From positions 64,001 through 128,000 of the forward strand of contig CAVSGG010000006.1 of the NCBI GenBank assembly GCA_963727455.1: a stretch of DNA of 64,000 nt, read 5' to 3'. Each line of letters starts with the position of its first letter. Within the stretch, counting starts at the first letter, position 1. This document shows, piece by piece, positions 1-64,000 of this stretch. The stretch is from Candidatus Krumholzibacteriota bacterium (lineage in GTDB: Bacteria; Krumholzibacteriota; Krumholzibacteriia; JAJRXK01). The notes below the pieces were generated by a model. It did not search any database, had not been told where the DNA came from, and saw only the letters and a program-made list of their open reading frames with translations. Both the position numbers and the translations under genes were made by a program.

Positions 1-385
1 CCCAGGTGCTCATGATGGTCGCAAGTGAGGAGAGATCCGTGGGAACGCCAGTGAAGATGTTCCAGCCCACGATGGCGCCCACGATGGCCTGCGAAGTGGA
101 TACCGGCAAATGAAGACGTACCATCCAGGCCACGCTGAGGCCGGCCGCCAGGGCTACCGTGAAAGAGCCCGCCAGGGCGTTCACCGATCCGAGCTTGCCC
201 AGGGTGTGCGTGGTGCCAGCCCCTCCGATCACTGCGCCTAGGACTACGAAGATGCTCGCCACGAGGGCGGCGGTGCGAAACCGCAACATACGGGTACCCA
301 CCGCAGTGCCGAAGATGCTTGCGGCATCGTTTGCACCCAGCGACCAACCCATGAAAAGACCACTGAGAAGAAAGAACCAGGGCAC
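1..385 (-). CDS. Inorganic phosphate transporter, PiT family (5' part; runs off the window)
   Basis: Manual translation from GTG at 385 (GAGGA RBS upstream) gives MPWFFLLSGLFMGWSLGANDAASIFGTAVGTR...LPVSTSQAIVGAIVG, containing the PiT signatures GANDxA and PVSTSQ. It follows a DUF47 gene. Confidence 0.9.
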   Translation of the reverse strand, partial: MPWFFLLSGLFMGWSLGANDAASIFGTAVGTRMLRFRTAALVASIFVVLGAVIGGAGTTHTLGKLGSVNALAGSFTVALAAGLSVAWMVRLHLPVSTSQAIVGAIVGWNIFTGVPTDLSSLATIMSTW

Positions 386-442
386 TTGACCAGTCCTCAC
401 TCGTTCGCGATGAAGTCACCGTCGAATTGCGGGTCCCATTGC

Positions 443-1087
443 TTAGAGGGAGCGCTTGATGTTCGCGATTGCGAGGCGATCGCAAACATCTTCGGCTCCG
501 TCGGCGATTCGATCGATACGCACCGAGAAATCACGTTGGTGCAGCTTGGACGCCAGATCGATGTCCGCGGCGAAGAGTTGGCGCCGGATCTTGCCTCCAA
601 CGCGATCGCTCGCCTGCTCGTGGAAACGCGCGCGGGCAATGTGGTCCCGGACTGCCTTGGGGTCGCGAAAGTATGACCTTGCCGCCATGACCATTTCGTC
701 CACGCAATCCACAGTAGAGGCAATCAGCTCGCGGAAATCCGTCAGGAGCACGGGCAGGATGTCCGGCCTCTCTACCGCGAAATCCTGAAGACTCTCTTCG
801 CAACGGTTGATGACCTTGTCGATGGTCTCCAGCAATCCCAGGATGTCGCCGCGCGACTCGGGTAGAAGGGTCTCCGTATAGAGTCGGGTCTCGATTTCTC
901 GACGCAGCTCGTCGGCTTTCGACTCCAGTCTCTGCAGCTCGTGGAGGCGATCACTGAAGTCGTCGTGGCGATCCTCCGTGTAGTGGTCGACCGCAGCGCG
1001 ATAGATCAGTCCGCCCTGCACGACCAGATCGAGATATTCGTCGATCTGCCGCTCCAGCCTGCGAGTGCGGTGGAAGAGGATATCCAT
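443..1087 (-). CDS. DUF47 / PhoU-like phosphate transport regulator
   Basis: LESKADELRREIE...LLPESRGDI...DRIADGAEDVCDRL pattern; next to PiT. Start taken at MDILF (1087) rather than the ORF limit 1240. Confidence 0.85.
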   Translation of the reverse strand: MDILFHRTRRLERQIDEYLDLVVQGGLIYRAAVDHYTEDRHDDFSDRLHELQRLESKADELRREIETRLYTETLLPESRGDILGLLETIDKVINRCEESLQDFAVERPDILPVLLTDFRELIASTVDCVDEMVMAARSYFRDPKAVRDHIARARFHEQASDRVGGKIRRQLFAADIDLASKLHQRDFSVRIDRIADGAEDVCDRLAIANIKRSL

Positions 1088-1119
1088 GATGCTCTCCGGG
1101 AATGAGATCAGTGTGTGGT

Positions 1120-2085
1120 TCAGTCTCCCGATCCGAGCGGGAGCAGGAATCGATCGTGGAAGAGACCGTGGCGCAAGCCTCGTTCGCTCACGGAGAGAGA
1201 ACGAAGGCCCGATAGCTCGAAGACCTCGGCCACGATACAAGCCCCGGCCAGGATGACGTCGGCCCGGTCCGCGGCGAGTCCGTCGATTTCCTGGCGCTCC
1301 TTCAGGGGAAGCCGGGCGTAGAGTTCAATTTGCCGCTCGACTTCCTCCCTGCACACAACTGTATTTCGGATTCTGTGGGGGTCAAAGCTTTTCATGCCGA
1401 GTTGCACGGCGGCCAGGGTGGTGATGGTGCCCCCGATCCCGACCAGCCGCCGGACCGGCCCGGTCTGAGAGAGGAGCTTTCCAACCCGCGCCAGAGACTC
1501 AGCAACATTGGCCCGCAGTTCCTCGAGCTCGCTTAGGGTGGGGGGATCGCTGCGCAGATACTCCTCGCTGGGACGGCGTACACCCAAATTGATGCTGGTG
1601 CGGCCGGCGATCGAGGAAGTGTCACCTAGAATGAACTCGGTGCTCCCCCCGCCGATGTCGAAGACGCAGATCATCTCCGCGAGAGTGTGTAGACCGGTGA
1701 GCACGCCCAGGAAGGAGAGGCGGGCCTCCTCCTCGCCAGGGATGATCTCGACCTCGATCCCGCAACGCTCCCTCGCCGCCTGCACGAACTCGTCGGCATT
1801 GCGCGCTTCCCGTAGAGCCATCGTGCCGGCGACCACGAAATCGACGGCACCTTTAGCACGCGCACGTGAGACGAAGCGGTCCAGTTGTTCGAGGTTACGG
1901 TTGATGGCAGCTTGGCTGAGGAGACCCGTGGCGGCGAGTCCTTCGCCGAGCCGGGTGATCGCCAGATCTTCCAGCGCGGGTGAGACCACTTGGGTTCCCG
2001 TGCTGGAAGATGCCGGCGTGCGCGTGTCTCCCACGAAGAGCTTCATCGAGTTGGTGCCGATGTCGATCGCAGCGCAAATGGGCAC
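1120..2085 (-). CDS. ppx: Ppx/GppA family exopolyphosphatase
   Basis: AAIDIGTNS, TRLGEG, GTMALREARN, GEEEARL, DIGGGSTE, GIGGT, RADVILAG and GLRHG motifs. Confidence 0.9.
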   Translation of the reverse strand: MPICAAIDIGTNSMKLFVGDTRTPASSSTGTQVVSPALEDLAITRLGEGLAATGLLSQAAINRNLEQLDRFVSRARAKGAVDFVVAGTMALREARNADEFVQAARERCGIEVEIIPGEEEARLSFLGVLTGLHTLAEMICVFDIGGGSTEFILGDTSSIAGRTSINLGVRRPSEEYLRSDPPTLSELEELRANVAESLARVGKLLSQTGPVRRLVGIGGTITTLAAVQLGMKSFDPHRIRNTVVCREEVERQIELYARLPLKERQEIDGLAADRADVILAGACIVAEVFELSGLRSLSVSERGLRHGLFHDRFLLPLGSGD

Positions 2086-2137
2086 GAACTCAACGCTCCT
2101 GGCGGGAGACTACGAGCTGCATTCCCCGGATTTCAGC

Positions 2138-2581
2138 TTAGAGTTTGGTGACTTGCGGGTTCTCCAATTTGACCAGATCGCCGTCGTGGTGAACGGTACC
2201 CGTGACCTTCAGATCGAGGCCGTCGTAGCGGTTCTGGAACCACTCGGAATCCTCCGCCACGTCGAGCACGTAGATCCCGCCGTCGGCGGTCTGAACCGCG
2301 GCACTGCAGCTGGTGCCCACGTGATAGTTACAGTGGCCACAACCCAGCTTGCCGGAGATCGTGACTTCCTGGCCCTCGGGCATCGAAGCGAGCTCGGTCT
2401 TGGCCGCTGCTTCCTGCGCGGAATCGATCGCGTCCTTGGGAGTTTCAGCCATTTGCGTCTGGTCCGCGGTCGTGTTGCCGCTAGCGGCGTTGTCCGCGGC
2501 CTGATCCTTGGATCCTCCTTGCGAACATCCAGCGATCAGAAGAAGAGTGAGTGCGGCGAAAGTGGTTAGGTACTTCATCAT
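2138..2581 (-). CDS. Lipoprotein with a Cys/His motif in an OB-fold-like domain (DUF6370-like)
   Basis: Lipobox LIAGC, Ala/Gln-rich linker, then GKLGCGHCNYHVGTSC and a C-terminal VTGTV motif. Confidence 0.6.
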   Translation of the reverse strand: MMKYLTTFAALTLLLIAGCSQGGSKDQAADNAASGNTTADQTQMAETPKDAIDSAQEAAAKTELASMPEGQEVTISGKLGCGHCNYHVGTSCSAAVQTADGGIYVLDVAEDSEWFQNRYDGLDLKVTGTVHHDGDLVKLENPQVTKL

Positions 2582-2789
2582 AAGATGCTCCTCTGAAAAA
2601 TACACGGGGAAGCAAGAGTTCCATCGACTCAGCACTCCACACTATGATGACCTCCCGACGAGTCCGCCACTGAAAAAGGGGACTCGGGGGCCTGGCGGGC
2701 GCGCAAACGTCCAAACTCGCTTCTTTGGTGGACAGAGCTGCCCGATGGGCTACTCTGGGACCGGTTGTCCGTGAAGACCTCAGAAAACC

Positions 2790-4208
2790 ATGTGGAAACC
2801 AAGTCGAATCCTCGCTTCGTTCCGGCGCCTCATGCGCAAGCCGGAGGCTGATCTCTCCGATCGAGAGCGCTCATTACGTTGGTGGCTCGATTTGGCGCGT
2901 CACTGCACCGTCGAGTTGCGACGGGACCGCGCCTCGACCATGGCGGCCGCGCTTACCTACCACACCATCTTCTCTCTCATGCCCACCTTGGTCCTGAGTC
3001 TCGTGGTCATGCACTCCTTCGTGGGGCCCGAGGACATGGCACAATTCAAGGAAGGGATCGTGAATTGGATCCTGCAGCCGGTGCAGCAGGACGATTTCAT
3101 TCCGGGCCTACCCACTCCGCATTGGAAGGTCGAGGGGGAGAGCCTGCGCCGCCATGAGAACTTCATGGAAGTGCGCAAGACGCTGGGGGATCAGGTGGAG
3201 AGGATTTTGACCGAACTGGAGACGGTCGATTTCCGTGGGGTGGGCCTGGTGGGCATCCTCATCTTCATCTGGGCGGCGACGGGACTTTTGGCCACAGTGG
3301 AAGGCTCCTTCAACCATATATACAAGGCCGGTCCCGGCCGGCCCGCGTATCTACGATTACCGATCTACTACAGCGTGATCACCCTGAGCCCCCTGGTCAT
3401 CTTCATCGGCCAGGTGGCGCAGAGGCGCATGCTCAACAACATCGATGCGCTGGGAATCGGTTCCACGCTCATGGCGGTGTTGGCGATCGTGGTTCCCCTG
3501 CTCACGATCTGGATCGTTTTCTTTTTCCTGTACGTATCTCTGCCCAACACGCGCGTGCAGTGGAAGGCAGCCCTCATCGGCTCCTCGGTGGCGGCAGTGC
3601 TGTGGTGGCTAGGCGAGCAGCTGTTCTCGCTATACGTGCGCCGCACCGCCATCTCCACTCTGTACGGCGCCCTGGGTCTCTTGCCCCTCTTTTTGCTGTG
3701 GTTGTGGATCACTTGGCTCATCATCCTCTTCGGCTTGGAATTGGCCTACGCGCTGCAGGCCATGCGCGAGGGGCGCTTCGCCTGGCGGAGCTTCTTCGAG
3801 GGTGAACTCATCGTCATCGATCGCACGCTTGTGCTCCCTTTGGCCACCCGCATCGCGGAGTGCTTCAAGAACGGACAGCTGGCGACGGTCGGGGTGCTCT
3901 CACGCTCCCTGCGCTTGCCGCCTTCGGCCGTGTTGCGGCTACTACGCCCTCTGCTCAAGGCGAGTTTGGTGCACGAGGTTCGCGAAGGAGCAAGGAGCGG
4001 TTACACCCTCGCTCGGCCCGCCAAGCAAATCACCGCTCGCGAAGTGCTCGAATTGAGCCGTACTGCCATGCCCCTGGAGGGTGCGGAGGGCTCGGCGCGC
4101 CCCTGGGACGTGGTCAATGAACTCTATGCGGAATTGCAGGAGAGGGTGTCCGAAGTGAGCCTGGAAGATCTGAGTGCTGCCCAGCCCGCTTCCGGCGCCA
4201 GTTCATAA
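2790..4208 (+). CDS. YihY/BrkB family membrane protein with a C-terminal Rrf2-like wHTH domain
   Basis: AAALTYHTIFSLMP, VEGSFNHIY, LPNTRV, LYGALGLLPLFLLWLWITWLIILFG; C-terminal GYTLARPAKQIT is Rrf2-like. Confidence 0.88.
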   Translation: MWKPSRILASFRRLMRKPEADLSDRERSLRWWLDLARHCTVELRRDRASTMAAALTYHTIFSLMPTLVLSLVVMHSFVGPEDMAQFKEGIVNWILQPVQQDDFIPGLPTPHWKVEGESLRRHENFMEVRKTLGDQVERILTELETVDFRGVGLVGILIFIWAATGLLATVEGSFNHIYKAGPGRPAYLRLPIYYSVITLSPLVIFIGQVAQRRMLNNIDALGIGSTLMAVLAIVVPLLTIWIVFFFLYVSLPNTRVQWKAALIGSSVAAVLWWLGEQLFSLYVRRTAISTLYGALGLLPLFLLWLWITWLIILFGLELAYALQAMREGRFAWRSFFEGELIVIDRTLVLPLATRIAECFKNGQLATVGVLSRSLRLPPSAVLRLLRPLLKASLVHEVREGARSGYTLARPAKQITAREVLELSRTAMPLEGAEGSARPWDVVNELYAELQERVSEVSLEDLSAAQPASGASS

Positions 4209-4209
4209 G

Positions 4210-4218
4210 TGCTATACT
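4210..4218 (+). promoter_or_regulatory. Putative extended -10 promoter (TGcTATACT)
   Basis: TGnTATACT about 45 nt upstream of the ATG at 4262; GGAGG RBS near 4250. Confidence 0.45.
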
Positions 4219-4261
4219 GACGCGTAGCTCCCGCCCTCATCTCATCACTGGAGGTGCGGAA

Positions 4262-6022
4262 ATGACTGCATTGCGCACGTTCTTCGTGGATTGGACTGGA
4301 CACCCCCGTGCTCTGGCCGCACTTCTTGTGGCACTGGCGAGCGCAATTTCTCTCCCGAGTTTCGCCACCACTCTGCTCGTTCCCGAGAACTACAGCCTCG
4401 AGGGGGCCCTGAGCGCCGCGGCATCCGGCGACAGCATCAGCGTGGCGGCCTACACTCTCGACGGCACGCTCGTGGATCTCACCCAGAGCATCACGCTGAT
4501 TTCGCGGGAGATCGGAGCGAATCGGCTCATTGGCGTGAGCGTGGACAGTTTGCAGCAGGTCCGAGTCGAGGGGTTTCTCGTCGGCTCTACGGATTATATC
4601 GGTGATACCTACGAGGGAGGCGTGACCATTCGTGACTCGAAGGTCGTATTTACCGACTGTGAGTTCTCGTATCTCCGGACGGTATCGGGTCCCCCGATCG
4701 CCTATGCCGCGGACTGCGAGCTACTCTTCGAAGGATGCACCTTCCACGACAATTACTGGGAACGTATCACGGAGGGAGCTGCCTCGGAAGGCAACTGTAT
4801 GGCCACCTACAACTACTCCGAGACTGACGAAGGAACACTTACGATCCGAGATTGCGATTTCCAGAACCAATCCAGTCCTGTCGCCTCTTGGATCCCCGTA
4901 ACGATCGAAAACACGCGATTCTCAGGCTGCGGCCCATTCTTGGTCTCCGCTCACGAATCCCTGGAAATGGTTGGCTGCCTCGTTGCGAATTTCCAACAGT
5001 ACATGAGCGGAGATTGGCTCGTCGTGGAGTGCCTTGGCGTAACAGATTGCATTCAAGCTTTCGGCAATGTCACGATCCAGGGGAATACTTTCGTCGACAC
5101 CGTTATTCCTCCTGGCCCTGTGATCGGTCCCTGCGGATACGGCACGGTATACCCTCCAGAGGAGATCCCCGCCTCCATCAAAGTCTCCGACAGCGGTAGC
5201 GGAGTCATCGAAAACAACCTCTTCATCGGCCTGCCGGCAGCTGCAGTTGAAGCGCCTGCCAGCGTATCCGTAGGCTGCAACGACTTCTGGGAAATCGATG
5301 GTCCAAACACGCGCGGCGGTATCGGGGACGTCACCAAGAGCGACGACAACATCAACGCGGCGCCGCTTTTCTGCGCCCGTTATGCCGGGGACTATACCTT
5401 GAGCACGCATTCTCCGGCGTCGGCCGAACACAGCTCCTGTGGACGCATGGGCGCCTTCGACACGGCCTGTGAGATCACTCCGGTACTTGTGCAGGACTTC
5501 ACCGGGACGAGGGTGGAGCATGGCGTCCAGCTTCAATGGTCGCTGAGCGAGGCCAGGAGGTTCTCCTTCGCAGATTGGAGCAGGGGAGCTTCCGCCGAAC
5601 TCTATCGTGGCCAAGGCGCGAGTGGGGTGTATGTCGACACCGCCGCTCCTGCCGGCGTACTGCGCTACGGTCTGGGCATCGTGCAGAATGGACAGGAGAT
5701 CTTCCCCCTGGAGACGCTGAGCGTGGTGGCATCCGAAGTCCCCGCACGCACCACTCTATTGGGTATGTTTCCAAATCCTTTCAATCCCAGTACGACCATC
5801 AAGTATGAACTGGATCGGACCCAAGCGGTGACACTGCGCATCTTCGATCGGGCTGGCCGCCTAGTGACGACCCTGGTGGACGAGCAGCAAGTCGCCGGCA
5901 AGCACGAACTCGAGTGGCGTGGTACGGATCGTGAAGGTCGTCAGCTCGCATCGGGCGTCTATCTCTGCCAACTTCGAGCCGGAAGCCATTCGCAGAGCTT
6001 GCGCATGGTACTTCTTCGATGA
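4262..6022 (+). CDS. Secreted right-handed beta-helix protein with a C-terminal FlgD-Ig / T9SS-like sorting domain
   Basis: Signal peptide; pectin-lyase-like repeats (FTDCEF, FEGCTFHDN, IRDCDF, IENNLF); NINAAPLFC...DYTL...SP; C-terminal FPNPFNPSTTIKY...WRGTD..G..LASGVY...RMVLLR. Confidence 0.8.
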   Translation: MTALRTFFVDWTGHPRALAALLVALASAISLPSFATTLLVPENYSLEGALSAAASGDSISVAAYTLDGTLVDLTQSITLISREIGANRLIGVSVDSLQQVRVEGFLVGSTDYIGDTYEGGVTIRDSKVVFTDCEFSYLRTVSGPPIAYAADCELLFEGCTFHDNYWERITEGAASEGNCMATYNYSETDEGTLTIRDCDFQNQSSPVASWIPVTIENTRFSGCGPFLVSAHESLEMVGCLVANFQQYMSGDWLVVECLGVTDCIQAFGNVTIQGNTFVDTVIPPGPVIGPCGYGTVYPPEEIPASIKVSDSGSGVIENNLFIGLPAAAVEAPASVSVGCNDFWEIDGPNTRGGIGDVTKSDDNINAAPLFCARYAGDYTLSTHSPASAEHSSCGRMGAFDTACEITPVLVQDFTGTRVEHGVQLQWSLSEARRFSFADWSRGASAELYRGQGASGVYVDTAAPAGVLRYGLGIVQNGQEIFPLETLSVVASEVPARTTLLGMFPNPFNPSTTIKYELDRTQAVTLRIFDRAGRLVTTLVDEQQVAGKHELEWRGTDREGRQLASGVYLCQLRAGSHSQSLRMVLLR

Positions 6023-7356
6023 GGATGGCAACGATGAGCACATGGAAGACCAAGTTTCTTTTGATCCTCGTTTGTTGGACCACGGCGGCAACGGCACTAG
6101 CCAAGGACAAGGTTCTTTTCGACTGGAACAAGGGGGAGGTGGGGAATTTCGGTGGAGTTGGCTTTGCTCTGGGCGACATCAACGGAGACGGTGCGGACGA
6201 CATCGCCCTCAGACTGGATGATGAGATCGACGTCTTTTTCGGGGGGGAGAACGCCGATGAGGTGGCCGATCTGGTGATCGCACCCCCGAGTGGCCCGCAT
6301 CCCGGGTTCCCTCTGCAAGGGCCGATCGATCTCAATGGTGACGGGCACGATGATCTGATCGTGGCTGCCAACGGTGCCACGCGTGAGGGTCCCATCTACT
6401 GCTACTGGGGCGGAGCGGCCGTGGACGATGTCCCGGATTACGTCGTTCACGGCTCCTGGACCGCGGCCAGTGCCTGCCGAGCAGGAGAGTTCATGCCGAA
6501 CGACACGTTCGACGACTTGGCCGTCGCCAAGACGGGGACCAACTACAACTACGTCGATGTGTACGAGGGGGGAGAGGCCCCCGCCGAGGAGCGATCCTGG
6601 AGCCGCATCGAATACTTGATATTCACGCTATGGGAGTACCACTTCTGCTATGCGGGTGACTTCAACAATGACGGCTACGGAGATATTGTAACGGGCGCGC
6701 CTTTAGCCACGAGTGTCTGTCTGCGTTATGGAACCGTCCAAGCTTCGTGCTCAGAGGGCGGGCAGGTGTATCTGTATTGGGGCGGACCGGAGCGTTTTCG
6801 CGGCGCCCTGATAGCCCATGGCGACGAGGACAATATCCGTCTGGGCTTCCAGACGTCGGCGGATTGCGATTTGAACGCGGACGGTTACTCCGACGTTATT
6901 TCGACAGCGGATAGTGCTGACGAGACCTGGGCGATCTTCGGCCGTCCCGGCTATCCTTCCAGAATCTTGCAGCCGAGCCGGCTGCTCGCCGGGGGGAAGA
7001 GCGCAACTGCATTGGGAGACATCAATGGTGATGGCGCGGACGACGTGGCAACCAGGGACTCCTCGGGGCAGCTTCGGATCTTCCTAGGAAGCGCGACGTT
7101 CGATACGACGGAGGATGCATTTCTCACCCTCCCTGCGGAGGATACGCGGGCGTTCAAGTGGCTGTTCCGCGTCAACGATTTCGACGGCGACGGTTATGAC
7201 GACATCGGCGTCACTCTTAGTGAATCGGTCTCCGGCCAGGAACCCATCACGAGCTACCGCATCTACAGTGGCTTCAACGCTCTCGCCGTCCCCGTACAGG
7301 ATCAAACGGTTGGCAGACTCAAGTCGCTGTTCCAGGGAATCAAAAGGAATAGGTGA
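6019..7356 (+). CDS. Secreted FG-GAP (integrin-alpha-like) repeat protein
   Basis: Repeated GDINGDGADD, DLNGDGHDD, GDFNNDGYGD, DLNADGYSD and DFDGDGYDD motifs; signal peptide; start overlaps the upstream stop (ATGA). Confidence 0.85.
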   Translation: MRMATMSTWKTKFLLILVCWTTAATALAKDKVLFDWNKGEVGNFGGVGFALGDINGDGADDIALRLDDEIDVFFGGENADEVADLVIAPPSGPHPGFPLQGPIDLNGDGHDDLIVAANGATREGPIYCYWGGAAVDDVPDYVVHGSWTAASACRAGEFMPNDTFDDLAVAKTGTNYNYVDVYEGGEAPAEERSWSRIEYLIFTLWEYHFCYAGDFNNDGYGDIVTGAPLATSVCLRYGTVQASCSEGGQVYLYWGGPERFRGALIAHGDEDNIRLGFQTSADCDLNADGYSDVISTADSADETWAIFGRPGYPSRILQPSRLLAGGKSATALGDINGDGADDVATRDSSGQLRIFLGSATFDTTEDAFLTLPAEDTRAFKWLFRVNDFDGDGYDDIGVTLSESVSGQEPITSYRIYSGFNALAVPVQDQTVGRLKSLFQGIKRNR

Positions 7357-8062
7357 AGGTCGCGCCACCCGGGGCGACACGGAAGTGGGAAAGTAAGGTG
7401 GTGCTGGTGCGTTCGTGCACCACGGTGCGCCCCACGGCCATCCCTAGAGTCGCGCCGAACACCACGTCTGAGAGGTAGTGGTAGCGGTCCTCCATTCTCC
7501 CCATGGCGGTGGCGCCGACGAGGGCGTAAGCACAGGCCCCCACGAGCGGTCCGAAGTGATGGGCCAGAACCGGCGCGGCGGACATCGCTACGCCCACGTG
7601 TCCGGAGGGGAAAGAGTAGCTGCCGCCGTTGGGCCGCGTGCGTCCTGCCGCCGTCTTGATCGCCACGATCAAAGCTCCGCTCAACAGGAAGGAATGGGCC
7701 AGGTCAACGCCGGCTGCGAGGAGTCGAGGGGAATGGGCGAGCGCGCCCGTGGTCACCAGGCCGAGCGCGCCCCCCGCAATGGTCAGACCGTTACCGTAGA
7801 CGTTCCCCAAATCCGATACGCCATCCAGGTTCCGGGTGTCCAAAAAGCGCTCTTCGTCATGAGCGCTCTCCACCTGATGGCCCGCGATCGTGAGCGCTCC
7901 CCCCAGGGCGAAGAGTCGCAGATTTTCCCGACTGACCAGTCCGGCAGCATCGCTCTGGAGTATGGTCTTCGCGCCGTTGAGGGGGGCGGCCGAGGCCGCG
8001 GCGCTGCAGAGCAATGCGCCAATGCTCAGGCCAAGCCAGAGAAGGAGTCGGCCTCTCTTCAA
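7340..8062 (-). CDS. PAP2 family phosphatase
   Basis: KTAAGRTRP, SFPSGH and GRMEDRYHYLSDV correspond to the PAP2 C1-C3 motifs; signal peptide. Confidence 0.85.
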   Translation of the reverse strand: MKRGRLLLWLGLSIGALLCSAAASAAPLNGAKTILQSDAAGLVSRENLRLFALGGALTIAGHQVESAHDEERFLDTRNLDGVSDLGNVYGNGLTIAGGALGLVTTGALAHSPRLLAAGVDLAHSFLLSGALIVAIKTAAGRTRPNGGSYSFPSGHVGVAMSAAPVLAHHFGPLVGACAYALVGATAMGRMEDRYHYLSDVVFGATLGMAVGRTVVHERTSTTLLSHFRVAPGGATFTYSF

Positions 8063-8152
8063 GTTCGGATGCCTCTGGGGTGGGGGAACGCCCGGGGCGT
8101 GGGGTACCCCGGGTATGTTCTATTTACACCCGCGTGAGGCATTGGTTCCGGC

Positions 8153-10015
8153 TCAGGCTTCCGTGTCGGGCGCCACCTGGAGATGTCGCTCGAGAAAACT
8201 CTCCAGTGCACGATAGAAATCGAAGACGTTTTCCTCGTTGTGAAAACCGTGGCCCTCATCGTCCTTGACGAGGTACTCCACTTCGACGCCCCGCTCGCGA
8301 AGGGCAGAGACCATCTGGTCCGATTCCTCCTTGCGTACCCGGGGATCGTTGGCTCCCTGGGCCACGAGCAGGGGCACGCGGATACGATCGGCATGAAAGA
8401 AGGGAGAGGTCTCCTTCAGTCGCTCGGCATCGTTTTCGGGATCTCCCACCATCTCATGGATCATTCCCAGCAGGGGCTTCCAGTAGTCGGGGATGGCGGC
8501 AATCCAGGTGAAGATGTTCGAGACGCCGCAGTAGCTCACTCCGCACGCGTAGAGTTCTGGGGTTTGGGTCAAGCCGGAAAGAGCCGCATAGCCTCCGTAG
8601 CTTCCACCGTAAATTGCGATCTGTCCCGGATCGGCGATGCCGCTCTCCACCGCCCAGGCCACCCCGTCGGTTACGTCGTTTTGCATCGTGAGCCCCCACT
8701 GTCCGTAGCCGGCCTCCTTGAACTTGCGACCGTATCCGGTCGACCCGCGGAAGTTCATGCGGAGCACGGCATAGCCTCGGTTGGCGAGGAACTGTACCTC
8801 GGGATCGAAGCCCCAGGTGTCGCGGTGCCAGGGCCCGCCATGGGGGATGACGACCATCGGCACCCTCGCATCATTCCCGGCCACCGGTTGGGTGAGATAA
8901 CCCTCGATAACCAGTCCGTCGCGCGAGCGGTAGGTGATGGGTTCGAGCGGAGCCATTTCCTTTTCATCGAGCCAGGGAGAGACATCGAAGAGCTTGCGCA
9001 GGGACAGGGTTCCATCTCGCCGCGACTCCAGTAGATGATAGTCACCGAGGGAGCGGTCGCTGCGGGAGTGCACCACGTAACGCGATTCGTCCTTGGAGTG
9101 CGAGACGATACGGTTGAAGCGCTCCGGGAGATGATCGTCGAGGAAGCGCTGGAGTTTCTTGTCGTACTCCTCGAAGTACTCGTAGGCGGGCTTCGCGGTG
9201 TGGTACAGCACGCCGGTGATGGTGCGACGATATTTGGAGTACAGTAGAGCGGAGACGTCGACCTTCGGATGCTCGAAGATCAGGCCCCCCTCTCGGCCGC
9301 TCTGCAGGTCGTACTCGAAGATCGCGTAGTGATCACGGCCGACGTTCGATGCGACATAGAGGCCCTGATCGTCGAAAGTGAAGCAGAGGGGACTCGCTGC
9401 CTCCTTGAAATCGTAGGTCGCGATCGTCTTCCAGGCCGCGACTTCGGTTTCGCGGTACAGAATGCTCGTGTTCACACCGTCGGTCGTGGTGGCGAGGCGC
9501 AATCGGCCGGCGTGGTCGGTGAGCCAACCCTGCACGTTGCCCGGATTCTCGGCGACGATCGTCGTATCGCCCGTCGTGACGTTCAGCCGATAGACATCGA
9601 ACACCTCCGGGTTTCTGCGATTCATCTCGAAGAGGATTTCGTCGTCGATTTCCTCGAGATCGTCCACGATCGAGCACTTGACGCCTTCGTATGGCGTGAG
9701 GTCGAGGGGATGGGAGCCGTCGCGCCCAACGCCGTAGAGCCGGTAGTTCTCGTCACCGCCGCGGTCCTGTACATAGATCAGACGCTCGTCGCTTGCCCAG
9801 AGATAGCCGGCAATGTCGCGCTCGGTGGCATCGGTCACTCGAAGCTCCTTGCCCGTTTTGAGCTCGCGCACCCAGAGGTTCAGACGCCGCTCGTGGGGAG
9901 CAAGAAACGCGAGATAGTGCCCGGAAGGGGAGAGCTCGAGACCGGCACGTTCGGGTTTGCGGAAAAAATCTTCTAGTGGGATGCGCCGGACCGATGAACT
10001 CACGCGATTCTCCAA
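8153..10015 (-). CDS. S9 family (prolyl oligopeptidase / acylaminoacyl) peptidase
   Basis: [22 protein letters not shown] nucleophile motif, [14 protein letters not shown]. Confidence 0.93.
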
Positions 10016-10060
10016 ATCTTTTCGAGGGTTGTTTCTGCACCAATCAAAGCAAAAAGCTCC

Positions 10061-10630
10061 CTACTCGCAGAAGACGTGGACCGTGTCGCCATTCTCCGAG
10101 TCGACGTCGACGCTGAGTTCGCGCAGCGCATCCATCAGCTCTTCGCCGTCGAGGTTCTTCAGATGCGAGAGGTCGATCCCCTGCTGGGCGAGACGATCGC
10201 TGGCCCGAGGTGGGAGCAGAGTCGTTAGCTTGATCCCGGTCCGGAGGAGCCCGATGGGTACGCGAACGTTGACCTTGTCCTTGCCGTCGACCACCACGCG
10301 CAGGTACTTCAGGGGACCGGCCTTCCCATCGTGGGTTCTCTCGTCCTCTTCCGCCCGGGGGGCATTGAAGCTCTCGTCGAGCGCATGAGCGATCGAGTTG
10401 AGGCGGTTCTTGACCGTGGGATAGCTGATCCCGAACAGGCTCTCCATCCTCTTGATGGAGCCGTGGTGACGCAGGAAGGCCACCACGAATGCCTGATCCT
10501 CCATCGAAAGACGGGCCAGGGCCGGAATCTCGAAATTCCCCTCCAGGCGCACCTCACAGCGTGGGCAGATCATTCTCTCGACCTTCATGGGGCGCTGGCA
10601 TTCCGCGCAGCGAGCCTTCGAAATATCCAT
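10061..10630 (-). CDS. DUF2089 zinc-ribbon/HTH protein fused to a small beta domain
   Basis: CAEC...CPRC, GSIKRMESLFGISYPTVKNRL (DUF2089); C-terminal LRVVV..KVNVRVPI...DVDSENGDTVHVFCE. Start at MDISK with an AAAGGAAAG RBS. Confidence 0.75.
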   Translation of the reverse strand: MDISKARCAECQRPMKVERMICPRCEVRLEGNFEIPALARLSMEDQAFVVAFLRHHGSIKRMESLFGISYPTVKNRLNSIAHALDESFNAPRAEEDERTHDGKAGPLKYLRVVVDGKDKVNVRVPIGLLRTGIKLTTLLPPRASDRLAQQGIDLSHLKNLDGEELMDALRELSVDVDSENGDTVHVFCE

Positions 10631-10667
10631 AGATATCTTTCCTTTCAGAAGGATAGTAGTATAGATA

Positions 10668-10682
10668 ATTGATAATATCAAT
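10668..10682. promoter_or_regulatory. 7-1-7 palindrome ATTGATA-A-TATCAAT, putative operator
   Basis: Perfect inverted repeat in the AT-rich divergent DUF2089/TetR intergenic region. Confidence 0.5.
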
Positions 10683-10738
10683 AGTGGACTTAAATAAATG
10701 ATAGTGTGGCTGGCTGGCAGGGGCGTTCGGATGCAATC

Positions 10739-10767
10739 TTGTAAATACGAATCAGAATTCTTATTCT
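10739..10767 (+). promoter_or_regulatory. Putative tetR promoter with overlapping operator
   Basis: TTGTAA-N17-TATTCT, overlapped by the imperfect palindrome GAATCAGAATTCTTATTC (10749-10766). The ATG lies about 10 nt downstream with no RBS (near-leaderless). Confidence 0.5.
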
Positions 10768-10776
10768 TAAAATATC

Positions 10777-11418
10777 ATGACAATTCCAGTGCAGGAACGC
10801 AGCCGCGCCACCCAGCGGAAGATCCTCGACGCCGCCGAGCGCTTGCTGCAGACGCGACGTTTCGACGAGATCGCGATGAGCGACCTCGCCCGCGAGGCCG
10901 CCGTGTCCATCGGTGGTCTCTATGCGCGCTTTGGGGCGAAAGAGGAGCTGCTCGAATCCTTGTACGCGCGCTACGAAGCCCGTCGTAGCGAACGTCTCGC
11001 GCGTACCCTCGAACCAAGCCGTTGGGAGGGAATTGATCTCGTTCGTCGGGTGCGGGGGGTGGTGACGACTCTCGTCGGTCTGATGAGCAAAGAGCGCCAC
11101 ATCTTGCGCAGCTTCCTCTTGCACCACTGGTCCCATCCCCAAGAGATCGGGGGACCCTTCGCGCAACGACTCGAGACGATTTACGAGAACGCGGCGGCCG
11201 TGATCGCGCTGGATCCCGGAAGGATCGGAGCGTCCGACCCGCAACTTGCCGCGCGCGCGGCCGTCGCCGTGGTGGCCGGGGCGTGTCGCGACATGGTGGT
11301 GATGAAGCCCGCGCCTGCACCGGGCGCAGTCGAGATGACGCAGGAAGAAATCATCGAAACCCTCACCCGCGCCGCGCTCGGTATCCTCCAGTATCATGAA
11401 GGAGATACTTCCGCATGA
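10777..11418 (+). CDS. TetR/AcrR family transcriptional regulator
   Basis: QERSRATQRKILDAA...DLAREAAVSIGGLYARFGAKEELL N-terminal HTH. Confidence 0.92.
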   Translation: MTIPVQERSRATQRKILDAAERLLQTRRFDEIAMSDLAREAAVSIGGLYARFGAKEELLESLYARYEARRSERLARTLEPSRWEGIDLVRRVRGVVTTLVGLMSKERHILRSFLLHHWSHPQEIGGPFAQRLETIYENAAAVIALDPGRIGASDPQLAARAAVAVVAGACRDMVVMKPAPAPGAVEMTQEEIIETLTRAALGILQYHEGDTSA

Positions 11419-11525
11419 GGAGTCGTGTGAGCTTTGTGGCATTATTGGCACTGATCCCCCTCGTGCTCACGGATGCACACGCCGCATCGACTCCCGTGGC
11501 AAGGAATCAACCCGCTTGGAAGTGA
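11415..11525 (+). CDS. 36-aa signal-peptide-bearing small ORF (secreted peptide or gene remnant)
   Basis: ATG overlaps the tetR stop (ATGA) with a GAAGGAG RBS; encodes MRSRVSFVALLALIPLVLTDAHA|ASTPVARNQPAWK*. Confidence 0.45.
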   Translation: MRSRVSFVALLALIPLVLTDAHAASTPVARNQPAWK

Positions 11526-11562
11526 AGTTCCACCATCTTCGATCTTTCCGGGGGGACGATTG

Positions 11563-12273
11563 ATGAACCTGACACCACAAAAAAGTGAACGAACCGTCCT
11601 GGTCACCGGCGCCAACCGCGGAATCGGTCTGGAGACCGTCCGTCAGCTCTGCGCCAAGGGCTATCGGGTGCTCCTCGGTAGCCGCGACCCGCACAAGGGT
11701 GAAAGGGCGCGCGCGCGGCTTCTTCCCCAGGCCGATCCGACGGTGGTCGAGCTCGACGTGGCTGCGCCGAAGCTCGAGGAACAGACCCAGGCCATCCTGC
11801 AACGCCACGGAAGCATCGACATCCTCGTCAACAACGCGGGTGTCCACTACGACGATTGGCAGACGGCGAGCACAGTGGACTGGAAGATCGTGCGCGAGGC
11901 CTTCGAGACCAACTTCTTCGGGGCATGGAGACTCGCGGCATTGCTGGCGCCGCCCATGCGCGAGCGCGGTTGGGGGCGCATCGTGAACGTCTCCAGCGAA
12001 GTGGGGGCCATTGCAAGCCTGGGCAAGTCCACCCCGGCCTACGCCATTTCCAAGACGGCCCTGAATGCTCTCACCGTTTGTCTGGCAGAGGAGTATCGCA
12101 ATACCGGCGTACTCATCGACGCAGTGTGTCCCGGATGGGTCGCCACCGACATGGGGGGCGAGGGGGGACGGCCAACTCCCGAGGGTGCGCGCAGCGTCGT
12201 ACTCGCCGTCGAGCTTCCCGACGACGGACCCAGTGGAATCTTCCTCCGTGACGGGAAGCGAATCGACTGGTAA
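11563..12273 (+). CDS. SDR family oxidoreductase (carbonyl reductase-like)
   Basis: TGANRGIG, DILVNNAG, VNVSS, YAISK, CPGWVATDMGG. Confidence 0.92.
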   Translation: MNLTPQKSERTVLVTGANRGIGLETVRQLCAKGYRVLLGSRDPHKGERARARLLPQADPTVVELDVAAPKLEEQTQAILQRHGSIDILVNNAGVHYDDWQTASTVDWKIVREAFETNFFGAWRLAALLAPPMRERGWGRIVNVSSEVGAIASLGKSTPAYAISKTALNALTVCLAEEYRNTGVLIDAVCPGWVATDMGGEGGRPTPEGARSVVLAVELPDDGPSGIFLRDGKRIDW

Positions 12274-12341
12274 GCGGACGCTGCGACCGCTGGTATACAT
12301 CTTGCCCTTTGCGCAGTGGGGAATGGCGCAAAGGATTGATC

Positions 12342-12995
12342 ATGAAGACTCGCTTGGGAAGCATGAGCAGCGCTTTGGCTCTGTCGGTCCTTCTGGTGGT
12401 TGCGATGGTCCCGCAGTCCACACGGGCCGGCCTCGACATTTCTTTCGGTGCCGCGGTCCACACCGGGGACGATACGGACGTCTATCTCGCGGTTTCCACC
12501 CGCTACTTCGATCGCGACCGCGCGGATGTCGATCGCTGGAATCGGGAATGCCGAAATCCCGACGATTTGGCGGTGGCGCTTTTCATCGCCAGCCATTGTG
12601 GCAAGGGGCCCGATGCCATCTTCGCGATGCACAAGGGCGGTCTGAGCTGGTGGGAGGTGAGCATGCGCCTGGGAGTACAGCCCGACGTATGGTTCGTTCC
12701 AGTGCAGCGCGATCCGGGACCGCCCTACGGTAAGGCCTACGGTTACCACAAAAAGCACGGTCACAATGCGGCCAAGATGCATCTGAGTGATGCAGACCTG
12801 CGCAATCTGGTCGCGGTGCGCATGCTCCACGATTACTACGGTGTGAGCGCCGAAGTCGCGATGGACTGGCGTTCATCCGGACGCAGCTTGCGCGAGATCG
12901 CAGCAAACGAGTACCGCGCGCGTCATGGCAAGAGCCAGCATGCCAACGGCAAATCGCCGAGTCACGGACACGGCAAAGCCAAGCACAGGCGGTAG
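12342..12995 (+). CDS. Secreted hypothetical protein with His/Lys-rich segments
   Basis: Signal peptide; PPYGKAYGYHKKH and a C-terminal HGKSQH...HGHGKAKHRR segment. Confidence 0.65.
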   Translation: MKTRLGSMSSALALSVLLVVAMVPQSTRAGLDISFGAAVHTGDDTDVYLAVSTRYFDRDRADVDRWNRECRNPDDLAVALFIASHCGKGPDAIFAMHKGGLSWWEVSMRLGVQPDVWFVPVQRDPGPPYGKAYGYHKKHGHNAAKMHLSDADLRNLVAVRMLHDYYGVSAEVAMDWRSSGRSLREIAANEYRARHGKSQHANGKSPSHGHGKAKHRR

Positions 12996-13060
12996 TCCTC
13001 ATCGAAGCCGCTCTGACGGAGAAGCCAGCGGGATCATCGGTCTCGGTGGCCTTGTCGGAT

Positions 13061-13088
13061 TTGACATCGGCGTTCAATCCGATATGAT
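13061..13088 (+). promoter_or_regulatory. Putative sigma-70 promoter
   Basis: TTGACA-N16-TATGAT upstream of 13193, overlapped by a TCGGATT/AATCCGA inverted repeat. Confidence 0.55.
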
Positions 13089-13192
13089 CGCGACCTTCCC
13101 CCGCGTGCGGCCTCCGCTCGTCTTCAGCCGACGATCAGTTCTTCGAGTATTCAGAACTCATTGTCGCATGAATAGCCCTCAAGGAGAAAACC

Positions 13193-13672
13193 GTGAAGAG
13201 GACACTTCTAGCTGCATTCATCCTAACCCTCTTGGCCGTGGGTTGCGGCGACAACTCGACTTCGCCCACGGCGAACACCACACCGACGAGCTACAAGATC
13301 AAGGCCACCACGAATTGGTTCGTCACCTCTCCCGACGCCGATCTTTCCAAGTTCTCGAGCGCGCACATCGTGGTGACGTACACGAGTAATGTTCCGGATG
13401 ACTGCGTCTTCAATTCTTCGCCACAGTTCCAGCTCTGGTCGGATCCCGACGTTTACGATTTCCCCGCCGAGGGTGCCGTCACCATCAACTCAGAGCCAGC
13501 GGGCACGGTAAGCCCGGGCGACACCTTCTCCTACGATCTAACCCTCGACCTCACGAACTTGCCGCCCGGCCAGGACCACATCGGCATGCGGCCCAAAGAG
13601 AACAATCTCTACGGGAATCTCGGTCCACCCCGATCCACGGTGTTCTCTTCCGATGTGACCTTCACGCCCTGA
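13193..13672 (+). CDS. Hypothetical lipoprotein
   Basis: AAGGAG RBS, GTG start, lipobox LAVGC followed by a Ser/Thr linker. Confidence 0.7.
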   Translation: MKRTLLAAFILTLLAVGCGDNSTSPTANTTPTSYKIKATTNWFVTSPDADLSKFSSAHIVVTYTSNVPDDCVFNSSPQFQLWSDPDVYDFPAEGAVTINSEPAGTVSPGDTFSYDLTLDLTNLPPGQDHIGMRPKENNLYGNLGPPRSTVFSSDVTFTP

Positions 13673-13799
13673 GTTGCAGTGGCGACGAACCTGCGCGGCG
13701 CGTGGACGAAGTCGCGGAAGTGGTCGAGTGGAGACTCTCCGGTTTCCTTTTTATCCTAGAGGCGTGAACGAACGATCTCAGGGAGGAGAGGAACAGGTC

Positions 13800-14423
13800 A
13801 TGAAAATCGGAATTATCGGAGCGGGCCATATCGGTGGAACCCTCGCCAGTCTTTTGACTAAAGCCGGACACGAAGTGATCCTCGCGAACTCGAGGGGCCC
13901 GGAGACGCTGCGCGAGCAAGTCGAGAAACTGGGACCGAAAGCCAGCGCCGCTACAGCCTCCGAAGCCGCCACGCGGGGAGAGATCGTCATCGAGGCCGTT
14001 CCCTTCGGTAAACTCAGCGAGTTGCCGCGCGAGGAGCTCAAGGGCAAGGTGCTGCTGACGGCCTCCAACTACTATCCTTCACGCGACGGCGCCATCGACC
14101 TTCAGGGACTCACCCAGAGCGAGTACTTGCACCGGCTCCTTCCCGAGACGCACCTGGCCAAGGTCTTCAACACCATCTTCTGGGAGCATCTGCGCGACCA
14201 GGGCGATCCGAGCAAGCCGCTCGAAGAGAGGCGCGTGCTTCCTTTTGTCGCCTCGGACGAGCAGGCCAAGAAGGTGGCCCAGGGGCTCATCGAGGAGCTG
14301 GGCTTCGGCCCCCTGTATTTGGGCAAGCTCTCCATGGCGCGTGGATTGAGTGAGACCGAGGACCGCCTCTACAACAAGCAGCTGACGCTGGCGCAGGCGA
14401 GAGGGATGGTGGAGACGAAGTAG
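13800..14423 (+). CDS. NADPH-dependent F420 reductase-like dinucleotide-binding protein
   Basis: MKIGIIGAGHIG, ANSRGPETL, NYYPSRDG, KVFNTI. Confidence 0.88.
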   Translation: MKIGIIGAGHIGGTLASLLTKAGHEVILANSRGPETLREQVEKLGPKASAATASEAATRGEIVIEAVPFGKLSELPREELKGKVLLTASNYYPSRDGAIDLQGLTQSEYLHRLLPETHLAKVFNTIFWEHLRDQGDPSKPLEERRVLPFVASDEQAKKVAQGLIEELGFGPLYLGKLSMARGLSETEDRLYNKQLTLAQARGMVETK

Positions 14424-14427
14424 CTTT

Positions 14428-14511
14428 TCTACCCGGGTATACAAGTCAAGTTTTTGTCGTTTATAGCCGGCTATAAAAGTCCAGATGCTGTCGAGTCTAC
14501 CCGGGTATACA
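14428..14511. repeat. Three palindromic boxes (TA[C/G]CCGG[G/C]TATA) at an exact 34-bp period
   Basis: TCTACCCGGGTATACA at 14428-14443 and 14496-14511 (identical), with the perfect 18-bp palindrome TTTATAGCCGGCTATAAA at 14460-14477 between them. Dyad centres: 14434.5, 14468.5, 14502.5. Confidence 0.8.
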
Positions 14512-14547
14512 GATCAAAATTGCGCAGCCAGTCTATCCGCGCGCGGC

Positions 14548-16983
14548 CTAGCCCTTGGCTTCCTTGTCGAGCGCGATCCCCAGGCGTTGCATCTTCTCGT
14601 AGAGCGTGTTGCGTCCGATTCCCAGATATCGAGCGGCTTCAGAACGCGAGTTCTTGCACTTGCGCAAGGCGTAAAGAATGATCCGGCGCTCCTCGACTTC
14701 CAAATGCTGTTGGAGGGAGAGAACGGGAGGCGGTTTCTTGCCGCGCGACTCTCGTAGAGAGTGGGGGAGGTGCTTCACGCGCACGCAGCCTCGCTCCAGA
14801 GCGCGAGTCGCCCCTGCACGGACGGCAGACTGCAGCTCCCGCACGTTGCCGGGCCACGGGTAGCGCTCGAAAAGTCTCCGCGCCTGCTTATCCATCCAAA
14901 ATTCGATGCCATACTCCTGGGATTGCTCCTCGAGGAAGAGATCGGTGAGTGGTGCGATATCCTCGGTACGCTCGCGCAGCGGCGGAACCCTTACTTCAAA
15001 AGCATTGATGCGGTACCAGAGATCTTCTCTGAAGGTTCTCTCCTCAACTTGGCGCTTGAGGTCACAATTCGTGGCGGCCAAAACACGGATATCGGCCGTA
15101 TACTCCACAACATCCCCGACCCGACGATAAGTGCCTTCCTGCAGTAATCGAAGCAACTTCGCCTGCATCGGCATCGGAAGCTCTCCGATCTCATCCAAGA
15201 AGAGTGTTCCTCTGGTGGCGGCAGCGACGACACCAGCCGCATCGCGGTCAGCACCCGTGAATGCGCCCTTCTTGTGTCCAAAGAGCTCGCGTTCGAAAAG
15301 AGACTCCGGGAGAGCAGCACAATTTACTGCCACGAAGGGTCCATCCGAGAAGGTGCTATGTTCGTGGATGTAGCGAGCAACAACCTCCTTCCCAACTCCG
15401 GTTGCTCCCATGATCACAGCAGGGGAAGCTGAGCGAGCGATGAGTTCACAGTCAGCAAGGACCGCCTTCATGCTAGGGGATACTGCGATGAGCGTGCCTT
15501 CCTTACGCACTGTTTGCTTCTTCTCCTCCGTGCATTGGGAGGCTTGTGCGCGGAGGCGGGCAAGATCCCGGGCCTCACGCGCGTCGTGTGCCAAAGTCGT
15601 AAGCTGGAGACGGGAAAAAATGGCGAGTGCTTCTTCGGCCGCATCAGCTGCCTGATCCGGCTCCAGGATCGCCGCGAGTTGGACGAGTGTCTTACCGAGT
15701 TCCAGGGGATTGTTGCGACGTCGCAACTCCGAAGCGGCTTCGTCGAGAAGTGGAATTGCCTCATCGGGGCGCGCAAGCTGCGCCAGGGCGGTAGCTTTAA
15801 CGCGAAGAATCTGGCCATACTCGCGAGGGTTTCCGCATGTGTGGATTACTTCGAGAGCATCGTTGGCAAGGTCCAAGGCGATTCGGGGGTTGTGCATGGC
15901 AAGATGAACTTCAGCCTCTTGCCAATAGACTTCGGCGAGTTCATAAGTTGTTGTTCCGGACGCCGCGAGGCACTTCTTGGCCTCCTCGAAAGATGCTAGG
16001 GCCGCCATGTAATCGAGTCGCTGGGCTTGTGCAATACCTTGGTACTCGTGCCACATGGCGGCGGCCGAGGCGTCCATATGCGAAAGATTATCTCGAACCT
16101 CATCAAGTCTACTGGAGGCAGACGTAACATTTCCAAGCAGCAGCTCAAGCCTGGTAAGTGCCACGAGTGTTTTCAACTTGAAGGGAGTCACTCTGCTCTC
16201 AAATTCGGTATGGAGCTCCAGCGCATGAATCAAGAGGGTTTGAGCCCTTGCGAACTTGGCCTGGTGGTAGCAGAAGATGCCAATCTGACGAAGCGCGGCC
16301 GTTGCAGTTCTGTAATTTCCAAGACGTGCCGCAAGTCTCAAAGAGGCGGTAGATAGTTGTTCAGCGTATCCCGCATTCCCAAGCCCCCATTGAATCTCGG
16401 CACGAGCCTGGAGCGCGTGAGCGAGTAGCAGCTGTTCTGACTGGAGGCGGAAGAGACCACAGGCAAGATCGATTTGTTCCTCGGCTTGCATTAAGTCACC
16501 AGAGCGGGAAAACGACCTGTAGCCCTCAAGATACATGATTTCTGCCAAAACAAGCTGGGAGTCCTCTGGATTACAGATTCGTCGAGCAGAACTTACCGCA
16601 GCACGTGACTTACGGTCGTTGCCACTCATTAGTTCGGACCACGCTACCTTGATTCGGATGCGCGCTTGAGCTTCTACACTCAAGCTCCTAGCTGGTCCCG
16701 AGAGGAACTCGGCTAGCTTTTCCCGATTCCCGGTGACATGAAGCGAAAGGGCGTAGTGTACCCCTATCTCGTTGCGGAGATCAGGCTCAAGAGAATCCAA
16801 GTCAAGAAGTGCCTTCTCCGCATAAACTATTGCAGTATCGAAACGCCCGGCCGCCGTGAGTGGTACTACGAGGGAGGCACTCTCTCGCGCCGAGATTGGG
16901 TGTCTGTGGTCTTCGAGTCCAGGAGTAAGCGCCAGTGAGGTCGCTTTCAGGCGTTGAATAGTGCGCTTGAGGTCGGCGTTCAT
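14548..16983 (-). CDS. Sigma-54-dependent enhancer-binding protein with a long N-terminal TPR-like domain
   Basis: Walker A GATGVGKE, VNCAAL, ELFGHKKGAFTGA, FLDEIGE, WPGNVREL and a Fis-type HTH (RSEAARYLGIGRNTLY). About 480 aa of Ala/Leu-rich helical repeats precede the ATPase; no receiver domain. Confidence 0.92.
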   Translation of the reverse strand: MNADLKRTIQRLKATSLALTPGLEDHRHPISARESASLVVPLTAAGRFDTAIVYAEKALLDLDSLEPDLRNEIGVHYALSLHVTGNREKLAEFLSGPARSLSVEAQARIRIKVAWSELMSGNDRKSRAAVSSARRICNPEDSQLVLAEIMYLEGYRSFSRSGDLMQAEEQIDLACGLFRLQSEQLLLAHALQARAEIQWGLGNAGYAEQLSTASLRLAARLGNYRTATAALRQIGIFCYHQAKFARAQTLLIHALELHTEFESRVTPFKLKTLVALTRLELLLGNVTSASSRLDEVRDNLSHMDASAAAMWHEYQGIAQAQRLDYMAALASFEEAKKCLAASGTTTYELAEVYWQEAEVHLAMHNPRIALDLANDALEVIHTCGNPREYGQILRVKATALAQLARPDEAIPLLDEAASELRRRNNPLELGKTLVQLAAILEPDQAADAAEEALAIFSRLQLTTLAHDAREARDLARLRAQASQCTEEKKQTVRKEGTLIAVSPSMKAVLADCELIARSASPAVIMGATGVGKEVVARYIHEHSTFSDGPFVAVNCAALPESLFERELFGHKKGAFTGADRDAAGVVAAATRGTLFLDEIGELPMPMQAKLLRLLQEGTYRRVGDVVEYTADIRVLAATNCDLKRQVEERTFREDLWYRINAFEVRVPPLRERTEDIAPLTDLFLEEQSQEYGIEFWMDKQARRLFERYPWPGNVRELQSAVRAGATRALERGCVRVKHLPHSLRESRGKKPPPVLSLQQHLEVEERRIILYALRKCKNSRSEAARYLGIGRNTLYEKMQRLGIALDKEAKG

Positions 16984-17379
16984 CTAGCGCTCCATTCCGT
17001 GCATGTGAACGAATCCGGAGAACTCGCGTAGGAGATGATGCAACCACCGCGAACCAAAGCGTGTAAATTTTGCGAAAGCAAAATCACCAGAGTCGGCGGA
17101 GATGCTGCGATCACGAGTGTTAGTACTTGGCAGGATCGTTGGAGCCAGTGTGTCTGTTCGTCCGATGAGTAGCTCACCACCACCCGGATCCCCCCCACTC
17201 GAGCTGCCCGAACTTGCCTCGATGTCTCCTTGGAAGGTGCCGAGCCTGGATATGACCTTGGCGTGGCTCGCGGACGGAACCGTACAGAGAGCAAAACTGC
17301 AAAGGAGAAGAAAACTCAGGATTGTGCAAAACCAGTAGCTGCGAAAAGTCGTCTTCACCGTTGAACGGGAAGAATTCAT
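16984..17379 (-). CDS. Small secreted protein / putative peptide precursor (131 aa)
   Basis: AGGAGG RBS; signal peptide ending in SHA; low-complexity SSGSSSGGDPGGGE core. Its TAG directly abuts the ATG of the downstream activator. Confidence 0.7.
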   Translation of the reverse strand: MNSSRSTVKTTFRSYWFCTILSFLLLCSFALCTVPSASHAKVISRLGTFQGDIEASSGSSSGGDPGGGELLIGRTDTLAPTILPSTNTRDRSISADSGDFAFAKFTRFGSRWLHHLLREFSGFVHMHGMER

Positions 17380-17523
17380 CGGTGCCTCCTGGACCTCAAA
17401 TCGATACAACCCTGAGCACGGCAACCGACGTCCGTCGCGTGCTAACTGGTCGTAGTGGCCAGAGCATGGCCTTTTTGGGAGGGGTCTCGGCTGGGAGCGA
17501 GCCATGACCGAGAGTGTCAACCA

Positions 17524-17555
17524 CGATTAGACACTATGCGGCAAGTCGATGTCAA
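17524..17555 (-). promoter_or_regulatory. Putative promoter TTGACA-N18-TCTAATCG
   Basis: Lies upstream of the peptide-activator operon; the same architecture occurs at 27669-27700. Confidence 0.45.
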
Positions 17556-17659
17556 GGGGACCGGGAAATCCAGACAAATACCTCAACTCGCACACAGAAA
17601 AAACAGAGTGAAAGATTCAATTCTCAAGTTGAAGCAGTGAGAACTCAACTCCTTGAGTA

Positions 17660-18793
17660 TTACTCCAACCCCACCACATGAAAAGTCGACAGCTGACTCC
17701 CCGGAAGACTCACATAGGACTGAGCGGCGTACCAGAACTTGGCTCCATCGAAAGCGAGGCCCTCGGGAAACGGCCCGTTGACTTCGTCAGGCAGGTGATA
17801 CACGGCCACCGTCTTCCCCGTGTGGTCGATCTGGTAGAGGTTACTCAGGAACCAACCCACGCTCCAAAAATAGCCGTTGGCGTATTCGAGGTGGCTGAGA
17901 TCGCAAACCGAAATGGGAACGGTTTCCACCACGCTGCCCGAAGCATCCAGACGATACAGCGCCTCGCTGCCCGGCCCGAGGTTCCACACCGAACTGCCGT
18001 CGTAGGTCAGACCCGAGGAGCGCATGGGAATCCCAACTCTTTGCGTGATCGTTCCATCAGGGGTGAAGCGGATGAGGTCGGCCTCGTTGCGCGTTCCCGT
18101 TCCGTCGGTAATGGAGGTAGGCAGCGTGCCCCACAACTCGCTGCTACTTGCGGCGAGATCATGGCTCGTCCAGAAGGCATCGTTTTCCAGCAGCACCAAG
18201 ACGGTGTCATCGAACGCGTCCGCGGTTAGGGGCATCGTGAAATAGCCATATCCCAAAGTGCTGATCCACAGATGATCACCCATGACCGCCAGCCCCTTGA
18301 TGTCGTTGGGAACTTCTCGATTGGAATCGAGGGCGAGTTCACCGAGCTGTTGCTTCTCCGCCTGCATCGACGCTTCGAGTCCAGCGGTTGGCAGACTGAA
18401 GGTGCCGTTGAATCTCGTCGAGGCACCGGACACCTCTCCCGCCAATGCAAATGTGAACAGGTAGGGATGGGAATCGTAATCGAGCGCCAGGTGCAAGCTG
18501 TCACCATCGCTCGTGCCACTGAGATCGAAGAAGTGCCAGCTATCATTCCCTCCTCGATCGCGCAGTACGATTTGACCCTTCACCACGCTTCCGGTGCGCG
18601 TGAGGTCCAGCAGCAGCCCTCCGTTCTGCGTGTGATCGAGGCTTTCGTAAGTGCCCTGCCAGAACTCGGCCGTGGTTGGGTAGCTGAAGTTCTCGGGTCC
18701 GGTGCCGTCGTCGTCGCACCCGAACTGTAGCAGGCTGAAAATGAGAATCAGTGGTAGGTAGGTGAGACTAAAATTACGGCGGGCGAAAAGCAT
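17660..18793 (-). CDS. Lipoprotein with a C-terminal beta-propeller (glutaminyl-cyclase/YncE-like)
   Basis: Lipobox QFGC; repeated blade motifs GLAVMGDHLW, GLTYDGSSVW, LEYANGYFW, EGLAFDGAKFW. Confidence 0.7.
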   Translation of the reverse strand: MLFARRNFSLTYLPLILIFSLLQFGCDDDGTGPENFSYPTTAEFWQGTYESLDHTQNGGLLLDLTRTGSVVKGQIVLRDRGGNDSWHFFDLSGTSDGDSLHLALDYDSHPYLFTFALAGEVSGASTRFNGTFSLPTAGLEASMQAEKQQLGELALDSNREVPNDIKGLAVMGDHLWISTLGYGYFTMPLTADAFDDTVLVLLENDAFWTSHDLAASSSELWGTLPTSITDGTGTRNEADLIRFTPDGTITQRVGIPMRSSGLTYDGSSVWNLGPGSEALYRLDASGSVVETVPISVCDLSHLEYANGYFWSVGWFLSNLYQIDHTGKTVAVYHLPDEVNGPFPEGLAFDGAKFWYAAQSYVSLPGSQLSTFHVVGLE

Positions 18794-18988
18794 GGCGCGT
18801 CCTTCTTGTTGAGGAAGCGTCGACCAGGGACTCGATTCTAGCGAAAATCCCGCGCGGCAGGCAAGCCGACAGTTCAAAGCCAGCTTATGGCCCAGGAATC
18901 GGCCAATCCTTGCTCGAAGACCAGCAGAACCCCTATCATTGCGTACACACGCGGCAGCCGTCCTTCATCCTAGATTTTGGGAGAGCCC

Positions 18989-20152
18989 ATGCGACGCCCC
19001 CCCAAGCTGCTTTCGATCCTGACGGCCGCCCTCTTCGGCTCGCTCTTCGCTGCGAGTTGTTCCAACGACTCCACGACGACTCCTCCCACACCCGAGTTCG
19101 TCAGCCCCTGGGTCGAGATCGCCCTTCCCGACACACTTCCCAAGAGCGTATTGATGGGCATTGCCTTTTCGGGAACACGCGGACTCGCGTTGGGTGCGCA
19201 GGGAAGCTCTCAGGGATACGTGCTCGAATTCAACGGGACGAGTTGGCAGCCGCAGCAACTTCCCACCGACGTGAACGATTTTCCTCTGGCCGTGGCCATG
19301 GACTCCGCGGGCAAAGGTGTGGTCGTCGGCGCCCGCTCCGACGGAGGAGGTTCTCCGGTTGTCTTCGCGGAGCGCCCCGATTGGACTCGCGTGGATCTGC
19401 CGATGGTCTTCGGTGGACTGCAGTGCGTCGCGGTCGACGCCTCCGGCACTTTTCTGGCCGCGGGACCCGGAGGCTCCACCGTGCTCGCCCTCAGTGGCAC
19501 CGCGACCGGAAGCTGGACGCAACTCTCCATTCCCTTGCCAGGGGATCCCCAGGAGAAGGCCCTGGTGGATCTCGCCTCGCGCGACGGCACCTGGGCGGGC
19601 TGTGGATTCGACGACGGGGGACAGGGCGACGAGAATTCCCCCTTCTCCGTCGTGCTCATGAATGACGGAACGGGCTGGGATCTGCTCCCTGGCCCAGGTT
19701 GTGGAGCCTGCGGCAGCCGCGAATACCGCGCGGTGGCTCTCAACGCGCAGGGCGCTCTTCTGCTGGGAGGCGCCATCACCGATTTCTCCGCCGGGGCCGA
19801 CGATGAATACACCGCGTTCCTCGCGCTCTACGATCCCGGCAGCGAAAGCTGGACGGAGATCGTCCTTCCCGCCCCGGGCGTGCTCGATCGAGTCAACGAC
19901 ATCCTGGTGACGTCCACCGGCGATGTCTATCTGGCCTGTGGGCTGGCCCACCAGTCCTTGATCCATCACGAGCCGACGGGCAAGACCACCGTCGAATGGA
20001 GCAGCAGTGAGGAGTCGATCACGAGCCTGGCCGAGGACGCCTTGGGAAACGTCTACGCGGTCGGCGTGCACAATGAGAGAGTCGTGGGTGACCCGCCCGG
20101 CACCTATCGCATCGGCCCCCCGTTCATGCTGCAACGGCCGGCCGAACTCTGA
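18989..20152 (+). CDS. Beta-propeller-like lipoprotein, paralog 1
   Basis: Lipobox AASC; W-spaced repeats; CGFDDG, GCGACGSR and YLACG motifs shared with the next gene. Confidence 0.75.
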   Translation: MRRPPKLLSILTAALFGSLFAASCSNDSTTTPPTPEFVSPWVEIALPDTLPKSVLMGIAFSGTRGLALGAQGSSQGYVLEFNGTSWQPQQLPTDVNDFPLAVAMDSAGKGVVVGARSDGGGSPVVFAERPDWTRVDLPMVFGGLQCVAVDASGTFLAAGPGGSTVLALSGTATGSWTQLSIPLPGDPQEKALVDLASRDGTWAGCGFDDGGQGDENSPFSVVLMNDGTGWDLLPGPGCGACGSREYRAVALNAQGALLLGGAITDFSAGADDEYTAFLALYDPGSESWTEIVLPAPGVLDRVNDILVTSTGDVYLACGLAHQSLIHHEPTGKTTVEWSSSEESITSLAEDALGNVYAVGVHNERVVGDPPGTYRIGPPFMLQRPAEL

Positions 20153-20166
20153 TCCGGAGGCAGTTC

Positions 20167-21318
20167 ATGCGCACGGCCAGCAAGTACTTGATCCTTCTCA
20201 TCACGATCCTGCTGGCCTCGGTCCTTGGGCTGGCCTGTTCCGATGACGGGACCGGTCCGGGGTCCGAGAAAAGTCCCTGGAAAGCGTTCGCTCTTCCCGA
20301 CAGCCTCCCTCCGAGCAATCTCACGAGTATCGCAGTCACAGATGCTCGGGTTCTCGTGCTAGGTGCTACCGGAACGAGCGGCACGAAGCCGGACTACCTG
20401 CTCGAGTCCGACATTTCCCACTGGACCGCGCACACGCTCCCCGTCGACTCGAACGACTTCCTCTTCGGCGTGGCCATGGATGCCGCGGGCAAGGGAGTCA
20501 TCGTCGGCGCCAACGCTTCCGGCGGCGGTTCGCCCGTTGTCATGGCGGAACGTCCTGGCTGGACGCGGGTGACTCTCCCCGTGACGAGCCACGACCTACG
20601 CGCGGTGGCGGTCGACCCAAGCTCGGGCACCTTTCGAGCCACCGGGTCGACTGGTTCGAACCTGCTCGTGCTCTCCGGAACAGCAGATGGAAGCTGGACG
20701 ACAGTCTTGACCCCGTCGCTCGGCGATCCCCAAGACAAGAGCCTGGTCGATGTGGCATATGGTTCGGGAACCTGGGTGGCCTGCGGATTCGACGACGGTG
20801 CCGACGGTACGGAAGATTCTCCCTTCTCATTGGTGCTCATGGACGACGGCAGCGGTTGGACGCTGCTCAAAGGGATCGGATGCGGCGCCTGTGGATCTCG
20901 TAAGTATTACGCAGTCGCCGTCAACCAGGCCGGCGCCATTCTGCTGGGTGGGGCGATCACCGACAATTCCGCCGGGGCCGCCGACGAGTTGGTGGCCTTT
21001 CTCTCGCAGTACGACCCCGCGCACGATAAGTGGAGCGAGATCTGGCTGCCCGAGGCGGGCGCCCTCGACCAGGTCAATGACATCCTGGTGGCCGAGAGCG
21101 GCGACATCTATCTGGCCTGCGGGGAGTCCTCGGCGGCGCTGGTCCGGATCGCCGCAGCGGGCGGAGCCACCATCGAGTGGCACAGCAGCGAGGTGATCCT
21201 GCAGGCCCTCGCCGAAAGTTGGAGAGGGGACATCTTCGCGGTGGGTTCCAAGGGACCCGCCAACGAGTTTCCGCGAGACCCGTACATGCTCTGGCGCCCG
21301 CTGCGGCTCGTGTACTGA
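20167..21318 (+). CDS. Beta-propeller-like lipoprotein, paralog 2
   Basis: GGAGG RBS; lipobox GLAC; collinear similarity to 18989-20152. Confidence 0.75.
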   Translation: MRTASKYLILLITILLASVLGLACSDDGTGPGSEKSPWKAFALPDSLPPSNLTSIAVTDARVLVLGATGTSGTKPDYLLESDISHWTAHTLPVDSNDFLFGVAMDAAGKGVIVGANASGGGSPVVMAERPGWTRVTLPVTSHDLRAVAVDPSSGTFRATGSTGSNLLVLSGTADGSWTTVLTPSLGDPQDKSLVDVAYGSGTWVACGFDDGADGTEDSPFSLVLMDDGSGWTLLKGIGCGACGSRKYYAVAVNQAGAILLGGAITDNSAGAADELVAFLSQYDPAHDKWSEIWLPEAGALDQVNDILVAESGDIYLACGESSAALVRIAAAGGATIEWHSSEVILQALAESWRGDIFAVGSKGPANEFPRDPYMLWRPLRLVY

Positions 21319-21363
21319 CGCCCGGACGCTCCGAGTGAAAATGAAAACCCAAGCCAAGGAAAA

Positions 21364-21616
21364 CGTAAAAGTGAACGGAAATTTTACGAACGCTCGTTCA
21401 CTTTGCGGGCAAATCTTTCGCGAACAGACGTCCTGCCTGTTCTTGCCCGCCGAATCGCTGGAGTTTCAGACCCTTGAAGTTGCATTATCCTTGGGCACGT
21501 GCAACTTCCCCCGAGCGGGTTCGACTCGGGAGCCGTCGGATTCGTCGTCACGGGATATCGTGCAATTGGGGCCCCTCGGTGGGAGTTTGGCGACTCCTGC
21601 CGAGGGGTGTTCTTTT
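21364..21616 (+). ncRNA. Candidate structured RNA (tandem hairpins ending in a terminator)
   Basis: At least five consecutive stems in a ~380-nt convergent intergenic gap (detailed in findings); no family recognised. Confidence 0.35.
21571..21616 (+). terminator. Rho-independent terminator
   Basis: 17-bp stem GCCCCTCGGTGGGAGTT/GACTCCTGCCGAGGGGT (G-U pairs favour the + strand) followed by GTTCTTTT. Confidence 0.65.
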
Positions 21617-21700
21617 GTCAGTTCCAGAGAGTTTGATGCGCGAGGCTGGAAAGGAGCACCCAGCCGAGAACCGGGGCGAAAACCTGACTGAAAGCCTAAC

Positions 21701-23326
21701 TCAGTGCTGGCTGATGAGTTGGGGGACGACGCCGCCCATGACCTCGTCGAAGCGCGGGCCGCGCAACAGTTCGATTTGCTTTTCGAGCAGCTGCTCCATG
21801 CTCGCGAAATCGAGTCCAATCTTCCTCCACACGAAATCGTCGTGATCTTCGACCGAGAGACCGTGGCCCGGTTGGATCTCGCAGCCGTGGTAAAGATGGG
21901 CGAAGTAGGCGCGTTCGTTTTCCTGACCCCCGCCGTACACGAGCACGTTCAAGAGCCCGTTGGTGGGAGACCAGTCGCGATCCTGGATGGGGCGCACCGC
22001 GAGGCGCGGATCCTCGAAGTACTTCTCCAGGGGACGCACCGCAGGGAGAAGCACCCGGAACAGGGCACCTTCTCCCTTTTTATTCCACATGCAGGTTGAG
22101 GCTGCTCCGTCCTCCATCTCGGGCTCGAGCACGGTGAGGTCGGGCCGGTTGAGCGCGTTGTCCGTGCCTGCGCAGAGAATTTCGGGCTTTCCATCCTCGG
22201 AGAGGTCGGCGAGGTAAGGTTGGTACATGTGCCCCGGATGTGTGTAGTGGGACAGTGGTGCTCCACTCTCACGATCGACGATCAAAAGGAAGCATGGACT
22301 GTAAAACTGTTGGTAGCAGATCGCGAGTCGCGAACCCAAAGTGAGTTTCCCCGTGCGCCAGGCCACCGAACTCACTCCCCACCCCTGATCGTAGACCGTG
22401 GTATCGAGCGTACTGTGCGTGAAGATCTCCGCGCGCGGGGGGCGCCACTTTAGCTTCCACACGAAGGAATCGGCCTCAGCGTCCCAGAGCCAGACTCTTC
22501 CTCCTTGGCTGCCACCGCGCTGGCTGGTCAAGAGCAGCCGAGGATCATCATTTGAAGGTCCCGGGAGCAACATCAGACAACCCAGCGGCGCGCCCAAGCT
22601 CGGCAGGCGAAGCGCCGGCACGAGTTGTTTCAGTGGAGGGTTCCCTTCCTCGGATTTTTGGTCCAGGCGCAAGGGGACGCCGATATAGCGCGCGTCGATG
22701 CGGCGTAGCTGAGTATTCAGGTCCATGGATGCGGAAGCTAACTGCGAAGCCTGCCGGAGTTGCTTCAGTTGAGGTAAACCCCAAATCGCGAGGGCGAGGA
22801 GCATCACGATGCCACCGGCGAAGGCTGCGCGCTTCAGCTGTTGTTTGCGCCGGTGGAAGGGAAGATCGAGCTGGGGAAGCTCGGGGAGAGTTTCGCTCTG
22901 CGCCCAGCGGAGGATGAGTCGATAGGCCTCGTGCTGGCGGTTCTTCAACGTGCGCTCGGAAAGACGAACCAGGCCCGTTTCTTTGCGCTGCGCGGAGATG
23001 ACGTCCCAGGTATCCCCGTCGAGCACGTGCCGTTTCAAGAGGGTGATGGGCGAGACATCGTCCATCATGGCGGGATGTCGTGACTCGAGTTCCTCGACTG
23101 CGATCTCGAGGGCGGTGCGGCAGATCTGCCGCACGAATTCGGGCTTGGCGGGATCGAGCCGATCCAGCCCGAGATTGCGAAAGCGCGGATAGACGCCCCA
23201 GTCGAACTCCAGCACGATCTCATAACTGCGCCGATTGAAGCGGCGCACGAGTTCGCACATCTGGCTCATTGCGGCCTGCGGCTGCAATGGCCGGACGTCG
23301 TTCCCGTCTCCCGAGGAACGGGGCAT
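21701..23326 (-). CDS. Bitopic membrane protein: cytoplasmic HTH-like domain, one TM helix, extracytoplasmic beta-propeller with an FG-GAP-like motif
   Basis: TWDVISAQ...LSERTLKNRQHEAY resembles a sigma-4-like HTH; TM AAFAGGIVMLLALAIWGL; ADLSEDGKPEILCAG. Confidence 0.65.
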   Translation of the reverse strand: MPRSSGDGNDVRPLQPQAAMSQMCELVRRFNRRSYEIVLEFDWGVYPRFRNLGLDRLDPAKPEFVRQICRTALEIAVEELESRHPAMMDDVSPITLLKRHVLDGDTWDVISAQRKETGLVRLSERTLKNRQHEAYRLILRWAQSETLPELPQLDLPFHRRKQQLKRAAFAGGIVMLLALAIWGLPQLKQLRQASQLASASMDLNTQLRRIDARYIGVPLRLDQKSEEGNPPLKQLVPALRLPSLGAPLGCLMLLPGPSNDDPRLLLTSQRGGSQGGRVWLWDAEADSFVWKLKWRPPRAEIFTHSTLDTTVYDQGWGVSSVAWRTGKLTLGSRLAICYQQFYSPCFLLIVDRESGAPLSHYTHPGHMYQPYLADLSEDGKPEILCAGTDNALNRPDLTVLEPEMEDGAASTCMWNKKGEGALFRVLLPAVRPLEKYFEDPRLAVRPIQDRDWSPTNGLLNVLVYGGGQENERAYFAHLYHGCEIQPGHGLSVEDHDDFVWRKIGLDFASMEQLLEKQIELLRGPRFDEVMGGVVPQLISQH

Positions 23327-23499
23327 GCGCTCACACCTTCCTTGCCGCGCTGGTCCCTTCGCGACGGCTGATGGACCTGGGAGAGCATTGACTGTGAGAT
23401 TCCCTGGGAGCTTAGCTCCATTGTAAAGGTCGAGGGACGGACTACAAGGGAAAGATCGGGATCAACCGCGAGAACACCGTCTTGGGGCCGTCTTCGGGC

Positions 23500-24195
23500 C
23501 TATTGCTGGTTGCTGAGATAGACCGAACCGGCCACCACCAAGTTGAGATCAATGCCCTGGATCCAGAAACTCAGCATGGGCTGGTTGAGCGCATTGCCCA
23601 CGAGGCGCGGGGGACCGTCCTTGCCCGGACTACGGCCTTCCCGCGCGGGAAACATGGCCATGCGCCGGGGGATGGCGTCTTCGCGATCGCCGGTGGCGAA
23701 GGCGCGCAGTAACTCCAGGTTCCACACCCGTGCGGGCTTGGGATCTTTGTCCAGCGGGAGCAAGAAGAGCGCGTCTCGCCAACGCTCGTGCACCGGCGCG
23801 GCCGGATCGGCCTGAATCAGCGCGTAGCGCAGGGTATAGAGCCCCAATTTCACGGGTTGATCCCGGTAGTCGAACCAGGACGCGCACACCTCGGCCACGC
23901 CGACCAGCGATCCCTCGGCAATCTCGCCGTAGGCGACATCACTGAATTTCAGCGGGGTTTTCGCCTTGTTTAGTTCCCGTACGGACCAGATGCGCAGCAC
24001 ATCCTCGCCCAGGCTGCGCACGACCATACAGCCCGGGCGCAAGGCGGCGACCAGGGCAGCCGAACATCTCGCAGGAGGGGGCGTATCGCGCAACTCGACC
24101 CCGGTAACCAGGGTGTGCGCCCGGCTCTCGGCGGACCATCCCAAAAGGCACGCGAGCAGGACCCAGAAAACGCGATACCGAAGGTGATTGCGCAT
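23500..24195 (-). CDS. Secreted hypothetical protein
   Basis: Signal peptide (SRA|H); DYRDQPVKLGLYTLRY conserved-looking core. Confidence 0.6.
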   Translation of the reverse strand: MRNHLRYRVFWVLLACLLGWSAESRAHTLVTGVELRDTPPPARCSAALVAALRPGCMVVRSLGEDVLRIWSVRELNKAKTPLKFSDVAYGEIAEGSLVGVAEVCASWFDYRDQPVKLGLYTLRYALIQADPAAPVHERWRDALFLLPLDKDPKPARVWNLELLRAFATGDREDAIPRRMAMFPAREGRSPGKDGPPRLVGNALNQPMLSFWIQGIDLNLVVAGSVYLSNQQ

Positions 24196-24366
24196 GATTG
24201 GTCGCCGGGGTTGCTAGAGGGTGGAGGGAATCAGAGCATTGCCACGCTTTGCGTTCAAGTGGCGATTGCCAGAGCCCAGGGATTCGTGTCACTCTGGGTC
24301 GTTCTCGGGAGATGGCGCATTCCCCGGGATTGACCTTCATCTTCTCCCGAGCAAGGCGTTTGACGC

Positions 24367-25926
24367 ATGGTTTCCCTTCCGCTCCTCTATTTCCTCGTCT
24401 CCGTCTCCGGTGCGAGCGTTCTCTCTCTGGAAATTCTCGGCACCCGCATCCTCGGTCCCTTCTTCGGAGTCTCCCTGTACCTGTGGTCCGCGCTGATTAC
24501 GGTTACTCTCGCCGCCCTCAGTCTGGGCTACGCTCTGGGCGGGCGCTACGCCGACCGTGGGCCCAAGTTGTCGCGCATGGCCGGGCTCCTGGCCCTGGCC
24601 GGGCTTTGGTTGCTGCTGATTCCCTGGATCAAACAACCGCTGCTGCAACTCGTAGAGCCCTTCGATCTTCGCGCCGCGGTTCTGGGCTCGGCGCTGGTAC
24701 TCTTCGCGCCACCTCTGGTTCTTCTGGGAATGGTCACTCCCTATGCCCTGCGGCTCAAAGCGCGCTCGGTGGAGCGCGTGGGGCGGGACGCAGGCAACCT
24801 CTACGCCGTCTCCACCATTGCCAGCGTGATCTCGGCCTTGGCCACCGGATTCTGGCTCATTCCGTATCTTGGCGTGCTCAGGCTCACGATTGTGGTGGCA
24901 GTGGTTCTTTTGCTGAGCGCTTCCTACGCCTTTTGGCGGGCACGCAAGGAAGGGGCGCGGGCGGATGCCGTTCTCGCCGCCACGCTTTCTCTGCTCGCAG
25001 CCCTGGGGGGAGGGACGAGTTTGACCCACGCACGAACTCTCCCGCCGGGCCTCTTGTGGGTGCACGATTCCCCGTACTCGGAAATCCGAGTCCTGGATCG
25101 TCCGGACGGAACCTATCTGCTGCTCGACGGAGGGGTGCACACGATCGCCGGCTTCGGGATGGGCGAGAGTCACCACCGCTACGTTCCTGTGCTGGAATCC
25201 TGCGAACTCATGCATCCCGAGCCGGGACGCATGCTTCTCTTGGGACTCGGAGGCGGCGTGGTCGTCCAGGCCTACCACCAGGCGGGGTGGAAGATCGACG
25301 CGGTGGAGATCGATCCTAACGTGGTGGAGGCGGCGCGAGAGTTCTTCGGACTGCGTCCCCACGACGCCAAGATCGTGGTCGATGACGCGCGGCATTTCCT
25401 ACGCGAGAGTGAAGAAAAGTGGGACCTCATTCTGGTCGACGCCTTCGGCTCGTCCTCTATTCCCTTCCACCTGGTGAGCGAGGAGTTCTTCGCGCTGGCC
25501 AAGGCGCATCTCGCCAGCAATGGCCTCCTGGCCATGAACGTCGAATGCCGGCAGTGGTACGACCCCTTGGTGGCTTCGGTGGGTCTGACCATGAAACAGG
25601 AGTTCCCGAAGGTCTGGGCACTTCCCACCCAAGAGCCACCCAACACTCTGGGAAACGTGGTGCTCTTGAGCGCGGTGGACCCGAATTTTGAGCTTCCCGA
25701 GGACAAGCTCCCCAGGCCGCTGAATTTCGTCAACGACGATTACGAGCACTGGCGCGTGGTCCAGATGAACCACGCCTGGGACAATCGCTTCGATCCGGCG
25801 AAGCTCGAGGGGGCGGAGGTCCTGAGCGACGATCGCAATCCAGTGGATCTGTGGTCCAACGCAGTCAATCGCGAAGCGCGCGTGGAATTGCGGGAGTTCT
25901 TCGGAGATTCTCCGCAGCTGCGCTGA
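24367..25926 (+). CDS. Fused membrane domain / spermidine synthase-like methyltransferase
   Basis: N-terminal TM helices (LEILGTRILGPFFG, GNLYAVSTIAS); LLGLGGG, VEIDP, DDARHFL, DLILVDAF, LSDDRNP. Confidence 0.88.
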   Translation: MVSLPLLYFLVSVSGASVLSLEILGTRILGPFFGVSLYLWSALITVTLAALSLGYALGGRYADRGPKLSRMAGLLALAGLWLLLIPWIKQPLLQLVEPFDLRAAVLGSALVLFAPPLVLLGMVTPYALRLKARSVERVGRDAGNLYAVSTIASVISALATGFWLIPYLGVLRLTIVVAVVLLLSASYAFWRARKEGARADAVLAATLSLLAALGGGTSLTHARTLPPGLLWVHDSPYSEIRVLDRPDGTYLLLDGGVHTIAGFGMGESHHRYVPVLESCELMHPEPGRMLLLGLGGGVVVQAYHQAGWKIDAVEIDPNVVEAAREFFGLRPHDAKIVVDDARHFLRESEEKWDLILVDAFGSSSIPFHLVSEEFFALAKAHLASNGLLAMNVECRQWYDPLVASVGLTMKQEFPKVWALPTQEPPNTLGNVVLLSAVDPNFELPEDKLPRPLNFVNDDYEHWRVVQMNHAWDNRFDPAKLEGAEVLSDDRNPVDLWSNAVNREARVELREFFGDSPQLR

Positions 25927-25963
25927 TCGAGAAGGCGAAGCGTTCACGCCGGGCGGAACGGGC

Positions 25964-26335
25964 TCAGTGCAGGGGTTTGATCTCGCCGGTTTCCTCGATC
26001 TCCACCGTCCAGCCTTCCAGCACCCTGGGAATTCTCTCCTCCACCTCCGGCGTCGCCGTGACCACGCCCACCTTGATGCAGGCCTCGCCCTCCGAATCGA
26101 CCCCCGCGTAGATCATGGTGACGCCGGGAATGGCCAGGATTTCTTGGTCGTGATCCGCCAGGACCTCGTTGATGGGGCGTCGCTGGGTCATCTTGACCTC
26201 CTGCGCTGGATTGGATGAGCCTCGACTCGTGTCCTCCTTCGATCCGCAGGCACCGCACACCACAGCTAGCGCGGATAGGACGAAGATCCACCGAATCGAG
26301 CTTCGTGCGCGCGCAGCCGTTGCCAAAGTCCTCAT
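25964..26335 (-). CDS. Small lipoprotein resembling a stand-alone Nal1/trypsin prodomain
   Basis: Lipobox CGAC; EILAIPGVTMIYAG...CIKVGV...IPRVLEGWTVEIEETGEIKPL. Confidence 0.7.
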   Translation of the reverse strand: MRTLATAARARSSIRWIFVLSALAVVCGACGSKEDTSRGSSNPAQEVKMTQRRPINEVLADHDQEILAIPGVTMIYAGVDSEGEACIKVGVVTATPEVEERIPRVLEGWTVEIEETGEIKPLH

Positions 26336-26376
26336 GGACAACCTCTTGGGTGGGAGCCTCTGCACGGAAGCATAGC

Positions 26377-26407
26377 AGAACGCCTGCCCCGAGGGGACAG
26401 GCGTTCT
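26377..26407 (-). terminator. Intergenic hairpin between the protease and small lipoprotein genes
   Basis: AGAACGCCTG...CAGGCGTTCT 10-bp inverted repeat with an inner CCC/GGG stem; weak U-tract. Confidence 0.5.
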
Positions 26408-26454
26408 TGCGCTTGGGAGCCACGCTGGGCGTGGCGCGTATCATTCGACCTGGT

Positions 26455-27612
26455 TTAGTTGCCGACCATCGTCGCGTTCAAGAAGCTTAGCACATCGCCG
26501 ATGGGGTTGGCAATCGCCGCAGTCCGGCTACCCGCAAACAGCAAACCCACCGCGCGCGGGTTGTTGCTGACGTCTTCGACCATGAGAGAACCGCTGTCCC
26601 CGCTGTCGAGGAAGCTCGAGTGCTTCTGGCCAACGACGATCTGGCCGGTGAAGGTCTTGGTGAAGGCCGTACCGCCAGCGCACTCGTTCTCGTAGCTGAT
26701 GCTCACGCTCGCGTTGAGACCGCTCACGCTGGAACGCGAGAGACCCGTCGTGCGACCGCTCTTCTTGACATTTTGGCCCACGAACGCGGCCACGGTCTGG
26801 CTGCTCAGGGTCCCGATCTCGAGGATCGACCCGTCGCTCGACACCATGCCCGGGATGACCTGCGCCACTGCGCAGTCCACGTTGTTGTTGGGCAAGGAAT
26901 GCTTGAGCGAGAGGGTGGCGACGGCCTGTGCGCTTCCGGCGCTGCAGTTCACGTCGATCAGACCCGGCTGAATGATGGGATCGCCATTGCTGGCGGTGCG
27001 GTTGTTACCGCCGCTGACGATGTCGGCCTCAAATACATGCCAGTTCGAGAGTACGTACTGGCTGCCACCGATCTGGATCAAGGAGCCCAGAGTGCCGCCG
27101 CAGCAGTAACCGTTGGCCAGGTCATAGGACCAGCCACCCGAAGTGCCGAGTTCGATGGGAGGAGTCTGGATGGCCGTGTGGCTCACACCGCCGCCGCCGC
27201 CCCCGCCGTGTCCGCCGCCGCCGCCGCCACCGCCCGGAGGGCCTTTCATGGCGACGAGATGACCCACCACCATCTGCTTCACCTTCAAGCCCTGGATGCG
27301 GGCGGGGAAGGTGGCGGAGGGTACGGCAGTCTCAGTGAGCACGAGGAGCACGGGTGCGCCGTTGTCATCCACGCCCGTCGCCGTTCCCACGACCTGATTG
27401 GTCGCCATGAGGACCGGTGTGTTCTTGAGCTGAACGTCCATCGCAGCCTGCATGGCCGTGTTGGAACGGCTATACAGCTGCGAGAGTTCGGCTTGATTCT
27501 GGGTTTGCGGTCCGGTGAGGGTGCTCGAGTCGTTCGAGCAGCCAACCCAGGCCAAGGAAATGATGAGCAGAACAGCGAGAATTCCACTCATCCTGCGACG
27601 GTTCATCTGCAT
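26455..27612 (-). CDS. Lipoprotein trypsin-like (S1, Nal1-like) serine protease
   Basis: Lipobox WVGC; GGTLG; catalytic triad in SNWHV, VDCA and GDSGS; KSGRTTG; VGLLFAGS; poly-Gly linker after the prodomain. Confidence 0.88.
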   Translation of the reverse strand: MQMNRRRMSGILAVLLIISLAWVGCSNDSSTLTGPQTQNQAELSQLYSRSNTAMQAAMDVQLKNTPVLMATNQVVGTATGVDDNGAPVLLVLTETAVPSATFPARIQGLKVKQMVVGHLVAMKGPPGGGGGGGGHGGGGGGGVSHTAIQTPPIELGTSGGWSYDLANGYCCGGTLGSLIQIGGSQYVLSNWHVFEADIVSGGNNRTASNGDPIIQPGLIDVNCSAGSAQAVATLSLKHSLPNNNVDCAVAQVIPGMVSSDGSILEIGTLSSQTVAAFVGQNVKKSGRTTGLSRSSVSGLNASVSISYENECAGGTAFTKTFTGQIVVGQKHSSFLDSGDSGSLMVEDVSNNPRAVGLLFAGSRTAAIANPIGDVLSFLNATMVGN

Positions 27613-27668
27613 GGAGTCATCCTCCTCCAGTGGCGAGAGAGTAGTTGTTCTGAAGGAATACGAGATTT

Positions 27669-27700
27669 CGATTAGATCACTTGTTCGAAATCGCTGTCAA
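27669..27700 (-). promoter_or_regulatory. Putative promoter TTGACA-N18-TCTAATCG of the protease gene
   Basis: Overlapped by a GATTTCGA/TCGAAATC inverted repeat; a second inverted repeat GTTTAAAT/ATTTAAAC lies nearby. Confidence 0.45.
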
Positions 27701-27887
27701 GGGCTCTACTCCGTTTAAATACACTCCGCCAGTGAATTTAAACCGGATCCGAATCTTTTCCTTTTCGTTCTCTGCGCTTCAGGGCAATCTTGGGAACGCG
27801 GTGTGAGGGATGCGGAGGCCCGTCTCCTCGCGCGGCGCATACAGATCGTTTTGGCAGGAAAACCCCACGCGCAAGGGGCATACGCTC

Positions 27888-29357
27888 ATGAATCGCTCAC
27901 ACCGTCTCGGACTCTTTCTCCTTGTCGGGATACTCCTGTTGGCCCCGGCGGCCTTTGCCCAAGTAGAGGGCCCTCATCTCGGGTTTTCCGTCCAGGGAGG
28001 GCGAAACTTCTGGACCGGGGGCAAGCCTCTCGAGAGCGATTTCATCTATGGTGGCCGCCTCGCGCTGATGCCCTGGTCACGGGTGGGGGTCGAGGGCACG
28101 CTCGAGTTGCATCCGACGCAGAATGCCGGGGGCGATGACTTCCGGGTGACGCATCTCAGCGCGAACGCCATCGTCGAGATTCTTCCCTTTCAACGTTTCA
28201 ATCCTTATGTCACGGCGGGTCTCGTGCGTCTTCATGTCGATGATTTGAGTGCGGGCGAGGAAAACTGGAACGGATGGGAATTCGGAGGCGGCGTCCTGGT
28301 GGCTCTCGCGAACGCCGAGGGACGTCGCGTCGATTTGAGAGTGGATTTGCGGCGCGTGGTAACTGAGCGCAAGAATGCTGGACCCAACGACGACAACTTT
28401 CCCACGAATTGGATTGCCACCCTCGGCTTGCGCTTCGCATTCGGCGCCAATGCCGCCGACGGTGACGCGGACGGGGTGCCCGACCGCAAAGATCGCTGCG
28501 CCGGAACTCCCCGCATGGCATCCGTCGACGAATACGGTTGTCCGACCGATGGCGACAACGACGGCGTCTTCGATGGTCTCGACCGCTGCCCGGACACGCC
28601 CCAGGGCGCGAAAGTGGACGAGGACGGCTGTCCGGTCGACAGCGACGGGGACGGTGTCTACGACCTCTTGGATCGTTGCCCCAATACCACTCCCGGCGTA
28701 CCGGTGGACGAGATGGGATGCGCGCTCGACGCGGATCAAGATGGTGTACCCGACGGGATCGATCGTTGTCCCGACACCAAAGAGGGCGAAAAGGTCGACA
28801 AGTGGGGCTGCGAAGTGGACAACGACGGCGACGGCGTGCCCGACCGCATCGACCGCTGTCCGGGTACCCCGCCCAAGGTCGCGGTGGACGAGCGGGGATG
28901 TCCCATTCCTCAGAGCGCGCGTGAAATTCAGTTACTCGATACAGGGCTGCTGCGTTTGAACAATGTGCAGTTCGAGAGCGCGAAAGCAGAGATCAAGCCG
29001 GAATCGTATCCCGCTCTGACCGACGTCGCCAAGATCCTGGTGAAGTGGCCTAGCCTGCGGATCGAGATTGGTGGACACACCGATTCGAGAGGTTCGGCCG
29101 AGTTCAATCAGAAACTGAGCGAGGCGCGCGCGCAAGCGGTCTTCAATTGGCTGACGGAAAACTTTCCTCAGCTGCGCGCGGAGCAGTTCTTGATTCGCGG
29201 CTACGGTGAGAGCCAGAGTATCGCAGACAACGCAACGGCAGAGGGTCGCGCACTCAACCGTCGCGTGGAATTCAAGGTTCTCAATCGGGAGGTTTTGCGC
29301 CACGAGGTTCCGTTGAACCCCGAGGAAGGCTCGAAAATCAACCCTAAGAAGCCTTGA
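27888..29357 (+). CDS. OmpA family protein with beta-barrel, thrombospondin type-3 (DxDxDG..D..D.CP) repeats and peptidoglycan-binding domain
   Basis: Five DxDxDGVxDxxDRC repeats; GHTDSRGS, LSEARA, GYGE, NRRVEF. Confidence 0.92.
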   Translation: MNRSHRLGLFLLVGILLLAPAAFAQVEGPHLGFSVQGGRNFWTGGKPLESDFIYGGRLALMPWSRVGVEGTLELHPTQNAGGDDFRVTHLSANAIVEILPFQRFNPYVTAGLVRLHVDDLSAGEENWNGWEFGGGVLVALANAEGRRVDLRVDLRRVVTERKNAGPNDDNFPTNWIATLGLRFAFGANAADGDADGVPDRKDRCAGTPRMASVDEYGCPTDGDNDGVFDGLDRCPDTPQGAKVDEDGCPVDSDGDGVYDLLDRCPNTTPGVPVDEMGCALDADQDGVPDGIDRCPDTKEGEKVDKWGCEVDNDGDGVPDRIDRCPGTPPKVAVDERGCPIPQSAREIQLLDTGLLRLNNVQFESAKAEIKPESYPALTDVAKILVKWPSLRIEIGGHTDSRGSAEFNQKLSEARAQAVFNWLTENFPQLRAEQFLIRGYGESQSIADNATAEGRALNRRVEFKVLNREVLRHEVPLNPEEGSKINPKKP

Positions 29358-29410
29358 TCGTGGAGAATTGAGCGCGACGGGAGTTCTTGATTTCTAAAAG
29401 GAGATCTGCC

Positions 29411-29824
29411 ATGACCGTTCAGATTTCTCGCGTCGATTATTACTATGCCAGCACCGAGGATCGACCGGGTGCGACCTACCAGATCTTGCACGCCTTGGCG
29501 GAAGCCGGTGTGAGCATGCTGGCGTTCAGCGCGATGCCGGTAGGACCGAGCAGGGCCCAGCTCACGCTCTTTCCCGCCGAGAGCGACGGGCTTCTGCGCG
29601 TGGCTCCACGTTTGGGTCTGAGTCTCTCACAGCCGCAGCGAGCAATTCTGGTGGAAGGTGAAGACGAGCTGGGCGCGCTGGGTGAGGTACACCGCAAACT
29701 CTACGATGCCAAGGTGAACGTCTTTGCTTCCAGCGGAGTCACCGCGGGACAGGGGCGCTTCGGCTATCTCTTGTACGTGAGACCGGAAGACTACGAACGC
29801 GCGGCCAGCGTGCTGGGGATCTAG
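29411..29824 (+). CDS. Tandem ACT-domain protein
   Basis: EDRPG...LAEAGVSM and EDELGAL...LYDAKVNV ACT-like repeats; AAGGAG RBS. Confidence 0.75.
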   Translation: MTVQISRVDYYYASTEDRPGATYQILHALAEAGVSMLAFSAMPVGPSRAQLTLFPAESDGLLRVAPRLGLSLSQPQRAILVEGEDELGALGEVHRKLYDAKVNVFASSGVTAGQGRFGYLLYVRPEDYERAASVLGI

Positions 29825-29843
29825 AACGCGAGGCCATCGCGCG

Positions 29844-30182
29844 TCAGAAGGAGGCGAGTGCCTCTTTCTCGCTCGGGTAGATCCCGATGACTTTGTCGAA
29901 GCGCGTGGTGGCGAAGATGTGCGCGATGCGCTCGTTGGGTTGACACATCTTGATCGTGCCCCCCTCATCGCGAATGGCGTGATAGACGGCCACGATGAAT
30001 CCCAGGCCTGTAGAGTTGATCCACCTGAGCTCAGAGAGATTCAAGAGGATGCGCCGCGTACCGGCGTCGATGGTCTTCTGTACGCCCCCCTTGAAGGTCG
30101 CGTCGTCCGCCGGACCTCCCCGCAGTTCTCCCAAAAGGTCGAAGATGACGACGTCGCCTTCGTCGCGTTGCCGCATATCCAT
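29844..30182 (-). CDS. STAS domain anti-sigma factor antagonist
   Basis: ILLNLSELRWINSTGLG (DSxG-type phosphorylation site), IYPSEKEALASF. Confidence 0.88.
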   Translation of the reverse strand: MDMRQRDEGDVVIFDLLGELRGGPADDATFKGGVQKTIDAGTRRILLNLSELRWINSTGLGFIVAVYHAIRDEGGTIKMCQPNERIAHIFATTRFDKVIGIYPSEKEALASF

Positions 30183-30234
30183 GGGATCGCCTCCCTGAAA
30201 CCAATTTCTTCCTCGAACCAAATAATAGTCCGCT

Positions 30235-30750
30235 CTACCGCCTCAAGCCAAGCTCACTCGACGCGCGTTCCCAGACTTGGAAGGTGAACGCGGGGCCGCC
30301 TTCGCTCTCGGCCCCGTGAGCTTCCTCCCACACCAGCTGCCATTCCCGCTTGGGGAGCTCGGGGAAGCTCGCGTCTCCCTCAACTACGCAATGCATGCGC
30401 GTGAGATGCACTTTCTCTGCATGCGGGAGGGCCAGGCGGTAGATCTGGGCTCCCCCCACCACGAAGACCTCGTCCTCCTCGGCCGCCTCGCAGACCGAAA
30501 CCAGCTCCGCCCAGCTCGTAGCCACGCGCGCGCCCTCGATGCTCAGATCCCGATCGCGCGTGAGCACCACGGTTCTTCGTCCGGGAAGGGGCCGCCCCAC
30601 CGAGTCGAAGGTCTTGCGGCCCATGAGCAGGCAGTGTCCCATGGTGATCTTCTTGAAGCGCTTGAGGTCGGAGGAAACGTGCCAGGGCAGCTCCCCGGCG
30701 TTTCCGATGATCCCATTTTCTGAGACTGCCACGACGATGGTGAATTTCAT
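30235..30750 (-). CDS. folA: Dihydrofolate reductase
   Basis: [43 protein letters not shown]. Start MKFTI at 30750 overlaps the thyA stop. Confidence 0.95.
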
Positions 30751-31541
30751 ATGGCGACCGGAGCCGGGATGTGTGGATGCGGCTCGTATCCCTCGAGCTT
30801 GAAATCCCCGTACACGAAGTCGCCGAGCTTGCGCCTGGCGGGATTGAGGTTCATTCGAGGCAGCGCGCGGGGCACTCGTTCCAGTTGAAGACGGGCCTGA
30901 TCGAAGTGGTTGGCGTAGAGATGCACGTCTCCAAAAGTGTGGATGAATTCGCCCGGTTCGAGCTTCGAGACCTGCGCCACCATCAAGGTGAGCAAGGCAT
31001 AACTGGCGATGTTGAAAGGGACTCCGAGAAATACGTCGGCGCTGCGCTGATAGAGCTGGCAGGAAAGCTTGCCCCGCGCCACGTAGAACTGGAAGAGGCA
31101 GTGACAGGGAGGCAGGGCCATCTGCTCGATCTGGCCCACGTTCCAGGCACACACCAGATGCCGGCGGCTGTCCGGATTTTCTTCAAGCCCCCGCAAGAGT
31201 TGGCCGATCTGATCGATGTGCCGCCCATCCGGAGTGGGCCAGCTTCGCCACTGGTAGCCGTAGATGGGTCCGAGATCGCCGTTTTCATCGGCCCATTCGT
31301 CCCAGATTCTCACCCGGTTCTCGCGCAGATAGGCCACGTTCGTTTCGCCCCGCAAAAACCACAGCAGCTCGTGGATGATGCTGCGCAGATGCAGCTTCTT
31401 GGTCGTCAAGAGCGGAAAGCCCTCCGCCAGATCGAAGCGCATCTGATGTCCGAACAGACTTCGGGTGCCCGTGCCGGTGCGATCGGGCTTGTCCGTGCCT
31501 TCGTCGAGGATTTTTTGCAGCAATTCGAGATAGAGACGCAC
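30747..31541 (-). CDS. thyA: Thymidylate synthase
   Basis: [38 protein letters not shown]; the GTG start gives 264 aa. Confidence 0.97.
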
Positions 31542-31725
31542 CGAAATTCTCGCAGACAAAACGAGGAACGAGGAAGCTCAGGCGTTGCTGGGCCCATGGT
31601 ACGCGGAATCGGCGGCGCCGGGCAAGCCGGCGATTGACGCTTGCCGGAAGCGGGCGTAGGCTTCGCCTTCGAAGCATCCGGCTCTGACCCGGGAGATCTC
31701 CAGCTCCGTCAAGGAGGACCATTCG

Positions 31726-32073
31726 ATGACCCACATCGTCACCGCTCGTTGCATAGACTGCCGCTACACCGACTGTGTCGAAGCTTGTCCGGTCGATTGT
31801 TTCTGGGAGATTCAGGATCCTCACATGCTGGTAATCGACCCCGATACGTGTATCGACTGTACTCTCTGCGTCGAGGAGTGCCCGATCCGGGCGATTTGGC
31901 CCGAGGACGATCTTCCCGAGGAATATGCGGAATGGACGGACAAGAACCGTGATCTTTTCGAGGGTGGAACGAACGTCACCGAAATGACGGGTCCGCTCGA
32001 CGGAGCCAAGACTCTCGAGCAGATTCACGAAGAGGAAGAGGCGAAGGGCTGGGATATCGCCGACCCCGCCTGA
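31726..32073 (+). CDS. fdxA: 7Fe-type ferredoxin (FdxA-like)
   Basis: CIDCRYTDCVEACPVDC and CIDCTLCVEECP; AAGGAGG RBS. Confidence 0.88.
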   Translation: MTHIVTARCIDCRYTDCVEACPVDCFWEIQDPHMLVIDPDTCIDCTLCVEECPIRAIWPEDDLPEEYAEWTDKNRDLFEGGTNVTEMTGPLDGAKTLEQIHEEEEAKGWDIADPA

Positions 32074-32114
32074 GGTAGCTACCCCGGCCGCCTCGCTTCC
32101 ACCGCTTCGACCAT

Positions 32115-33587
32115 TCAGTCACTCAGCGGAAAATCCCGCAGTGTGCCGCGTACGGGGTCTCCGATGCGCAGGCGGTGGTTGTTCGTATCGCATATCAACA
32201 GCTCCTCGCCCCAAAGATCCACTCCCTGCGGCTCGTAAAGATCGCTCGCGTCACCGCTCCCCAGGACGGTCCGCACCTCGAGACTTTCCAGATCGATGGA
32301 TTTGATCTTGTTGTTGAAGGTATCTGCCAGGTAGACCCGAGGCCGGCCCTGATCAAAGCCGACGCAGACATGCATGGGGTGCTGGAGCCGCGCCTCCAGC
32401 GCGGTTCCGTCCCGATCGCCAAAGTCGAAGAGGCCCTGGCCGGTGAGGGTCTCCACTTTCTGGCTCTCCAGATCGATCGCGCGAATGCTTGAGACCTCGC
32501 TGTCGGCGACGAAGAGATAGCGCCCCAACAGAGCCAGGCCGCTGGGTTGGGCGAAGGAGGCCTCGCGCAGCGGGCCGTCTCGGTGATCCTCCAGTCCGTT
32601 GCCGGCGAAAGGACCGAAGATCTCCCGCTTGGGATCGTAGAGCCAAATCTGATGACTCCCGGCCATGGCCAAGAGCGCGATTCCGTCGCTCGTGCACACA
32701 TCCCAGGGAGAACGAAGCGCCATGTCGCCGGGCGCGGGGGAGACCCCGAGCGGCTCTCCGAGCCACAGCTTGCCCGATCCGGCCAGGGCCGTAATGCTGC
32801 CCGAGTCCAGGTTCACGCTCAGGAGCATGTGCTGGCCAGGATCGGCTACGAGCAGCTGATCTACGAGAACGGCCATGCCCTCAGGCGCAACGAACCGCAG
32901 GGGGCCGCTTTCCCCGAAGGCGCGCAGAATGCGCCCGTCCAAGCTGACTTGCAGCACCCGATGGTTGCCGGTATCGGCGATGTACAAATGTTCTTCGTGG
33001 ACCAGTACCTTTCCGGGGAAGCGCAGGGTGTCGCCCCCAGAAGAGGAACTCGGCTCGCGCCCCGATCCGCCTTCGGCCAACTCAGGTCGCGGCCGGTAGG
33101 GCTCGCTCGCAAGCGAGCCGTCTTTCACTCCCTCGGCCAGCAGCTCATCGATCTTGGTTGCGAGTTCCTCGGCACCGATTTCGCCCGGGAGGGTCTCCCG
33201 CAGTCGCCCTTTGCTGTCGATCAATGCCAGAGTGGGCCAGCCCTTCACTCCGTAAGCTCGCCACAGCGCGTGCTCGTTGTCGACCAGCACGGGATGTTGG
33301 ATGTGGTGACGCTCGATCGCGGCGCGCAGATTATCGAGTTCGCGTTCCGAATCGAACTTGGCGGCATGCACCCCGACCACGGCAACTGCTCGCTTCGCAT
33401 AGCGCCGCTCGATCGCGTCCAGAACCGGCAGGATGTGCATGCAGTTGACACAGCAGTATGTCCAGAAATCCAGAATGACGACGTGTCCGCGCAACTCCTC
33501 TTCCCTGCGGAGCGCTTGCGCTGTGTTGAGCCAGACCGCAGGGCTCGGAAATAAGGGTGCAGTTTCAAAATCTTTCGGCATGCTCAT
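32115..33587 (-). CDS. Thioredoxin-like plus NHL-repeat protein (NHLRC2/SOQ1-like)
   Basis: DFWTYCCVNCMH, ADTGNHR, AMAGSHQIW, FAQPSG, ADSEVSSIR, DTNNHR. Confidence 0.9.
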   Translation of the reverse strand: MSMPKDFETAPLFPSPAVWLNTAQALRREEELRGHVVILDFWTYCCVNCMHILPVLDAIERRYAKRAVAVVGVHAAKFDSERELDNLRAAIERHHIQHPVLVDNEHALWRAYGVKGWPTLALIDSKGRLRETLPGEIGAEELATKIDELLAEGVKDGSLASEPYRPRPELAEGGSGREPSSSSGGDTLRFPGKVLVHEEHLYIADTGNHRVLQVSLDGRILRAFGESGPLRFVAPEGMAVLVDQLLVADPGQHMLLSVNLDSGSITALAGSGKLWLGEPLGVSPAPGDMALRSPWDVCTSDGIALLAMAGSHQIWLYDPKREIFGPFAGNGLEDHRDGPLREASFAQPSGLALLGRYLFVADSEVSSIRAIDLESQKVETLTGQGLFDFGDRDGTALEARLQHPMHVCVGFDQGRPRVYLADTFNNKIKSIDLESLEVRTVLGSGDASDLYEPQGVDLWGEELLICDTNNHRLRIGDPVRGTLRDFPLSD

Positions 33588-33707
33588 CCTCTGACTTGAT
33601 CTGAGACTCGGTCTGGCGTTCGCGTTTCCGATTCGGTATCCTGCCCCTAACTTGGCCCTTCGAAGCGATCAGATTCTCATCCCTGCGACCCAGTGGAGGT
33701 TCGTACT

Positions 33708-33971
33708 ATGTCCAAGGGCGGTGTTCTGGGTCTAGCCTTCACTCTCGCGGTGATCTTGTTGGCGGTTTTCGCCGTGCGCGGGGTGCGACGAGTAAATTGT
33801 AAGGTCTGCGTGACCTACGAGCAGCATACTGTCTGCCGCAGCGGCTCCGGACGCAACCGGGAGGACGCGGTAAAGTCGGCGCAGCGCTCCTGTTGCGCCG
33901 AATTGGCCTCGGGAATGACCGAGAGCATCAAATGCGAGAATCTGAAGCCGGACAGCATCGACTGCGACTGA
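33708..33971 (+). CDS. Small membrane-anchored Cys-rich protein
   Basis: GGAGG RBS; N-terminal TM; CKVC, VCR, CCAELASGMTESIKC, DCD. Confidence 0.7.
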   Translation: MSKGGVLGLAFTLAVILLAVFAVRGVRRVNCKVCVTYEQHTVCRSGSGRNREDAVKSAQRSCCAELASGMTESIKCENLKPDSIDCD

Positions 33972-34004
33972 AGCGCGGGGAAATCTCGCGCGCAAGAGAG
34001 AGGC

Positions 34005-34664
34005 TCAGAGTTTGGTTCCGAAGCCGAGTCCGACGTTCACCCCCGCCGGAAACGTTCCGATCCCCAAGCTGAACGCGAACCCGCTTTCCGTGTAGAGAAC
34101 CGCGCCGATCTCCACCACGAACTTCATCGTATCGCGATCCGGCGCGTCGATCCACAGCCTGCCGTCGGGTCCGGCCGTTGGCCTCAGGGCGTCCTTGTAC
34201 TGCGTGAAATTGTGCGAGCGCATGAAACCGAGGCCGCCGTAGGTGTAGAATTCGCGGCTGATACGACGGGTGAGGCCTGCGCGTCCCCCGCCCCAATCAC
34301 GCACGGTCTTCTCGGGCACTCCGCCCAACAGACCCTCCACCGTCTCGCGGTCGAGATCATTGTAATAATAGGTTTCGTCGGAGATGCTACTGGTGGCGAT
34401 CCAGAGGGATCCGTACCCACCCCAGCCCTGCGCCGGAACGTAGTGGACGGCGGCGCCGATCAGGGGCTCCGGAGCCGAGAACATGATGTGCAGGGCCCAG
34501 ATGTGTTTCGGTCCCTCTTGCACGGGAGGGTGGCGCAAGGGCATGGGACGACTCTGGGCACGGGCCGGCTTCTGAGCGGCTGCGAGCAACGCTAGAGCAG
34601 AGATGAGGAGCGCGAGTACGCGGCGCGCGAGGAGAGGACGAAAGCTGAAAAATGCTGTTCGCAT
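34005..34664 (-). CDS. Putative outer-membrane beta-barrel protein
   Basis: Signal peptide; alternating aromatic/Gly strands; C-terminal VNVGLGF. Confidence 0.6.
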   Translation of the reverse strand: MRTAFFSFRPLLARRVLALLISALALLAAAQKPARAQSRPMPLRHPPVQEGPKHIWALHIMFSAPEPLIGAAVHYVPAQGWGGYGSLWIATSSISDETYYYNDLDRETVEGLLGGVPEKTVRDWGGGRAGLTRRISREFYTYGGLGFMRSHNFTQYKDALRPTAGPDGRLWIDAPDRDTMKFVVEIGAVLYTESGFAFSLGIGTFPAGVNVGLGFGTKL

Positions 34665-34670
34665 ACCGGA

Positions 34671-35333
34671 TCAACTACTGAGGAGCCGTACTCCTACCAA
34701 GATGCAGAAGCCTCGTTGCCGAATGGAATTGAGGCGGATGTCAGGACCGAGATCGTCCCCGCCGTAGGCATTCATCACGTTTTGGATGTACCGAAACTCC
34801 ACGAGCCCGCCGATGTGCCGCGTGAATGCGTTGTCCAATCCCATGCCCACCTGAGCCGAGATCACCGTATTATGGAACTTGTCGAAAACGAGAATGTCAT
34901 CGCGGCTGAGCACGAAATCGGCGCTGAAACCCACCAGAAAATAGAGATTCGAAGCTTGGTCAGCGGTTTGAAGTTTGGCTAGCACCGGTACGCTGAGGTA
35001 GTCGAGTCCTCCGTGCTGGGTGATCGTCTCTCCGGTGGGTTGGCCGCCATCGTCCACCACGAGGATCTCCTGCTGGATGTCCTTGGGCATGTAGATCGCC
35101 TCGGTGAGAAGCCGAAAATTGCTGCGGCGGCCAAACTTCCATTCCAGGGAGAGCCCCCCGGTCCCGGTCCAGCGAGCGTCGGGAGAGAAGAGCCGCTGTC
35201 CGCCGAAGTCGTAGTCCTGATTGCCGTTATAGACGCCACCCTTCAATGCGATCGCTCGAAACGGGCTGGCCAGGGCCGAGGTGGCCGTGAGGAGAGCGGC
35301 CAGAAGCACACAACTGATCTTGAGCATTCGCAT
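34671..35333 (-). CDS. Outer-membrane beta-barrel protein (PorT/OMP_b-brl-like)
   Basis: Signal peptide, ALKGGV, LDYLSVPVLAK, VEFRY; GGGAGG RBS. Confidence 0.7.
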   Translation of the reverse strand: MRMLKISCVLLAALLTATSALASPFRAIALKGGVYNGNQDYDFGGQRLFSPDARWTGTGGLSLEWKFGRRSNFRLLTEAIYMPKDIQQEILVVDDGGQPTGETITQHGGLDYLSVPVLAKLQTADQASNLYFLVGFSADFVLSRDDILVFDKFHNTVISAQVGMGLDNAFTRHIGGLVEFRYIQNVMNAYGGDDLGPDIRLNSIRQRGFCILVGVRLLSS

Positions 35334-35472
35334 GAGAGACCTCCCGTGGGCCGAGGCGCTGTGACTTGACGCGGCGGAGCGGACTTTGGACATTCTACGG
35401 GAGGTGATCATCTCTCCCCACCAGATTCTTGACTCGGATCACCCATTCGCCATCCCCTGGGAGTTTTGTTCC

Positions 35473-37185
35473 ATGTTCAATCTACGGTTTCGAGGCAGCT
35501 TCGGACTAGGCCTGCTGACAACTTTGGCCTTCGCTGCCTTTTTGAGTTCGTGTTCTTCGGACAATGGGGGGAACGGTGGATTGGTTCAGCCGGGTGAGGC
35601 CAATTTGGCCATGCACTTCTCGGTCTACCAACTCACGGGAACTTCCGGCAAGAGCGCGCCCACGGGACTTTTGCTGTGGAAAGGAACCTCCGACGGACCT
35701 GACGCCGATTCCCCGCAGCAAACCGCGAACGCCCGGATTCCCGGAGCCGAGCCCTTCCGCATCGACTGGGAGCTGGTGGATCCCTCCACTACGATTCGCG
35801 GGTATCAGTTTCGCGCCACCCAGGTTCCCGAGGAGGGAGATCGACGCATGCCGCGGGATGCGAGCGACACACCTTATTGGGGCGACCAGCAGTCTTTCGT
35901 CTGCGAAAATTCCACGCCGATTGAAGACATTACATCTCGCTGTCCCACCGGTGGGGATTGTCCGGAGGTTCTGCTCTTTGGCTCCGACAAGGTTCACTCG
36001 TTTTGGGCCTTCGCCTCCACCGAGGACGGTCAGGAAACTCCTCTCGACCAGGCGCTCTTACAATTTGAAATCGTGAATGCGGTGCCCACCACGGAGCTTG
36101 TCGTAGATGGGACCTATCCCTACTACAACATGGCTGACGGTTCGGGTGGGGAGCTGAGGGCCACAATCGCCAACGGTGATACCATTCCCGCCGGGGCCAA
36201 AGTCGTATTCAAGCTCAGCGGCGAAGATCCCGATCCAGTCGTGCTGAAGACGGAATCGTTGCCGCGCGTGCGCTACCAGGGCCGTTACGAGATGGACTCG
36301 CGCAGCGGGCCGACCCGCCAACTTCAGACCAACTACAGTTCTCCCGCTGCGAGCGATACCATTGCCTTCACGGTGGGACCCTTCGAGTATCGCTTCTACG
36401 GGCGGGCCGTCGATCGCCTGCGCGCAGTCGATCCCACGCCCGTCGAATTTTCTTTCGTCGCAGGATACGCTCCCAGCCTCACCGCCATCCAACCCACTTC
36501 GAGTGACCAATTGCTACTCCGCAAGCCCAGCGATGGTACCTGGCCCGAGAACACGGTCGACTATCAAGTCACTTCAGGAGTCACGCGGTACTGGACGGGC
36601 AACCGCTTCCTGGACACCGAGGTGAGTGGATCGGAACAGTGGCAGGGGGATCTCTTTCGCATCCCACTGAAACTCGAGGGAATCGGCGATCCGCGAGAGC
36701 CGGCTACCGGTGGATTCGGTGCCGCCCGATCTTTCTCCTACGAGTGGCACTGCGACAACGATCCCGGAAACTTGATTCTCGATGGCGGCCGCAACGACGA
36801 TCTCTCGAGCTTCAACGACGCCACTTCAGCGGGAGAACTGTTGCTGTCGGGACAGACTGGGATCGAAGTCTTCGTGCCCGCAATCTTCTGGAGCAATCCG
36901 AGCATCTTCGAGCCTGGCAATTGCGAGGGCGTTTCCAGCTTGGACTACTGCGGAGTCGGCGAGTATCTACGCCGTCGATTGGGGCAAGTGACTCTGCTCG
37001 CGCAGGCTCGCAACACGCAGCACTTCCAGAGCTTCGAATATTTCTTCCGCGTCATCGATGAACCAAGTCAGTCGATCATCACCGATATCGGGGAGTCGGG
37101 TCTCGTGAGCGCGGCGGACTCGACGAGCTTCCCGATCCACCTCGGATTGGACGACGGCGGAGGGGGAGTGCTGACCTGGCCCTAA
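35473..37185 (+). CDS. Large hypothetical lipoprotein with Ig-like beta domains
   Basis: Lipobox LSSC; RAVDRLRAVDPTP and GEDPD Ig-like motifs. Confidence 0.7.
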   Translation: MFNLRFRGSFGLGLLTTLAFAAFLSSCSSDNGGNGGLVQPGEANLAMHFSVYQLTGTSGKSAPTGLLLWKGTSDGPDADSPQQTANARIPGAEPFRIDWELVDPSTTIRGYQFRATQVPEEGDRRMPRDASDTPYWGDQQSFVCENSTPIEDITSRCPTGGDCPEVLLFGSDKVHSFWAFASTEDGQETPLDQALLQFEIVNAVPTTELVVDGTYPYYNMADGSGGELRATIANGDTIPAGAKVVFKLSGEDPDPVVLKTESLPRVRYQGRYEMDSRSGPTRQLQTNYSSPAASDTIAFTVGPFEYRFYGRAVDRLRAVDPTPVEFSFVAGYAPSLTAIQPTSSDQLLLRKPSDGTWPENTVDYQVTSGVTRYWTGNRFLDTEVSGSEQWQGDLFRIPLKLEGIGDPREPATGGFGAARSFSYEWHCDNDPGNLILDGGRNDDLSSFNDATSAGELLLSGQTGIEVFVPAIFWSNPSIFEPGNCEGVSSLDYCGVGEYLRRRLGQVTLLAQARNTQHFQSFEYFFRVIDEPSQSIITDIGESGLVSAADSTSFPIHLGLDDGGGGVLTWP

Positions 37186-37194
37186 TTCCAGCGC

Positions 37195-39057
37195 TCAGGA
37201 GCGGGGAAGCTGCGCGAATTCCCCTTCCAATCGCCCCACGAGTTCCTCGAGCTGATCCACCACGGCTTGCACCGGTTCGGCCTGGCTCAGGTCGACACCC
37301 GCCCGTTTCAACAGTTCCATGGGATCGTCGCTGCCGCCGGCGCGCAGGAGTTCGAGATACCGTGCCGTTGCCTTCTCTCGTTCGGAGGGTTCTTCGGACT
37401 TGATCGTTGCGAAGATCTGCGCCGACGAGGCGAAGCAGGTCGCGTATTGGTACACGTAGAACGGGCTGCGGTAGAGATGGGGAATGCGGGCCCAGGTGGT
37501 GGCATAGAGTTCGTCGAGAGTGACCCCGCTTCCGTACCATTCCGATTGCAAACCGGAATACAGCGCGTTCAAAACCTCGGCCGTCACCGGCTCACCGCGT
37601 TCGACGATGCGGTGGGCTTCGAGCTCGAAGGCAGCAAAGAGAACTTGGCTGTAGAAGGTCCCCACGATTGAATCGATTGCATGCTGCAGCAGAAGGATCC
37701 TTTCGCGCGAGTCCTCGGTGTGCCGCAGCATGTGATCCAAGAGGAGACGTTCGTTGAGGGTGGATGCGACTTCCGCCACGAAGATGGTGTAATCGGAGTA
37801 ACAGAAGGGCTGGCTCTCGTTGGCCAACACGGTGTGCATGGTGTGACCCATCTCGTGCGCGATGGTGAAGACGTTGTCCAGAGTCTGATTGAAGTTCAGG
37901 AGCACGTAGGGATGAACTCCGTAGACGCCGGCGGAGTACGCGCCAGTACGCTTGCCTTCGTTCTCGAAGACGTCAATCCAACGGTTGGAGAACGCCTCCT
38001 TCATACGCTTGTGATAGCTCTCACCCAGGGGCTGGACCGATTCCAGGACCTCATGCACCGCGTCCTCATACTCGTAGTGCTTGTCGATCTCGAGCAGGGG
38101 TAGGGTGCCGTCGTAGAGATGCATTTCCTTCAGGTTCAGAACGCGCCGGCGCAACTCGTAGTAACGGTGCAAAGGCGCGGTTCCCCTTCGCGTGGTCTCG
38201 ATGAGATTGGTCACTACCGTGGCGGGAATTGCGTCCGCGTGCAGAACGGCGTCCAAGCAAGAGGGGTACTTTCGTGCCTGCGCGCGCGCCCAGTCGCGTT
38301 GGCAAATTGCGCTGTAAATGGCGGCGTAGGTGTTGCTGTTCGCGGCGAAGGTCTCGTACAGCCCACGGAAGGCCATGGCGCGATCCTCCTGGTTGCGCTC
38401 CTTGGAGAGGATGGCGTAGTAGCGCCCGTAGGTCAGTTGAACCTCCTCACCGGTCGAAAGGGTGAGAAGCGGATAGCGGATATCGGCCGTGGAGAGCATC
38501 GAATAGATCTCCGAGGGCGAACCGTTGAACGAAGAACTATAGCTGAGCAGGGTTTCGCTCGTTTCGTCCAACACGTGCTCCTGTTGACGGAAGAGCTGAC
38601 GCATCGTGTAGCGGTACAAGCCGAGGCCCTCGTTCTCCTCCATCCAACGGTCCACGGTCTCTTGGCCGAGGGAGAGCAGCTCCGGATTGAACCAGGCGGT
38701 GGCGGTGGCGCTGCGCGCGAAGAGTAGACTCACCTCCTGGCGCATCGCGTCGATCTCGTTGCGCCGAACGTCTTCGTCAGCCTTGAGCGAGGCGAAGTAG
38801 TAGACACGATAGGCCAACTGATCGATCTCGTCGTTGAGCCGGAGGGCCTTCAGGAGAGCATCCGGGCCCTGTCCAAGGCTGCCCTTGAGGGCGATCATCT
38901 CGTCGATCTTTCCCTCGAGCTTCTTGAAGTCCGCTCGCCACTTGTCGAAGTCCGCGTAGATGTCCTCGAGACGCCATTTGTAACGCGGCTCGATATCCTC
39001 TCGCTTGAGCGTGCCGCCCCCAGTCTTGGGGTGCTGCGGAGTGATCATCATCGTCAT
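37195..39057 (-). CDS. pepF: Oligoendopeptidase F (M3B)
   Basis: KWRLEDIY, GKRTGAYS, HPYVLLN, AHEMGHTMH, FVAEVAST, WARIPH, FYVYQYA. Confidence 0.95.
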   Translation of the reverse strand: MTMMITPQHPKTGGGTLKREDIEPRYKWRLEDIYADFDKWRADFKKLEGKIDEMIALKGSLGQGPDALLKALRLNDEIDQLAYRVYYFASLKADEDVRRNEIDAMRQEVSLLFARSATATAWFNPELLSLGQETVDRWMEENEGLGLYRYTMRQLFRQQEHVLDETSETLLSYSSSFNGSPSEIYSMLSTADIRYPLLTLSTGEEVQLTYGRYYAILSKERNQEDRAMAFRGLYETFAANSNTYAAIYSAICQRDWARAQARKYPSCLDAVLHADAIPATVVTNLIETTRRGTAPLHRYYELRRRVLNLKEMHLYDGTLPLLEIDKHYEYEDAVHEVLESVQPLGESYHKRMKEAFSNRWIDVFENEGKRTGAYSAGVYGVHPYVLLNFNQTLDNVFTIAHEMGHTMHTVLANESQPFCYSDYTIFVAEVASTLNERLLLDHMLRHTEDSRERILLLQHAIDSIVGTFYSQVLFAAFELEAHRIVERGEPVTAEVLNALYSGLQSEWYGSGVTLDELYATTWARIPHLYRSPFYVYQYATCFASSAQIFATIKSEEPSEREKATARYLELLRAGGSDDPMELLKRAGVDLSQAEPVQAVVDQLEELVGRLEGEFAQLPRS

Positions 39058-39072
39058 GTATCCTTCCGGGGG

Positions 39073-40053
39073 TCAGTCGCCAATCACCTCGAGCTGGAGA
39101 ACGCCGAAGTACTGGTGGCGGTCGGTCCAGTGGGCCACCAATTGGAATCCCGCGTCACGTGCCAACTCGGCAAACGAAGCCGGGTCGTACTTGTAGGAGT
39201 ACTCGGTTCGTATGCTCTCTCCGCGGCCAAAATGGATCCGTTCGCCCTGCACCGTCACAGTCTGTTCACGAGTGGAGACGAGGTGCATTTCGATGCGGCT
39301 CTGGGGGGGATTGTAAAAAGCGTAGTGTCGGAAGCAGTCGAGCTGAAAATCCGCTCCGAGTTCCCGGTTGAGACGGGCCAGCAGATTCAAATTGAACGCG
39401 GCGGTGACGCCGCAGGCATCGTTGTATGCGCGATGGAGCACGCGCGGGTCCTTCTTGAGATCGATTCCCAGGATCAGCGCTCCGCCCTCTCCCAGCACGC
39501 TCACCATGATCTCCAGAAGCGGGACGACCTGCTTCGGCGTGAAATTCCCGATCGTCGAGCCGGGGAAGTAGATCACGTTGCGGCGCGGCTCGACGCTGGG
39601 AGTGGGCAAAGGGAAGGGCTTGGTGAAATCCACGCAGACCGGAAGGAGCTCGAGCCGGGAATATTCCTCGTGGAGGCGGGTGCACGATTGGCGCAGGGCG
39701 TTGGAGCTGATGTCGACCGGCACGTAGGCGGCCGGGGCCCTGAGCTTGTCCAGCAAGCAGCGGGTCTTCAAGCTGCTGCCGCTGCCGAGTTCGACCACCA
39801 TGCAACCGGGACCCAGGCGTTCGGCGATGGAACCGGAATGCTCCCTCATGACCTCCAGTTCGCTGCGCGTGGGGTAGTATTCGGGAAGCTCGCAGATCTG
39901 CTCGAAGAGCTGGCTCCCGCGCCGATCGTAGAAATACTTGCTCGGCAAGTACTTGGGAGTGGAGGTGAGTCCGGTGAGCGCGTCTTCGAGCAAGTCGGAC
40001 GGTTGTGGCTCAAAATCGAGGATTTCGAACGCTTCTTGAGAACTCGGTTCCAT
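39073..40053 (-). CDS. egtD: L-histidine N-alpha-methyltransferase
   Basis: PKYLPSKYFYD, LPEYYPTR, ELGSG, FPGSTIGN, AYND, RIEMHL, TEYSYKY. Confidence 0.93.
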   Translation of the reverse strand: MEPSSQEAFEILDFEPQPSDLLEDALTGLTSTPKYLPSKYFYDRRGSQLFEQICELPEYYPTRSELEVMREHSGSIAERLGPGCMVVELGSGSSLKTRCLLDKLRAPAAYVPVDISSNALRQSCTRLHEEYSRLELLPVCVDFTKPFPLPTPSVEPRRNVIYFPGSTIGNFTPKQVVPLLEIMVSVLGEGGALILGIDLKKDPRVLHRAYNDACGVTAAFNLNLLARLNRELGADFQLDCFRHYAFYNPPQSRIEMHLVSTREQTVTVQGERIHFGRGESIRTEYSYKYDPASFAELARDAGFQLVAHWTDRHQYFGVLQLEVIGD

Positions 40054-40201
40054 GCTTTCCCGTATTCGTGAGATTGGACCTGACGCGCGGGCCAGAGCGA
40101 GGAGCGCCTCGAGGGCGCTGATGACAGGCCGTCCTTCGCCGTGGATATGGTACCAGAGCCCGCCTTTGCGGCAAAGCCCGGTTCTGGGCCCCGATCCCCC
40201 C

Positions 40202-40230
40202 TGTAACTCCCGTGCGGGCTGGCGCGTCTA
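40202..40230 (+). promoter_or_regulatory. ECF-type autoregulatory promoter
   Basis: TGTAAC-N17-CGTCTA just upstream of the ECF sigma gene, matching the typical AAC/CGT ECF elements. Confidence 0.7.
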
Positions 40231-40246
40231 GCAGAAAGAATGGCAG

Positions 40247-40822
40247 ATGAAGATGGATCGACCTGCATTCAACCGCCTCCTGCTCGAGCAGAAGGACGCC
40301 GTCTATGGACTGGCGGTGCATCTGCTCAATTCGAGGGAAGAGGCGCAGGACGTGGTGCAGGACGTTTTCCTGAAGCTCTGGCGGAAAGGCGGCGCGGTCG
40401 AGGTCCAGTCGCGGCCGGCCTGGCTGCTCCGGGTTTGTCGAAACGCCTGCCTGGACCGGCTGCGGCGGCGCAAGGTTCGCCGCCACCATCGGGCCGACCC
40501 CAGCCAGATCAAACTGGGCGTCGGCTCACCCCGCGAGTTCGATGGGGACTCTGGGCGAGAGCTTTCCTTCGACCTCAGTGACGAGGGAGCCGGCGCCCAA
40601 CAGGTCGAGGATCGAAGCGAGGTACGGAGGATCGTGGCTGCGATGCAAAGACTGAGCGAGCCTCAGCGTTCGATCATCATGATGCGGGAGCTGCAGGGTT
40701 TCAGCTACGAGGAAATTGCCTCGACGACGGAACTCTCGCTCTCAGCAGTGAAGGTGAGTCTGCACCGCGCGCGCAAGAAAGTGCGACGGATCTTCGAGGA
40801 GGCAAAGGAGGTGCAAGCGTGA
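40247..40822 (+). CDS. ECF RNA polymerase sigma factor
   Basis: AQDVVQDVFLKLW, AWLLRVCRNACLDRLR, GFSYEEIA...VKVSLHRAR. Confidence 0.93.
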   Translation: MKMDRPAFNRLLLEQKDAVYGLAVHLLNSREEAQDVVQDVFLKLWRKGGAVEVQSRPAWLLRVCRNACLDRLRRRKVRRHHRADPSQIKLGVGSPREFDGDSGRELSFDLSDEGAGAQQVEDRSEVRRIVAAMQRLSEPQRSIIMMRELQGFSYEEIASTTELSLSAVKVSLHRARKKVRRIFEEAKEVQA

Positions 40823-41373
40823 ACGGCGACGAAAAATTCTTCGAAGAGAAGATGCGCGACTACCAGGCCCCCCGTTGCCCCGAGGAACTCGTCGATCGCA
40901 TCATGGCGCGAGTCGATGCCGAACCGCACCGCAAGTCTTTCGGCTCCTGGTGGGCGCTCTTCCGTTTCAAGTACGCTCTGGTGCCTGCCGCTGCGCTCGT
41001 GGTATTGCTCTTCGTGCTACTGCGCCCCGCGCCTCAGCCGCCCTCGACTCCATTGCCCGAGCACGAAACACCACAAGTGGCGATCGCCCCGCCCGAAACC
41101 ACTTCGACTCCGTGTGAGCTCGATCTACAGGAAATTCTTCGCCGCCTGGGAGCCAAGGATCGCGCGGAACTGGCGTACGACGACACGACTCTCTGCGAGG
41201 CGGCCGAGGATGTGCGCATGGCCCTGAACCTCATGGGCAAGGCCATGCATTCGACGGAACGCGTGTTGCGGAATGAAACCCGCAGACGCGTTGCCGATAC
41301 CGTGAGAATGGGGCTCGAAGCGTCGGGTGTATCGCCCGCGTCCGATGCCGCGAATCCCAAAAACGGCGGCTGA
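40819..41373 (+). CDS. Putative anti-sigma factor (single TM)
   Basis: Overlaps the sigma stop (GTGA); P.EL.DRIMA segment, TM helix, Pro-rich linker. Confidence 0.7.
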   Translation: MNGDEKFFEEKMRDYQAPRCPEELVDRIMARVDAEPHRKSFGSWWALFRFKYALVPAAALVVLLFVLLRPAPQPPSTPLPEHETPQVAIAPPETTSTPCELDLQEILRRLGAKDRAELAYDDTTLCEAAEDVRMALNLMGKAMHSTERVLRNETRRRVADTVRMGLEASGVSPASDAANPKNGG

Positions 41374-41405
41374 GATCAGCCGCCACAACCATCGGAGACC
41401 ATGTC

Positions 41406-42041
41406 ATGCGTAAATCTCTTCTCGCTCTGGCGATCGTGGTGTTTCTCGCCCCCGTGGCGTTGGCCCGCGCGGACCAGAACAACCTTTCGGGCGAACCCGG
41501 ATACATCGACCTCAACAGCCTCAAGACTTTCGACCGCGGCAAGAGCGTGGTGGAAATCTCGTTGACGCAACCCTTGCTGAGTCTGGCCCGCTGGGCCGTC
41601 GTGGATGACGATCCGGAGATGGCCGAGATGTTGGGCGGCCTGAAGCTTTTGCAGGTCAACGTCTTCTCCTACCCCCTGAGCGAGGGAAAGAGCCTCTCCG
41701 CGAGTCTGGAGGACGTCGCGGGAAAGCTCGCCACACAGGGTTGGAATTCGGTGGTGAAGGTGAAACAGAAGAACGAAACCTGGCACATCATGGTGAAGAT
41801 GGACGAGAAGGGCGGAACCAAGGGTGCGCCCCTGCTCAACGGGGTGGCGATCCTGGGAATGGGCGACGAGAACAGCGACATTCACTATGAGGAAGGCGAC
41901 GGGTTGGAAGCGGTGTTCGTGAACGTGGTGGGCAATCTCGACTTCGCCCAGCTCAGCAAGCTCGGCAAGCATTTTGATCTGCCGATGCTGGAGAAGCTGG
42001 ACGCCAAGGACGCGGGCAAGGCCCAGGGCAGCGCTCAGTAG
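41406..42041 (+). CDS. DUF4252 family secreted protein
   Basis: Signal peptide; VVEISL..PLL, LKLLQVNVF, GWNSVVKV, VFVNVVGNLD; the usual ECF-operon context for this family. Confidence 0.8.
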   Translation: MRKSLLALAIVVFLAPVALARADQNNLSGEPGYIDLNSLKTFDRGKSVVEISLTQPLLSLARWAVVDDDPEMAEMLGGLKLLQVNVFSYPLSEGKSLSASLEDVAGKLATQGWNSVVKVKQKNETWHIMVKMDEKGGTKGAPLLNGVAILGMGDENSDIHYEEGDGLEAVFVNVVGNLDFAQLSKLGKHFDLPMLEKLDAKDAGKAQGSAQ

Positions 42042-42128
42042 GGCCGAATTCGACCAAAACAGGCCCGGATTTTTTGCCGCTGGGGCGCTCTTCCGGCCTG
42101 GAAAAAGAACTTTGAAAGTACTAAACTA

Positions 42129-42165
42129 AGGAGGCCGGCATTCTGAATCAGGATGCCGGCCTTCT
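42129..42165 (+). terminator. Strong hairpin between convergent genes (terminator or 5' part of the adjacent RNA)
   Basis: AGGAGGCCGGCATTCTG-AAT-CAGGATGCCGGCCTTCT, a 17-bp stem. Confidence 0.55.
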
Positions 42166-42200
42166 CATGTCAGCTACGGCAAGTTCGGTCCTTCAGCCCC

Positions 42201-42392
42201 GAGGGGATGTGAGTTCGCGACATCGAGACAGGAGCAGGCTGGCACACGGGCGCCGCCAGTGCTCGCCTGGGTGAACTCGCTGGGCGTGGTGAGTACCTGG
42301 GTTGGACTCGATGAGGTTCCGCTGGTCGAATTGGGGACTGGGACCTCCCCGTCGACCGCGAAGGCGGATCCCAAGGCGACTCACGTCCCCTC
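42201..42392 (+). ncRNA. Candidate 192-nt multi-branched structured RNA, family unassigned
   Basis: The 5' and 3' ends pair over about 17 bp and enclose four nested helices; G-U pairs consistently favour the + strand. Confidence 0.5.
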
Positions 42393-42398
42393 ATCCTT

Positions 42399-42998
42399 CT
42401 ACTGGCGGATCAGATCTTCCTTGGACAACAGACGCGCGTGGAGATCGGTGAGGCTCGCGCTGCCCGAGAGGTTCGTCAGCGCAGGTCCGCCGGGAGTCCG
42501 CGCGTAGATATCCACGCGGAGCCAGACCTCGTTTCCACTGAAGAGTTCCAGGGTGTCCTGGTCGAGCTGGGTGCTCCCGTTCACCGGGGTCACGGTCGCG
42601 TCCTGTACGGAGACCGGAATGCTCATGATCGGGGTCGTGCTGGCGGTGGCGTCAGCGGCAGTCGCTCCCAGGAAGAGATCGAAACGCAGCTCGGCTTCAC
42701 CGCTCTGGTTGTCGAACTCTCCCTTGAGGTAGAGGGTTCCTTCCTCCATGAGAGACGCAGTGCCCAGACCCTCAAGAAGATCGATCTTCGTGGGTGGGAT
42801 GAGGTCTACCACTGGCACCCAGGTGCCGGTGGGCGGGACCTCGGCCGCGTAGTCCGTGCTCAAATCCTCTTCGTTGATGAAACTCAGGAAGTCGAGATTC
42901 AGAATGATGGTTCCACCGGCACAGGCCAAGAGCAGAAGGAAGGTCACGGCGACGAGCGAGCGCGAAGTCTTCAGGCGTTGGAAAATCGATTTCTTCAT
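42399..42998 (-). CDS. Hypothetical lipoprotein
   Basis: Lipobox-like LLAC; cotranscribed with the upstream beta-barrel gene. Confidence 0.65.
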   Translation of the reverse strand: MKKSIFQRLKTSRSLVAVTFLLLLACAGGTIILNLDFLSFINEEDLSTDYAAEVPPTGTWVPVVDLIPPTKIDLLEGLGTASLMEEGTLYLKGEFDNQSGEAELRFDLFLGATAADATASTTPIMSIPVSVQDATVTPVNGSTQLDQDTLELFSGNEVWLRVDIYARTPGGPALTNLSGSASLTDLHARLLSKEDLIRQ

Positions 42999-43009
42999 GA
43001 CGCGCGTCC

Positions 43010-44383
43010 CTAGTAAAGCGTGACCGCGAGGCCCATCGAAACTCCCCGGTTCTGGGTTAAACCGAGGTTGTGAGTCTGGAATCCCGCATCGATTCCCCAG
43101 GGGCCCAGACGGAAGCCCGCGCCCCAGCTACCCTGCATGCGGCTGCGCTGATCGCGGAGAAACCCGCCGCGCACGGCCAGCCACCGGTTCAGCCAGAACT
43201 CGCCCCCTCCGTGAACGCTCAGCCCACCGGGTTGCTCCACCACGCTCGCCGCCAGCAAGTAGCGATCGCCCAGCCAGCTCGCATTGGTCATCCAGCTCAC
43301 AGGAATCTCCGTGCAGCTTACGAAATGTTGGGCGACGTTCTCGGTGATGACCTCGTTAAAATCCGGATCGAGATACGAGTGGTCCAGTTGCGTGTTCTTC
43401 CAGGTGAGGTCGGCGAAGATGTCGGCCACTCCCGCTCCGATTTCCAGTCTTCCCGAGCGCCACACTGCGCCCAGATCGATGGCATTTCCGTATCCCACGC
43501 TGCTGACGCTGTTGGGCCAGGCGCGCTGGTAGTCGGCCTGGAAGCTGGCGTCGAAGGTGTCGGTGTCCGAGGTGGAGAAAATCGGATCGCCGCTGTGCAA
43601 TCCCAGATCTCCGTCGAGACGCACGTAGCCGCCGCCGAAGTAGTGCCGGTATCCCGCGCCGAACCAGAGACCGCCGCCCTCACCATCGGTGCCGCCGTTT
43701 CCCTCCTCGCTCAAGGGCACCGCCCAGGCGAGGCCGCTCGAGAATCCGGCCTGCATGAGCGCGCTGGCGCTCGCAGTGTAGTCGGTGGATGGAGTGACCG
43801 GCTCCGCGTCGGCCAGCACCTTCACCAACTCCTCATCCAGATTGAAGTCGACCTGGGTCTGGATGAAGGGCCGCATGAGACTCAAATGGAGAAGCCCCGC
43901 GCCATCTCCCAGTCCGAAGTTCAGTCCGAGATCGGCGGGGCTGCCCATGCTCCCCATGGTGAAGCCGTCGCGCGGTATGACCTCGCGCGCATCCTTCAGA
44001 TCGAACACGAGCTGGTCCTGTCCCAGCCAGATCTCGAGTCCCTGGTCGGGGTCGTGGGGTTGCTTGAACTCCCAGGCCCAGGGAACGTTCGTGATGAAAT
44101 TGACGATGCCGATGGCGCTGAAGTCCTCGCTGTCGGGATCGAGCTCGGGGAAGTACTTGAGGAATTGAATGACCCCGATGGGTACGGGGATCGAGGTGGT
44201 CTTCTTGGAAACGCGCGGCGGAACCGCGCGGTAGGCCGGATTGATGCGGGCGAGACTGCCCGAGCCCTGATCGAGACTGACGCCACCCATGGCCATGCCG
44301 CGCGCATCGTAGCCCTGTGCAACGGCGCTGCCCGGCGCGAGCAGAAACAGCACAGCTACGGCGATCAGCAGGCTTTGGCGCAT
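43010..44383 (-). CDS. Outer-membrane beta-barrel protein (TraF/FadL/DUF5723-like)
   Basis: Start MRQSLL with signal peptide; ARGMAMGG...NPA plug motif; IDLGAVW, LAVRGG, C-terminal aromatic residue (TLY). Confidence 0.72.
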   Translation of the reverse strand: MRQSLLIAVAVLFLLAPGSAVAQGYDARGMAMGGVSLDQGSGSLARINPAYRAVPPRVSKKTTSIPVPIGVIQFLKYFPELDPDSEDFSAIGIVNFITNVPWAWEFKQPHDPDQGLEIWLGQDQLVFDLKDAREVIPRDGFTMGSMGSPADLGLNFGLGDGAGLLHLSLMRPFIQTQVDFNLDEELVKVLADAEPVTPSTDYTASASALMQAGFSSGLAWAVPLSEEGNGGTDGEGGGLWFGAGYRHYFGGGYVRLDGDLGLHSGDPIFSTSDTDTFDASFQADYQRAWPNSVSSVGYGNAIDLGAVWRSGRLEIGAGVADIFADLTWKNTQLDHSYLDPDFNEVITENVAQHFVSCTEIPVSWMTNASWLGDRYLLAASVVEQPGGLSVHGGGEFWLNRWLAVRGGFLRDQRSRMQGSWGAGFRLGPWGIDAGFQTHNLGLTQNRGVSMGLAVTLY

Positions 44384-44629
44384 GGTGAGCCACTTTCGGG
44401 GTTGAGCGATCCGAGTCGGATCAAGCAAGTAGCTCGCCGCTTTCTTGCCCGCGTCGAAAGAGGCGCGCTCGGGCGGCAAACCGAGCCGCCGCGAGCGCTT
44501 CGTCCGCAATCGGAGTTTCCTTCCTTCGATGGAGAGAGATGGCCATCTGGAGTATGATTTTCCACCGCAGGATTCTGTGGGAGCTGCGCCGGGTCCTGCC
44601 GCGCGGCCGGCATAGAGGAGCGAAAGTTC

Positions 44630-45640
44630 ATGGATGCAGTGACGATTGCCCGCGGCTCGCGGCGCTGGTTCCGAGCGCCCCAGCTTCTGGCCCTTCTGGC
44701 CCTGTGCCTCATTGCGTGTAAGGCCGAGCCCGGGGGAAAACAGCACCGCCCCGGCTCGAGCGCGTCGGTGGATGAGGGGTTTTCGCTTCTCTCCCATGCG
44801 ATGGTCGACAGTGTGGAGCAGGCCTACCTGGGCTATGCCAGCGACGATCTGCGGGTGACAGGTTATCTCTTCATCGCGCCCTACAGCCAGCTCGAAGTCG
44901 AACCCTGCCTGATCTTCAACCACGGGGGAGTCAACGGAGTCTCCGAGGCGGTGAAGGCCAAGTGCCGCTGGCTCGCCAAGCAGGGATACCTGGTGTTCGC
45001 GCCCAGCTACCGGGGAGAGGACGACAGCCAAGGCCGCGTGGAGGTTGCCGCCGGCGAGGTGGACGACGTCCTGGCCGCCATGGCTCTCTTGGAGAAGCAC
45101 CCCGGCGTGGATCCGAGTCGCTTCGTCATGCTGGGGACCAGCCACGGAGCGTTGATCTCGGTGAAGGCAGCGACCCGTCCGCTCGGCAAACGGCTTCTAC
45201 GTGGTGTGGTTGCGGCCTACGGCGTGATGGACATCTATGCGTGGTATCAGTATCTGCTCGACAACGACTTCGACACCACCGACTCCCTCAGCGTCCGCGT
45301 CTACGGAACCGGTCCGAAGGACAAGCCAGAAGCCTTTGCCAAGCGGCAGGTGTTGACTCTCCTCGACAAGCTCGGTCCCGCCCCCATCCTGTTGGTCCAG
45401 GGAGCCAAGGACCGAATCGTCCCGGTGGAGCAGGCCAGGATCATGGCCGCGGCCCTGAAAAAGGCGGGCAGGACACAGGATCTGTTGCGCGTGTATCCTG
45501 AGGGAGCCCATGGATTCCTCTTCTGGGATGATCCCGCGCTTCATTCCAAGGAGGAACTGGCGGCATCGGAGAAGGCGTGGCGCGACATCCTCCAGTTCTT
45601 CAGAGCCACAGTCGGCACCAAGGCATCGGGTCCGAACTGA
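44630..45640 (+). CDS. Alpha/beta hydrolase (S9-like peptidase/esterase), probable lipoprotein
   Basis: FNHGG, GTSHGA (GxSxG), VQGAKDRIV, GAHGF; lipobox LIAC. Confidence 0.85.
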   Translation: MDAVTIARGSRRWFRAPQLLALLALCLIACKAEPGGKQHRPGSSASVDEGFSLLSHAMVDSVEQAYLGYASDDLRVTGYLFIAPYSQLEVEPCLIFNHGGVNGVSEAVKAKCRWLAKQGYLVFAPSYRGEDDSQGRVEVAAGEVDDVLAAMALLEKHPGVDPSRFVMLGTSHGALISVKAATRPLGKRLLRGVVAAYGVMDIYAWYQYLLDNDFDTTDSLSVRVYGTGPKDKPEAFAKRQVLTLLDKLGPAPILLVQGAKDRIVPVEQARIMAAALKKAGRTQDLLRVYPEGAHGFLFWDDPALHSKEELAASEKAWRDILQFFRATVGTKASGPN

Positions 45641-46584
45641 GGCGGATCTTCGGCACGCTCGCGCTGCTCGCTCTAGGAGTGGCCTGCACCGTGGGGGCGA
45701 AGGCCGACCCGACCCCGGTGCACCGGAGCGGTGGACCTCCACCGCTTCAGATTCGCGCCGAAGAGGGCCTGGGCAAGATGGCGGACGGAATCCTCGCACT
45801 CTGGCCAGAGATTGCGCCTTCCATTGCGAAGGGTCTGGGGCTGCAAGCGCCGCGTCCGGTGGAGATCGTTTTGCTGAGCGGGAAGACCTTTCGTCCCTGG
45901 GCACGCGGTCTGATTCCGGAGTGGGGAGCGGGATTCACGAATTGGCCCACCGGCCCCATCGTGCTGGATGCGGACGCGGTCAGCGGCGGCAGCAAGAGCC
46001 TTCCCGAAATTCTGCGCCACGAGCTCTCCCATGCCTATCTGGGGCAAAGGGTGGGACGCAACGCGGGGCTGCCGCGCTGGTTCGTCGAAGGAGTCGCGCA
46101 GGCTCAGTCCGGGGAATGGCGCTGGGTCGATACCTTCGCCCTGGTTCGCGGAGCTGCGGCGAACGATCTGCCTGCGTTGGAGCGCATTCAGTTTGCGTTT
46201 CCCAGCGGTGGATTGGCCGCGCGCCAGGCCTACGCATTGAGTCTCTCGGCCGTGCTCAATCTGCAGGATCGTCTGCGCGAGGTGGGGGGATGGCTTGCGC
46301 TGGTGGACGCTGTCGCCCAAGGAGAGCGCTTCGACTCGGCCTTTCTCCGCCTTACTGGAACCACGGTACATTCCTTCGCGCTGTCCTTCGATGAGAGCTT
46401 GAAATCTCGTTACGGCTGGATCGCCGCCGTCACGCAGGTGGCATCGGTGTTCTTGTTGATGACGCTGCTCTTCCTCGCGGGATACGCGCGGACGGTGTAC
46501 CGCAATCGACGCCGGCTGGCGGAGATGGAGGAGGAGGAGAACTCGACAGCGGATGGCCCCGGGAATTTTCCGACGCCTCTTTAG
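45577..46584 (+). CDS. Peptidase MA-like zinc metallohydrolase with a C-terminal TM helix
   Basis: LRHELSHAYL...PRWFVEGVA (HExxH...E). The true start is probably near 45637. Confidence 0.8.
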   Translation: MARHPPVLQSHSRHQGIGSELRRIFGTLALLALGVACTVGAKADPTPVHRSGGPPPLQIRAEEGLGKMADGILALWPEIAPSIAKGLGLQAPRPVEIVLLSGKTFRPWARGLIPEWGAGFTNWPTGPIVLDADAVSGGSKSLPEILRHELSHAYLGQRVGRNAGLPRWFVEGVAQAQSGEWRWVDTFALVRGAAANDLPALERIQFAFPSGGLAARQAYALSLSAVLNLQDRLREVGGWLALVDAVAQGERFDSAFLRLTGTTVHSFALSFDESLKSRYGWIAAVTQVASVFLLMTLLFLAGYARTVYRNRRRLAEMEEEENSTADGPGNFPTPL

Positions 46585-47492
46585 CGGACGGGTGGTGCCC
46601 GCAAGTCTGCGTCGAGGACCTTCATGGCGATGGGATCGGTCAGGGCGGGAACGAAAGTCGGGACCAGCGAAGTGGCGCCGTCAGTCGCGATCCCCCACCA
46701 GTCGACTTGGGGGTCATAGATCCCGTCGCCGCTAGTGTCCAGGATGATCCCCATCGCGTAGTACTTGCCCGCGGTGAGACCATCCACCACCTCGAGGTAG
46801 CTCTCTCGCTCGGCGTCGCGATTCTTGGTGATGGCGAGGTCCACGGTGTGCGCCGGTAGAGCAAAGAGCTGCGCGGGGGAATTGACGTAACCCGCGGTTT
46901 CGTAATCGTAGAAGAGAAGCAAGGTGTACTCAGGAGAAGGCCCTCCCACAGTGCGCTGTCCGGCGATGGCCAGGATGCTGCCGGAAACTGCACTCTGCGC
47001 TTTCGTCAGGAACTCCCACAGCCAGGGATGCGCGAAGCGGGGTCCGTCGATCAGGATGCGTTGTAACTCGGTGTCTGGCTGAGGTGCGAAGCCGTCGATC
47101 CAGAAGATGGCCGAAGTGGTGCTGACGCGTCGCGTCCAACCGTCCTCCACGGGCGGCCAGAAGCCCAGCGTGAGCTCGTCGGGACTCGCCATCTGATTCA
47201 GATCGAGTCGCAGAGAGGTCGGATAGTTCACATCGTACAAGACGTAATCGTTGGGCTTGTCTGCGGTGGGAAAGGCGGGCAGGGCATTCTGGATCTTCAG
47301 GCCGGCGGGGACGATGGCATCCTCGCTGGTGGGATGGGTGCACGAGGAAGCGCTCAACAGGGGCAAGAGGACCCCCAAGAGGAGAAGCCCCACTCCTCCT
47401 CGCCAGGAATCCGCGGCACGAGGCAAAAAGGAGCCAAGGTGCACGCGCGCGGGGATTTTCGGGCGTTCGCGGAGCATGATGGTGGTGCGCAT
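46581..47492 (-). CDS. Hypothetical lipoprotein
   Basis: Hydrophobic stretch plus ASSC lipobox; C-terminal GKYYAMGIILDTSGDGIYDP Ca-binding-like loop. Confidence 0.6.
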   Translation of the reverse strand: MRTTIMLRERPKIPARVHLGSFLPRAADSWRGGVGLLLLGVLLPLLSASSCTHPTSEDAIVPAGLKIQNALPAFPTADKPNDYVLYDVNYPTSLRLDLNQMASPDELTLGFWPPVEDGWTRRVSTTSAIFWIDGFAPQPDTELQRILIDGPRFAHPWLWEFLTKAQSAVSGSILAIAGQRTVGGPSPEYTLLLFYDYETAGYVNSPAQLFALPAHTVDLAITKNRDAERESYLEVVDGLTAGKYYAMGIILDTSGDGIYDPQVDWWGIATDGATSLVPTFVPALTDPIAMKVLDADLRAPPVR

Positions 47493-47594
47493 GACACCAA
47501 GATAAGCAGGAGGGCAGTTCCGGGGCCAGGGGGGAGCGAAAGGCCCCGGATTGCCTGCTTTCCCCCTGGGGGCACGCACAGATCGAGCAGCGCC

Positions 47595-48020
47595 CTAGGC
47601 GCCCAAGTTCCAGAGTTTCATTCCGATGCTCGCGTCGTGCGCGCGGCGCAGCTCGTATTCCCCGGGCCAGATCGAAAGCTCTGCGGTCGCGGTGATTGTG
47701 GCCGCGAAGAGGTGACCACCGACCAATGAGAATTCGGGATTGGCGAGAATGGCATGGACGTGGAGAAAGGACGCGCCGTCCTTCCAGGAGAGGTTCCCCG
47801 AGAGGCTCAGGAGTTCGTGGGGGCCGGGGAACTGGCGTCGAGTGTACTCCTCGCGCTCCAGATTCCAGTACCCCAGGTCGAGCTTGTCGACGGCTCCGAT
47901 ACCGATCACCGTGGCGTTGGGGATCTTCTGCTCCTTGGCGAATTGCTGGACGGTCTGGATGAGCTCCTCGCCGCGTTGCAAACGCATGAGGAGGCGGTTT
48001 CCGTCTTTCTTGAACTCCAT
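47595..48020 (-). CDS. PPC/DUF296 domain protein
   Basis: RLQRGEEL, GIGAV, ELLSLSGN, HVHA, GGHL. Confidence 0.88.
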   Translation of the reverse strand: MEFKKDGNRLLMRLQRGEELIQTVQQFAKEQKIPNATVIGIGAVDKLDLGYWNLEREEYTRRQFPGPHELLSLSGNLSWKDGASFLHVHAILANPEFSLVGGHLFAATITATAELSIWPGEYELRRAHDASIGMKLWNLGA

Positions 48021-48148
48021 GACTGATTCCTCTCCGGTGCTGAATGACGATGATGGGTGGTGCATCCCGAACGGAAATACCACCGGTTGTTAAGGGGAAC
48101 AGCAACGCATACACTGCCAAACCACGACGGTGTCGCAAAGAGGAGAAG

Positions 48149-49147
48149 ATGACTTTGGCGCACGAATTCTACCAGGGGAAAAATGTCCTGGTTACCGGTG
48201 GCTTGGGATTCTTGGGCAGCTCGCTCACGATCGCTCTAGTGAAGGCGGGTGCACGAGTGACCATAGCGGACGCCATGATTCCCCTCTTCGGCGGCAACCG
48301 ATTCAACGTGGAAGCGGTAAAGGACGAGATAGAGGTCCGGATTCAGGACATCAGGGACCCCGAGCCGACGAAGGCTGCGGTAGTGGGCAAGGACATTCTC
48401 TTTCACATTGGAATGCAAACCAGCCACGTCGATTCGATGACCAGGCCGCTATGGGACGTGGACATCAATTGTCGCGGAAACCTCGTTGTCTACGAGGCGG
48501 TCCGTCATCATGCTCCGCAATGCCATGTGATCTATGCGGGAACTCGGGGTCAGTATGGAACGGTAGGAAAGACGCCGATCACCGAGGAACATCCCATGCA
48601 TCCCACCGACATCTACGGGGCGAACAAGGTAGCGGCGGAACTCTACGGCTTCGTCTACGGGAAAGCCCACGGGATGCGATTTACCAGTCTGCGCGTGAAC
48701 AACACCTACGGACCCAGGCATCAGATGAAGCATGGGAAATACGGCATTCTGAACTGGTTCCTGCGACTGGCCCTCGATGGTGATACCATCTCCATCTACG
48801 GAGATGGACTGCAGAAGCGCGACTACAACTATGTCGACGACGTCACCGAGGCCTTCCTGTTGTGCGGAGAGAATGCCGAGAAGACAGTGGGGGAGGCCTA
48901 CCACTTGGGCGGTGACGAACCGCGCGCGTTCAGGGAAGTGGCGGAGATGGTCATCGAAGCCGCGGGCAGCGGCCACCTGGAACTCACTCCCTGGCCCAAG
49001 GAACGCAAGGCGATCGAGACGGGCGATTTCGTGGCGGACCACTCGAAGTTCAGCAAAACGACGGGTTGGCAGCCGAAAACCAAGCTGGCGCAGGGGCTGC
49101 CCCTGGCCGTCGAATACTACCGACGCTTCAAAGAACGTTATTGGTGA
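48149..49147 (+). CDS. NAD-dependent epimerase/dehydratase
   Basis: VTGGLGFLG, YGANK, NTYGPR, YGDGLQKRDYNYVDD; AGGAG RBS. Confidence 0.92.
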   Translation: MTLAHEFYQGKNVLVTGGLGFLGSSLTIALVKAGARVTIADAMIPLFGGNRFNVEAVKDEIEVRIQDIRDPEPTKAAVVGKDILFHIGMQTSHVDSMTRPLWDVDINCRGNLVVYEAVRHHAPQCHVIYAGTRGQYGTVGKTPITEEHPMHPTDIYGANKVAAELYGFVYGKAHGMRFTSLRVNNTYGPRHQMKHGKYGILNWFLRLALDGDTISIYGDGLQKRDYNYVDDVTEAFLLCGENAEKTVGEAYHLGGDEPRAFREVAEMVIEAAGSGHLELTPWPKERKAIETGDFVADHSKFSKTTGWQPKTKLAQGLPLAVEYYRRFKERYW

Positions 49148-49218
49148 AAGGGAGCGCTCGATCCCGGCGCTGAGCGCGCGCAGGAAGGACCCTCACCCCC
49201 GAAGAGCAGAGAGGTAAC

Positions 49219-49869
49219 ATGCAGTTCATCCTGGTCGTTGATCGTAAGCACATCTTCCCCCATCTTGCGCCACAAGGATTTCTCCCCCTGGATGCCGTCG
49301 ATCTTCCCTCCGTCGAAGATTACGTGTTTTTCGCCGAGCGTGGCTTCATGGAGCGATGCAGTCACTTCAAGCAGATCATCCCCTACATGGTGATCACCTT
49401 TGGCGACGACGTGCTCTGCTATCAACGGCGCGCCAAACATACCGAGTCCCGGCTCGGAGGACTTTGGACCCTGGGTTTCGGCGGGCACATCGAACCGATG
49501 GACCGCGAAGAGTCGAATCGCAGCGGTTTCATTCACGCAGCGGCCCTGCGCGAACTCAGAGAGGAAACCGGGTTGATCGTCGAGGCCTCGGCGCTCAAGC
49601 CACTGGGGTACATCAACTCTGAGCGTGAAGAAGTCAGCCAGGTGCACTTCGGCGTGTTCTTCGAGCTCGATCTGCTCGAAGACGGACGCAGCAAGGAAGA
49701 GATCGCCGAACTCGTGAGCGCGCAATCCGAACCGCATCGCGTGGCCTGGCGTTCGCGTTCCCAGCTGCGGCCGGCCCAGGGTGCCCCATCCGCGCCCGAC
49801 GAGGGCCGCTGGGAGGACTGGACGCTCTATGTCCTGCAGAGCGGCGTGCTCCACCGCGCAGAGGGCTGA
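49219..49869 (+). CDS. NUDIX hydrolase (YmaB-like)
   Basis: FKQIIPY, ESRL, GFGGHI, AALRELREETG, VHFG. Confidence 0.85.
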   Translation: MQFILVVDRKHIFPHLAPQGFLPLDAVDLPSVEDYVFFAERGFMERCSHFKQIIPYMVITFGDDVLCYQRRAKHTESRLGGLWTLGFGGHIEPMDREESNRSGFIHAAALRELREETGLIVEASALKPLGYINSEREEVSQVHFGVFFELDLLEDGRSKEEIAELVSAQSEPHRVAWRSRSQLRPAQGAPSAPDEGRWEDWTLYVLQSGVLHRAEG

Positions 49870-49944
49870 TCGCGGACAAACAGCGTGGATCTGGCCACCA
49901 TCTGCCGCGGTATGAGGAGCATTCGAGGGGCGCGATCCCCCGGC

Positions 49945-50283
49945 TCAAGTCAGAAGCAGTTGCGGAAACTCGCGGAGAAATTGGGTCTGCGGGATAATGC
50001 GGTCGGCTCCGGCCAGCTTGGCCCGAATGGGGAGATCCCCCACGAAGTGATCGAGGAACGCGATGATGGCCGGATCGCAGGGGCCAGCCTTGAGGGCGGC
50101 GATGAATTCGAGGGCCTCCTCGCCCACGTTGAGATCGATGAAGACGCGGCGCAGCGGCTCACCCTGCGAGCAGCGCTGCAGGGTCTCCTGGCGGGGCACG
50201 TGCAGAAGCTGTACGCCGTGCCCTTTGGCCTGCAGCAGAAGCTGCGCCACTAGCGTTTCGTCACGGCTCACGAGGATCAACAC
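49945..50283 (-). CDS. Atypical stand-alone receiver-like domain protein
   Basis: AGGAG RBS and GTG start; VFIDLN, IIAFLDH, AKLAGADRII beta/alpha pattern. Confidence 0.65.
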   Translation of the reverse strand: MLILVSRDETLVAQLLLQAKGHGVQLLHVPRQETLQRCSQGEPLRRVFIDLNVGEEALEFIAALKAGPCDPAIIAFLDHFVGDLPIRAKLAGADRIIPQTQFLREFPQLLLT

Positions 50284-50326
50284 GGTGCTTCTCCTGCTCT
50301 GTGCGTTCCGCCGCACACGGAAGGGT

Positions 50327-51391
50327 TCAGGCCAGAAAGCGGCGCGGGTCCAGAATGGCCGCCATGCCCCCGGGAAGTCCCCTGTCCTGGACCCATTGTA
50401 CGAGAAGGTGGGCCGCTGTGGGAGCAAGATCGAAATCACGCGCCCCGAAGCCGGCAGCGACGAGCAGCCGTTGCCGTTGGGGTGCTGGCCCCACCAGAGG
50501 TCTCTTGTCCTTGCCCTGCTTGGTCTCCCAGAGCCCCGAACTCCACACGGTTGCACGATCCAGCGCGGGTAGGAGCGGGTCATGCGAGGGGACATCCGCC
50601 GGGGGTAATCCGTTCCGACGGATCCAGCCGCCGGCCAGGGGCCGCCAACTCACACCGAGCCGCTCGTGCCACAGGATAGTGATGGAAGCGCCGAAATCGG
50701 CCTCGGGTTGCAGGAGCTGAAAGGGACGCAGCAGCGGATTCAGCGTGCGCTCTGCAAGTTCGGGTGCTAGAAGCTGCAGCGCGGAGTCACTGGCCAGCAC
50801 CGTCCACTCGGCCTCGATCTCGCCATGACTGGTGGTGACTCCGGTCACGCGATCCCCCTGCAGCACCAACCCTAGCGGGGTCTCTCCCTGGATGACCCGA
50901 ACGCCTCGGCGGGCAGCCAGCCTCGCCAGTACATCGATTGTCCGCCGTGGATCGACCAGAGCGGCTCCGGGCAACCACAGTCCGGCCCCCTTGGCGGGAA
51001 ATGTGCCGCGTGGTTCGTGTTGTGCCAGATGGTCCTCGTCGACTTCCTCCGCCGCCAGACCGCGCGGCCTGAGCCGCAATCCCCGTCCCAGTATCCGCGG
51101 CGCGAGCGCTTCATCCGCGACCACCAGCATGCCGCAGCGCGCGAGCCCGAGATCCTCTTCGGCTTCTTCGGCCCAATTCTGGTAGGCTTGCGGCGCGGGG
51201 GCGGAGAGGTCCGCCAGGGAAGCCAGCTCGTGGTAGCCGTGCAAGAGAGCCGGTGATCGGGCGGAACTGTCGTCGCCGAAGAAGCTGGGAGCGAGCAGCC
51301 AGACCTCGTTGTGGCCCGTCTCCTGCATGGAAAGGGCCGCGGCGCAGGCGCTGATGCCTCCGCCCAAGATGAGGATTTCACAGTTTCGCAT
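50327..51391 (-). CDS. FAD-dependent oxidoreductase (DAO/sarcosine oxidase beta-like), divergent
   Basis: ILILGGGISA, VDP, GVTTSHGEIEAEWTVLA, PLVGP, AAGFGARDFDLAP. Confidence 0.75.
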   Translation of the reverse strand: MRNCEILILGGGISACAAALSMQETGHNEVWLLAPSFFGDDSSARSPALLHGYHELASLADLSAPAPQAYQNWAEEAEEDLGLARCGMLVVADEALAPRILGRGLRLRPRGLAAEEVDEDHLAQHEPRGTFPAKGAGLWLPGAALVDPRRTIDVLARLAARRGVRVIQGETPLGLVLQGDRVTGVTTSHGEIEAEWTVLASDSALQLLAPELAERTLNPLLRPFQLLQPEADFGASITILWHERLGVSWRPLAGGWIRRNGLPPADVPSHDPLLPALDRATVWSSGLWETKQGKDKRPLVGPAPQRQRLLVAAGFGARDFDLAPTAAHLLVQWVQDRGLPGGMAAILDPRRFLA

Positions 51392-51535
51392 GGGATCCTC
51401 TTTTGAAATCGAAGCCTAGCCGGGCTCGGCGGGCCGTGCAACGATCTGAATGAGCGCGGTCCAAAGCGTGAAGAGAATGCCTCGATTCCCACACGGCCCC
51501 TGTGGGATGGTCCCAGGTCTCCAAGGCGGTCGACA

Positions 51536-53173
51536 TTGCGAACTCCACTGAATACTGGTCTGAGCCTCGATTCTCTTCTTGATCGCTACGAAGAGCGCAC
51601 GCATCTCTTCCGGCCCGACGAGGCCAGAGAGCTGGGCCTCCACCAGTACGACGGCCATTTGGCGCAGATCGGCCGCGACGCGCGGCGAAGCCGTCTTCTC
51701 TTCCTTCAGGAGTTGTTGGATGGATTGGGACCCAACCCGGTGGGTCTCGACGCCCGGCTCTTCCACCATGCCTTGAGGAGCGAGATCTGGCGGCTGACCG
51801 TACAGCGCAAGGACGAGACCGATCCGATGCACGCGGCCGACCTCGTGGATCCCTCATGCTATCTGCGCTGGGACTATGCTCCTTGGAAAGATCGCGCGCG
51901 CGCGTTGCAAAATCATCTCAAACAGATCCCCGACTTTCTTCCTGTGGTGCGTGAAGGACTCGAAGAGGAACTCTCCGGTCCGGCGGTCAACACCGCTCTC
52001 TCCGTATTCAAGGGTCTCGAAAGCTTTGTGCGCACCGGACTTCTGCAGGCAGCTCGCAAGGCAGGCCCGCTTCCTCGCGGTTTTGAATCCAGCGTTCAGG
52101 CGGCGGCGAACGCAATCAAGAGTCATCTTTCGTTCTTGGAACGAGAGGCGCTTCCGCGTACCCACCAAAATTTCGCCATGGGCAGCGCGGGCCTGGAGGG
52201 AATGCTGCGCGAGCAAGAGGGGCTGGATCTCGAATTGGACGAAGTCGTGCGAGCGGGTGAGGAAGAACTAGATCGTAATCGTCTGGAGCTGGAAGAACTC
52301 TGCCAAGAGTACCGCCCGCGGGCGAAGCCCAAAGAGGTTCTCGAGTCCATCGCCAAGGGAGTCTCCTGGCCCATGGATCTTCCACAGCGGGGATCTGAGA
52401 TCCTGAATGAGCTATACGAGTTCGTGCGCGGGCGCGAGCTGGTGAGCATCCCCAACGACAGCCGACCGGGGATCGACGTAACTCCTCCCTGGATGCGCTG
52501 GGCCATCGCATCCCTGGAGGATCCGGGTCCCTTTGCCCCGGCGCAGCTGCGCGCCTGGTACTACGTGACTCCTCCTGAGGAGTCTTGGCCGGCCGCGCGC
52601 AAGGAACGCTGGCTCTCGATGTTCAACGATTCGCGCCTGCGCGTGATCACCGGGCATGAGGTCATGCCGGGGCATTTTCTCCATGCACTGCACGTGCGTC
52701 GCGCTCCCAGCCGGGCCACTCGGCTTTTCGCGGTCTGCTATCACTTCTGGGAGGGGTGGGCACACTACGGTGAGCAGTTGTTGGCCGAGGAATCGTTCCG
52801 CAAGGGCGATCTCGAGTTCGCAATCATCCAGCGGCATGCGGCTCTGGAGAGAAGTGGCCGATTGATGTGCAGCGTAGGCCTGCACACCCGCTCCTGGGAC
52901 CTCGCCGAAGCCAAGCGCTTCTTGACCGGCCACTGCTATGTGAACGAGGTTTTGGCGCAGTGCGAAGCCGAGCGAGGGTGCTTCGATCCACAGTACCTGG
53001 GTTACACCCTGGGGAAACTACTCCTGCTCAAGTTGCGCAAGGACGTCCACCAGATCGAGAAGGGCCACTTCTCCTTGAAGTCCTTTCACGACCGGGTGCT
53101 TTCGGCCGGGGCTCCGCCGCTTTCACTCCTGCGCGAGGAAGTTTTCGGACTGCGCGACCGCAAGCTCCTCTGA
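51536..53173 (+). CDS. DUF885 family metallopeptidase-like protein
   Basis: HEVMPGHFLH, EGWAHYGE, YTLGK, FHDRVL..GAPP. Confidence 0.88.
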   Translation: MRTPLNTGLSLDSLLDRYEERTHLFRPDEARELGLHQYDGHLAQIGRDARRSRLLFLQELLDGLGPNPVGLDARLFHHALRSEIWRLTVQRKDETDPMHAADLVDPSCYLRWDYAPWKDRARALQNHLKQIPDFLPVVREGLEEELSGPAVNTALSVFKGLESFVRTGLLQAARKAGPLPRGFESSVQAAANAIKSHLSFLEREALPRTHQNFAMGSAGLEGMLREQEGLDLELDEVVRAGEEELDRNRLELEELCQEYRPRAKPKEVLESIAKGVSWPMDLPQRGSEILNELYEFVRGRELVSIPNDSRPGIDVTPPWMRWAIASLEDPGPFAPAQLRAWYYVTPPEESWPAARKERWLSMFNDSRLRVITGHEVMPGHFLHALHVRRAPSRATRLFAVCYHFWEGWAHYGEQLLAEESFRKGDLEFAIIQRHAALERSGRLMCSVGLHTRSWDLAEAKRFLTGHCYVNEVLAQCEAERGCFDPQYLGYTLGKLLLLKLRKDVHQIEKGHFSLKSFHDRVLSAGAPPLSLLREEVFGLRDRKLL

Positions 53174-53201
53174 GCGCATCCACTCGCCGGTGTGATTTTC
53201 T

Positions 53202-54521
53202 TCACTCAGACTTCTTTGTCTCGAGCTTCTCGTAAGGTGAATCCTCGGGCTCGTCCCTATCGTAGCTCTCGCGATAGCGCGGCCTGTGCGCTGCGGCAAA
53301 GGTCTCCGTGAAGGCAGCCGTGAGCGGGGTCCCGTCGAGATCGTCACCGATCGGTGTATTCTCCATCGCCAAGAGCGTGGGAGCGAGGTCGTACACTTTG
53401 GTGAAGCTCAGTGTCTTTCCCTTTGCGATCCCGTGCCCGTAGAGGATCAACACTCCATGGGGCTCGGGTTGGGAAACGGGCACCATTTTTCCCTCCGCAT
53501 TCTCTATCTCCTCGATTCCGAAGCCGCGCTCGCTCATCACGATCAGAGTAGCGTTCTCGTCGAGAGCGTCGAGGACCTTGCCCAGCTGCTCGTCTACCCA
53601 GGCGTAGGTCTCGTTCACCGTATCGCGGAAGCGCCGGGTGTTGGGGTTCTTGGCGATGATTCCCTCCGGATGGATGAAATACCAGTACACCGGAGAGACC
53701 ACAGCTGGGAGCTCCAAGAAGCAGGCCGTGATCTCGGGCTCGTAGTGCTTTTTCAGATAGAGCGCCATGTCCAGATAACTGAGATCGGTCTGATGGGTGA
53801 GGGCGAAGTCGCGCATGGGATTTTCCAAACTCCGAATCGACCCCAGAGCTTGGTCGTAGGCCATGGAGAACTCCTTCTCGTTCAGAACGAAGAATCGCGT
53901 AAGCTCTTCCCTGGTGATGGAGTCGGCGGGGCGATAGAGCCCCTTCACTTCCTCAGCCAGCGCATTGGGGTAAGTCTGCCGCTGCCCCGCTTTCGGGTGG
54001 AAGGTCACCTCACTCGTCTCCGACCAGCGATTGGGAAATGCCATGTTGCTGATGACGTAGCCTTCGACGGCTTCGGCCGGAAAGCTGATGGGCAGGCCCA
54101 CCACCGCGACACTATGCTCGTTGCGCGAGAACATTTGCCAGATATCGGTGGTCTTGCGGGAATCCGTGCGAGAGGGGCAGACGAGTCCGCCGGACGAGGT
54201 CTCGAAACTCCCGTAGATATGGTGCTTCGCATCCTCTTTCCCGGTCTGGATGCTGGCCCAGAGAGCACCGACGGCCAGTGGATCCTCTCCCTGGGGGTCG
54301 GCCCGCGTTCCTCCCTCCACGATCTTGCGGAAATTGGGGAGCTTCCCCTGATCCATGAGCGCATCCAGACGGCTCCACTCCAAGGAGGAGACGCCGAGGA
54401 GGAAGATCTCCGAGGGATCGCTGGCCGGATCGTTTCCTCGGCTGCACGACACGAGAAAACCCGCGCACAAGCTCAGGCAGAGGCCAAAAACGAAGAGTCG
54501 AAGGGGCTTTTTCGTGAACAT
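53202..54521 (-). CDS. Alkaline phosphatase / nucleotide pyrophosphatase superfamily lipoprotein (degenerate active site)
   Basis: Lipobox LVSC; GKLPNF, WASIQTG, VDEQLGKVL, DLAPTLL, LDG. Confidence 0.75.
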   Translation of the reverse strand: MFTKKPLRLFVFGLCLSLCAGFLVSCSRGNDPASDPSEIFLLGVSSLEWSRLDALMDQGKLPNFRKIVEGGTRADPQGEDPLAVGALWASIQTGKEDAKHHIYGSFETSSGGLVCPSRTDSRKTTDIWQMFSRNEHSVAVVGLPISFPAEAVEGYVISNMAFPNRWSETSEVTFHPKAGQRQTYPNALAEEVKGLYRPADSITREELTRFFVLNEKEFSMAYDQALGSIRSLENPMRDFALTHQTDLSYLDMALYLKKHYEPEITACFLELPAVVSPVYWYFIHPEGIIAKNPNTRRFRDTVNETYAWVDEQLGKVLDALDENATLIVMSERGFGIEEIENAEGKMVPVSQPEPHGVLILYGHGIAKGKTLSFTKVYDLAPTLLAMENTPIGDDLDGTPLTAAFTETFAAAHRPRYRESYDRDEPEDSPYEKLETKKSE

Positions 54522-54651
54522 GATCTCCCATTCACCATCTTCGAAGTAAAATTGGTTGCCACCCAGGCCTTGGCGAGAAGGGCCCAAGCGCTTTCCTTAT
54601 CATCTGCGGCCCCGTCCGGGTCGCAGTCTCTTTATTCTAAAGGAGAGAGAA

Positions 54652-55644
54652 TTGGTCGGCGACTTGGAAAAACTGGAAAAGCTGGGCGCTCTTCGAGAAG
54701 CTCTGTGTGCCGAGATCGGCAAACGAATCGTGGGACAGCACGCCGTCATCGACGAGCTGCTCATCACGCTCTTCGCGGGCGGCCACGTCCTGCTCGAGGG
54801 AGTTCCTGGTCTGGCGAAGACTCTGCTCATCAGCACCGTCGCTCACGCCATGGACCTCGAGTTCCGGCGCATTCAATTCACTCCCGACCTCATGCCCAGC
54901 GATATCACGGGCTCGGAGATCCTGGAAGAGGACCAGTCGACCGGTCAGCGGGTCTTCCGCTTTGTGAAGGGGCCAGTGTTCGCCAACATCGTGCTCGCGG
55001 ACGAGATCAACCGTACTCCCCCCAAGACTCAATCGGCACTCCTGCAGGCGATGCAGGAGCGTCAGGTGACTGCGGCCGGGCAGACCCACGATTTGGGCCG
55101 GCCCTTTTTCGTGCTCGCCACCCAGAATCCCATCGAACAAGAGGGCACCTATCCGCTACCGGAAGCTCAGCTCGATCGTTTCATGCTGAACATCAAGATC
55201 GACTATCCCGATCTGAATGAGGAAATGCAGGTGGTCACACGCACCACCGGACCCATGGAGGAGGAGCTGCACACGGTTGTGCGCTCGGAGGAGATCCAGG
55301 AGTACCAGACTTTGGTGCGCAGCGTGCCGGTGGCCGAGAACGTGGTGGAGTTCGCGGTGCGTCTGGTTCGCCTCAGCCGTCCGGGAACGCATCAGGCGCA
55401 TCAGAAAGCCGAGGAATTTCTCGCCTGGGGAGCGGGTCCGCGAGCCGCGCAGTTCTTGGTGCTCGGCGCCAAGGCGCGGGCGGCGCTGCAGGGGCGACCC
55501 ACCCCGAGCCTGGACGACGTGCGTGCGGTCGCCCTGCCCGTTCTTCGTCACCGCCTGGTCACGAACTTCCGCGCCGAGGCGGAGGGACTGAGCAGGGACG
55601 ATCTCATCGTGACTTTTCTGAATTCCGTTCCCGGCGATCTCTAG
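54652..55644 (+). CDS. MoxR family AAA+ ATPase
   Basis: EGVPGLAKT, RIQFTPDLMPSD, LADEINR, ATQNPIEQEGTYPLPEAQLDRF. Confidence 0.95.
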   Translation: MVGDLEKLEKLGALREALCAEIGKRIVGQHAVIDELLITLFAGGHVLLEGVPGLAKTLLISTVAHAMDLEFRRIQFTPDLMPSDITGSEILEEDQSTGQRVFRFVKGPVFANIVLADEINRTPPKTQSALLQAMQERQVTAAGQTHDLGRPFFVLATQNPIEQEGTYPLPEAQLDRFMLNIKIDYPDLNEEMQVVTRTTGPMEEELHTVVRSEEIQEYQTLVRSVPVAENVVEFAVRLVRLSRPGTHQAHQKAEEFLAWGAGPRAAQFLVLGAKARAALQGRPTPSLDDVRAVALPVLRHRLVTNFRAEAEGLSRDDLIVTFLNSVPGDL

Positions 55645-55653
55645 GAGAGAGCC

Positions 55654-56559
55654 TTGGCCACTCCGCGTGACATGCTGCTGGACCCCGAACTTCTGGGTCG
55701 TCTGAAAAGCCTGGATCTCATCGCCCGCAGTTTGGTCGAGGGGTTCCTGGTAGGTCTGCACCGCAGTCCCTACCACGGTTTTTCCGTGGAGTTCGCGGAA
55801 TACCGGCAGTACATCCCCGGCGAGAGCACTCAGAACATCGACTGGAGGGTCTTCGCCAAGACCGATCGTCACTACGTGAAGGTCTTTCAGGAGGAGACCA
55901 ATCTAATGGCAAGAGTGCTCCTGGACGTCTCCGCTTCGATGGACACTCCGCCGGCCGAGGGGCTGCCATCCAAGTTGCTCTACGCCAAGTTGCTCGCGGC
56001 CGCGCTGTCCTATCTGCTCTTGAAGCAGAACGATGCGGTGGGGCTCGTGACCTTCGACACGAAAGCGCTGGAGATGATTCCTCCGCGCAGCTCACGCAAG
56101 CAGCTGATGCATCTGATGGCTCGCTTGCAGAACGCAAGCGTGGGCCGACGCACCCACGTGGGCCAGGTGCTGAGCGAGATGGCGGACCGCATGTGGCGGC
56201 GAGGGCTCGTCATCGTCATCAGCGATCTCATCGACGATCCCGAGACCGTACTGCGTGGTCTGAAGCATTTTCGCCACCGTCAGCACGAAGTCCTCGTCTT
56301 TCACGTCCTCGATCCCCGCGAGCTGGACCTGGACTTCGCCCGGCAAGCGCGCTTCGTCGATCCCGAAGGCGACTTCGATCCCATCAGCGCACAGCCGTGG
56401 CACTTGAAGGAGAGCTATGCCGCGGAGGTGAGCGCCTGGCGCAAGCACCTGGGTCGAGAGTGCGGGATGCACCAGATCGACTATGTACCGCTCACGACGG
56501 AGACTCCATTCGACGTTGCGCTCATGGCATATCTGGCCAAGCGTGCGCGCCTGGGCTAG
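55654..56559 (+). CDS. DUF58 (VWA) protein
   Basis: GLHRSPYHGFSVEFAEYRQY, IDWRVFA, LDVSASM, ISD. Confidence 0.93.
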   Translation: MATPRDMLLDPELLGRLKSLDLIARSLVEGFLVGLHRSPYHGFSVEFAEYRQYIPGESTQNIDWRVFAKTDRHYVKVFQEETNLMARVLLDVSASMDTPPAEGLPSKLLYAKLLAAALSYLLLKQNDAVGLVTFDTKALEMIPPRSSRKQLMHLMARLQNASVGRRTHVGQVLSEMADRMWRRGLVIVISDLIDDPETVLRGLKHFRHRQHEVLVFHVLDPRELDLDFARQARFVDPEGDFDPISAQPWHLKESYAAEVSAWRKHLGRECGMHQIDYVPLTTETPFDVALMAYLAKRARLG

Positions 56560-56568
56560 GAGCTGGCG

Positions 56569-58692
56569 TTGAATTTTCTCCATCCCGCATTTCTCTTCGG
56601 ACTCCTCGCGGCGGGCATTCCGATTCTGCTGCACTTTCTGCGTCGCAGGGAAGTTCAGGAAATTCGCTTCGCTCCCATGCGCTTTCTCAAGCCCTCGCAG
56701 GAGCAGCAGAGCCATCGCCTGAGGCTGCGGCGCCTGCTCCTTCTGGCCCTACGCGTGGCGGCGCTGATCTGCGTGGTCTTGGCCCTGGCGCAGCCGACGG
56801 TCACCGGCGGTCTGTCCTGGCTCGCTCCGGCTGGCAGGGGAGTGAGTGTTTTGGTGATGGTGGACGACAGCGCATCGATGCGCGCGCAGGCCTCCGGCGG
56901 ATCGCTCTTCGACCTCGCGCGAGAAGAGGCAGGCGAGATCGCGACTGGGCTTTCCGCCAGCGACGAGTTCGCCCTCGCCGTGTTCGACAACAGTCTCCAT
57001 CCCTTGCTCGAAGACTTCGTGCGCGATCCGAATCTGGCGCTGGCCCAGCTGAGGTCGCGGGAGTGCGGCTTCTCCGCCACTTCCTACGCCGCCTCCCTCG
57101 ACAAGGCTCTCGATTTCCTGGAGCGGGCCGCTCATCCGCACCGGGAAATCTATTTGGTGAGTGACTTTCAGCGCGCGCCCGCAGATTCCGTGGCGCGTGG
57201 GACTCTGGCGAAACGCCTGGCCCAGCATCCCGACACCCACGTCTTTTTGCGCCAGGCGGCGGCAGAGCCGTTCGTGAACCGGCAGGTGGAGCAGGTGCGA
57301 CGCCCCGCGTCGCTCTTGCACCCAGGGGAAACGGCCGAGATTTCGGTGAGTGTGCGGCAAGATGGAAAGAAGCCGCTGCCGGTCCAGGTATTCCTGACGG
57401 TGCAGGGGGAAGCGATGGGAGAGACCGAGATCCAGCTGAACGAGGGGGAGAGCGGGAGTCACTCGTTTCCGGTAACTCTGCCCGAGGCCGGAGACTTGTC
57501 CGGCTCGGTACGCTTGCGGCCAGATCGTTTTCCCCCCGATGACCAGCGCTTCTTCGTGGTGGAGGTCACCGACCGCGTCCCGGTCCTGGTCCTGCGCGGC
57601 TTCCCCCAGACCGAAGCGCGTCGCGACCCGCTACTCTTTTTAGCTGCGGCCTTGGATCCTGATGCGAGCGCCGCGGGAGACTTTGCGCTCACGAGCGTGG
57701 ACTGCTCCCGTCTCGACGTGGAAACGCTCTCTTCCTACCGAGTCGTTCTCGCCGCGGATCCGGAGGGTTTCGGGGCGGCGCGCTTGGCCGCACTCACCGA
57801 CTACTTGCGCAGTGGCGGCACCATGCTCCTCTTCTGCGGCGACCCTCGCGAACGGGAGTACGCCAACGAGAAGTTGCTGCCAACCTGGACGACCGCACGC
57901 CTGAGCTCCTTCCGCGGGGGCGAGGAGAGCATCGAGCATCTGGAAGTGGTGGCTCGCAATCACCCCATATTCCAGGGCTTCTCACGCGAGGAGATCGAAA
58001 CGCTGGAGGAGGCCAAACTGCGCGATTTCTACCGGATCGAAGGACAGGATGGGCAGCCGTTGGTCGAATATCGCGGGGGAGGGGTAGCGGTCAGCGAACT
58101 CCCGGTGGGCGAGGGGAGGCTTCTGCTCTGTGGTTTCCATCCCTCCGCCACTTCGGGTGATCTGCCTTTCTCGCCCATGTTCCTTCCCTTCGCTCAACGG
58201 GCAAGCGCCTATCTGGCCACGACCGCCGGCGGAGCTTTGCACCGAGAGGTCGAAGTGGGTCATGAGCTTTCGTGCGAAGCGCCCGGCGGCCTGAAGGCCG
58301 AGTCGCGGGTGGAGCTCCGTACTCCGAACGCGCAGCTGTTGCCAGTGGAGATCGATGCCACCGCTGCTCCGCCCCGGCTGCGCCTGGGGATGATCGCCCA
58401 ACCGGGTCTCTACGAAGTCCAGATCGACGGCTCGGCGTGGGCGCAGTTCGCGGCCAACGTTCCTTCCTCGGAATCCGAGCGCAGATTCACGGCCCCCGAG
58501 GACTTCTCCCGTGCCGTCTTCGGTCCCTCGGCTCGCGGCGTCCGCGCCCTGAAAGGCGAAGATGTGGCGCAAGATCTCCAACGCGCGCGCACTGGCCGGC
58601 CCATCCACCGTCTATTTCTGCTTTTGGCGGGGCTCCTTCTGCTCGCCGAAAGTCTTTTGGGGAGGCGCGTTTCGCTCGGGAGCGAAGGCTGA
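56569..58692 (+). CDS. BatA-domain / VWA membrane protein
   Basis: N-terminal FLHP...PILLHFL (BatA), DDSASM, VSDFQ, C-terminal TM LLLAES. Confidence 0.88.
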   Translation: MNFLHPAFLFGLLAAGIPILLHFLRRREVQEIRFAPMRFLKPSQEQQSHRLRLRRLLLLALRVAALICVVLALAQPTVTGGLSWLAPAGRGVSVLVMVDDSASMRAQASGGSLFDLAREEAGEIATGLSASDEFALAVFDNSLHPLLEDFVRDPNLALAQLRSRECGFSATSYAASLDKALDFLERAAHPHREIYLVSDFQRAPADSVARGTLAKRLAQHPDTHVFLRQAAAEPFVNRQVEQVRRPASLLHPGETAEISVSVRQDGKKPLPVQVFLTVQGEAMGETEIQLNEGESGSHSFPVTLPEAGDLSGSVRLRPDRFPPDDQRFFVVEVTDRVPVLVLRGFPQTEARRDPLLFLAAALDPDASAAGDFALTSVDCSRLDVETLSSYRVVLAADPEGFGAARLAALTDYLRSGGTMLLFCGDPREREYANEKLLPTWTTARLSSFRGGEESIEHLEVVARNHPIFQGFSREEIETLEEAKLRDFYRIEGQDGQPLVEYRGGGVAVSELPVGEGRLLLCGFHPSATSGDLPFSPMFLPFAQRASAYLATTAGGALHREVEVGHELSCEAPGGLKAESRVELRTPNAQLLPVEIDATAAPPRLRLGMIAQPGLYEVQIDGSAWAQFAANVPSSESERRFTAPEDFSRAVFGPSARGVRALKGEDVAQDLQRARTGRPIHRLFLLLAGLLLLAESLLGRRVSLGSEG

Positions 58693-58932
58693 GGGAACGC
58701 GCGAAATTCGGGATTCCTCACGCCATCCTTGCAATTCGGGCCCCAAGCGCGCTATTCTCAGCTGGGCTCCAAAAACGCTCGATTCGTGTCCCCAAAGTCC
58801 TCGGGCTTGAGTACAACATACTGTGAATGCTCGTACTTCCTGGACTTATGAGCCGTCTCGACTCAACTACGCTCTGGTGAACGCGAAGTCCTAGGTCGCG
58901 GAACACCAGCAGGTCAATCTAGGGAGGCACAC

Positions 58933-59622
58933 ATGCGATTTTTGCGCACGATGCTCGTTGCCGTGTTCGTGCTGGGGGCTCTGGTCCCCGCAACGATTGC
59001 ACAAGGCATCGAGATCTCTGATTACATTGGTTACGCTTGGGAGACCGGCGGATTTCCGCCGAGCGATCCGGGAGACGTTCTGCAGTTCGTCGGGGTGGCC
59101 GATTTCATGGACCCCATCGCGGGCGTCGATCTGTCCACTGAAGAAGTCACCTATTACGTCTACGGGCTCACCAGTTTGGGCGCGTCCGCGGACGATCCGT
59201 ATACGGGCTATACCACCTATTACTACAGCGGCGGCATCCTCGAGATGTATCGAGACGCTGCGAAGAACGCGGACTACGGGATCAATCCTCCCAACGGAAC
59301 CGTGCCCTCGACCTTCACCGATGGCACCCTGTTGCTGAAGGGTGCCTTCACCAGTTTCGCCATCACCTTCAATCAATTTGGTGCTGCGAGCTACGGTGGT
59401 CAGGCCGACGGTCTGGCCGGAACACTCATCACCAGCTGCAGCGGTTGCATCTACTCCTGGGGCGGCGCCTACACCGCCGATGTGGGAGCGCAGTTTCCCG
59501 ATGGCGATAGTGGATACGACATGCAGCTCGACGGGATTCTCCAAATCGACTCCGCCGTGCCCACAACGGACGCGAGCTGGGGTACCATCAAGTCTCAATA
59601 CGGCAACGGCAGCCAACGCTAA
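58933..59622 (+). CDS. Secreted beta-rich protein with an SWGxxK C-terminal tail
   Basis: GGGAGG RBS, signal peptide; YSGG.LEMY.D...TFTDGTLLL core; ends AVPTTDASWGTIKSQY. Confidence 0.75.
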   Translation: MRFLRTMLVAVFVLGALVPATIAQGIEISDYIGYAWETGGFPPSDPGDVLQFVGVADFMDPIAGVDLSTEEVTYYVYGLTSLGASADDPYTGYTTYYYSGGILEMYRDAAKNADYGINPPNGTVPSTFTDGTLLLKGAFTSFAITFNQFGAASYGGQADGLAGTLITSCSGCIYSWGGAYTADVGAQFPDGDSGYDMQLDGILQIDSAVPTTDASWGTIKSQYGNGSQR

Positions 59623-59634
59623 GGAGGACAACTG

Positions 59635-60276
59635 ATGAAGAAGATGCTCCTTGCCCTCTGCTGCGTGCTCCTGATTGGCGTGCCGCAGATCGCTTTTGCG
59701 CAACAGGCCTTCGACTTTCTGGGTCAGGCCAACATCCCCACGACCCTGGGAGACCCCCTGTCCATGTACGGGGTAATACAGGAGGGATCCAGCCTGGTCG
59801 TGCCGCCGCTTCCGTTGGATTTTGCGAACTATGACTACACAATCGTAGTCACGGGGGCCAATCTCCTGACGGATAACGGCAATGCCCAGACCTTCGCGTC
59901 TGGCGTCATCACCATTTATGAGGACAACGCGACAGTTGCGGACTATGCCAATACCGGCACATTCACCGATGGCACCGCAATTCTCTCCGGGGTTATCTCC
60001 GGGATGTCCCGTACGGATGTCACTCTCACCATTCCACCGTTCGCGCGCCAGATCACCATTCTGGGCACGGTGGACTGGACCGGGGGAACGCATCTAGACG
60101 ATCTCGCCCCGGCCGATCAGACCAACTGGCCGTTCTTCGCCGCCGGGAATCGTGAGGCCGGCAACGTCGAGCCCGGTTTCGACGAGCAGTGGGACGGCAA
60201 GGTCGAGCCGCAGGAGCCGGTGGTGGGTTCTCCGTCCACCAGCTTCGGTGGGCTCAAGGCAGGGTTCGACAACTAG
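59635..60276 (+). CDS. Secreted paralog of the upstream gene with an SFGxxK tail
   Basis: AAGGAGG RBS, signal peptide; FASG.ITIYED...TFTDGTAIL core; ends VVGSPSTSFGGLKAGF. Confidence 0.75.
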   Translation: MKKMLLALCCVLLIGVPQIAFAQQAFDFLGQANIPTTLGDPLSMYGVIQEGSSLVVPPLPLDFANYDYTIVVTGANLLTDNGNAQTFASGVITIYEDNATVADYANTGTFTDGTAILSGVISGMSRTDVTLTIPPFARQITILGTVDWTGGTHLDDLAPADQTNWPFFAAGNREAGNVEPGFDEQWDGKVEPQEPVVGSPSTSFGGLKAGFDN

Positions 60277-60329
60277 GAACTCCATGCGCCGCGTCCTGAA
60301 GCGGCGTGGATTCGAGTTCGAGCAGTGTA

Positions 60330-60363
60330 GGGGCCAGCCCAGGAGGGCTGGCCTTCTCCTTTG
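60330..60363 (+). terminator. Probable rho-independent terminator
   Basis: GGGGCCAGCCC-AGGA-GGGCTGGCCTT stem followed by a pyrimidine-rich tract. Confidence 0.55.
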
Positions 60364-60383
60364 AAATCTTTTCTACTGTAAGT

Positions 60384-61646
60384 ATGAAACGGCGCGATAC
60401 CTCATCCTCCTTTCTGTGGCGCGAAGGACGCGTACTTCTTCTGCACCGAAAAGAGAGTATGCGCTCGTATCCCGGGCTGTGGTCCGTCATCAGCGGCAGG
60501 GTCGAGGACGGAGAGACTCCCTTGCAGACGGCGCGGCGCGAAATCCGGGAGGAGACGGGCTACGCGGGAGAGGGGCTGCGTCCTCTGGCCGCCGCCGCGC
60601 CCTTCGAGGTCTACGAAGAAAAGCGCGACACAGAGTGGAGAGTGCATTCCTTTCTCTGGTTGCTCCACTCGGATGGTCCTCCGCAGCTCAACGAGGAGAA
60701 CGACGAGTTCCGTTGGCAGAAAGACCCGCGGATGCCGGAGTTGAAGACGGTGCCCCATCTCACGGAGGCGCTGCTCTCGCTTCTGCCAGAATCCCCTCAG
60801 CAGTTGCTCGAGGCCGTCCGCAGGCTGCGCGCCGATCGCGAGCACGGGGCGGCGCAACTCGCGGCGCAGCTCTTGGACGAGTTCGAAGATCTGGTGTCCG
60901 TCCTTCACGACTGGCCGCAGCTCGTGGTCGCGGCAAGAGCGTTCGCGAATGCTCGACCGGCCATGACACCCCTGGCGCGCATGAGCTGGCGTTGGCTTGC
61001 CGGAATGGGGCCCCTCGAACTCGCAGAGAGCTCTCTGCCTCATAGTGCGCCGCTGCTTGCTCAGGACCGAGAGAGTCTGCGTACGCGTGCGCACGATCTG
61101 CGCGTGGCCTACCAACGAGCGCTCGCGCTCAGCGCGTCCGCCGGAGCACGCCGCATGCAAGATATCCGGACAGTTGCGACCTTCTCTTATTCCAGTACGG
61201 TGGGTGACGCTTTTCGTTTGGCCAGAGAATCCGGACATGGACCCGCGCGCGTGTTTGTCTCTCGTTCCTTGCCCGGTGGGGAGGGGGTCGCCTTCGCCGA
61301 ACAGCTCGCCGCGTTGGGTTACGAGCCCACGCTTCTTTCCGACGAAGAGCTGGTGATGAGGATCGCCGAAGCCGAACTCCTCTTGCTGGGTGCGGATTCA
61401 GTTTTTCCGGACGGAAGCTTCGCCAACAAGATCGGCACCGCGCGTCTTGCGAAAGCGGCCAAGGCCAAGGGAGTCGAGGTCGTGGTGTGTGCGGACTCCT
61501 TCAAGAGGGCCGTCTCGCGCGAGGAATTCGTGGCGGAAACCATCGCCGACAAAAGGGGGCAGAGCCCGCTCTTCGAAATCGTAGAATCCTCCGCGGTGGA
61601 TGCGGTGCTCGACGAGTCGGCGCTGGGCGCAGATCGCGCGATTTGA
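60384..61646 (+). CDS. NUDIX hydrolase fused to an eIF-2B-alpha/MtnA-like domain
   Basis: SGRVEDGETPLQTARREIREETG (Nudix box); HGAAQLA, ARPAM, TFSYSSTV, SLPGGEG, GADSV, ANKIGT, PLFE. Confidence 0.85.
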   Translation: MKRRDTSSSFLWREGRVLLLHRKESMRSYPGLWSVISGRVEDGETPLQTARREIREETGYAGEGLRPLAAAAPFEVYEEKRDTEWRVHSFLWLLHSDGPPQLNEENDEFRWQKDPRMPELKTVPHLTEALLSLLPESPQQLLEAVRRLRADREHGAAQLAAQLLDEFEDLVSVLHDWPQLVVAARAFANARPAMTPLARMSWRWLAGMGPLELAESSLPHSAPLLAQDRESLRTRAHDLRVAYQRALALSASAGARRMQDIRTVATFSYSSTVGDAFRLARESGHGPARVFVSRSLPGGEGVAFAEQLAALGYEPTLLSDEELVMRIAEAELLLLGADSVFPDGSFANKIGTARLAKAAKAKGVEVVVCADSFKRAVSREEFVAETIADKRGQSPLFEIVESSAVDAVLDESALGADRAI

Positions 61647-61662
61647 ACCGGGGGACTACCTT

Positions 61663-62841
61663 ATGCCCGTCATGAATGACGCCGAGCTGATCTATCTCGA
61701 CAACAACGCCACCACGCGCCCCGACCCGAGAGTCATCGAGGCGATGATCCCTCTCTACCGGGAGAATTGGGGCAATCCGGGCAGCCATCATCGCCGCGGG
61801 GACCAGGTCGCAGCGCTGTTGCGCAAGGCGCGCCGTCAAGTGGCCGCGGCTTTCGGATTCTCCCCCCGAGAAGTGGTGTTCACTGCGGGCGGGACCGAGG
61901 CGGACGTCCTGGCCCTGCGTGGGGTAGTCCTCGCAGCGGATGAGCCACGCCATCTCGTGGTCTCCGCCATCGAACATCCCGCGGTCCTCACCACTGCCGA
62001 ACAACTCGAGAGCGAAGGGGCTTGCGAACTCTCGCGGCTCGATGTCGATGGTGAAGGACGCGTGGATCCCGCGCAATTGAGGGAGCTGCTGCAGCCGCAT
62101 ACGGTCTTGGTGAGCGTCATGACCGCGAACAACGAAACTGGCGTCATTCAGCCCATCGAGGAACTGGCTATGCTCGCGCACGGAGCGGGCGTTCTCTTTC
62201 ACACCGACGCAGTCCAGGCCGTGGGGAAGATCCCGCTGGGCGAGATCGCGGCCCAGGTAGATCTGCTCTCGTTCTCCGCGCACAAGTTCCACGGACCGAA
62301 GGGCGCCGGAGCTCTCCTGGTGCGGGATGGCGTCCCATTCTACTCGCAGATTCAGGCCGGAGGACAGGAGGGTGGTCGAAGGGGAGGCACCGAGAACCCG
62401 GCCGGAATCATCGGTCTGAGCACCGCGCTGCAACTCGCGCTCTCTCTCATGGATGAGGCGGCGAGCCGGATGAAGGCCCTGCGCGAACATTTGGAATCCG
62501 GTCTCGAGAAGAGCATCGAGAGTCTGAAAATCACCTCGAAGGCTTCCGAGCGAAGCTGCAACACGACGCACTTCACGGTGGAGAATATGGAAGCGGGAGC
62601 CCTGCTGACACTCCTGGACGAGGCGGGGATCGCCTGTTCGGCCGGCTCCGCATGCAGCACTGGCAGCCTCAAACCCAGTCACGTCTTGCTGGCACAGGGT
62701 CTGGTTCCCGCGCGGTTGCATGGTGCGTTGCGGCTCTCGCTCAGCCGCGAGACGACCCCAGAAGAAATCGACCGCGTGCTGGAGCTTCTGCCGCCCCTGG
62801 CGACGCGACTTCGCAGCTTGAGCATGGGGGGCAGGGGATGA
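61663..62841 (+). CDS. Cysteine desulfurase (IscS/NifS family)
   Basis: YLDNNATT, GNPGS, GGTEA, ANNETG, HTDAVQ, SAHKFHGPKG, GGTEN, SAGSAC. Confidence 0.95.
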   Translation: MPVMNDAELIYLDNNATTRPDPRVIEAMIPLYRENWGNPGSHHRRGDQVAALLRKARRQVAAAFGFSPREVVFTAGGTEADVLALRGVVLAADEPRHLVVSAIEHPAVLTTAEQLESEGACELSRLDVDGEGRVDPAQLRELLQPHTVLVSVMTANNETGVIQPIEELAMLAHGAGVLFHTDAVQAVGKIPLGEIAAQVDLLSFSAHKFHGPKGAGALLVRDGVPFYSQIQAGGQEGGRRGGTENPAGIIGLSTALQLALSLMDEAASRMKALREHLESGLEKSIESLKITSKASERSCNTTHFTVENMEAGALLTLLDEAGIACSAGSACSTGSLKPSHVLLAQGLVPARLHGALRLSLSRETTPEEIDRVLELLPPLATRLRSLSMGGRG

Positions 62842-64000
62842 ACGCGGGCGCTCCGGCCGCCAACCAGCTCTCTCTGGACTCTCTCGATCGCATCCTCTCG
62901 ATTGGCGATCTAAGTTCCTGGTTCGCAGGAAAATGGCAGGAAACCGGTCCGGAAAGCTGGGCGGCTAGTGGGCTGCGAGGCAGCGCCCTCTCGTGTCTAC
63001 TGAGCGCGCTTTACTCGCGCCGCGAGAGCCAATGGTTGATCGTCGCATCCGGACTGGAGGAAGCGGAGGCGATCTGTGACGACCTGGAAATCCTGAGCCG
63101 CGCCCCGGTCACTTACCTTCCGGAATTGGAAATCTTGCCCTTCGATCGCCGCTCTCCCACGCGCGAGATTCTCGCCACCGTACAGTCCGGCCTGCACACT
63201 TTGGAAACGGGGGTTCCGGGCTTCTTCGTGACTACGATCTACGGCCTCAGGCACAAAGTGATGTCCCCCGCTCGGCTCCGCCGGCATCGCCTCGTTCTAA
63301 GCCGCGGTGAGAGCGTGGACACCGATGCCTTGCAGGAGAAACTGGTCGCGTTGGGTTACCGGCCTGCCGGTCTGGTGGAAGCTCCCGGCGACATGGCGCT
63401 ACGCGGAGGGATTATCGACGTCTTCAGCCCGGGCCAGGAATTTCCCGTGCGCATGGAATTCTTCGGCGACGAGTTGGAGAGTATTCGGAGTTTCGAAACG
63501 GCCGACCAGCGCTCGACCGGCGAGCTAGAGCGCGCCACGATTCTTCCCGCGGGGCCCTTCGTAGTGGACGACGACACGCTGCTCGAGGCTCTCGCGCGCG
63601 TGGAATCGATGGAGGAGTTTTCCCAAGACGATCGAACCCACCTCATCGAGAAACTACAGGATAGATTGCACTTCGCGGGAATGGAGAGTCTCGCTCCCTT
63701 CTTCCACGAGCAGTCCACGCTTCTCTCGTACCTTCAGCCCGATGCGCCCGTCGTCTTCGTTTCGCCGGACGACCTGGGCAAGCGAAGCGAAGAGCTGGAT
63801 CGCGAGACCCAGAGGGTGCGCGGCGACCGGCTCGCCCACGGCGATCCGGTTCCCGCGGCAAGGGAGCTCATGGCCACGCTCGAAGTGCTCGAGAGCGAAC
63901 TCGAGGGGCGCTCCCGGCTGTGGTTGGGCGAGATCGTGCTTCCCGGCAGCACGAAAGGCCCTCTCTCACCACCCGCCGGCAGCCGGACGCTCCAGCTGCA
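62838..64000 (+). CDS. mfd: Transcription-repair coupling factor Mfd (N-terminal part; runs off the window)
   Basis: Manual translation from ATG 62838 gives EILPFDRRSP and LGY...VEAPGDMALRGGIIDVF...PVRMEFFGDELESIRSFETADQRS, the UvrB-homology module in Mfd context. Confidence 0.9.
   Translation, partial: MNAGAPAANQLSLDSLDRILSIGDLSSWFAGKWQETGPESWAASGLRGSALSCLLSALYSRRESQWLIVASGLEEAEAICDDLEILSRAPVTYLPELEILPFDRRSPTREILATVQSGLHTLETGVPGFFVTTIYGLRHKVMSPARLRRHRLVLSRGESVDTDALQEKLVALGYRPAGLVEAPGDMALRGGIIDVFSPGQEFPVRMEFFGDELESIRSFETADQRSTGELERATILPAGPFVVDDDTLLEALARVESMEEFSQDDRTHLIEKLQDRLHFAGMESLAPFFHEQSTLLSYLQPDAPVVFVSPDDLGKRSEELDRETQRVRGDRLAHGDPVPAARELMATLEVLESELEGRSRLWLGEIVLPGSTKGPLSPPAGSRTLQL

What the first reader, a model, noticed from the sequence alone, without database searches (positions are those of the whole stretch)
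14548..17379. Secreted 'GGDPGGG' precursor coupled to a TPR-sensor sigma-54 activator: possible RRNPP-like peptide signalling system
Seen: a 131-aa ORF with RBS, signal peptide (SHA|), a Ser/Gly-rich stretch framing GGDPGGGE and an amphipathic C-terminus. Its TAG directly abuts the ATG of an 811-aa protein made of about 480 aa of TPR-like helices, an intact GAFTGA AAA+ domain and a Fis HTH. The activator has no receiver, GAF or PAS domain and no kinase gene is nearby. Established: RRNPP receptors (Rap, NprR, PlcR, PrgX, Rgg, AimR) are TPR proteins encoded next to a small Sec-exported propeptide that is processed and re-imported, and are known mainly from Firmicutes and their phages. Inference: the same logic with a sigma-54 output in a diderm (OmpA and beta-barrels are present) would be a new type of quorum-sensing or cell-cell signalling module. 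The precursor is longer than typical RRNPP propeptides, so it could instead be an exported co-regulator.
Basis: partly seen in the sequence, partly recalled or inferred. Interest (0 to 1): 0.85.

Follow-up and report, generated by a model that had tools for sequence, protein, structure and literature searches.

The report
Exported small protein paired with TPR sigma-54 activator
An uncultured soil bacterium carries a small exported protein fused in one operon to a gene switch whose only sensor is a peptide-binding repeat domain, and the two evolve together as one fast-changing cassette, which looks like a signal and its receptor but is not yet shown to be one.

Summary
A 131-aa ORF (17379..16984; AGGAGG RBS) ends in a TAG that abuts the ATG of an 811-aa protein (16983..14548) built from a TPR superhelix (aa 1-485), an intact GAFTGA AAA+ domain and a Fis-type HTH, with no receiver, GAF or PAS domain.

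The host is a Candidatus Krumholzibacteriota MAG. The small ORF sits directly upstream of the activator in 3 of 3 homologous loci fetched, with frameshifts in one. One of these loci (46% identical TPR) shares no other gene with the window. Eight distinct small proteins keep a signal peptide with Ala at -1 in 8 of 8, a Ser/Gly core and a Trp-rich C-terminal helix. The "GDP" itself is not invariant.

Against its closest relative, the pair is a divergent island: 77% nt identity against 90% in the flanks, and dS about 1 against 0.1-0.24.

Binding, processing, re-import and target promoters are all unshown. My reading is a cognate exported-ligand/TPR-receptor cassette that is RRNPP-like in logic. 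It is not an RRNPP member, and the mechanism is unproven.

The parts
17526..17555 (-). Sigma-70-like promoter candidate: TTGACA (17555..17550), 18-nt spacer, TCTAAT (17531..17526)
   Evidence: Read. CCTTGACA is conserved in window, L001, L003 and L002. The consensus scan did not list it, because position 2 of the second hexamer is C.
17380..17525 (-). Conserved 5' leader of the operon
   Evidence: About 90% nt identity between window and L001. Its first ~85 alignment columns are also recognisable in L002. No Rfam family above threshold. Fold z-score -0.83. No supporting covariation.
17385..17390 (-). Shine-Dalgarno AGGAGG of the small ORF
   Evidence: identical in L001 and L003.
16984..17379 (-). 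Small ORF, 131 aa plus TAG: precursor of an exported 91-aa protein
   Evidence: Homologues of 123-132 aa. No Pfam, NCBIfam or PADLOC match.
17260..17379 (-). Signal peptide, aa 1-40 (n-region +3, h-region with invariant Cys27, P-S-A-S-H-A cleavage site)
   Evidence: Ala at -1 in 8 of 8 homologues, with a small residue (S, A or V) at -3. Hand rules, not SignalP.
17170..17253 (-). Conserved Ser/Gly-rich core, aa 43-70, including GGDPGGGE (aa 63-70)
   Evidence: G47, S57, S61, G67 and G68 are invariant in 8 sequences; D and P of 'GDP' are not.
17065..17169 (-). Hypervariable, predicted disordered middle, aa 71-105
   Evidence: Least conserved 100-nt windows of the 15-kb comparison: 54% and 63% identity to L001, 49% to L003. 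pLDDT below 50.
16987..17064 (-). C-terminal Trp-rich amphipathic helix, aa 106-131. Its last codons carry the GGAG ribosome-binding site of the activator gene.
   Evidence: AF2 helix 96-128. Hydrophobic moment 0.76. The W-x-x-x-L-x-x-L pattern is kept in the homologues. GGAG lies 6 nt before the ATG. L002 has GAGGGGAGGGGG in the same place.
15529..16983 (-). TPR sensor domain of the activator, aa 1-485 (24 helices)
   Evidence: Pfam TPR_12. AF2 pLDDT 87.6. Fold matches are generic TPR superhelices such as LGN/Pins. Best sequence matches among solved structures are Rap3T (E 3.4e-4) and RapJ (E 1.5e-3).
14992..15489 (-). Sigma-54 interaction AAA+ domain, aa 499-664: Walker A 15408..15385, GAFTGA 15267..15250, Walker B 15204..15190
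   Evidence: Pfam PF00158, E 7e-63; motif positions.
14734..14976 (-). AAA+ lid domain, aa 670-750
   Evidence: Pfam PF25601, E 1.7e-18.
14584..14703 (-). Fis-type HTH_8 DNA-binding domain, aa 761-800
   Evidence: Pfam PF02954, E 1.4e-12.

Best explanation
This is a two-gene operon confined to a small clade of Candidatus Krumholzibacteriota. Gene 1 encodes a Sec-exported, largely disordered 91-aa protein with a conserved Ser/Gly core, a hypervariable middle and a conserved Trp-rich C-terminal helix. Gene 2 is translationally coupled to it. It encodes a cytoplasmic sigma-54 enhancer-binding protein whose only input domain is an 11-12-repeat TPR superhelix.

I read the two as a cognate ligand/receptor cassette: the small protein, or a fragment of it, is the specific input that the TPR domain reads to switch the AAA+ ring on or off. 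The route I favour is the RRNPP logic. The precursor is exported and cut by signal peptidase I. It is degraded in the periplasm or outside to a short peptide. The peptide re-enters through a peptide permease and binds the TPR groove.

Shown here: the anatomy, the conserved adjacency in unrelated contexts, the conserved cleavage site, and the joint divergence of the pair.

Inferred: export itself, any processing, re-entry, binding, the sign of regulation, and the target promoters.

My odds are about 0.6 that the small protein is the activator's cognate input by some route, and about 0.35-0.4 that the route is export followed by re-entry.
For: (a) The adjacency is conserved. A 131-aa signal-peptide ORF ends 0-1 nt before the activator's ATG in L001 and L002, and is present with two frameshifts in L003. 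That is 3 of 3 loci found. L002 shares no other gene with the window: in tblastn of 15 window genes against it, only the activator hit.

(b) Both families are tiny and co-extensive. For the TPR domain, 5 proteins were found among 8000 scored candidates. For the small protein, 6 true hits were found among 1.84 billion representatives, and 7 in the 5.8-billion-cluster set. P0008 and P0004 are the L002 pair. P0010 shares its longest-contig length, 12130, with P0003 and P0005.

(c) The export signal is conserved. Ala is at -1 in 8 of 8, with a small residue at -3 and a hydrophobic core of Kyte-Doolittle mean 1.8-2.7.

(d) The pair diverges as a unit. Window against L001, flank genes are 91-99% identical in protein with dS 0.10-0.24. 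The activator is 83% identical (TPR 76%) with dS 1.0. The small protein is 56% identical with dS 0.9, while its first 22 codons have pS 0.07. Mean nt identity is 0.771 in 27 windows inside 17312..14618 and 0.899 in 104 windows outside. The three least conserved windows all lie inside the pair.

(e) Mosaic breakpoints frame one cassette. P0002 and the L001 protein are identical for 65 aa and then share 7 of 66 positions. P0003 and P0005 are 17-48% identical over about 350 N-terminal residues and identical over 425 C-terminal ones.

(f) The activator has no other sensor domain, and no kinase was found among the 64 scanned ORFs.

(g) The TPR profile's top solved-structure hits by sequence are Rap3T and RapJ.
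Against: No binding, processing or transport is shown.

The precursor (131 aa) is longer than the 10-100 aa default, and the receptor (811 aa) longer than the 250-500 aa, used to define RRNPP pairs (PMC10075063, passages read).

The conserved 30-aa core and the conserved C-terminal helix suggest that the mature protein has a function of its own, beyond being a throw-away precursor.

The organism appears diderm (OmpA-family protein at 27810..29357). A returning peptide must therefore cross or bypass an outer membrane.

No peptide permease gene, no rpoN and no convincing sigma-54 promoter were found in the 64-kb window. The search gave 25 matches at up to 2 mismatches against 24.6 expected by chance, none upstream of the operon.

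The Rap similarity is weak and limited to about 135 residues. The fold search gives only generic TPR proteins, with TM 0.2-0.48.

Joint divergence of two adjacent genes can come from one recombination tract with no functional coupling. Other patches of the same 15 kb are also mosaic, for example 21700..22800 at about 80%. Against the more distant L003 the pair is no more diverged than the flanks (0.725 against 0.744, p 0.17).
Confidence: 0.4

Rival explanations
1. Export-coupled partner switch. The TPR domain binds the small protein in the cytoplasm before it is exported, holding the activator off or on. Efficient Sec export drains the partner and flips the switch. The module would then report export capacity or envelope state inside one cell, with no re-import and no cell-cell signalling. 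From my own knowledge, the logic resembles type III secretion TPR chaperones that become co-activators once their substrate is secreted, and FlgM/sigma-28.
For: Stop and start codons abut, and the activator's ribosome-binding site lies inside the small ORF's last codons. This favours roughly 1:1 synthesis, as expected for a stoichiometric partner. No import machinery is needed in a diderm (OmpA). The conserved C-terminal amphipathic helix is a plausible TPR-groove ligand. The best fold matches, LGN/Pins, bind extended partner peptides.
Against: Binding is not shown. Sec precursors normally stay only briefly in the cytoplasm. The strong diversification of the middle and C-terminal part together with the N-terminal TPRs is expected for between-cell specificity and less obviously for an internal sensor.
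Confidence: 0.2
2. Operon mates without direct contact. The small exported protein has its own envelope function, and the activator merely shares its transcript. The activator responds to some other protein or metabolite through the TPR domain.
For: The two families carry no detectable interaction signal beyond adjacency. The mature protein keeps a conserved core and helix, as a functional protein would. Adjacent genes share recombination tracts anyway.
Against: The pairing survives to 46% TPR identity in an otherwise unrelated neighbourhood. Both families have the same very narrow distribution. The stop/start junction is kept at 0-1 nt. The activator has no other input domain and no partner kinase nearby.
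Confidence: 0.2
3. Secretion-monitoring leader peptide. The small ORF is a regulatory nascent chain like SecM, VemP or MifM (named from my own knowledge). Its C-terminal helix stalls the ribosome until the signal peptide is pulled by the translocon, and this sets how often the coupled activator gene is translated.
For: The layout fits: an N-terminal signal peptide, a poorly conserved spacer, a conserved C-terminal segment running to the stop codon, a near-constant length (123-132 aa, six of eight at 130-131), and a downstream gene whose start abuts the stop.
Against: The downstream gene is a transcription factor, not a Sec or YidC component. On reading the eight C-termini I found no known arrest motif of the RAGP/RAPP type, which I recall from memory. 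The junction RNA folds no better than shuffled sequence (z 0.02, 0.07 and -0.12). A ribosome stalled at the last codons would cover the activator's ribosome-binding site rather than expose it. The conserved Ser/Gly core after the signal peptide is not explained.
Confidence: 0.05
4. The small ORF is not a real gene, only an open frame in a conserved leader.
For: No family match in Pfam, NCBIfam or PADLOC. Low-confidence fold.
Against: There is a strong RBS. Eight distinct homologues share length and layout at 22-56% identity to the window protein. dN/dS is below 1 in the segments where dS is not saturated: 0.58, 0.37 and 0.14. The frame is kept open in L002, where the DNA no longer aligns.
Confidence: 0.02

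Closest known systems
RRNPP peptide signalling pairs (Rap-Phr, NprR-NprX, PlcR-PapR, AimR-AimP) of Bacillota and their phages
   Same: A small Sec-signal ORF lies directly beside a cytoplasmic TPR receptor, and the pair is inherited and diversified together. The TPR profile's best solved-structure matches by sequence are Rap3T and RapJ. Three of the five operational criteria in PMC10075063 are met.
   Different: The precursor is 131 aa and the receptor 811 aa, both outside the default ranges. The output is a sigma-54 AAA+ motor with a Fis HTH, not a plain HTH or a phosphatase. The gene order is peptide first with abutting stop and start. The conserved parts of the precursor are the region after the signal peptide and a C-terminal helix, not a short C-terminal peptide. 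The host is an apparently diderm phylum. Processing and Opp-type import are untested.
Bacterial enhancer-binding proteins controlled in trans by a partner protein (PspF-PspA, HrpS-HrpV, NifA-NifL; named from my own knowledge)
   Same: The AAA+/GAFTGA/HTH_8 core is intact. There is no phosphorylation input. The candidate controlling partner is encoded next door.
   Different: Those partners are cytoplasmic or peripheral membrane proteins without a cleavable signal peptide. None of those activators carries a TPR sensor. I found no paper describing a TPR-type bEBP sensor in the searches.
Type III secretion TPR chaperone / co-activator switches (IpgC-MxiE, SicA-InvF; from my own knowledge)
   Same: A TPR module could read the cytoplasmic level of a protein destined for export, coupling transcription to secretion.
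   Different: Here the TPR is fused to the activator, export would be through Sec rather than an injectisome, and the output is sigma-54 dependent. No homology was tested or claimed.
Secretion-monitoring leader peptides (SecM-secA, VemP-secDF2, MifM-yidC2; from my own knowledge)
   Same: A signal-peptide ORF of about 100-170 aa lies immediately upstream of, and is translationally linked to, the regulated gene, with a conserved C-terminal segment.
   Different: The downstream gene is a transcription factor. No arrest motif was recognised, and no hairpin better than chance sequesters the ribosome-binding site.
STAND/MalT-type regulators with TPR sensor arms
   Same: An NTPase, a TPR sensor and an HTH sit in one polypeptide. 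There are weak TPR_MalT matches in 4 of 5 TPR domains, best E 4.1e-5 and below the family cut-off.
   Different: The ATPase is a sigma-54 clade AAA+ (PF00158), not a STAND NOD. The TPR is N-terminal, not C-terminal.

Membership tests
RRNPP quorum-sensing pair (operational signature of PMC10075063) | Propeptide is small (tool default 10-100 aa) | tested here: not met
   131 aa in the window; homologues are 123-132 aa. Criterion read.
RRNPP quorum-sensing pair (operational signature of PMC10075063) | Propeptide carries a Sec / signal peptidase I secretion signal | tested here: met
   Hand rules only, since SignalP was not available. The n-region is +3, the hydrophobic core has Kyte-Doolittle mean 1.8-2.7, Ala is at -1 in 8 of 8 and a small residue is at -3.
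RRNPP quorum-sensing pair (operational signature of PMC10075063) | Receptor is about 250-500 aa | tested here: not met
   811 aa. Only the TPR sensor part (485 aa) falls in the range.
RRNPP quorum-sensing pair (operational signature of PMC10075063) | Receptor harbours TPRs | tested here: met
   Pfam TPR_12 in 5 of 5 TPR domains. AF2 gives a 24-helix superhelix.
RRNPP quorum-sensing pair (operational signature of PMC10075063) | Receptor and propeptide genes are direct neighbours | tested here: met
   Stop abuts start in the window and L001, with a 1-nt gap in L002; 3 of 3 loci.
RRNPP quorum-sensing pair | Homology of the receptor to known RRNPP receptors | tested here: inconclusive
   Profile against PDB sequences: Rap3T E 3.4e-4 and RapJ E 1.5e-3, over about 115-135 residues. 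The listed top rows of the Foldseek PDB search are LGN, TSK, NOT10, OGT, APC and similar, with no RRNPP receptor among them.
RRNPP quorum-sensing pair | Mature peptide is released, re-imported by an oligopeptide permease and binds the TPR groove | not testable with these tools
   No permease gene in the 64-kb window. The rest of the genome was not available. Binding needs experiments.
Bacterial enhancer-binding protein (sigma-54 activator) | AAA+ sigma-54 interaction domain with Walker A, Walker B and the GAFTGA loop | tested here: met
   PF00158 E 7e-63. GATGVGKE 526-533, GAFTGA 573-578, LFLDE 594-598.
Bacterial enhancer-binding protein (sigma-54 activator) | C-terminal Fis-type HTH for enhancer binding | tested here: met
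   PF02954 HTH_8 at aa 761-800, E 1.4e-12.
Bacterial enhancer-binding protein (sigma-54 activator) | Membership of a named equivalog (NorR, RtcR, NtrC, PspF and others) | tested here: not met
   The 25 NCBIfam matches shown (of 32) all lie below their curated cut-offs and cover only the AAA+/HTH part.
Bacterial enhancer-binding protein (sigma-54 activator) | A sigma-54 promoter (GG-N10-GC) with upstream activator sites as target | tested here: inconclusive
   25 matches to TGGCAC-N5-TTGCW at up to 2 mismatches against 24.6 expected. None lies in the operon's upstream region; the nearby ones are inside coding sequence. The genome outside the window was not searched.
Secretion-monitoring arrest peptides (SecM/VemP/MifM type) | Downstream gene encodes a protein-export component | tested here: not met
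   The downstream gene is a sigma-54 activator.
Secretion-monitoring arrest peptides (SecM/VemP/MifM type) | RNA hairpin that hides the downstream ribosome-binding site until the ribosome stalls | tested here: inconclusive
   Minimum-energy folds pair the site, but the folds are no more stable than shuffled sequence (z 0.02, 0.07 and -0.12).

The most novel reading that the evidence does not exclude
This is the first genetically encoded peptide signal/receptor system of the RRNPP type outside monoderm bacteria. A Sec-exported precursor would yield a peptide read by a cytoplasmic TPR domain that directly gates a sigma-54 AAA+ motor. The system would exist as swappable specificity cassettes ('pherotypes') made of the precursor's C-terminal half plus the first ~385 residues of the TPR sensor. 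Strains of one Krumholzibacteriota population would then carry different private channels.
Probability: 0.3. Interest if true: 0.9.

Novelty: new variant of a known kind. Interest (0 to 1): 0.66.

Why it matters
Sigma-54 activators are known to be gated by phosphorylation, small-molecule domains or cytoplasmic partner proteins. A TPR sensor tied to a dedicated exported protein would add a new input class. If the peptide route holds, it would extend peptide-receptor signalling of the RRNPP kind to a diderm, uncultured phylum.

The cassette-like diversification gives a concrete, testable prediction: specificity is swapped together with a stretch of about 1.3 kb. This makes the question approachable with synthetic genes in a surrogate host, even though the organism is uncultured.

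If the export-coupled reading holds instead, it would be a simple one-operon sensor of Sec export, which is also undescribed for sigma-54 systems.

Tried and rejected
Complex prediction of the TPR domain (alignment A1) with the mature small protein (aa 41-131 of A4) scored 0.00 in two runs, the controls were not run, and the tool's verdict was 'no answer'. I draw nothing from it either way.

ESM Atlas gave no usable hit for the small protein and only generic TPR clusters at 0.89-0.90 for the TPR domain.

tblastn of the TPR domain against 72,556 plasmids found no match.

Rfam on 16900..17750 gave one sub-threshold hit, permuted tmRNA at 17.8 bits against a gathering score of 47, taken as chance.

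The leader RNA fold (z -0.83) and the four-sequence consensus fold (covariation term +2.56) give no support for a structured RNA.

A bare GG-N10-GC search was uninformative: 1022 matches against 1004 expected.

A possible sigma-54 promoter, TGGCTCGCTCCCAGC in the leader, was rejected because the GC element is lost in L003 and L002.

A lipobox reading of the invariant LLLC in the signal peptide was rejected on my own knowledge of the motif: position -1 is Leu or Val, and about 12 hydrophobic residues plus an AxA site follow.

A frameshift explanation for the unrelated tail of P0002 was rejected, because no frame of L001, window or L003 DNA matches it.

PADLOC matches the activator only through its AAA+/HTH core to RtcR-type models, and the small protein not at all. 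There is no case for a defence system.

The two long hits (P0011, 1139 aa; P0012, 1920 aa; 9 and 14 matched stretches) were not examined. I took them as low-complexity Ser/Gly matches.

Literature searches returned no paper describing a TPR-sensor bEBP or an RRNPP-type system in a diderm. Only listings and abstracts were seen, except for PMC10075063, where I read passages.

Full report
**1. What is there.**

The finding lies on the minus strand. A 131-aa ORF runs from ATG 17379 to TAG 16986..16984, preceded by AGGAGG at 17390..17385. The sequence GCGC-TAG-ATG-AAC shows that its stop abuts the ATG (16983) of an 811-aa ORF ending at 14548.

Pfam finds in the large protein TPR_12, Sigma54_activat (aa 499-664, E 7e-63), AAA_lid_14 and HTH_8 (aa 761-800). 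It finds no receiver, GAF or PAS domain. Walker A (526-533), GAFTGA (573-578) and Walker B (594-598) are intact. AlphaFold2 on a five-sequence alignment folds aa 1-485 as 24 helices with mean pLDDT 87.6.

The small protein has no match in Pfam, NCBIfam or PADLOC. By hand rules it has a Sec signal:
- an n-region of net charge +3
- a 19-aa hydrophobic core
- P-S-A-S-H-A|K at the cleavage site

AlphaFold2 gives an N-terminal helix, disorder from 36 to 102 and a helix at 96-128, at low confidence.

**2. Whose genome, and is the pair conserved.**

The protein and locus searches place the window in Candidatus Krumholzibacteriota. I built a TPR-only alignment (A1) so that the locus scan would not be swamped by ordinary sigma-54 activators. 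The scan of one genome per species returned 28 pattern matches, 3 of which encode a relative. The three loci are:
- L001, TPR 76% identical
- L003, 68%
- L002, 46%

In L001 and L002 an intact 131-aa ORF with a signal peptide ends 0 and 1 nt before the activator's ATG. In L003 the same ORF is readable in three frame pieces. The activator and the neighbouring F420-type oxidoreductase gene there are also broken, so assembly errors or decay cannot be told apart.

L001 and L003 are syntenic with the window. L002 is not: of 15 window genes searched by tblastn, only the activator hits it. The two genes thus stay together where everything else has changed.

**3. How big are the families.**

For the TPR domain, the word-indexed search found 5 proteins among the 8000 candidates scored. 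One is a truncated annotation of the L001 gene and one is the L002 gene.

For the small protein, a profile search of 1.84 billion representatives gave 8 hits at E<=0.001. Six are true family members and two are long proteins matched through many Ser/Gly stretches, which I did not examine. The 5.8-billion-cluster search gave 7.

Altogether there are eight distinct small proteins of 123-132 aa. P0010 shares its longest-contig length (12130) with activators P0003 and P0005. This suggests, but does not prove, a further pair.

**4. What is conserved in the small protein.**

Across the eight sequences the invariant positions are M1, C27 (inside the hydrophobic core), A40 (the -1 position of the cleavage site), G47, S57, S61, G67 and G68. 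The conserved element is therefore a Ser/Gly-rich stretch, roughly S-x-[AS]-S-x-G-x-x-x-G-G-x-[LF], and not a GDP core.

A variable, predicted disordered stretch of about 35 residues follows. After it comes a Trp-rich amphipathic helix (for example RWLHHLLREF or WWRQYLEILR) that runs to the stop codon. The last codons also encode the activator's ribosome-binding site: GGAG in the window, GAGGGGAGGGGG in L002. This may explain the C-terminal G-x-x-R/H.

**5. The pair diverges as one cassette.**

The table compares the window with L001.

| Gene | Protein identity | dS |
|---|---|---|
| Neighbouring genes | 91-99% | 0.10-0.24 |
| Activator | 83% (TPR 76%) | 1.0 |
| Small protein | 56% | 0.9 |

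The first 22 codons of the small ORF have pS 0.07, like the flanks.

In 100-nt windows, identity falls from 89-92% to 76% at about 17312. It reaches 54% in the 3' part of the small ORF, stays at 66-86% through the activator, and returns to 97% at about 14617. The mean is 0.771 inside (27 windows) and 0.899 outside (104 windows). A Mann-Whitney test gives p 4e-10, though the windows are not independent. The three lowest windows all lie inside the pair.

Two caveats apply. Other patches of the region are mosaic too, for example 21700..22800 at about 80%. Against the more distant L003 the pair is no more diverged than the flanks (0.725 against 0.744, p 0.17), although the single lowest window is again in the small ORF.

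Two further mosaics point the same way:
- P0002 and the L001 protein are identical for 65 residues, through 'GDP', and then share 7 of 66 positions. No alternative frame explains this.
- P0003 and P0005 are 17-48% identical over the first ~350 residues and identical over 425 C-terminal residues.

On the DNA, the small protein's C-terminal half and the first ~385 codons of the activator are contiguous. The simplest reading is a swappable stretch of about 1.3 kb. High synonymous divergence means old alleles or import from a relative, rather than a recent burst of positive selection.

**6. What the TPR domain resembles.**

A profile of A1 against all PDB sequences puts Rap3T (E 3.4e-4; query 251-385 on Rap 38-175) and RapJ (E 1.5e-3) first, ahead of PA4667 and designed TPRs. 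Foldseek against the PDB gives LGN/Pins, TSK, NOT10, OGT and APC subunits at TM 0.2-0.48. This is a generic peptide-binding TPR superhelix. Pfam adds weak, sub-threshold TPR_MalT matches in 4 of 5 members. The Rap similarity is a lead, not proof of homology.

**7. Regulation and targets.**

Upstream of the small ORF there is a sigma-70-like TTGACA-N18-TCTAAT (17555..17526) and a leader of about 145 nt. The leader is about 90% identical to L001, and its first part is recognisable even in L002. It matches no Rfam family. It folds no better than shuffled sequence and shows no supporting covariation.

I found no sigma-54 promoter near the operon. The consensus search gives 25 matches against 24.6 expected, none of them in the upstream region. 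I found no rpoN, kinase or peptide permease among 64 ORFs scanned. The regulon is therefore unknown.

The neighbours in the window, L001 and L003 are three family-less lipoproteins, but they are absent from L002.

**8. Mechanism.**

The facts to explain are these:
- The adjacency is conserved in unrelated contexts.
- Both families have the same narrow distribution.
- Stop and start codons abut.
- The activator has no other sensor domain.
- The two genes diverge jointly.

From these I put about 0.6 on the small protein being the activator's cognate input. Two routes are possible.

The RRNPP-like route is export, cleavage after A40, breakdown to a peptide, re-entry and binding in the TPR groove. 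It is favoured by the strictly conserved cleavage site, by allele-like diversification of the kind known for peptide pherotypes, and by the Rap lead. I give it 0.35-0.4.

The export-coupled route is capture of the unexported precursor by the TPR, with release on export. It is favoured by the 1:1 translational coupling, by the conserved C-terminal helix and by the diderm envelope. I give it about 0.2.

The remaining readings are independent functions (about 0.2), a SecM-like arrest peptide (about 0.05) and a spurious ORF (about 0.02). The complex prediction returned no verdict and is not used.

**9. Comparison with known systems and novelty.**

Against the five-point RRNPP signature quoted in PMC10075063 (passages read), three points are met (secretion signal, TPRs, direct neighbours) and two are not (precursor length, receptor length). 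The output module is of a different kind. I therefore do not file it as an RRNPP member, although it may work like one.

It is a bona fide bEBP by domain content, but it belongs to no named equivalog. Searches of the open literature returned no description of a TPR-sensor bEBP or of an RRNPP-type pair in a diderm. I saw only listings and abstracts, and subscription journals are not covered.

I rate it a new variant of a known kind, with interest 0.66. The anatomy and the evolutionary pattern are solid and unusual. The mechanism is open.

Noticed in passing
window 17380..17557 (minus strand); L001 5428..5604; L003 5427..5604; L002 5442..5603: The promoter and 5' leader of the operon are better conserved than the coding sequence behind them. 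Blocks such as CCTTGACA, GACAC and GGCTCGC...CCGA..CCC are shared even with L002. A GTGTC-N11-GACAC inverted repeat overlaps the -10 region in the window. There is no Rfam match, no significant fold and no covariation.
   Followed up: partly
window 17299..17301 (Cys27 of the small protein): A cysteine inside the signal peptide's hydrophobic core is invariant in all 8 homologues (context LLLC or LFVC). It is not a canonical lipobox, and its meaning is unknown.
   Followed up: no
P0003 and P0005 (activator homologues, both with longest contig 12130): These two activators are identical over 425 C-terminal residues but only 17-48% identical over the first ~350. They are either tandem paralogues with gene conversion or two alleles in one population. 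The contigs could not be fetched.
   Followed up: partly
L003 5596..8439 and 8500..9157: The small ORF, the activator (at least four pieces) and the adjacent F420-type oxidoreductase gene are all frameshifted in this MAG, while the lipoprotein genes are intact. This is either indel errors of the assembly or a decaying locus.
   Followed up: no
window 17660..18793 (-), 18977..20152 (+), 20167..21318 (+): Three lipoprotein-like genes (lipobox Cys after the signal peptide) with no confident Pfam or NCBIfam family. The two on the plus strand are paralogues (51-55% identity by cross-hits). They are syntenic in L001 and L003 but absent from L002. They are possible local targets of the activator, but no sigma-54 promoter was seen.
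   Followed up: partly
window ~12300..13590: The 228-aa ORF (12309..12995) and most of the 159-aa lipoprotein ORF (13193..13672) have no counterpart in L001, so there is an indel of about 1.3 kb between close relatives.
   Followed up: no
window 21701..23326 (-): A 541-aa protein without any family match is a second divergent patch against L001 (about 70-87% nt identity against over 90% nearby). The mosaic divergence is therefore not unique to the finding.
   Followed up: no
window 8153..10015 (-), 37195..39057 (-), 44630..45640 (+): The window holds several peptidases: S9 prolyl-oligopeptidase family (two genes) and an M3 oligopeptidase F. They are not linked to the operon in L002, and no role is claimed.
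   Followed up: no
window 54556..58692 (+): A MoxR AAA+ (AAA_3), DUF58/VWA and BatA/VWA gene row, which is an aerotolerance-type Bat operon.
   Followed up: no
window 17457..17471 (+): A GGCC-stem hairpin followed by a T-run is read as terminator-like on the plus strand, although no plus-strand gene ends there. On the minus strand it is part of the conserved leader.
   Followed up: no

Follow-up and report, generated by a model that had tools for sequence, protein, structure and literature searches.

The window analyzed here is a 64-kb stretch of DNA (the whole 64,000 nucleotides, to which all positions below refer unless a contig is named) from a genome of Candidatus Krumholzibacteriota, hereafter G000. 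Two thirds of the way along it, an operon on the + strand and genes on the − strand converge, and the space between them holds a 192-nt element whose + strand folds into a multibranched RNA. The genes and features of the locus are as follows.

40247-40822, + strand: ECF sigma gene, first of the operon, with sigma-70 r2/r4 domains
40819-41373, + strand: anti-sigma-like gene, middle of the ECF sigma/anti-sigma-like/DUF4252 operon
41406-42041, + strand: gene upstream of the element, for a DUF4252 protein (Pfam PF14060, E = 9.4e-12), last in the operon; context only
42041-42075, + strand: possible weak terminator of the upstream operon, a GGGCC...GGCCC stem followed by T6; tentative
42099-42127, + strand: sigma-70-like promoter motif TGGAAA-N17-TAAACT (−35 at 42099-42104, −10 at 42122-42127; predicted start at ~42133)
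42129-42165, + strand: 5' hairpin of 17 bp with a 3-nt loop, from the fold
42166-42200, + strand: linker from the 5' hairpin to the core, ending in CCCC; conserved in close orthologues only
42201-42392, + strand: core, 192 nt, delimited by fold (z = −5.28), covariance models, and covariation
42201-42218 / 42376-42392, + strand: P1, closing stem of 17 bp in the minimum free energy (MFE) fold
42221-42227 / 42307-42313, + strand: P2 in the MFE fold
42232-42264, + strand: P3 hairpin, with loop L3 at 42244-42254 reading ACACGGGCGCC
42265-42302, + strand: P4 hairpin, with loop L4 motif TGGGCGTGG at 42281-42289
42315-42371, + strand: P5, a long hairpin, with loop L5 at 42338-42345 reading CTGGGACC
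42393-42402, + strand: pyrimidine-rich tail ATCCTTCTAC directly 3' of P1, which does not fix the precise 3' end of the RNA
42399-42998, − strand: convergent gene for a 199-aa predicted lipoprotein (from the ORF and its translation), with its stop codon 6 nt beyond P1
43010-45145, − strand: 711-aa gene upstream of the 199-aa gene, with a weak PorV-like C-terminus (NCBIfam PorV_fam, E = 3.4e-4, below the cut-off); context only

The window copy consists of the core and its own 5' hairpin, and no same-strand gene follows it. The 199-aa lipoprotein gene gave no match to a Pfam family. Window-type orthologues occur in the genomes G003, G001, and G004 and on the metagenome contigs L083 and L094; in G001, G004, and L094 the gene beyond P1 is likewise convergent, and the gene upstream of the copy on L094 differs from those of the ECF sigma operon.

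Fold, strand, and coding status of the core

The MFE fold of positions 42201-42392 on the + strand has an energy of −104.3 kcal/mol, against a shuffle mean of −81.3 (standard deviation, 4.4), corresponding to the z score of −5.28 listed above, and none of 200 dinucleotide shuffles matched it. The opposite strand folds more weakly (−88.2 kcal/mol; z = −4.11). The fold of the core is far beyond chance, and it is maintained by compensatory changes in homologues. Architecturally, P1 encloses both P2, which itself carries P3 and P4, and P5, and this branched arrangement is found in both the MFE and the consensus folds.

A first-pass annotation, prepared from the letters of the sequence, had drawn the helices P1 through P5, and the MFE fold of the + strand reproduced every one of them in place. 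Both features that it recorded upstream, the hairpin of 17 bp at 42129-42165 and the AT-rich segment with TAAACT, are likewise present. It had also preferred the + strand on account of G-U pairs, a preference that holds across 18 homologues, whose paired positions contain 142 G-U cells versus 17 A-C cells; because of this imbalance, we take the RNA strand to be the + strand of the window. At the older loci described below, the M14 gene upstream is read in the same direction as the core.

Three observations made on the homologues identify the core as non-coding: no reading frame stays open in all copies (18 homologues), two copies are stopped in all six frames, and the length of the core is variable, ranging from 183 to 204 nt across the 18. 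Several short ORFs overlap the element, none of them with a Pfam family.

Putative transcription signals of the window copy

A simple scan of the window copy called no canonical terminator and no promoter. The promoter motif went unlisted because it agrees with the consensus at 8 of 12 positions, the rule being 9 of 12. A motif of this kind with a 17-nt spacer stands before all five of the distinct window-type copies (G000, G003, G001_C5, G004_C7, and L094), including the variants TGGAAA-17-TAATCT in G004_C7 and TTGGAA-17-TATACT in the metagenome copy L094, and the pattern occurs once in the 64-kb window, where 0.06 occurrences are expected. From these sequence features, we infer that TGGAAA-N17-TAAACT would act as a promoter, that transcription would proceed from it, and approximately where the RNA would begin and end. 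The first-pass annotation had not noticed that its AT-rich TAAACT segment is one half, the −10 box, of a promoter-like motif that is conserved. Dependence on the neighboring ECF sigma factor was considered and set aside, as the sigma operon's own motif, GTAAC-N16-CGTCTA, is unlike that of the RNA.

The 5' hairpin is kept in G001 by way of two compensatory changes; in L094, an unrelated hairpin occupies the same place, directly behind the −10 box. At the other end of the element, nearly every copy has a C/U-rich tract behind P1. The stem and T-run at 42041-42075 were not called by the simple terminator scan because the loop is too long, and their assignment is hence tentative; a T-run behind a hairpin is also present at the matching place in G003 and G001.

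Copies and taxonomic range of the RNA family

By BLASTN, orthologues of the window element were found in three genomes of the same genus (98%, 83%, and 73% identity), along with weak partial matches at two further places in its own genome. Two covariance models were then used, R1, built from four orthologues, and R2, a broader model, which score the window core at 220 bits and 187.8 bits, respectively. In G000, R1 retrieved three full-length copies, namely, the window copy on contig C6 and copies at C8:482066-482256 and C9:212291-212482. The latter two are paralogues of the element in the same genome that the first-pass annotation did not notice. Across the GTDB family, R1 gave 13 full-length matches in 9 of the 10 genomes; the tenth genome, G006, carries a 54.5-bit copy at the syntenic locus, visible only with the speed filters off. 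With G006 included, every one of the 10 genomes of this GTDB family of Candidatus Krumholzibacteriota holds a full-length copy by covariance model; the family spans four genera, and half of its genomes (5 of 10) belong to the genus of the window.

A search pattern combining the three conserved loops was run against GTDB species genomes, JGI metagenomes, and viral contigs. The species genomes yielded 14 loci, 8 of them within the RNA-bearing family, and the JGI metagenomes yielded 21, of which 11 are full-length covariance-model matches; the viral contigs yielded none. The six genomic loci in other phyla (Acidobacteria, Actinomycetes, Streptomyces, Planctomycetaceae, Fibrobacterota, and Microthrixaceae) resembled coding sequence on folding or reading. 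All 16 outside loci (6 genomic and 10 metagenomic) were rejected as homologues, the best model score among them being 19.9 bits over 66 nt with filters off, and they are chance matches in GC-rich DNA.

Searches with R2 gave no match in 141 genomes from eight other families of the phylum and none in 35 genomes from other families of the class, in both cases under strict filters that left few candidates to be scored. Because strict filters could lose weak matches, the range is worded here as only this family among those searched. With the filters off, no core RNA was detected downstream of M14 orthologues in four other families or around the CYTH genes of two of those four. The sequencing runs listed as holding the sequence are 10 metagenomes of DNA type, with no RNA-type run among them, and the habitats in which the DNA occurs are wetlands and salt marshes.

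Covariation and invariant loops

Covariation was assessed on a model-fitted alignment of 23 sequences, 17 of them distinct, in which 69 pairs were scored. Standard pairs fill 90.7% of cells, compared to 67.3% in column shuffles and 38 to 46% when partners are slid by one to three columns. Double-sided changes are seen in 58 of the 69 pairs among the 17 distinct sequences, a count that, like the other covariation counts, is not one of independent events because few lineages are represented (four genera plus metagenome relatives). None of 500 shuffles attained the observed value on any of five covariation measures, and the four same-genus orthologues alone show compensatory changes at 11 of the 69 pairs. 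Since the 17-sequence alignment had been fitted to the model, a MAFFT-only alignment of 16 sequences was also made and submitted to RNAalifold, whose structure includes P1, P3 and P4 (both segments), and the P5 tip; 27 of the 35 pairs in this prediction carry compensatory changes, a result that is independent of the model fit.

Pairwise identity among the 18 cores has a median of 45% and a minimum of 29%. Conservation in these homologues is confined to the terminal loops, and the junction nucleotides are unconserved. L3 (CGGGCGCCG) and L5 (GGGACC) are each identical in 18 of 18 sequences at a near-fixed position, the motif CGGGCGCC within L3 occurs in all 18 at near-constant positions, and the L4 motif (GGGCGTGG / GGGCGUGG) is kept in 16, being missing from G006 and G007. 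L3 holds a perfect palindrome, GGCGCC, which could mediate loop-loop dimerization, and the GGCGU of L4 could pair with the GCGCC of L3.

Genome-wide counts of the loop motifs and their complements were uninformative, with 19 sites for the 10-mer. A nearby loop-motif site, considered as a candidate target, is coding sequence that matches by chance, and a pairing of L5 to the region before the CYTH start was dropped as inconsistent across copies, being seen in G006 only.

The M14/CYTH locus and the ∼470-nt RNA

The more widespread locus of the RNA consists of an M14-type peptidase gene (∼930 aa) followed by the RNA on the same strand. The M14 assignment was confirmed by Pfam or homology at 8 of the 10 loci of this type; for the loci in G002 and G004_C1, crude ORF picking took an opposite-strand ORF, and the upstream coding end aligns with those of the other loci. 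The loci of the RNA are syntenic across the four genera. In G005, G006, G007, G008, and G009, as well as on the metagenome contigs L082 and L086, a CYTH gene starts 26 to 100 nt behind the core on the same strand. Exactly one CYTH gene is present in each of 5 of the 10 genomes (three genera), and it is always directly downstream of the RNA. No CYTH gene was found in any of the five genomes of the window's genus, which nonetheless keep the RNA in one to three copies per genome. On reading the sequences, no terminator was seen between core and CYTH in most copies; in L082, a hairpin and U-run lie between the core and the CYTH start codon.

In the window's genus, the M14 locus instead carries a conserved non-coding block of ∼470 nt in total. 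Its 5' limit is a −10-like GGTAGAAT box that lies ∼130 nt ahead of the core, and its 3' limit is an intrinsic terminator ∼150 nt past the core. For five such sequences, RNAalifold predicted 145 pairs, 25 of them with compensatory changes, and the predicted structure includes a long-range helix that would close off the core together with its 5' and 3' arms. The next gene, ∼300 nt beyond the block, encodes a NeuD/PglB-like hexapeptide acetyltransferase, and in G000 the whole DegT aminotransferase/M14/RNA/acetyltransferase locus is duplicated, on C8 and C9. M14-RNA-CYTH is the older arrangement, and the window copy is a genus-specific paralogue that arose from the RNA in a genus without CYTH. The first-pass annotation had not noticed that the older homologues form the central domain of a larger RNA or a CYTH leader.

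The CYTH-bearing loci are the source of the main rival to a stand-alone RNA, according to which the core would originally be a leader that regulates the downstream CYTH (triphosphate tunnel metalloenzyme) gene in cis, as a riboswitch or a protein-binding element. In the window's genus, its copies would be aptamers that have been orphaned or put to new use; they might govern read-through into downstream sequence, which for the window copy would mean antisense transcription of the convergent 199-aa gene. In favor of such a role are the close position of the core before CYTH on the same strand in five genomes and in L082 and L086, mostly with no terminator seen between them, the finding that the sole CYTH gene of each such genome is always behind the RNA, and the hairpin and U-run of L082 ahead of the start codon. 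The multi-helix junction, the long P1, and the conserved distal loops would also be compatible with the architectures of some riboswitches. We nevertheless judge a cis leader to be unlikely on balance, given that all five window-genus genomes lack CYTH and still keep one to three copies with invariant loops, that the window copy has no same-strand gene downstream, and that the ∼470-nt version ends at its own intrinsic terminator some 300 nt short of the next gene. In addition, only the terminal loops are conserved and not the junction nucleotides, P1 is stable at 17 bp, with no alternative expression-platform pairing seen on reading the sequences, and no such RNA stands before the CYTH genes of two further families of the class.

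Another alternative is that the element has no function as a discrete RNA and is only an elaborate fold in the DNA or transcripts where two operons converge, for example a bidirectional terminator, an insulator, or a REP-like element. The position of the window copy between convergent genes would suit this, as would the minus-strand reading of 42129-42165, in which the hairpin is followed by a T-rich run. However, homologues lie in co-directional M14/RNA/CYTH contexts, their loops are invariant while their stems covary, and their G-U pairs favor the + strand. The element is also no dispersed repeat, the three copies in the genome all being in conserved synteny, and L094 lacks the minus-strand T-rich run, all of which makes an explanation of this kind very unlikely.

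Search for known RNAs and mobile elements

No Rfam 15 model reached its gathering score anywhere in the 64-kb window. Relaxing the threshold to E ≤ 10 over positions 41900-42600 produced only three noise matches to microRNA models (15 to 22 bits), a search of eight paralogue loci at E ≤ 1 gave no match, and ARAGORN found no tRNA or tmRNA in nine loci. The first-pass annotation had seen no tmRNA, RNase P, SRP, or riboswitch signature and had suggested comparing the element with Rfam and, by BLAST, looking for other genomic copies and for homologues next to transposase or recombinase genes. The lack of such signatures agrees with Rfam; BLAST turned up orthologues in three related genomes and weak partial matches in the genome itself, and none of the copies examined has a transposase or recombinase neighbor. 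Among the interpretations offered there, a novel ncRNA is the one that is supported, on the strength of strong covariation, a family of homologues, and the absence of an Rfam match, and the other two, a divergent 6S RNA and the guide-type terminus of an IS110 or IS200/605 element since lost, are unsupported, as set out below. By these sequence comparisons, the core RNA is a new family without an Rfam relative, found only in one GTDB family among those searched, and its novelty sits at the family level.

That the element is a divergent form of 6S RNA, or else the RNase P, SRP, or tmRNA housekeeping RNA, deserves next to no credence. The length of ∼190 nt and the long terminal helix do recall 6S RNA, but the fold is branched without the 6S central bubble, ARAGORN was null, and canonical housekeeping RNAs are located elsewhere. 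In the same genome, 6S RNA (RF00013) lies at C5:583654-583833 with a score of 60.2 bits, over the cut-off, and SRP RNA (78.4 bits) and tmRNA (166.6 bits) are also found at other places; RNase P RNA (273 to 302 bits) is found at unrelated loci in 9 of 9 relatives. RNase P RNA was not found in the window's own genome, which is an 88.85%-complete metagenome-assembled genome. An AGUCG/CGGCU pairing prompted consideration of the ∼470-nt block as an RNase P RNA, an assignment rejected because a normal type A RNase P RNA is present elsewhere in all nine relatives.

The size of ∼190 nt, the multi-stem fold, and the several copies per genome would also be compatible with the guide-type non-coding terminus of a mobile element that is now lost or cryptic, as exemplified by the IS110 bridge RNA, the IS200/605 omega RNA, and the retron ncRNA. 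We regard this origin as highly improbable. No transposase, recombinase, or reverse transcriptase adjoins the copies examined, whose neighbors are instead the ECF sigma operon and genes for a lipoprotein, an M14 peptidase, CYTH, and a hexapeptide transferase; beside these housekeeping and envelope genes, the positions of the copies are syntenic across genera. In the genome as a whole, IS110-type sequences (PF01548) match only on contig C3, and TnpB-type sequences (PF07282) gave no match. Plasmid, phage, and viral collections gave no match to the core RNA.

The G-rich loops call for one further comparison. Given that the three hairpin loops share GGG and that CsrA is present in the three CYTH-bearing genera, the core might be imagined as a CsrA/RsmA-type sponge that titrates CsrA through these loops; the chance that it is one seems negligible. 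CsrA (PF02599) is found in all 5 genomes of the other three genera and in none of the 5 from the window's genus, among which G000 is only 88.85% complete. Loops L3, L4, and L5 read CGGGCGCC, GGGCGUGG, and GGGACC, with no repeated GGA loop motif among them. They present GGG(C/A) and not the GGA that CsrA recognizes according to PMC13443453. Because CsrA is missing from all five genomes and the loop motif is not GGA, a CsrA sponge is excluded for the window's genus.

Proposed role of the core RNA

With a confidence somewhat better than even, we favor reading the window copy as a structured sRNA that stands alone, belongs to a new family, and would act in trans by binding a protein or another RNA. 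In this proposal, positions 42129-42400 of the + strand would constitute a stand-alone gene for a highly structured sRNA of ∼260 nt, made up of the 5' hairpin followed by the 192-nt core. The core itself is an autonomous folding module employed in three settings. In three genera, it lies directly before the sole CYTH gene; in the window's genus, where there is no CYTH, it forms the middle domain of a ∼470-nt RNA that carries a terminator of its own; and in the window copy, it is alone behind its own predicted promoter. A trans role is favored because the RNA was kept, enlarged, and duplicated after the loss of CYTH and because the window copy has no gene to govern in cis.

As for how such an RNA might work, its stems are free to vary as long as pairing holds, with L3 (CGGGCGCCG) and L5 (GGGACC) fixed and L4 (GGGCGUGG) usually kept. 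The combination of a rigid fold held by covariation, invariant apical loops, and three transcript contexts suggests a scaffold that would display L3, L5, and usually L4 to a partner in trans, be it protein or RNA. It is the pattern of conservation alone from which we infer this presentation of loops as the mode of action.

A bolder reading, which we consider decidedly unlikely, would make the core a new autonomous module whose invariant loops form a specific binding or catalytic surface, at the heart of a new class of large structured RNA represented by the ∼470-nt version with its long-range closing helix. On this view, the window copy would be a trimmed stand-alone paralogue that could pair with the large RNA, or with itself, through an L3 GGCGCC kissing loop, as part of an RNA-RNA or ribonucleoprotein machine without a known counterpart.

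The family deserves attention for several reasons. The Krumholzibacteriota are uncultured, and we found no paper on their non-coding RNAs: literature searches for non-coding RNA, sRNA, or RNA motifs in this group, or for a CYTH-associated RNA motif, found nothing relevant, and a search with the loop sequence returned only unrelated primer strings. Objects that combine a complex fold, here with ∼58 covarying pairs, with invariant loops and no Rfam relative have repeatedly proved to be new riboswitches, ribozymes, or components of ribonucleoproteins. The genera also offer unusually direct clues for experiments, since an RNA that stands as a CYTH leader in some of them is retained, enlarged to ∼470 nt, and duplicated where CYTH has been lost, and the core RNA thereby illustrates the re-use of a structured RNA module across transcript contexts. 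Its narrow range, one family of uncultured bacteria, limits the weight of the finding; the covariation, the invariant loops, the ∼470-nt relative, and the natural experiment of gene loss add to it.

Comparison with known RNA systems

Among characterized RNAs, 6S RNA resembles the core in its size of ∼190 nt, its long terminal closing helix, its encoding as a stand-alone gene, and an action presumably exerted through shape and not through extended base pairing. The core differs in having no central bubble of the open-promoter type and in being branched, with two three-way junctions. The sponge RNAs CsrB, RsmY, and RsmZ share with it a set of hairpins in which variable stems carry a common conserved G-rich loop motif, as well as the presence of several paralogues per genome. 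Their hairpins are strung as a chain, unlike the junction architecture of the core, in which two or three motif loops reading GGGCG/GGGAC, not GGA, are mounted on a rigid junction.

Riboswitches of the yybP-ykoY Mn2+ class are built on multi-helix junctions with conserved distal loops that dock. The long P1, the multi-helix junction, the conservation of distal loops, and the downstream CYTH gene in three genera make the core analogous to riboswitches of this type, from which it differs in having no Rfam match and no recognizable expression platform, in its orphan copies, and in its persistence after the loss of CYTH. IS110 bridge RNAs and IS200/605 omega RNAs (reRNAs) are similar in size, in their multi-stem fold, and in their non-coding position beside a gene; in contrast to these guides, the core has no recombinase or nuclease partner and keeps a fixed syntenic position on the chromosome.

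OLE, GOLLD, ROOL, and raiA are large structured bacterial RNAs to which no function has been assigned. The window copy, which is the 192-nt core only, is not of their scale, and the ∼470-nt RNA departs from them in its lack of an Rfam match (E ≤ 1) and in a much narrower phylogenetic range. The ∼470-nt version resembles this group in being a multi-domain RNA that is supported by covariation and ends at its own terminator.

Conserved noncoding block at the M14 peptidase loci

Outside the window, two other contigs of the same metagenome-assembled genome (MAG; GCA_963727455.1), here termed C8 and C9, carry a conserved noncoding block of ~470 nt located 3' of an M14 peptidase gene (loci L028, L029, L040, and L041):

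C8, 481900-482400: ~470-nt block
C9, 212100-212650: ~470-nt block
Order of parts in the block: -10-like box, 5' arm, 190-nt core, 3' arm, intrinsic terminator

A long-range helix is predicted to close the block, and orthologues occur in three relatives from the window's genus (G001, G002, and G004). We regard the block as a candidate large structured RNA.

The wider locus, comprising genes for a DegT aminotransferase, the M14 peptidase, the RNA, and a hexapeptide acetyltransferase, is present in two full copies with very similar gene sizes in this MAG: C8 at ~476-488 kb and C9 at ~206-218 kb (L040 and L041). The doubling could reflect a segmental duplication or, given a MAG contamination of 6.68%, two co-binned strains.

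Genes flanking the RNA copy in the window

The following features flank the window copy of the RNA:

40195-40230: ECF-type promoter-like motif, GTAAC-N16-CGTCTA
40247-40822: ECF sigma factor gene
42399-42998, minus strand: gene for a 199-aa predicted lipoprotein
43010-45145, minus strand: gene for a 711-aa protein with a PorV/PorQ-like C terminus (weak, subthreshold similarity)

The motif lies just 5' of the sigma gene, which suggests autoregulation of the sigma/anti-sigma/DUF4252 operon. Neither the 711-aa protein nor the 199-aa lipoprotein was assigned to a Pfam family; the convergent orientation of this gene pair toward the RNA is kept in several species.

Repeats and a palindrome elsewhere in the window

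Four copies of an 80-nt unit, recurring at 90-nt spacing (28464-28903; 60-70% identity), are abundant in GAC/GGC codons and look like an Asp-rich (calcium-binding-type) protein repeat inside a gene. A 143-nt direct repeat (19259-19401 and 20437-20579; 72% identity, 1178 nt apart) probably represents two tandem paralogous gene segments. An imperfect 41-nt palindrome with overlapping arms (14430-14507; 73% complementary) falls within an AT-richer stretch.

Gene content across the family

In genome searches, none of the five genomes in the window's genus had a CYTH-domain gene or CsrA; exactly one of each was found in the family's other three genera. A search of the whole MAG detected no RNase P RNA (RF00010), most likely owing to an assembly gap (completeness, 88.85%); a normal type A RNase P RNA gene is present in 9/9 relatives.
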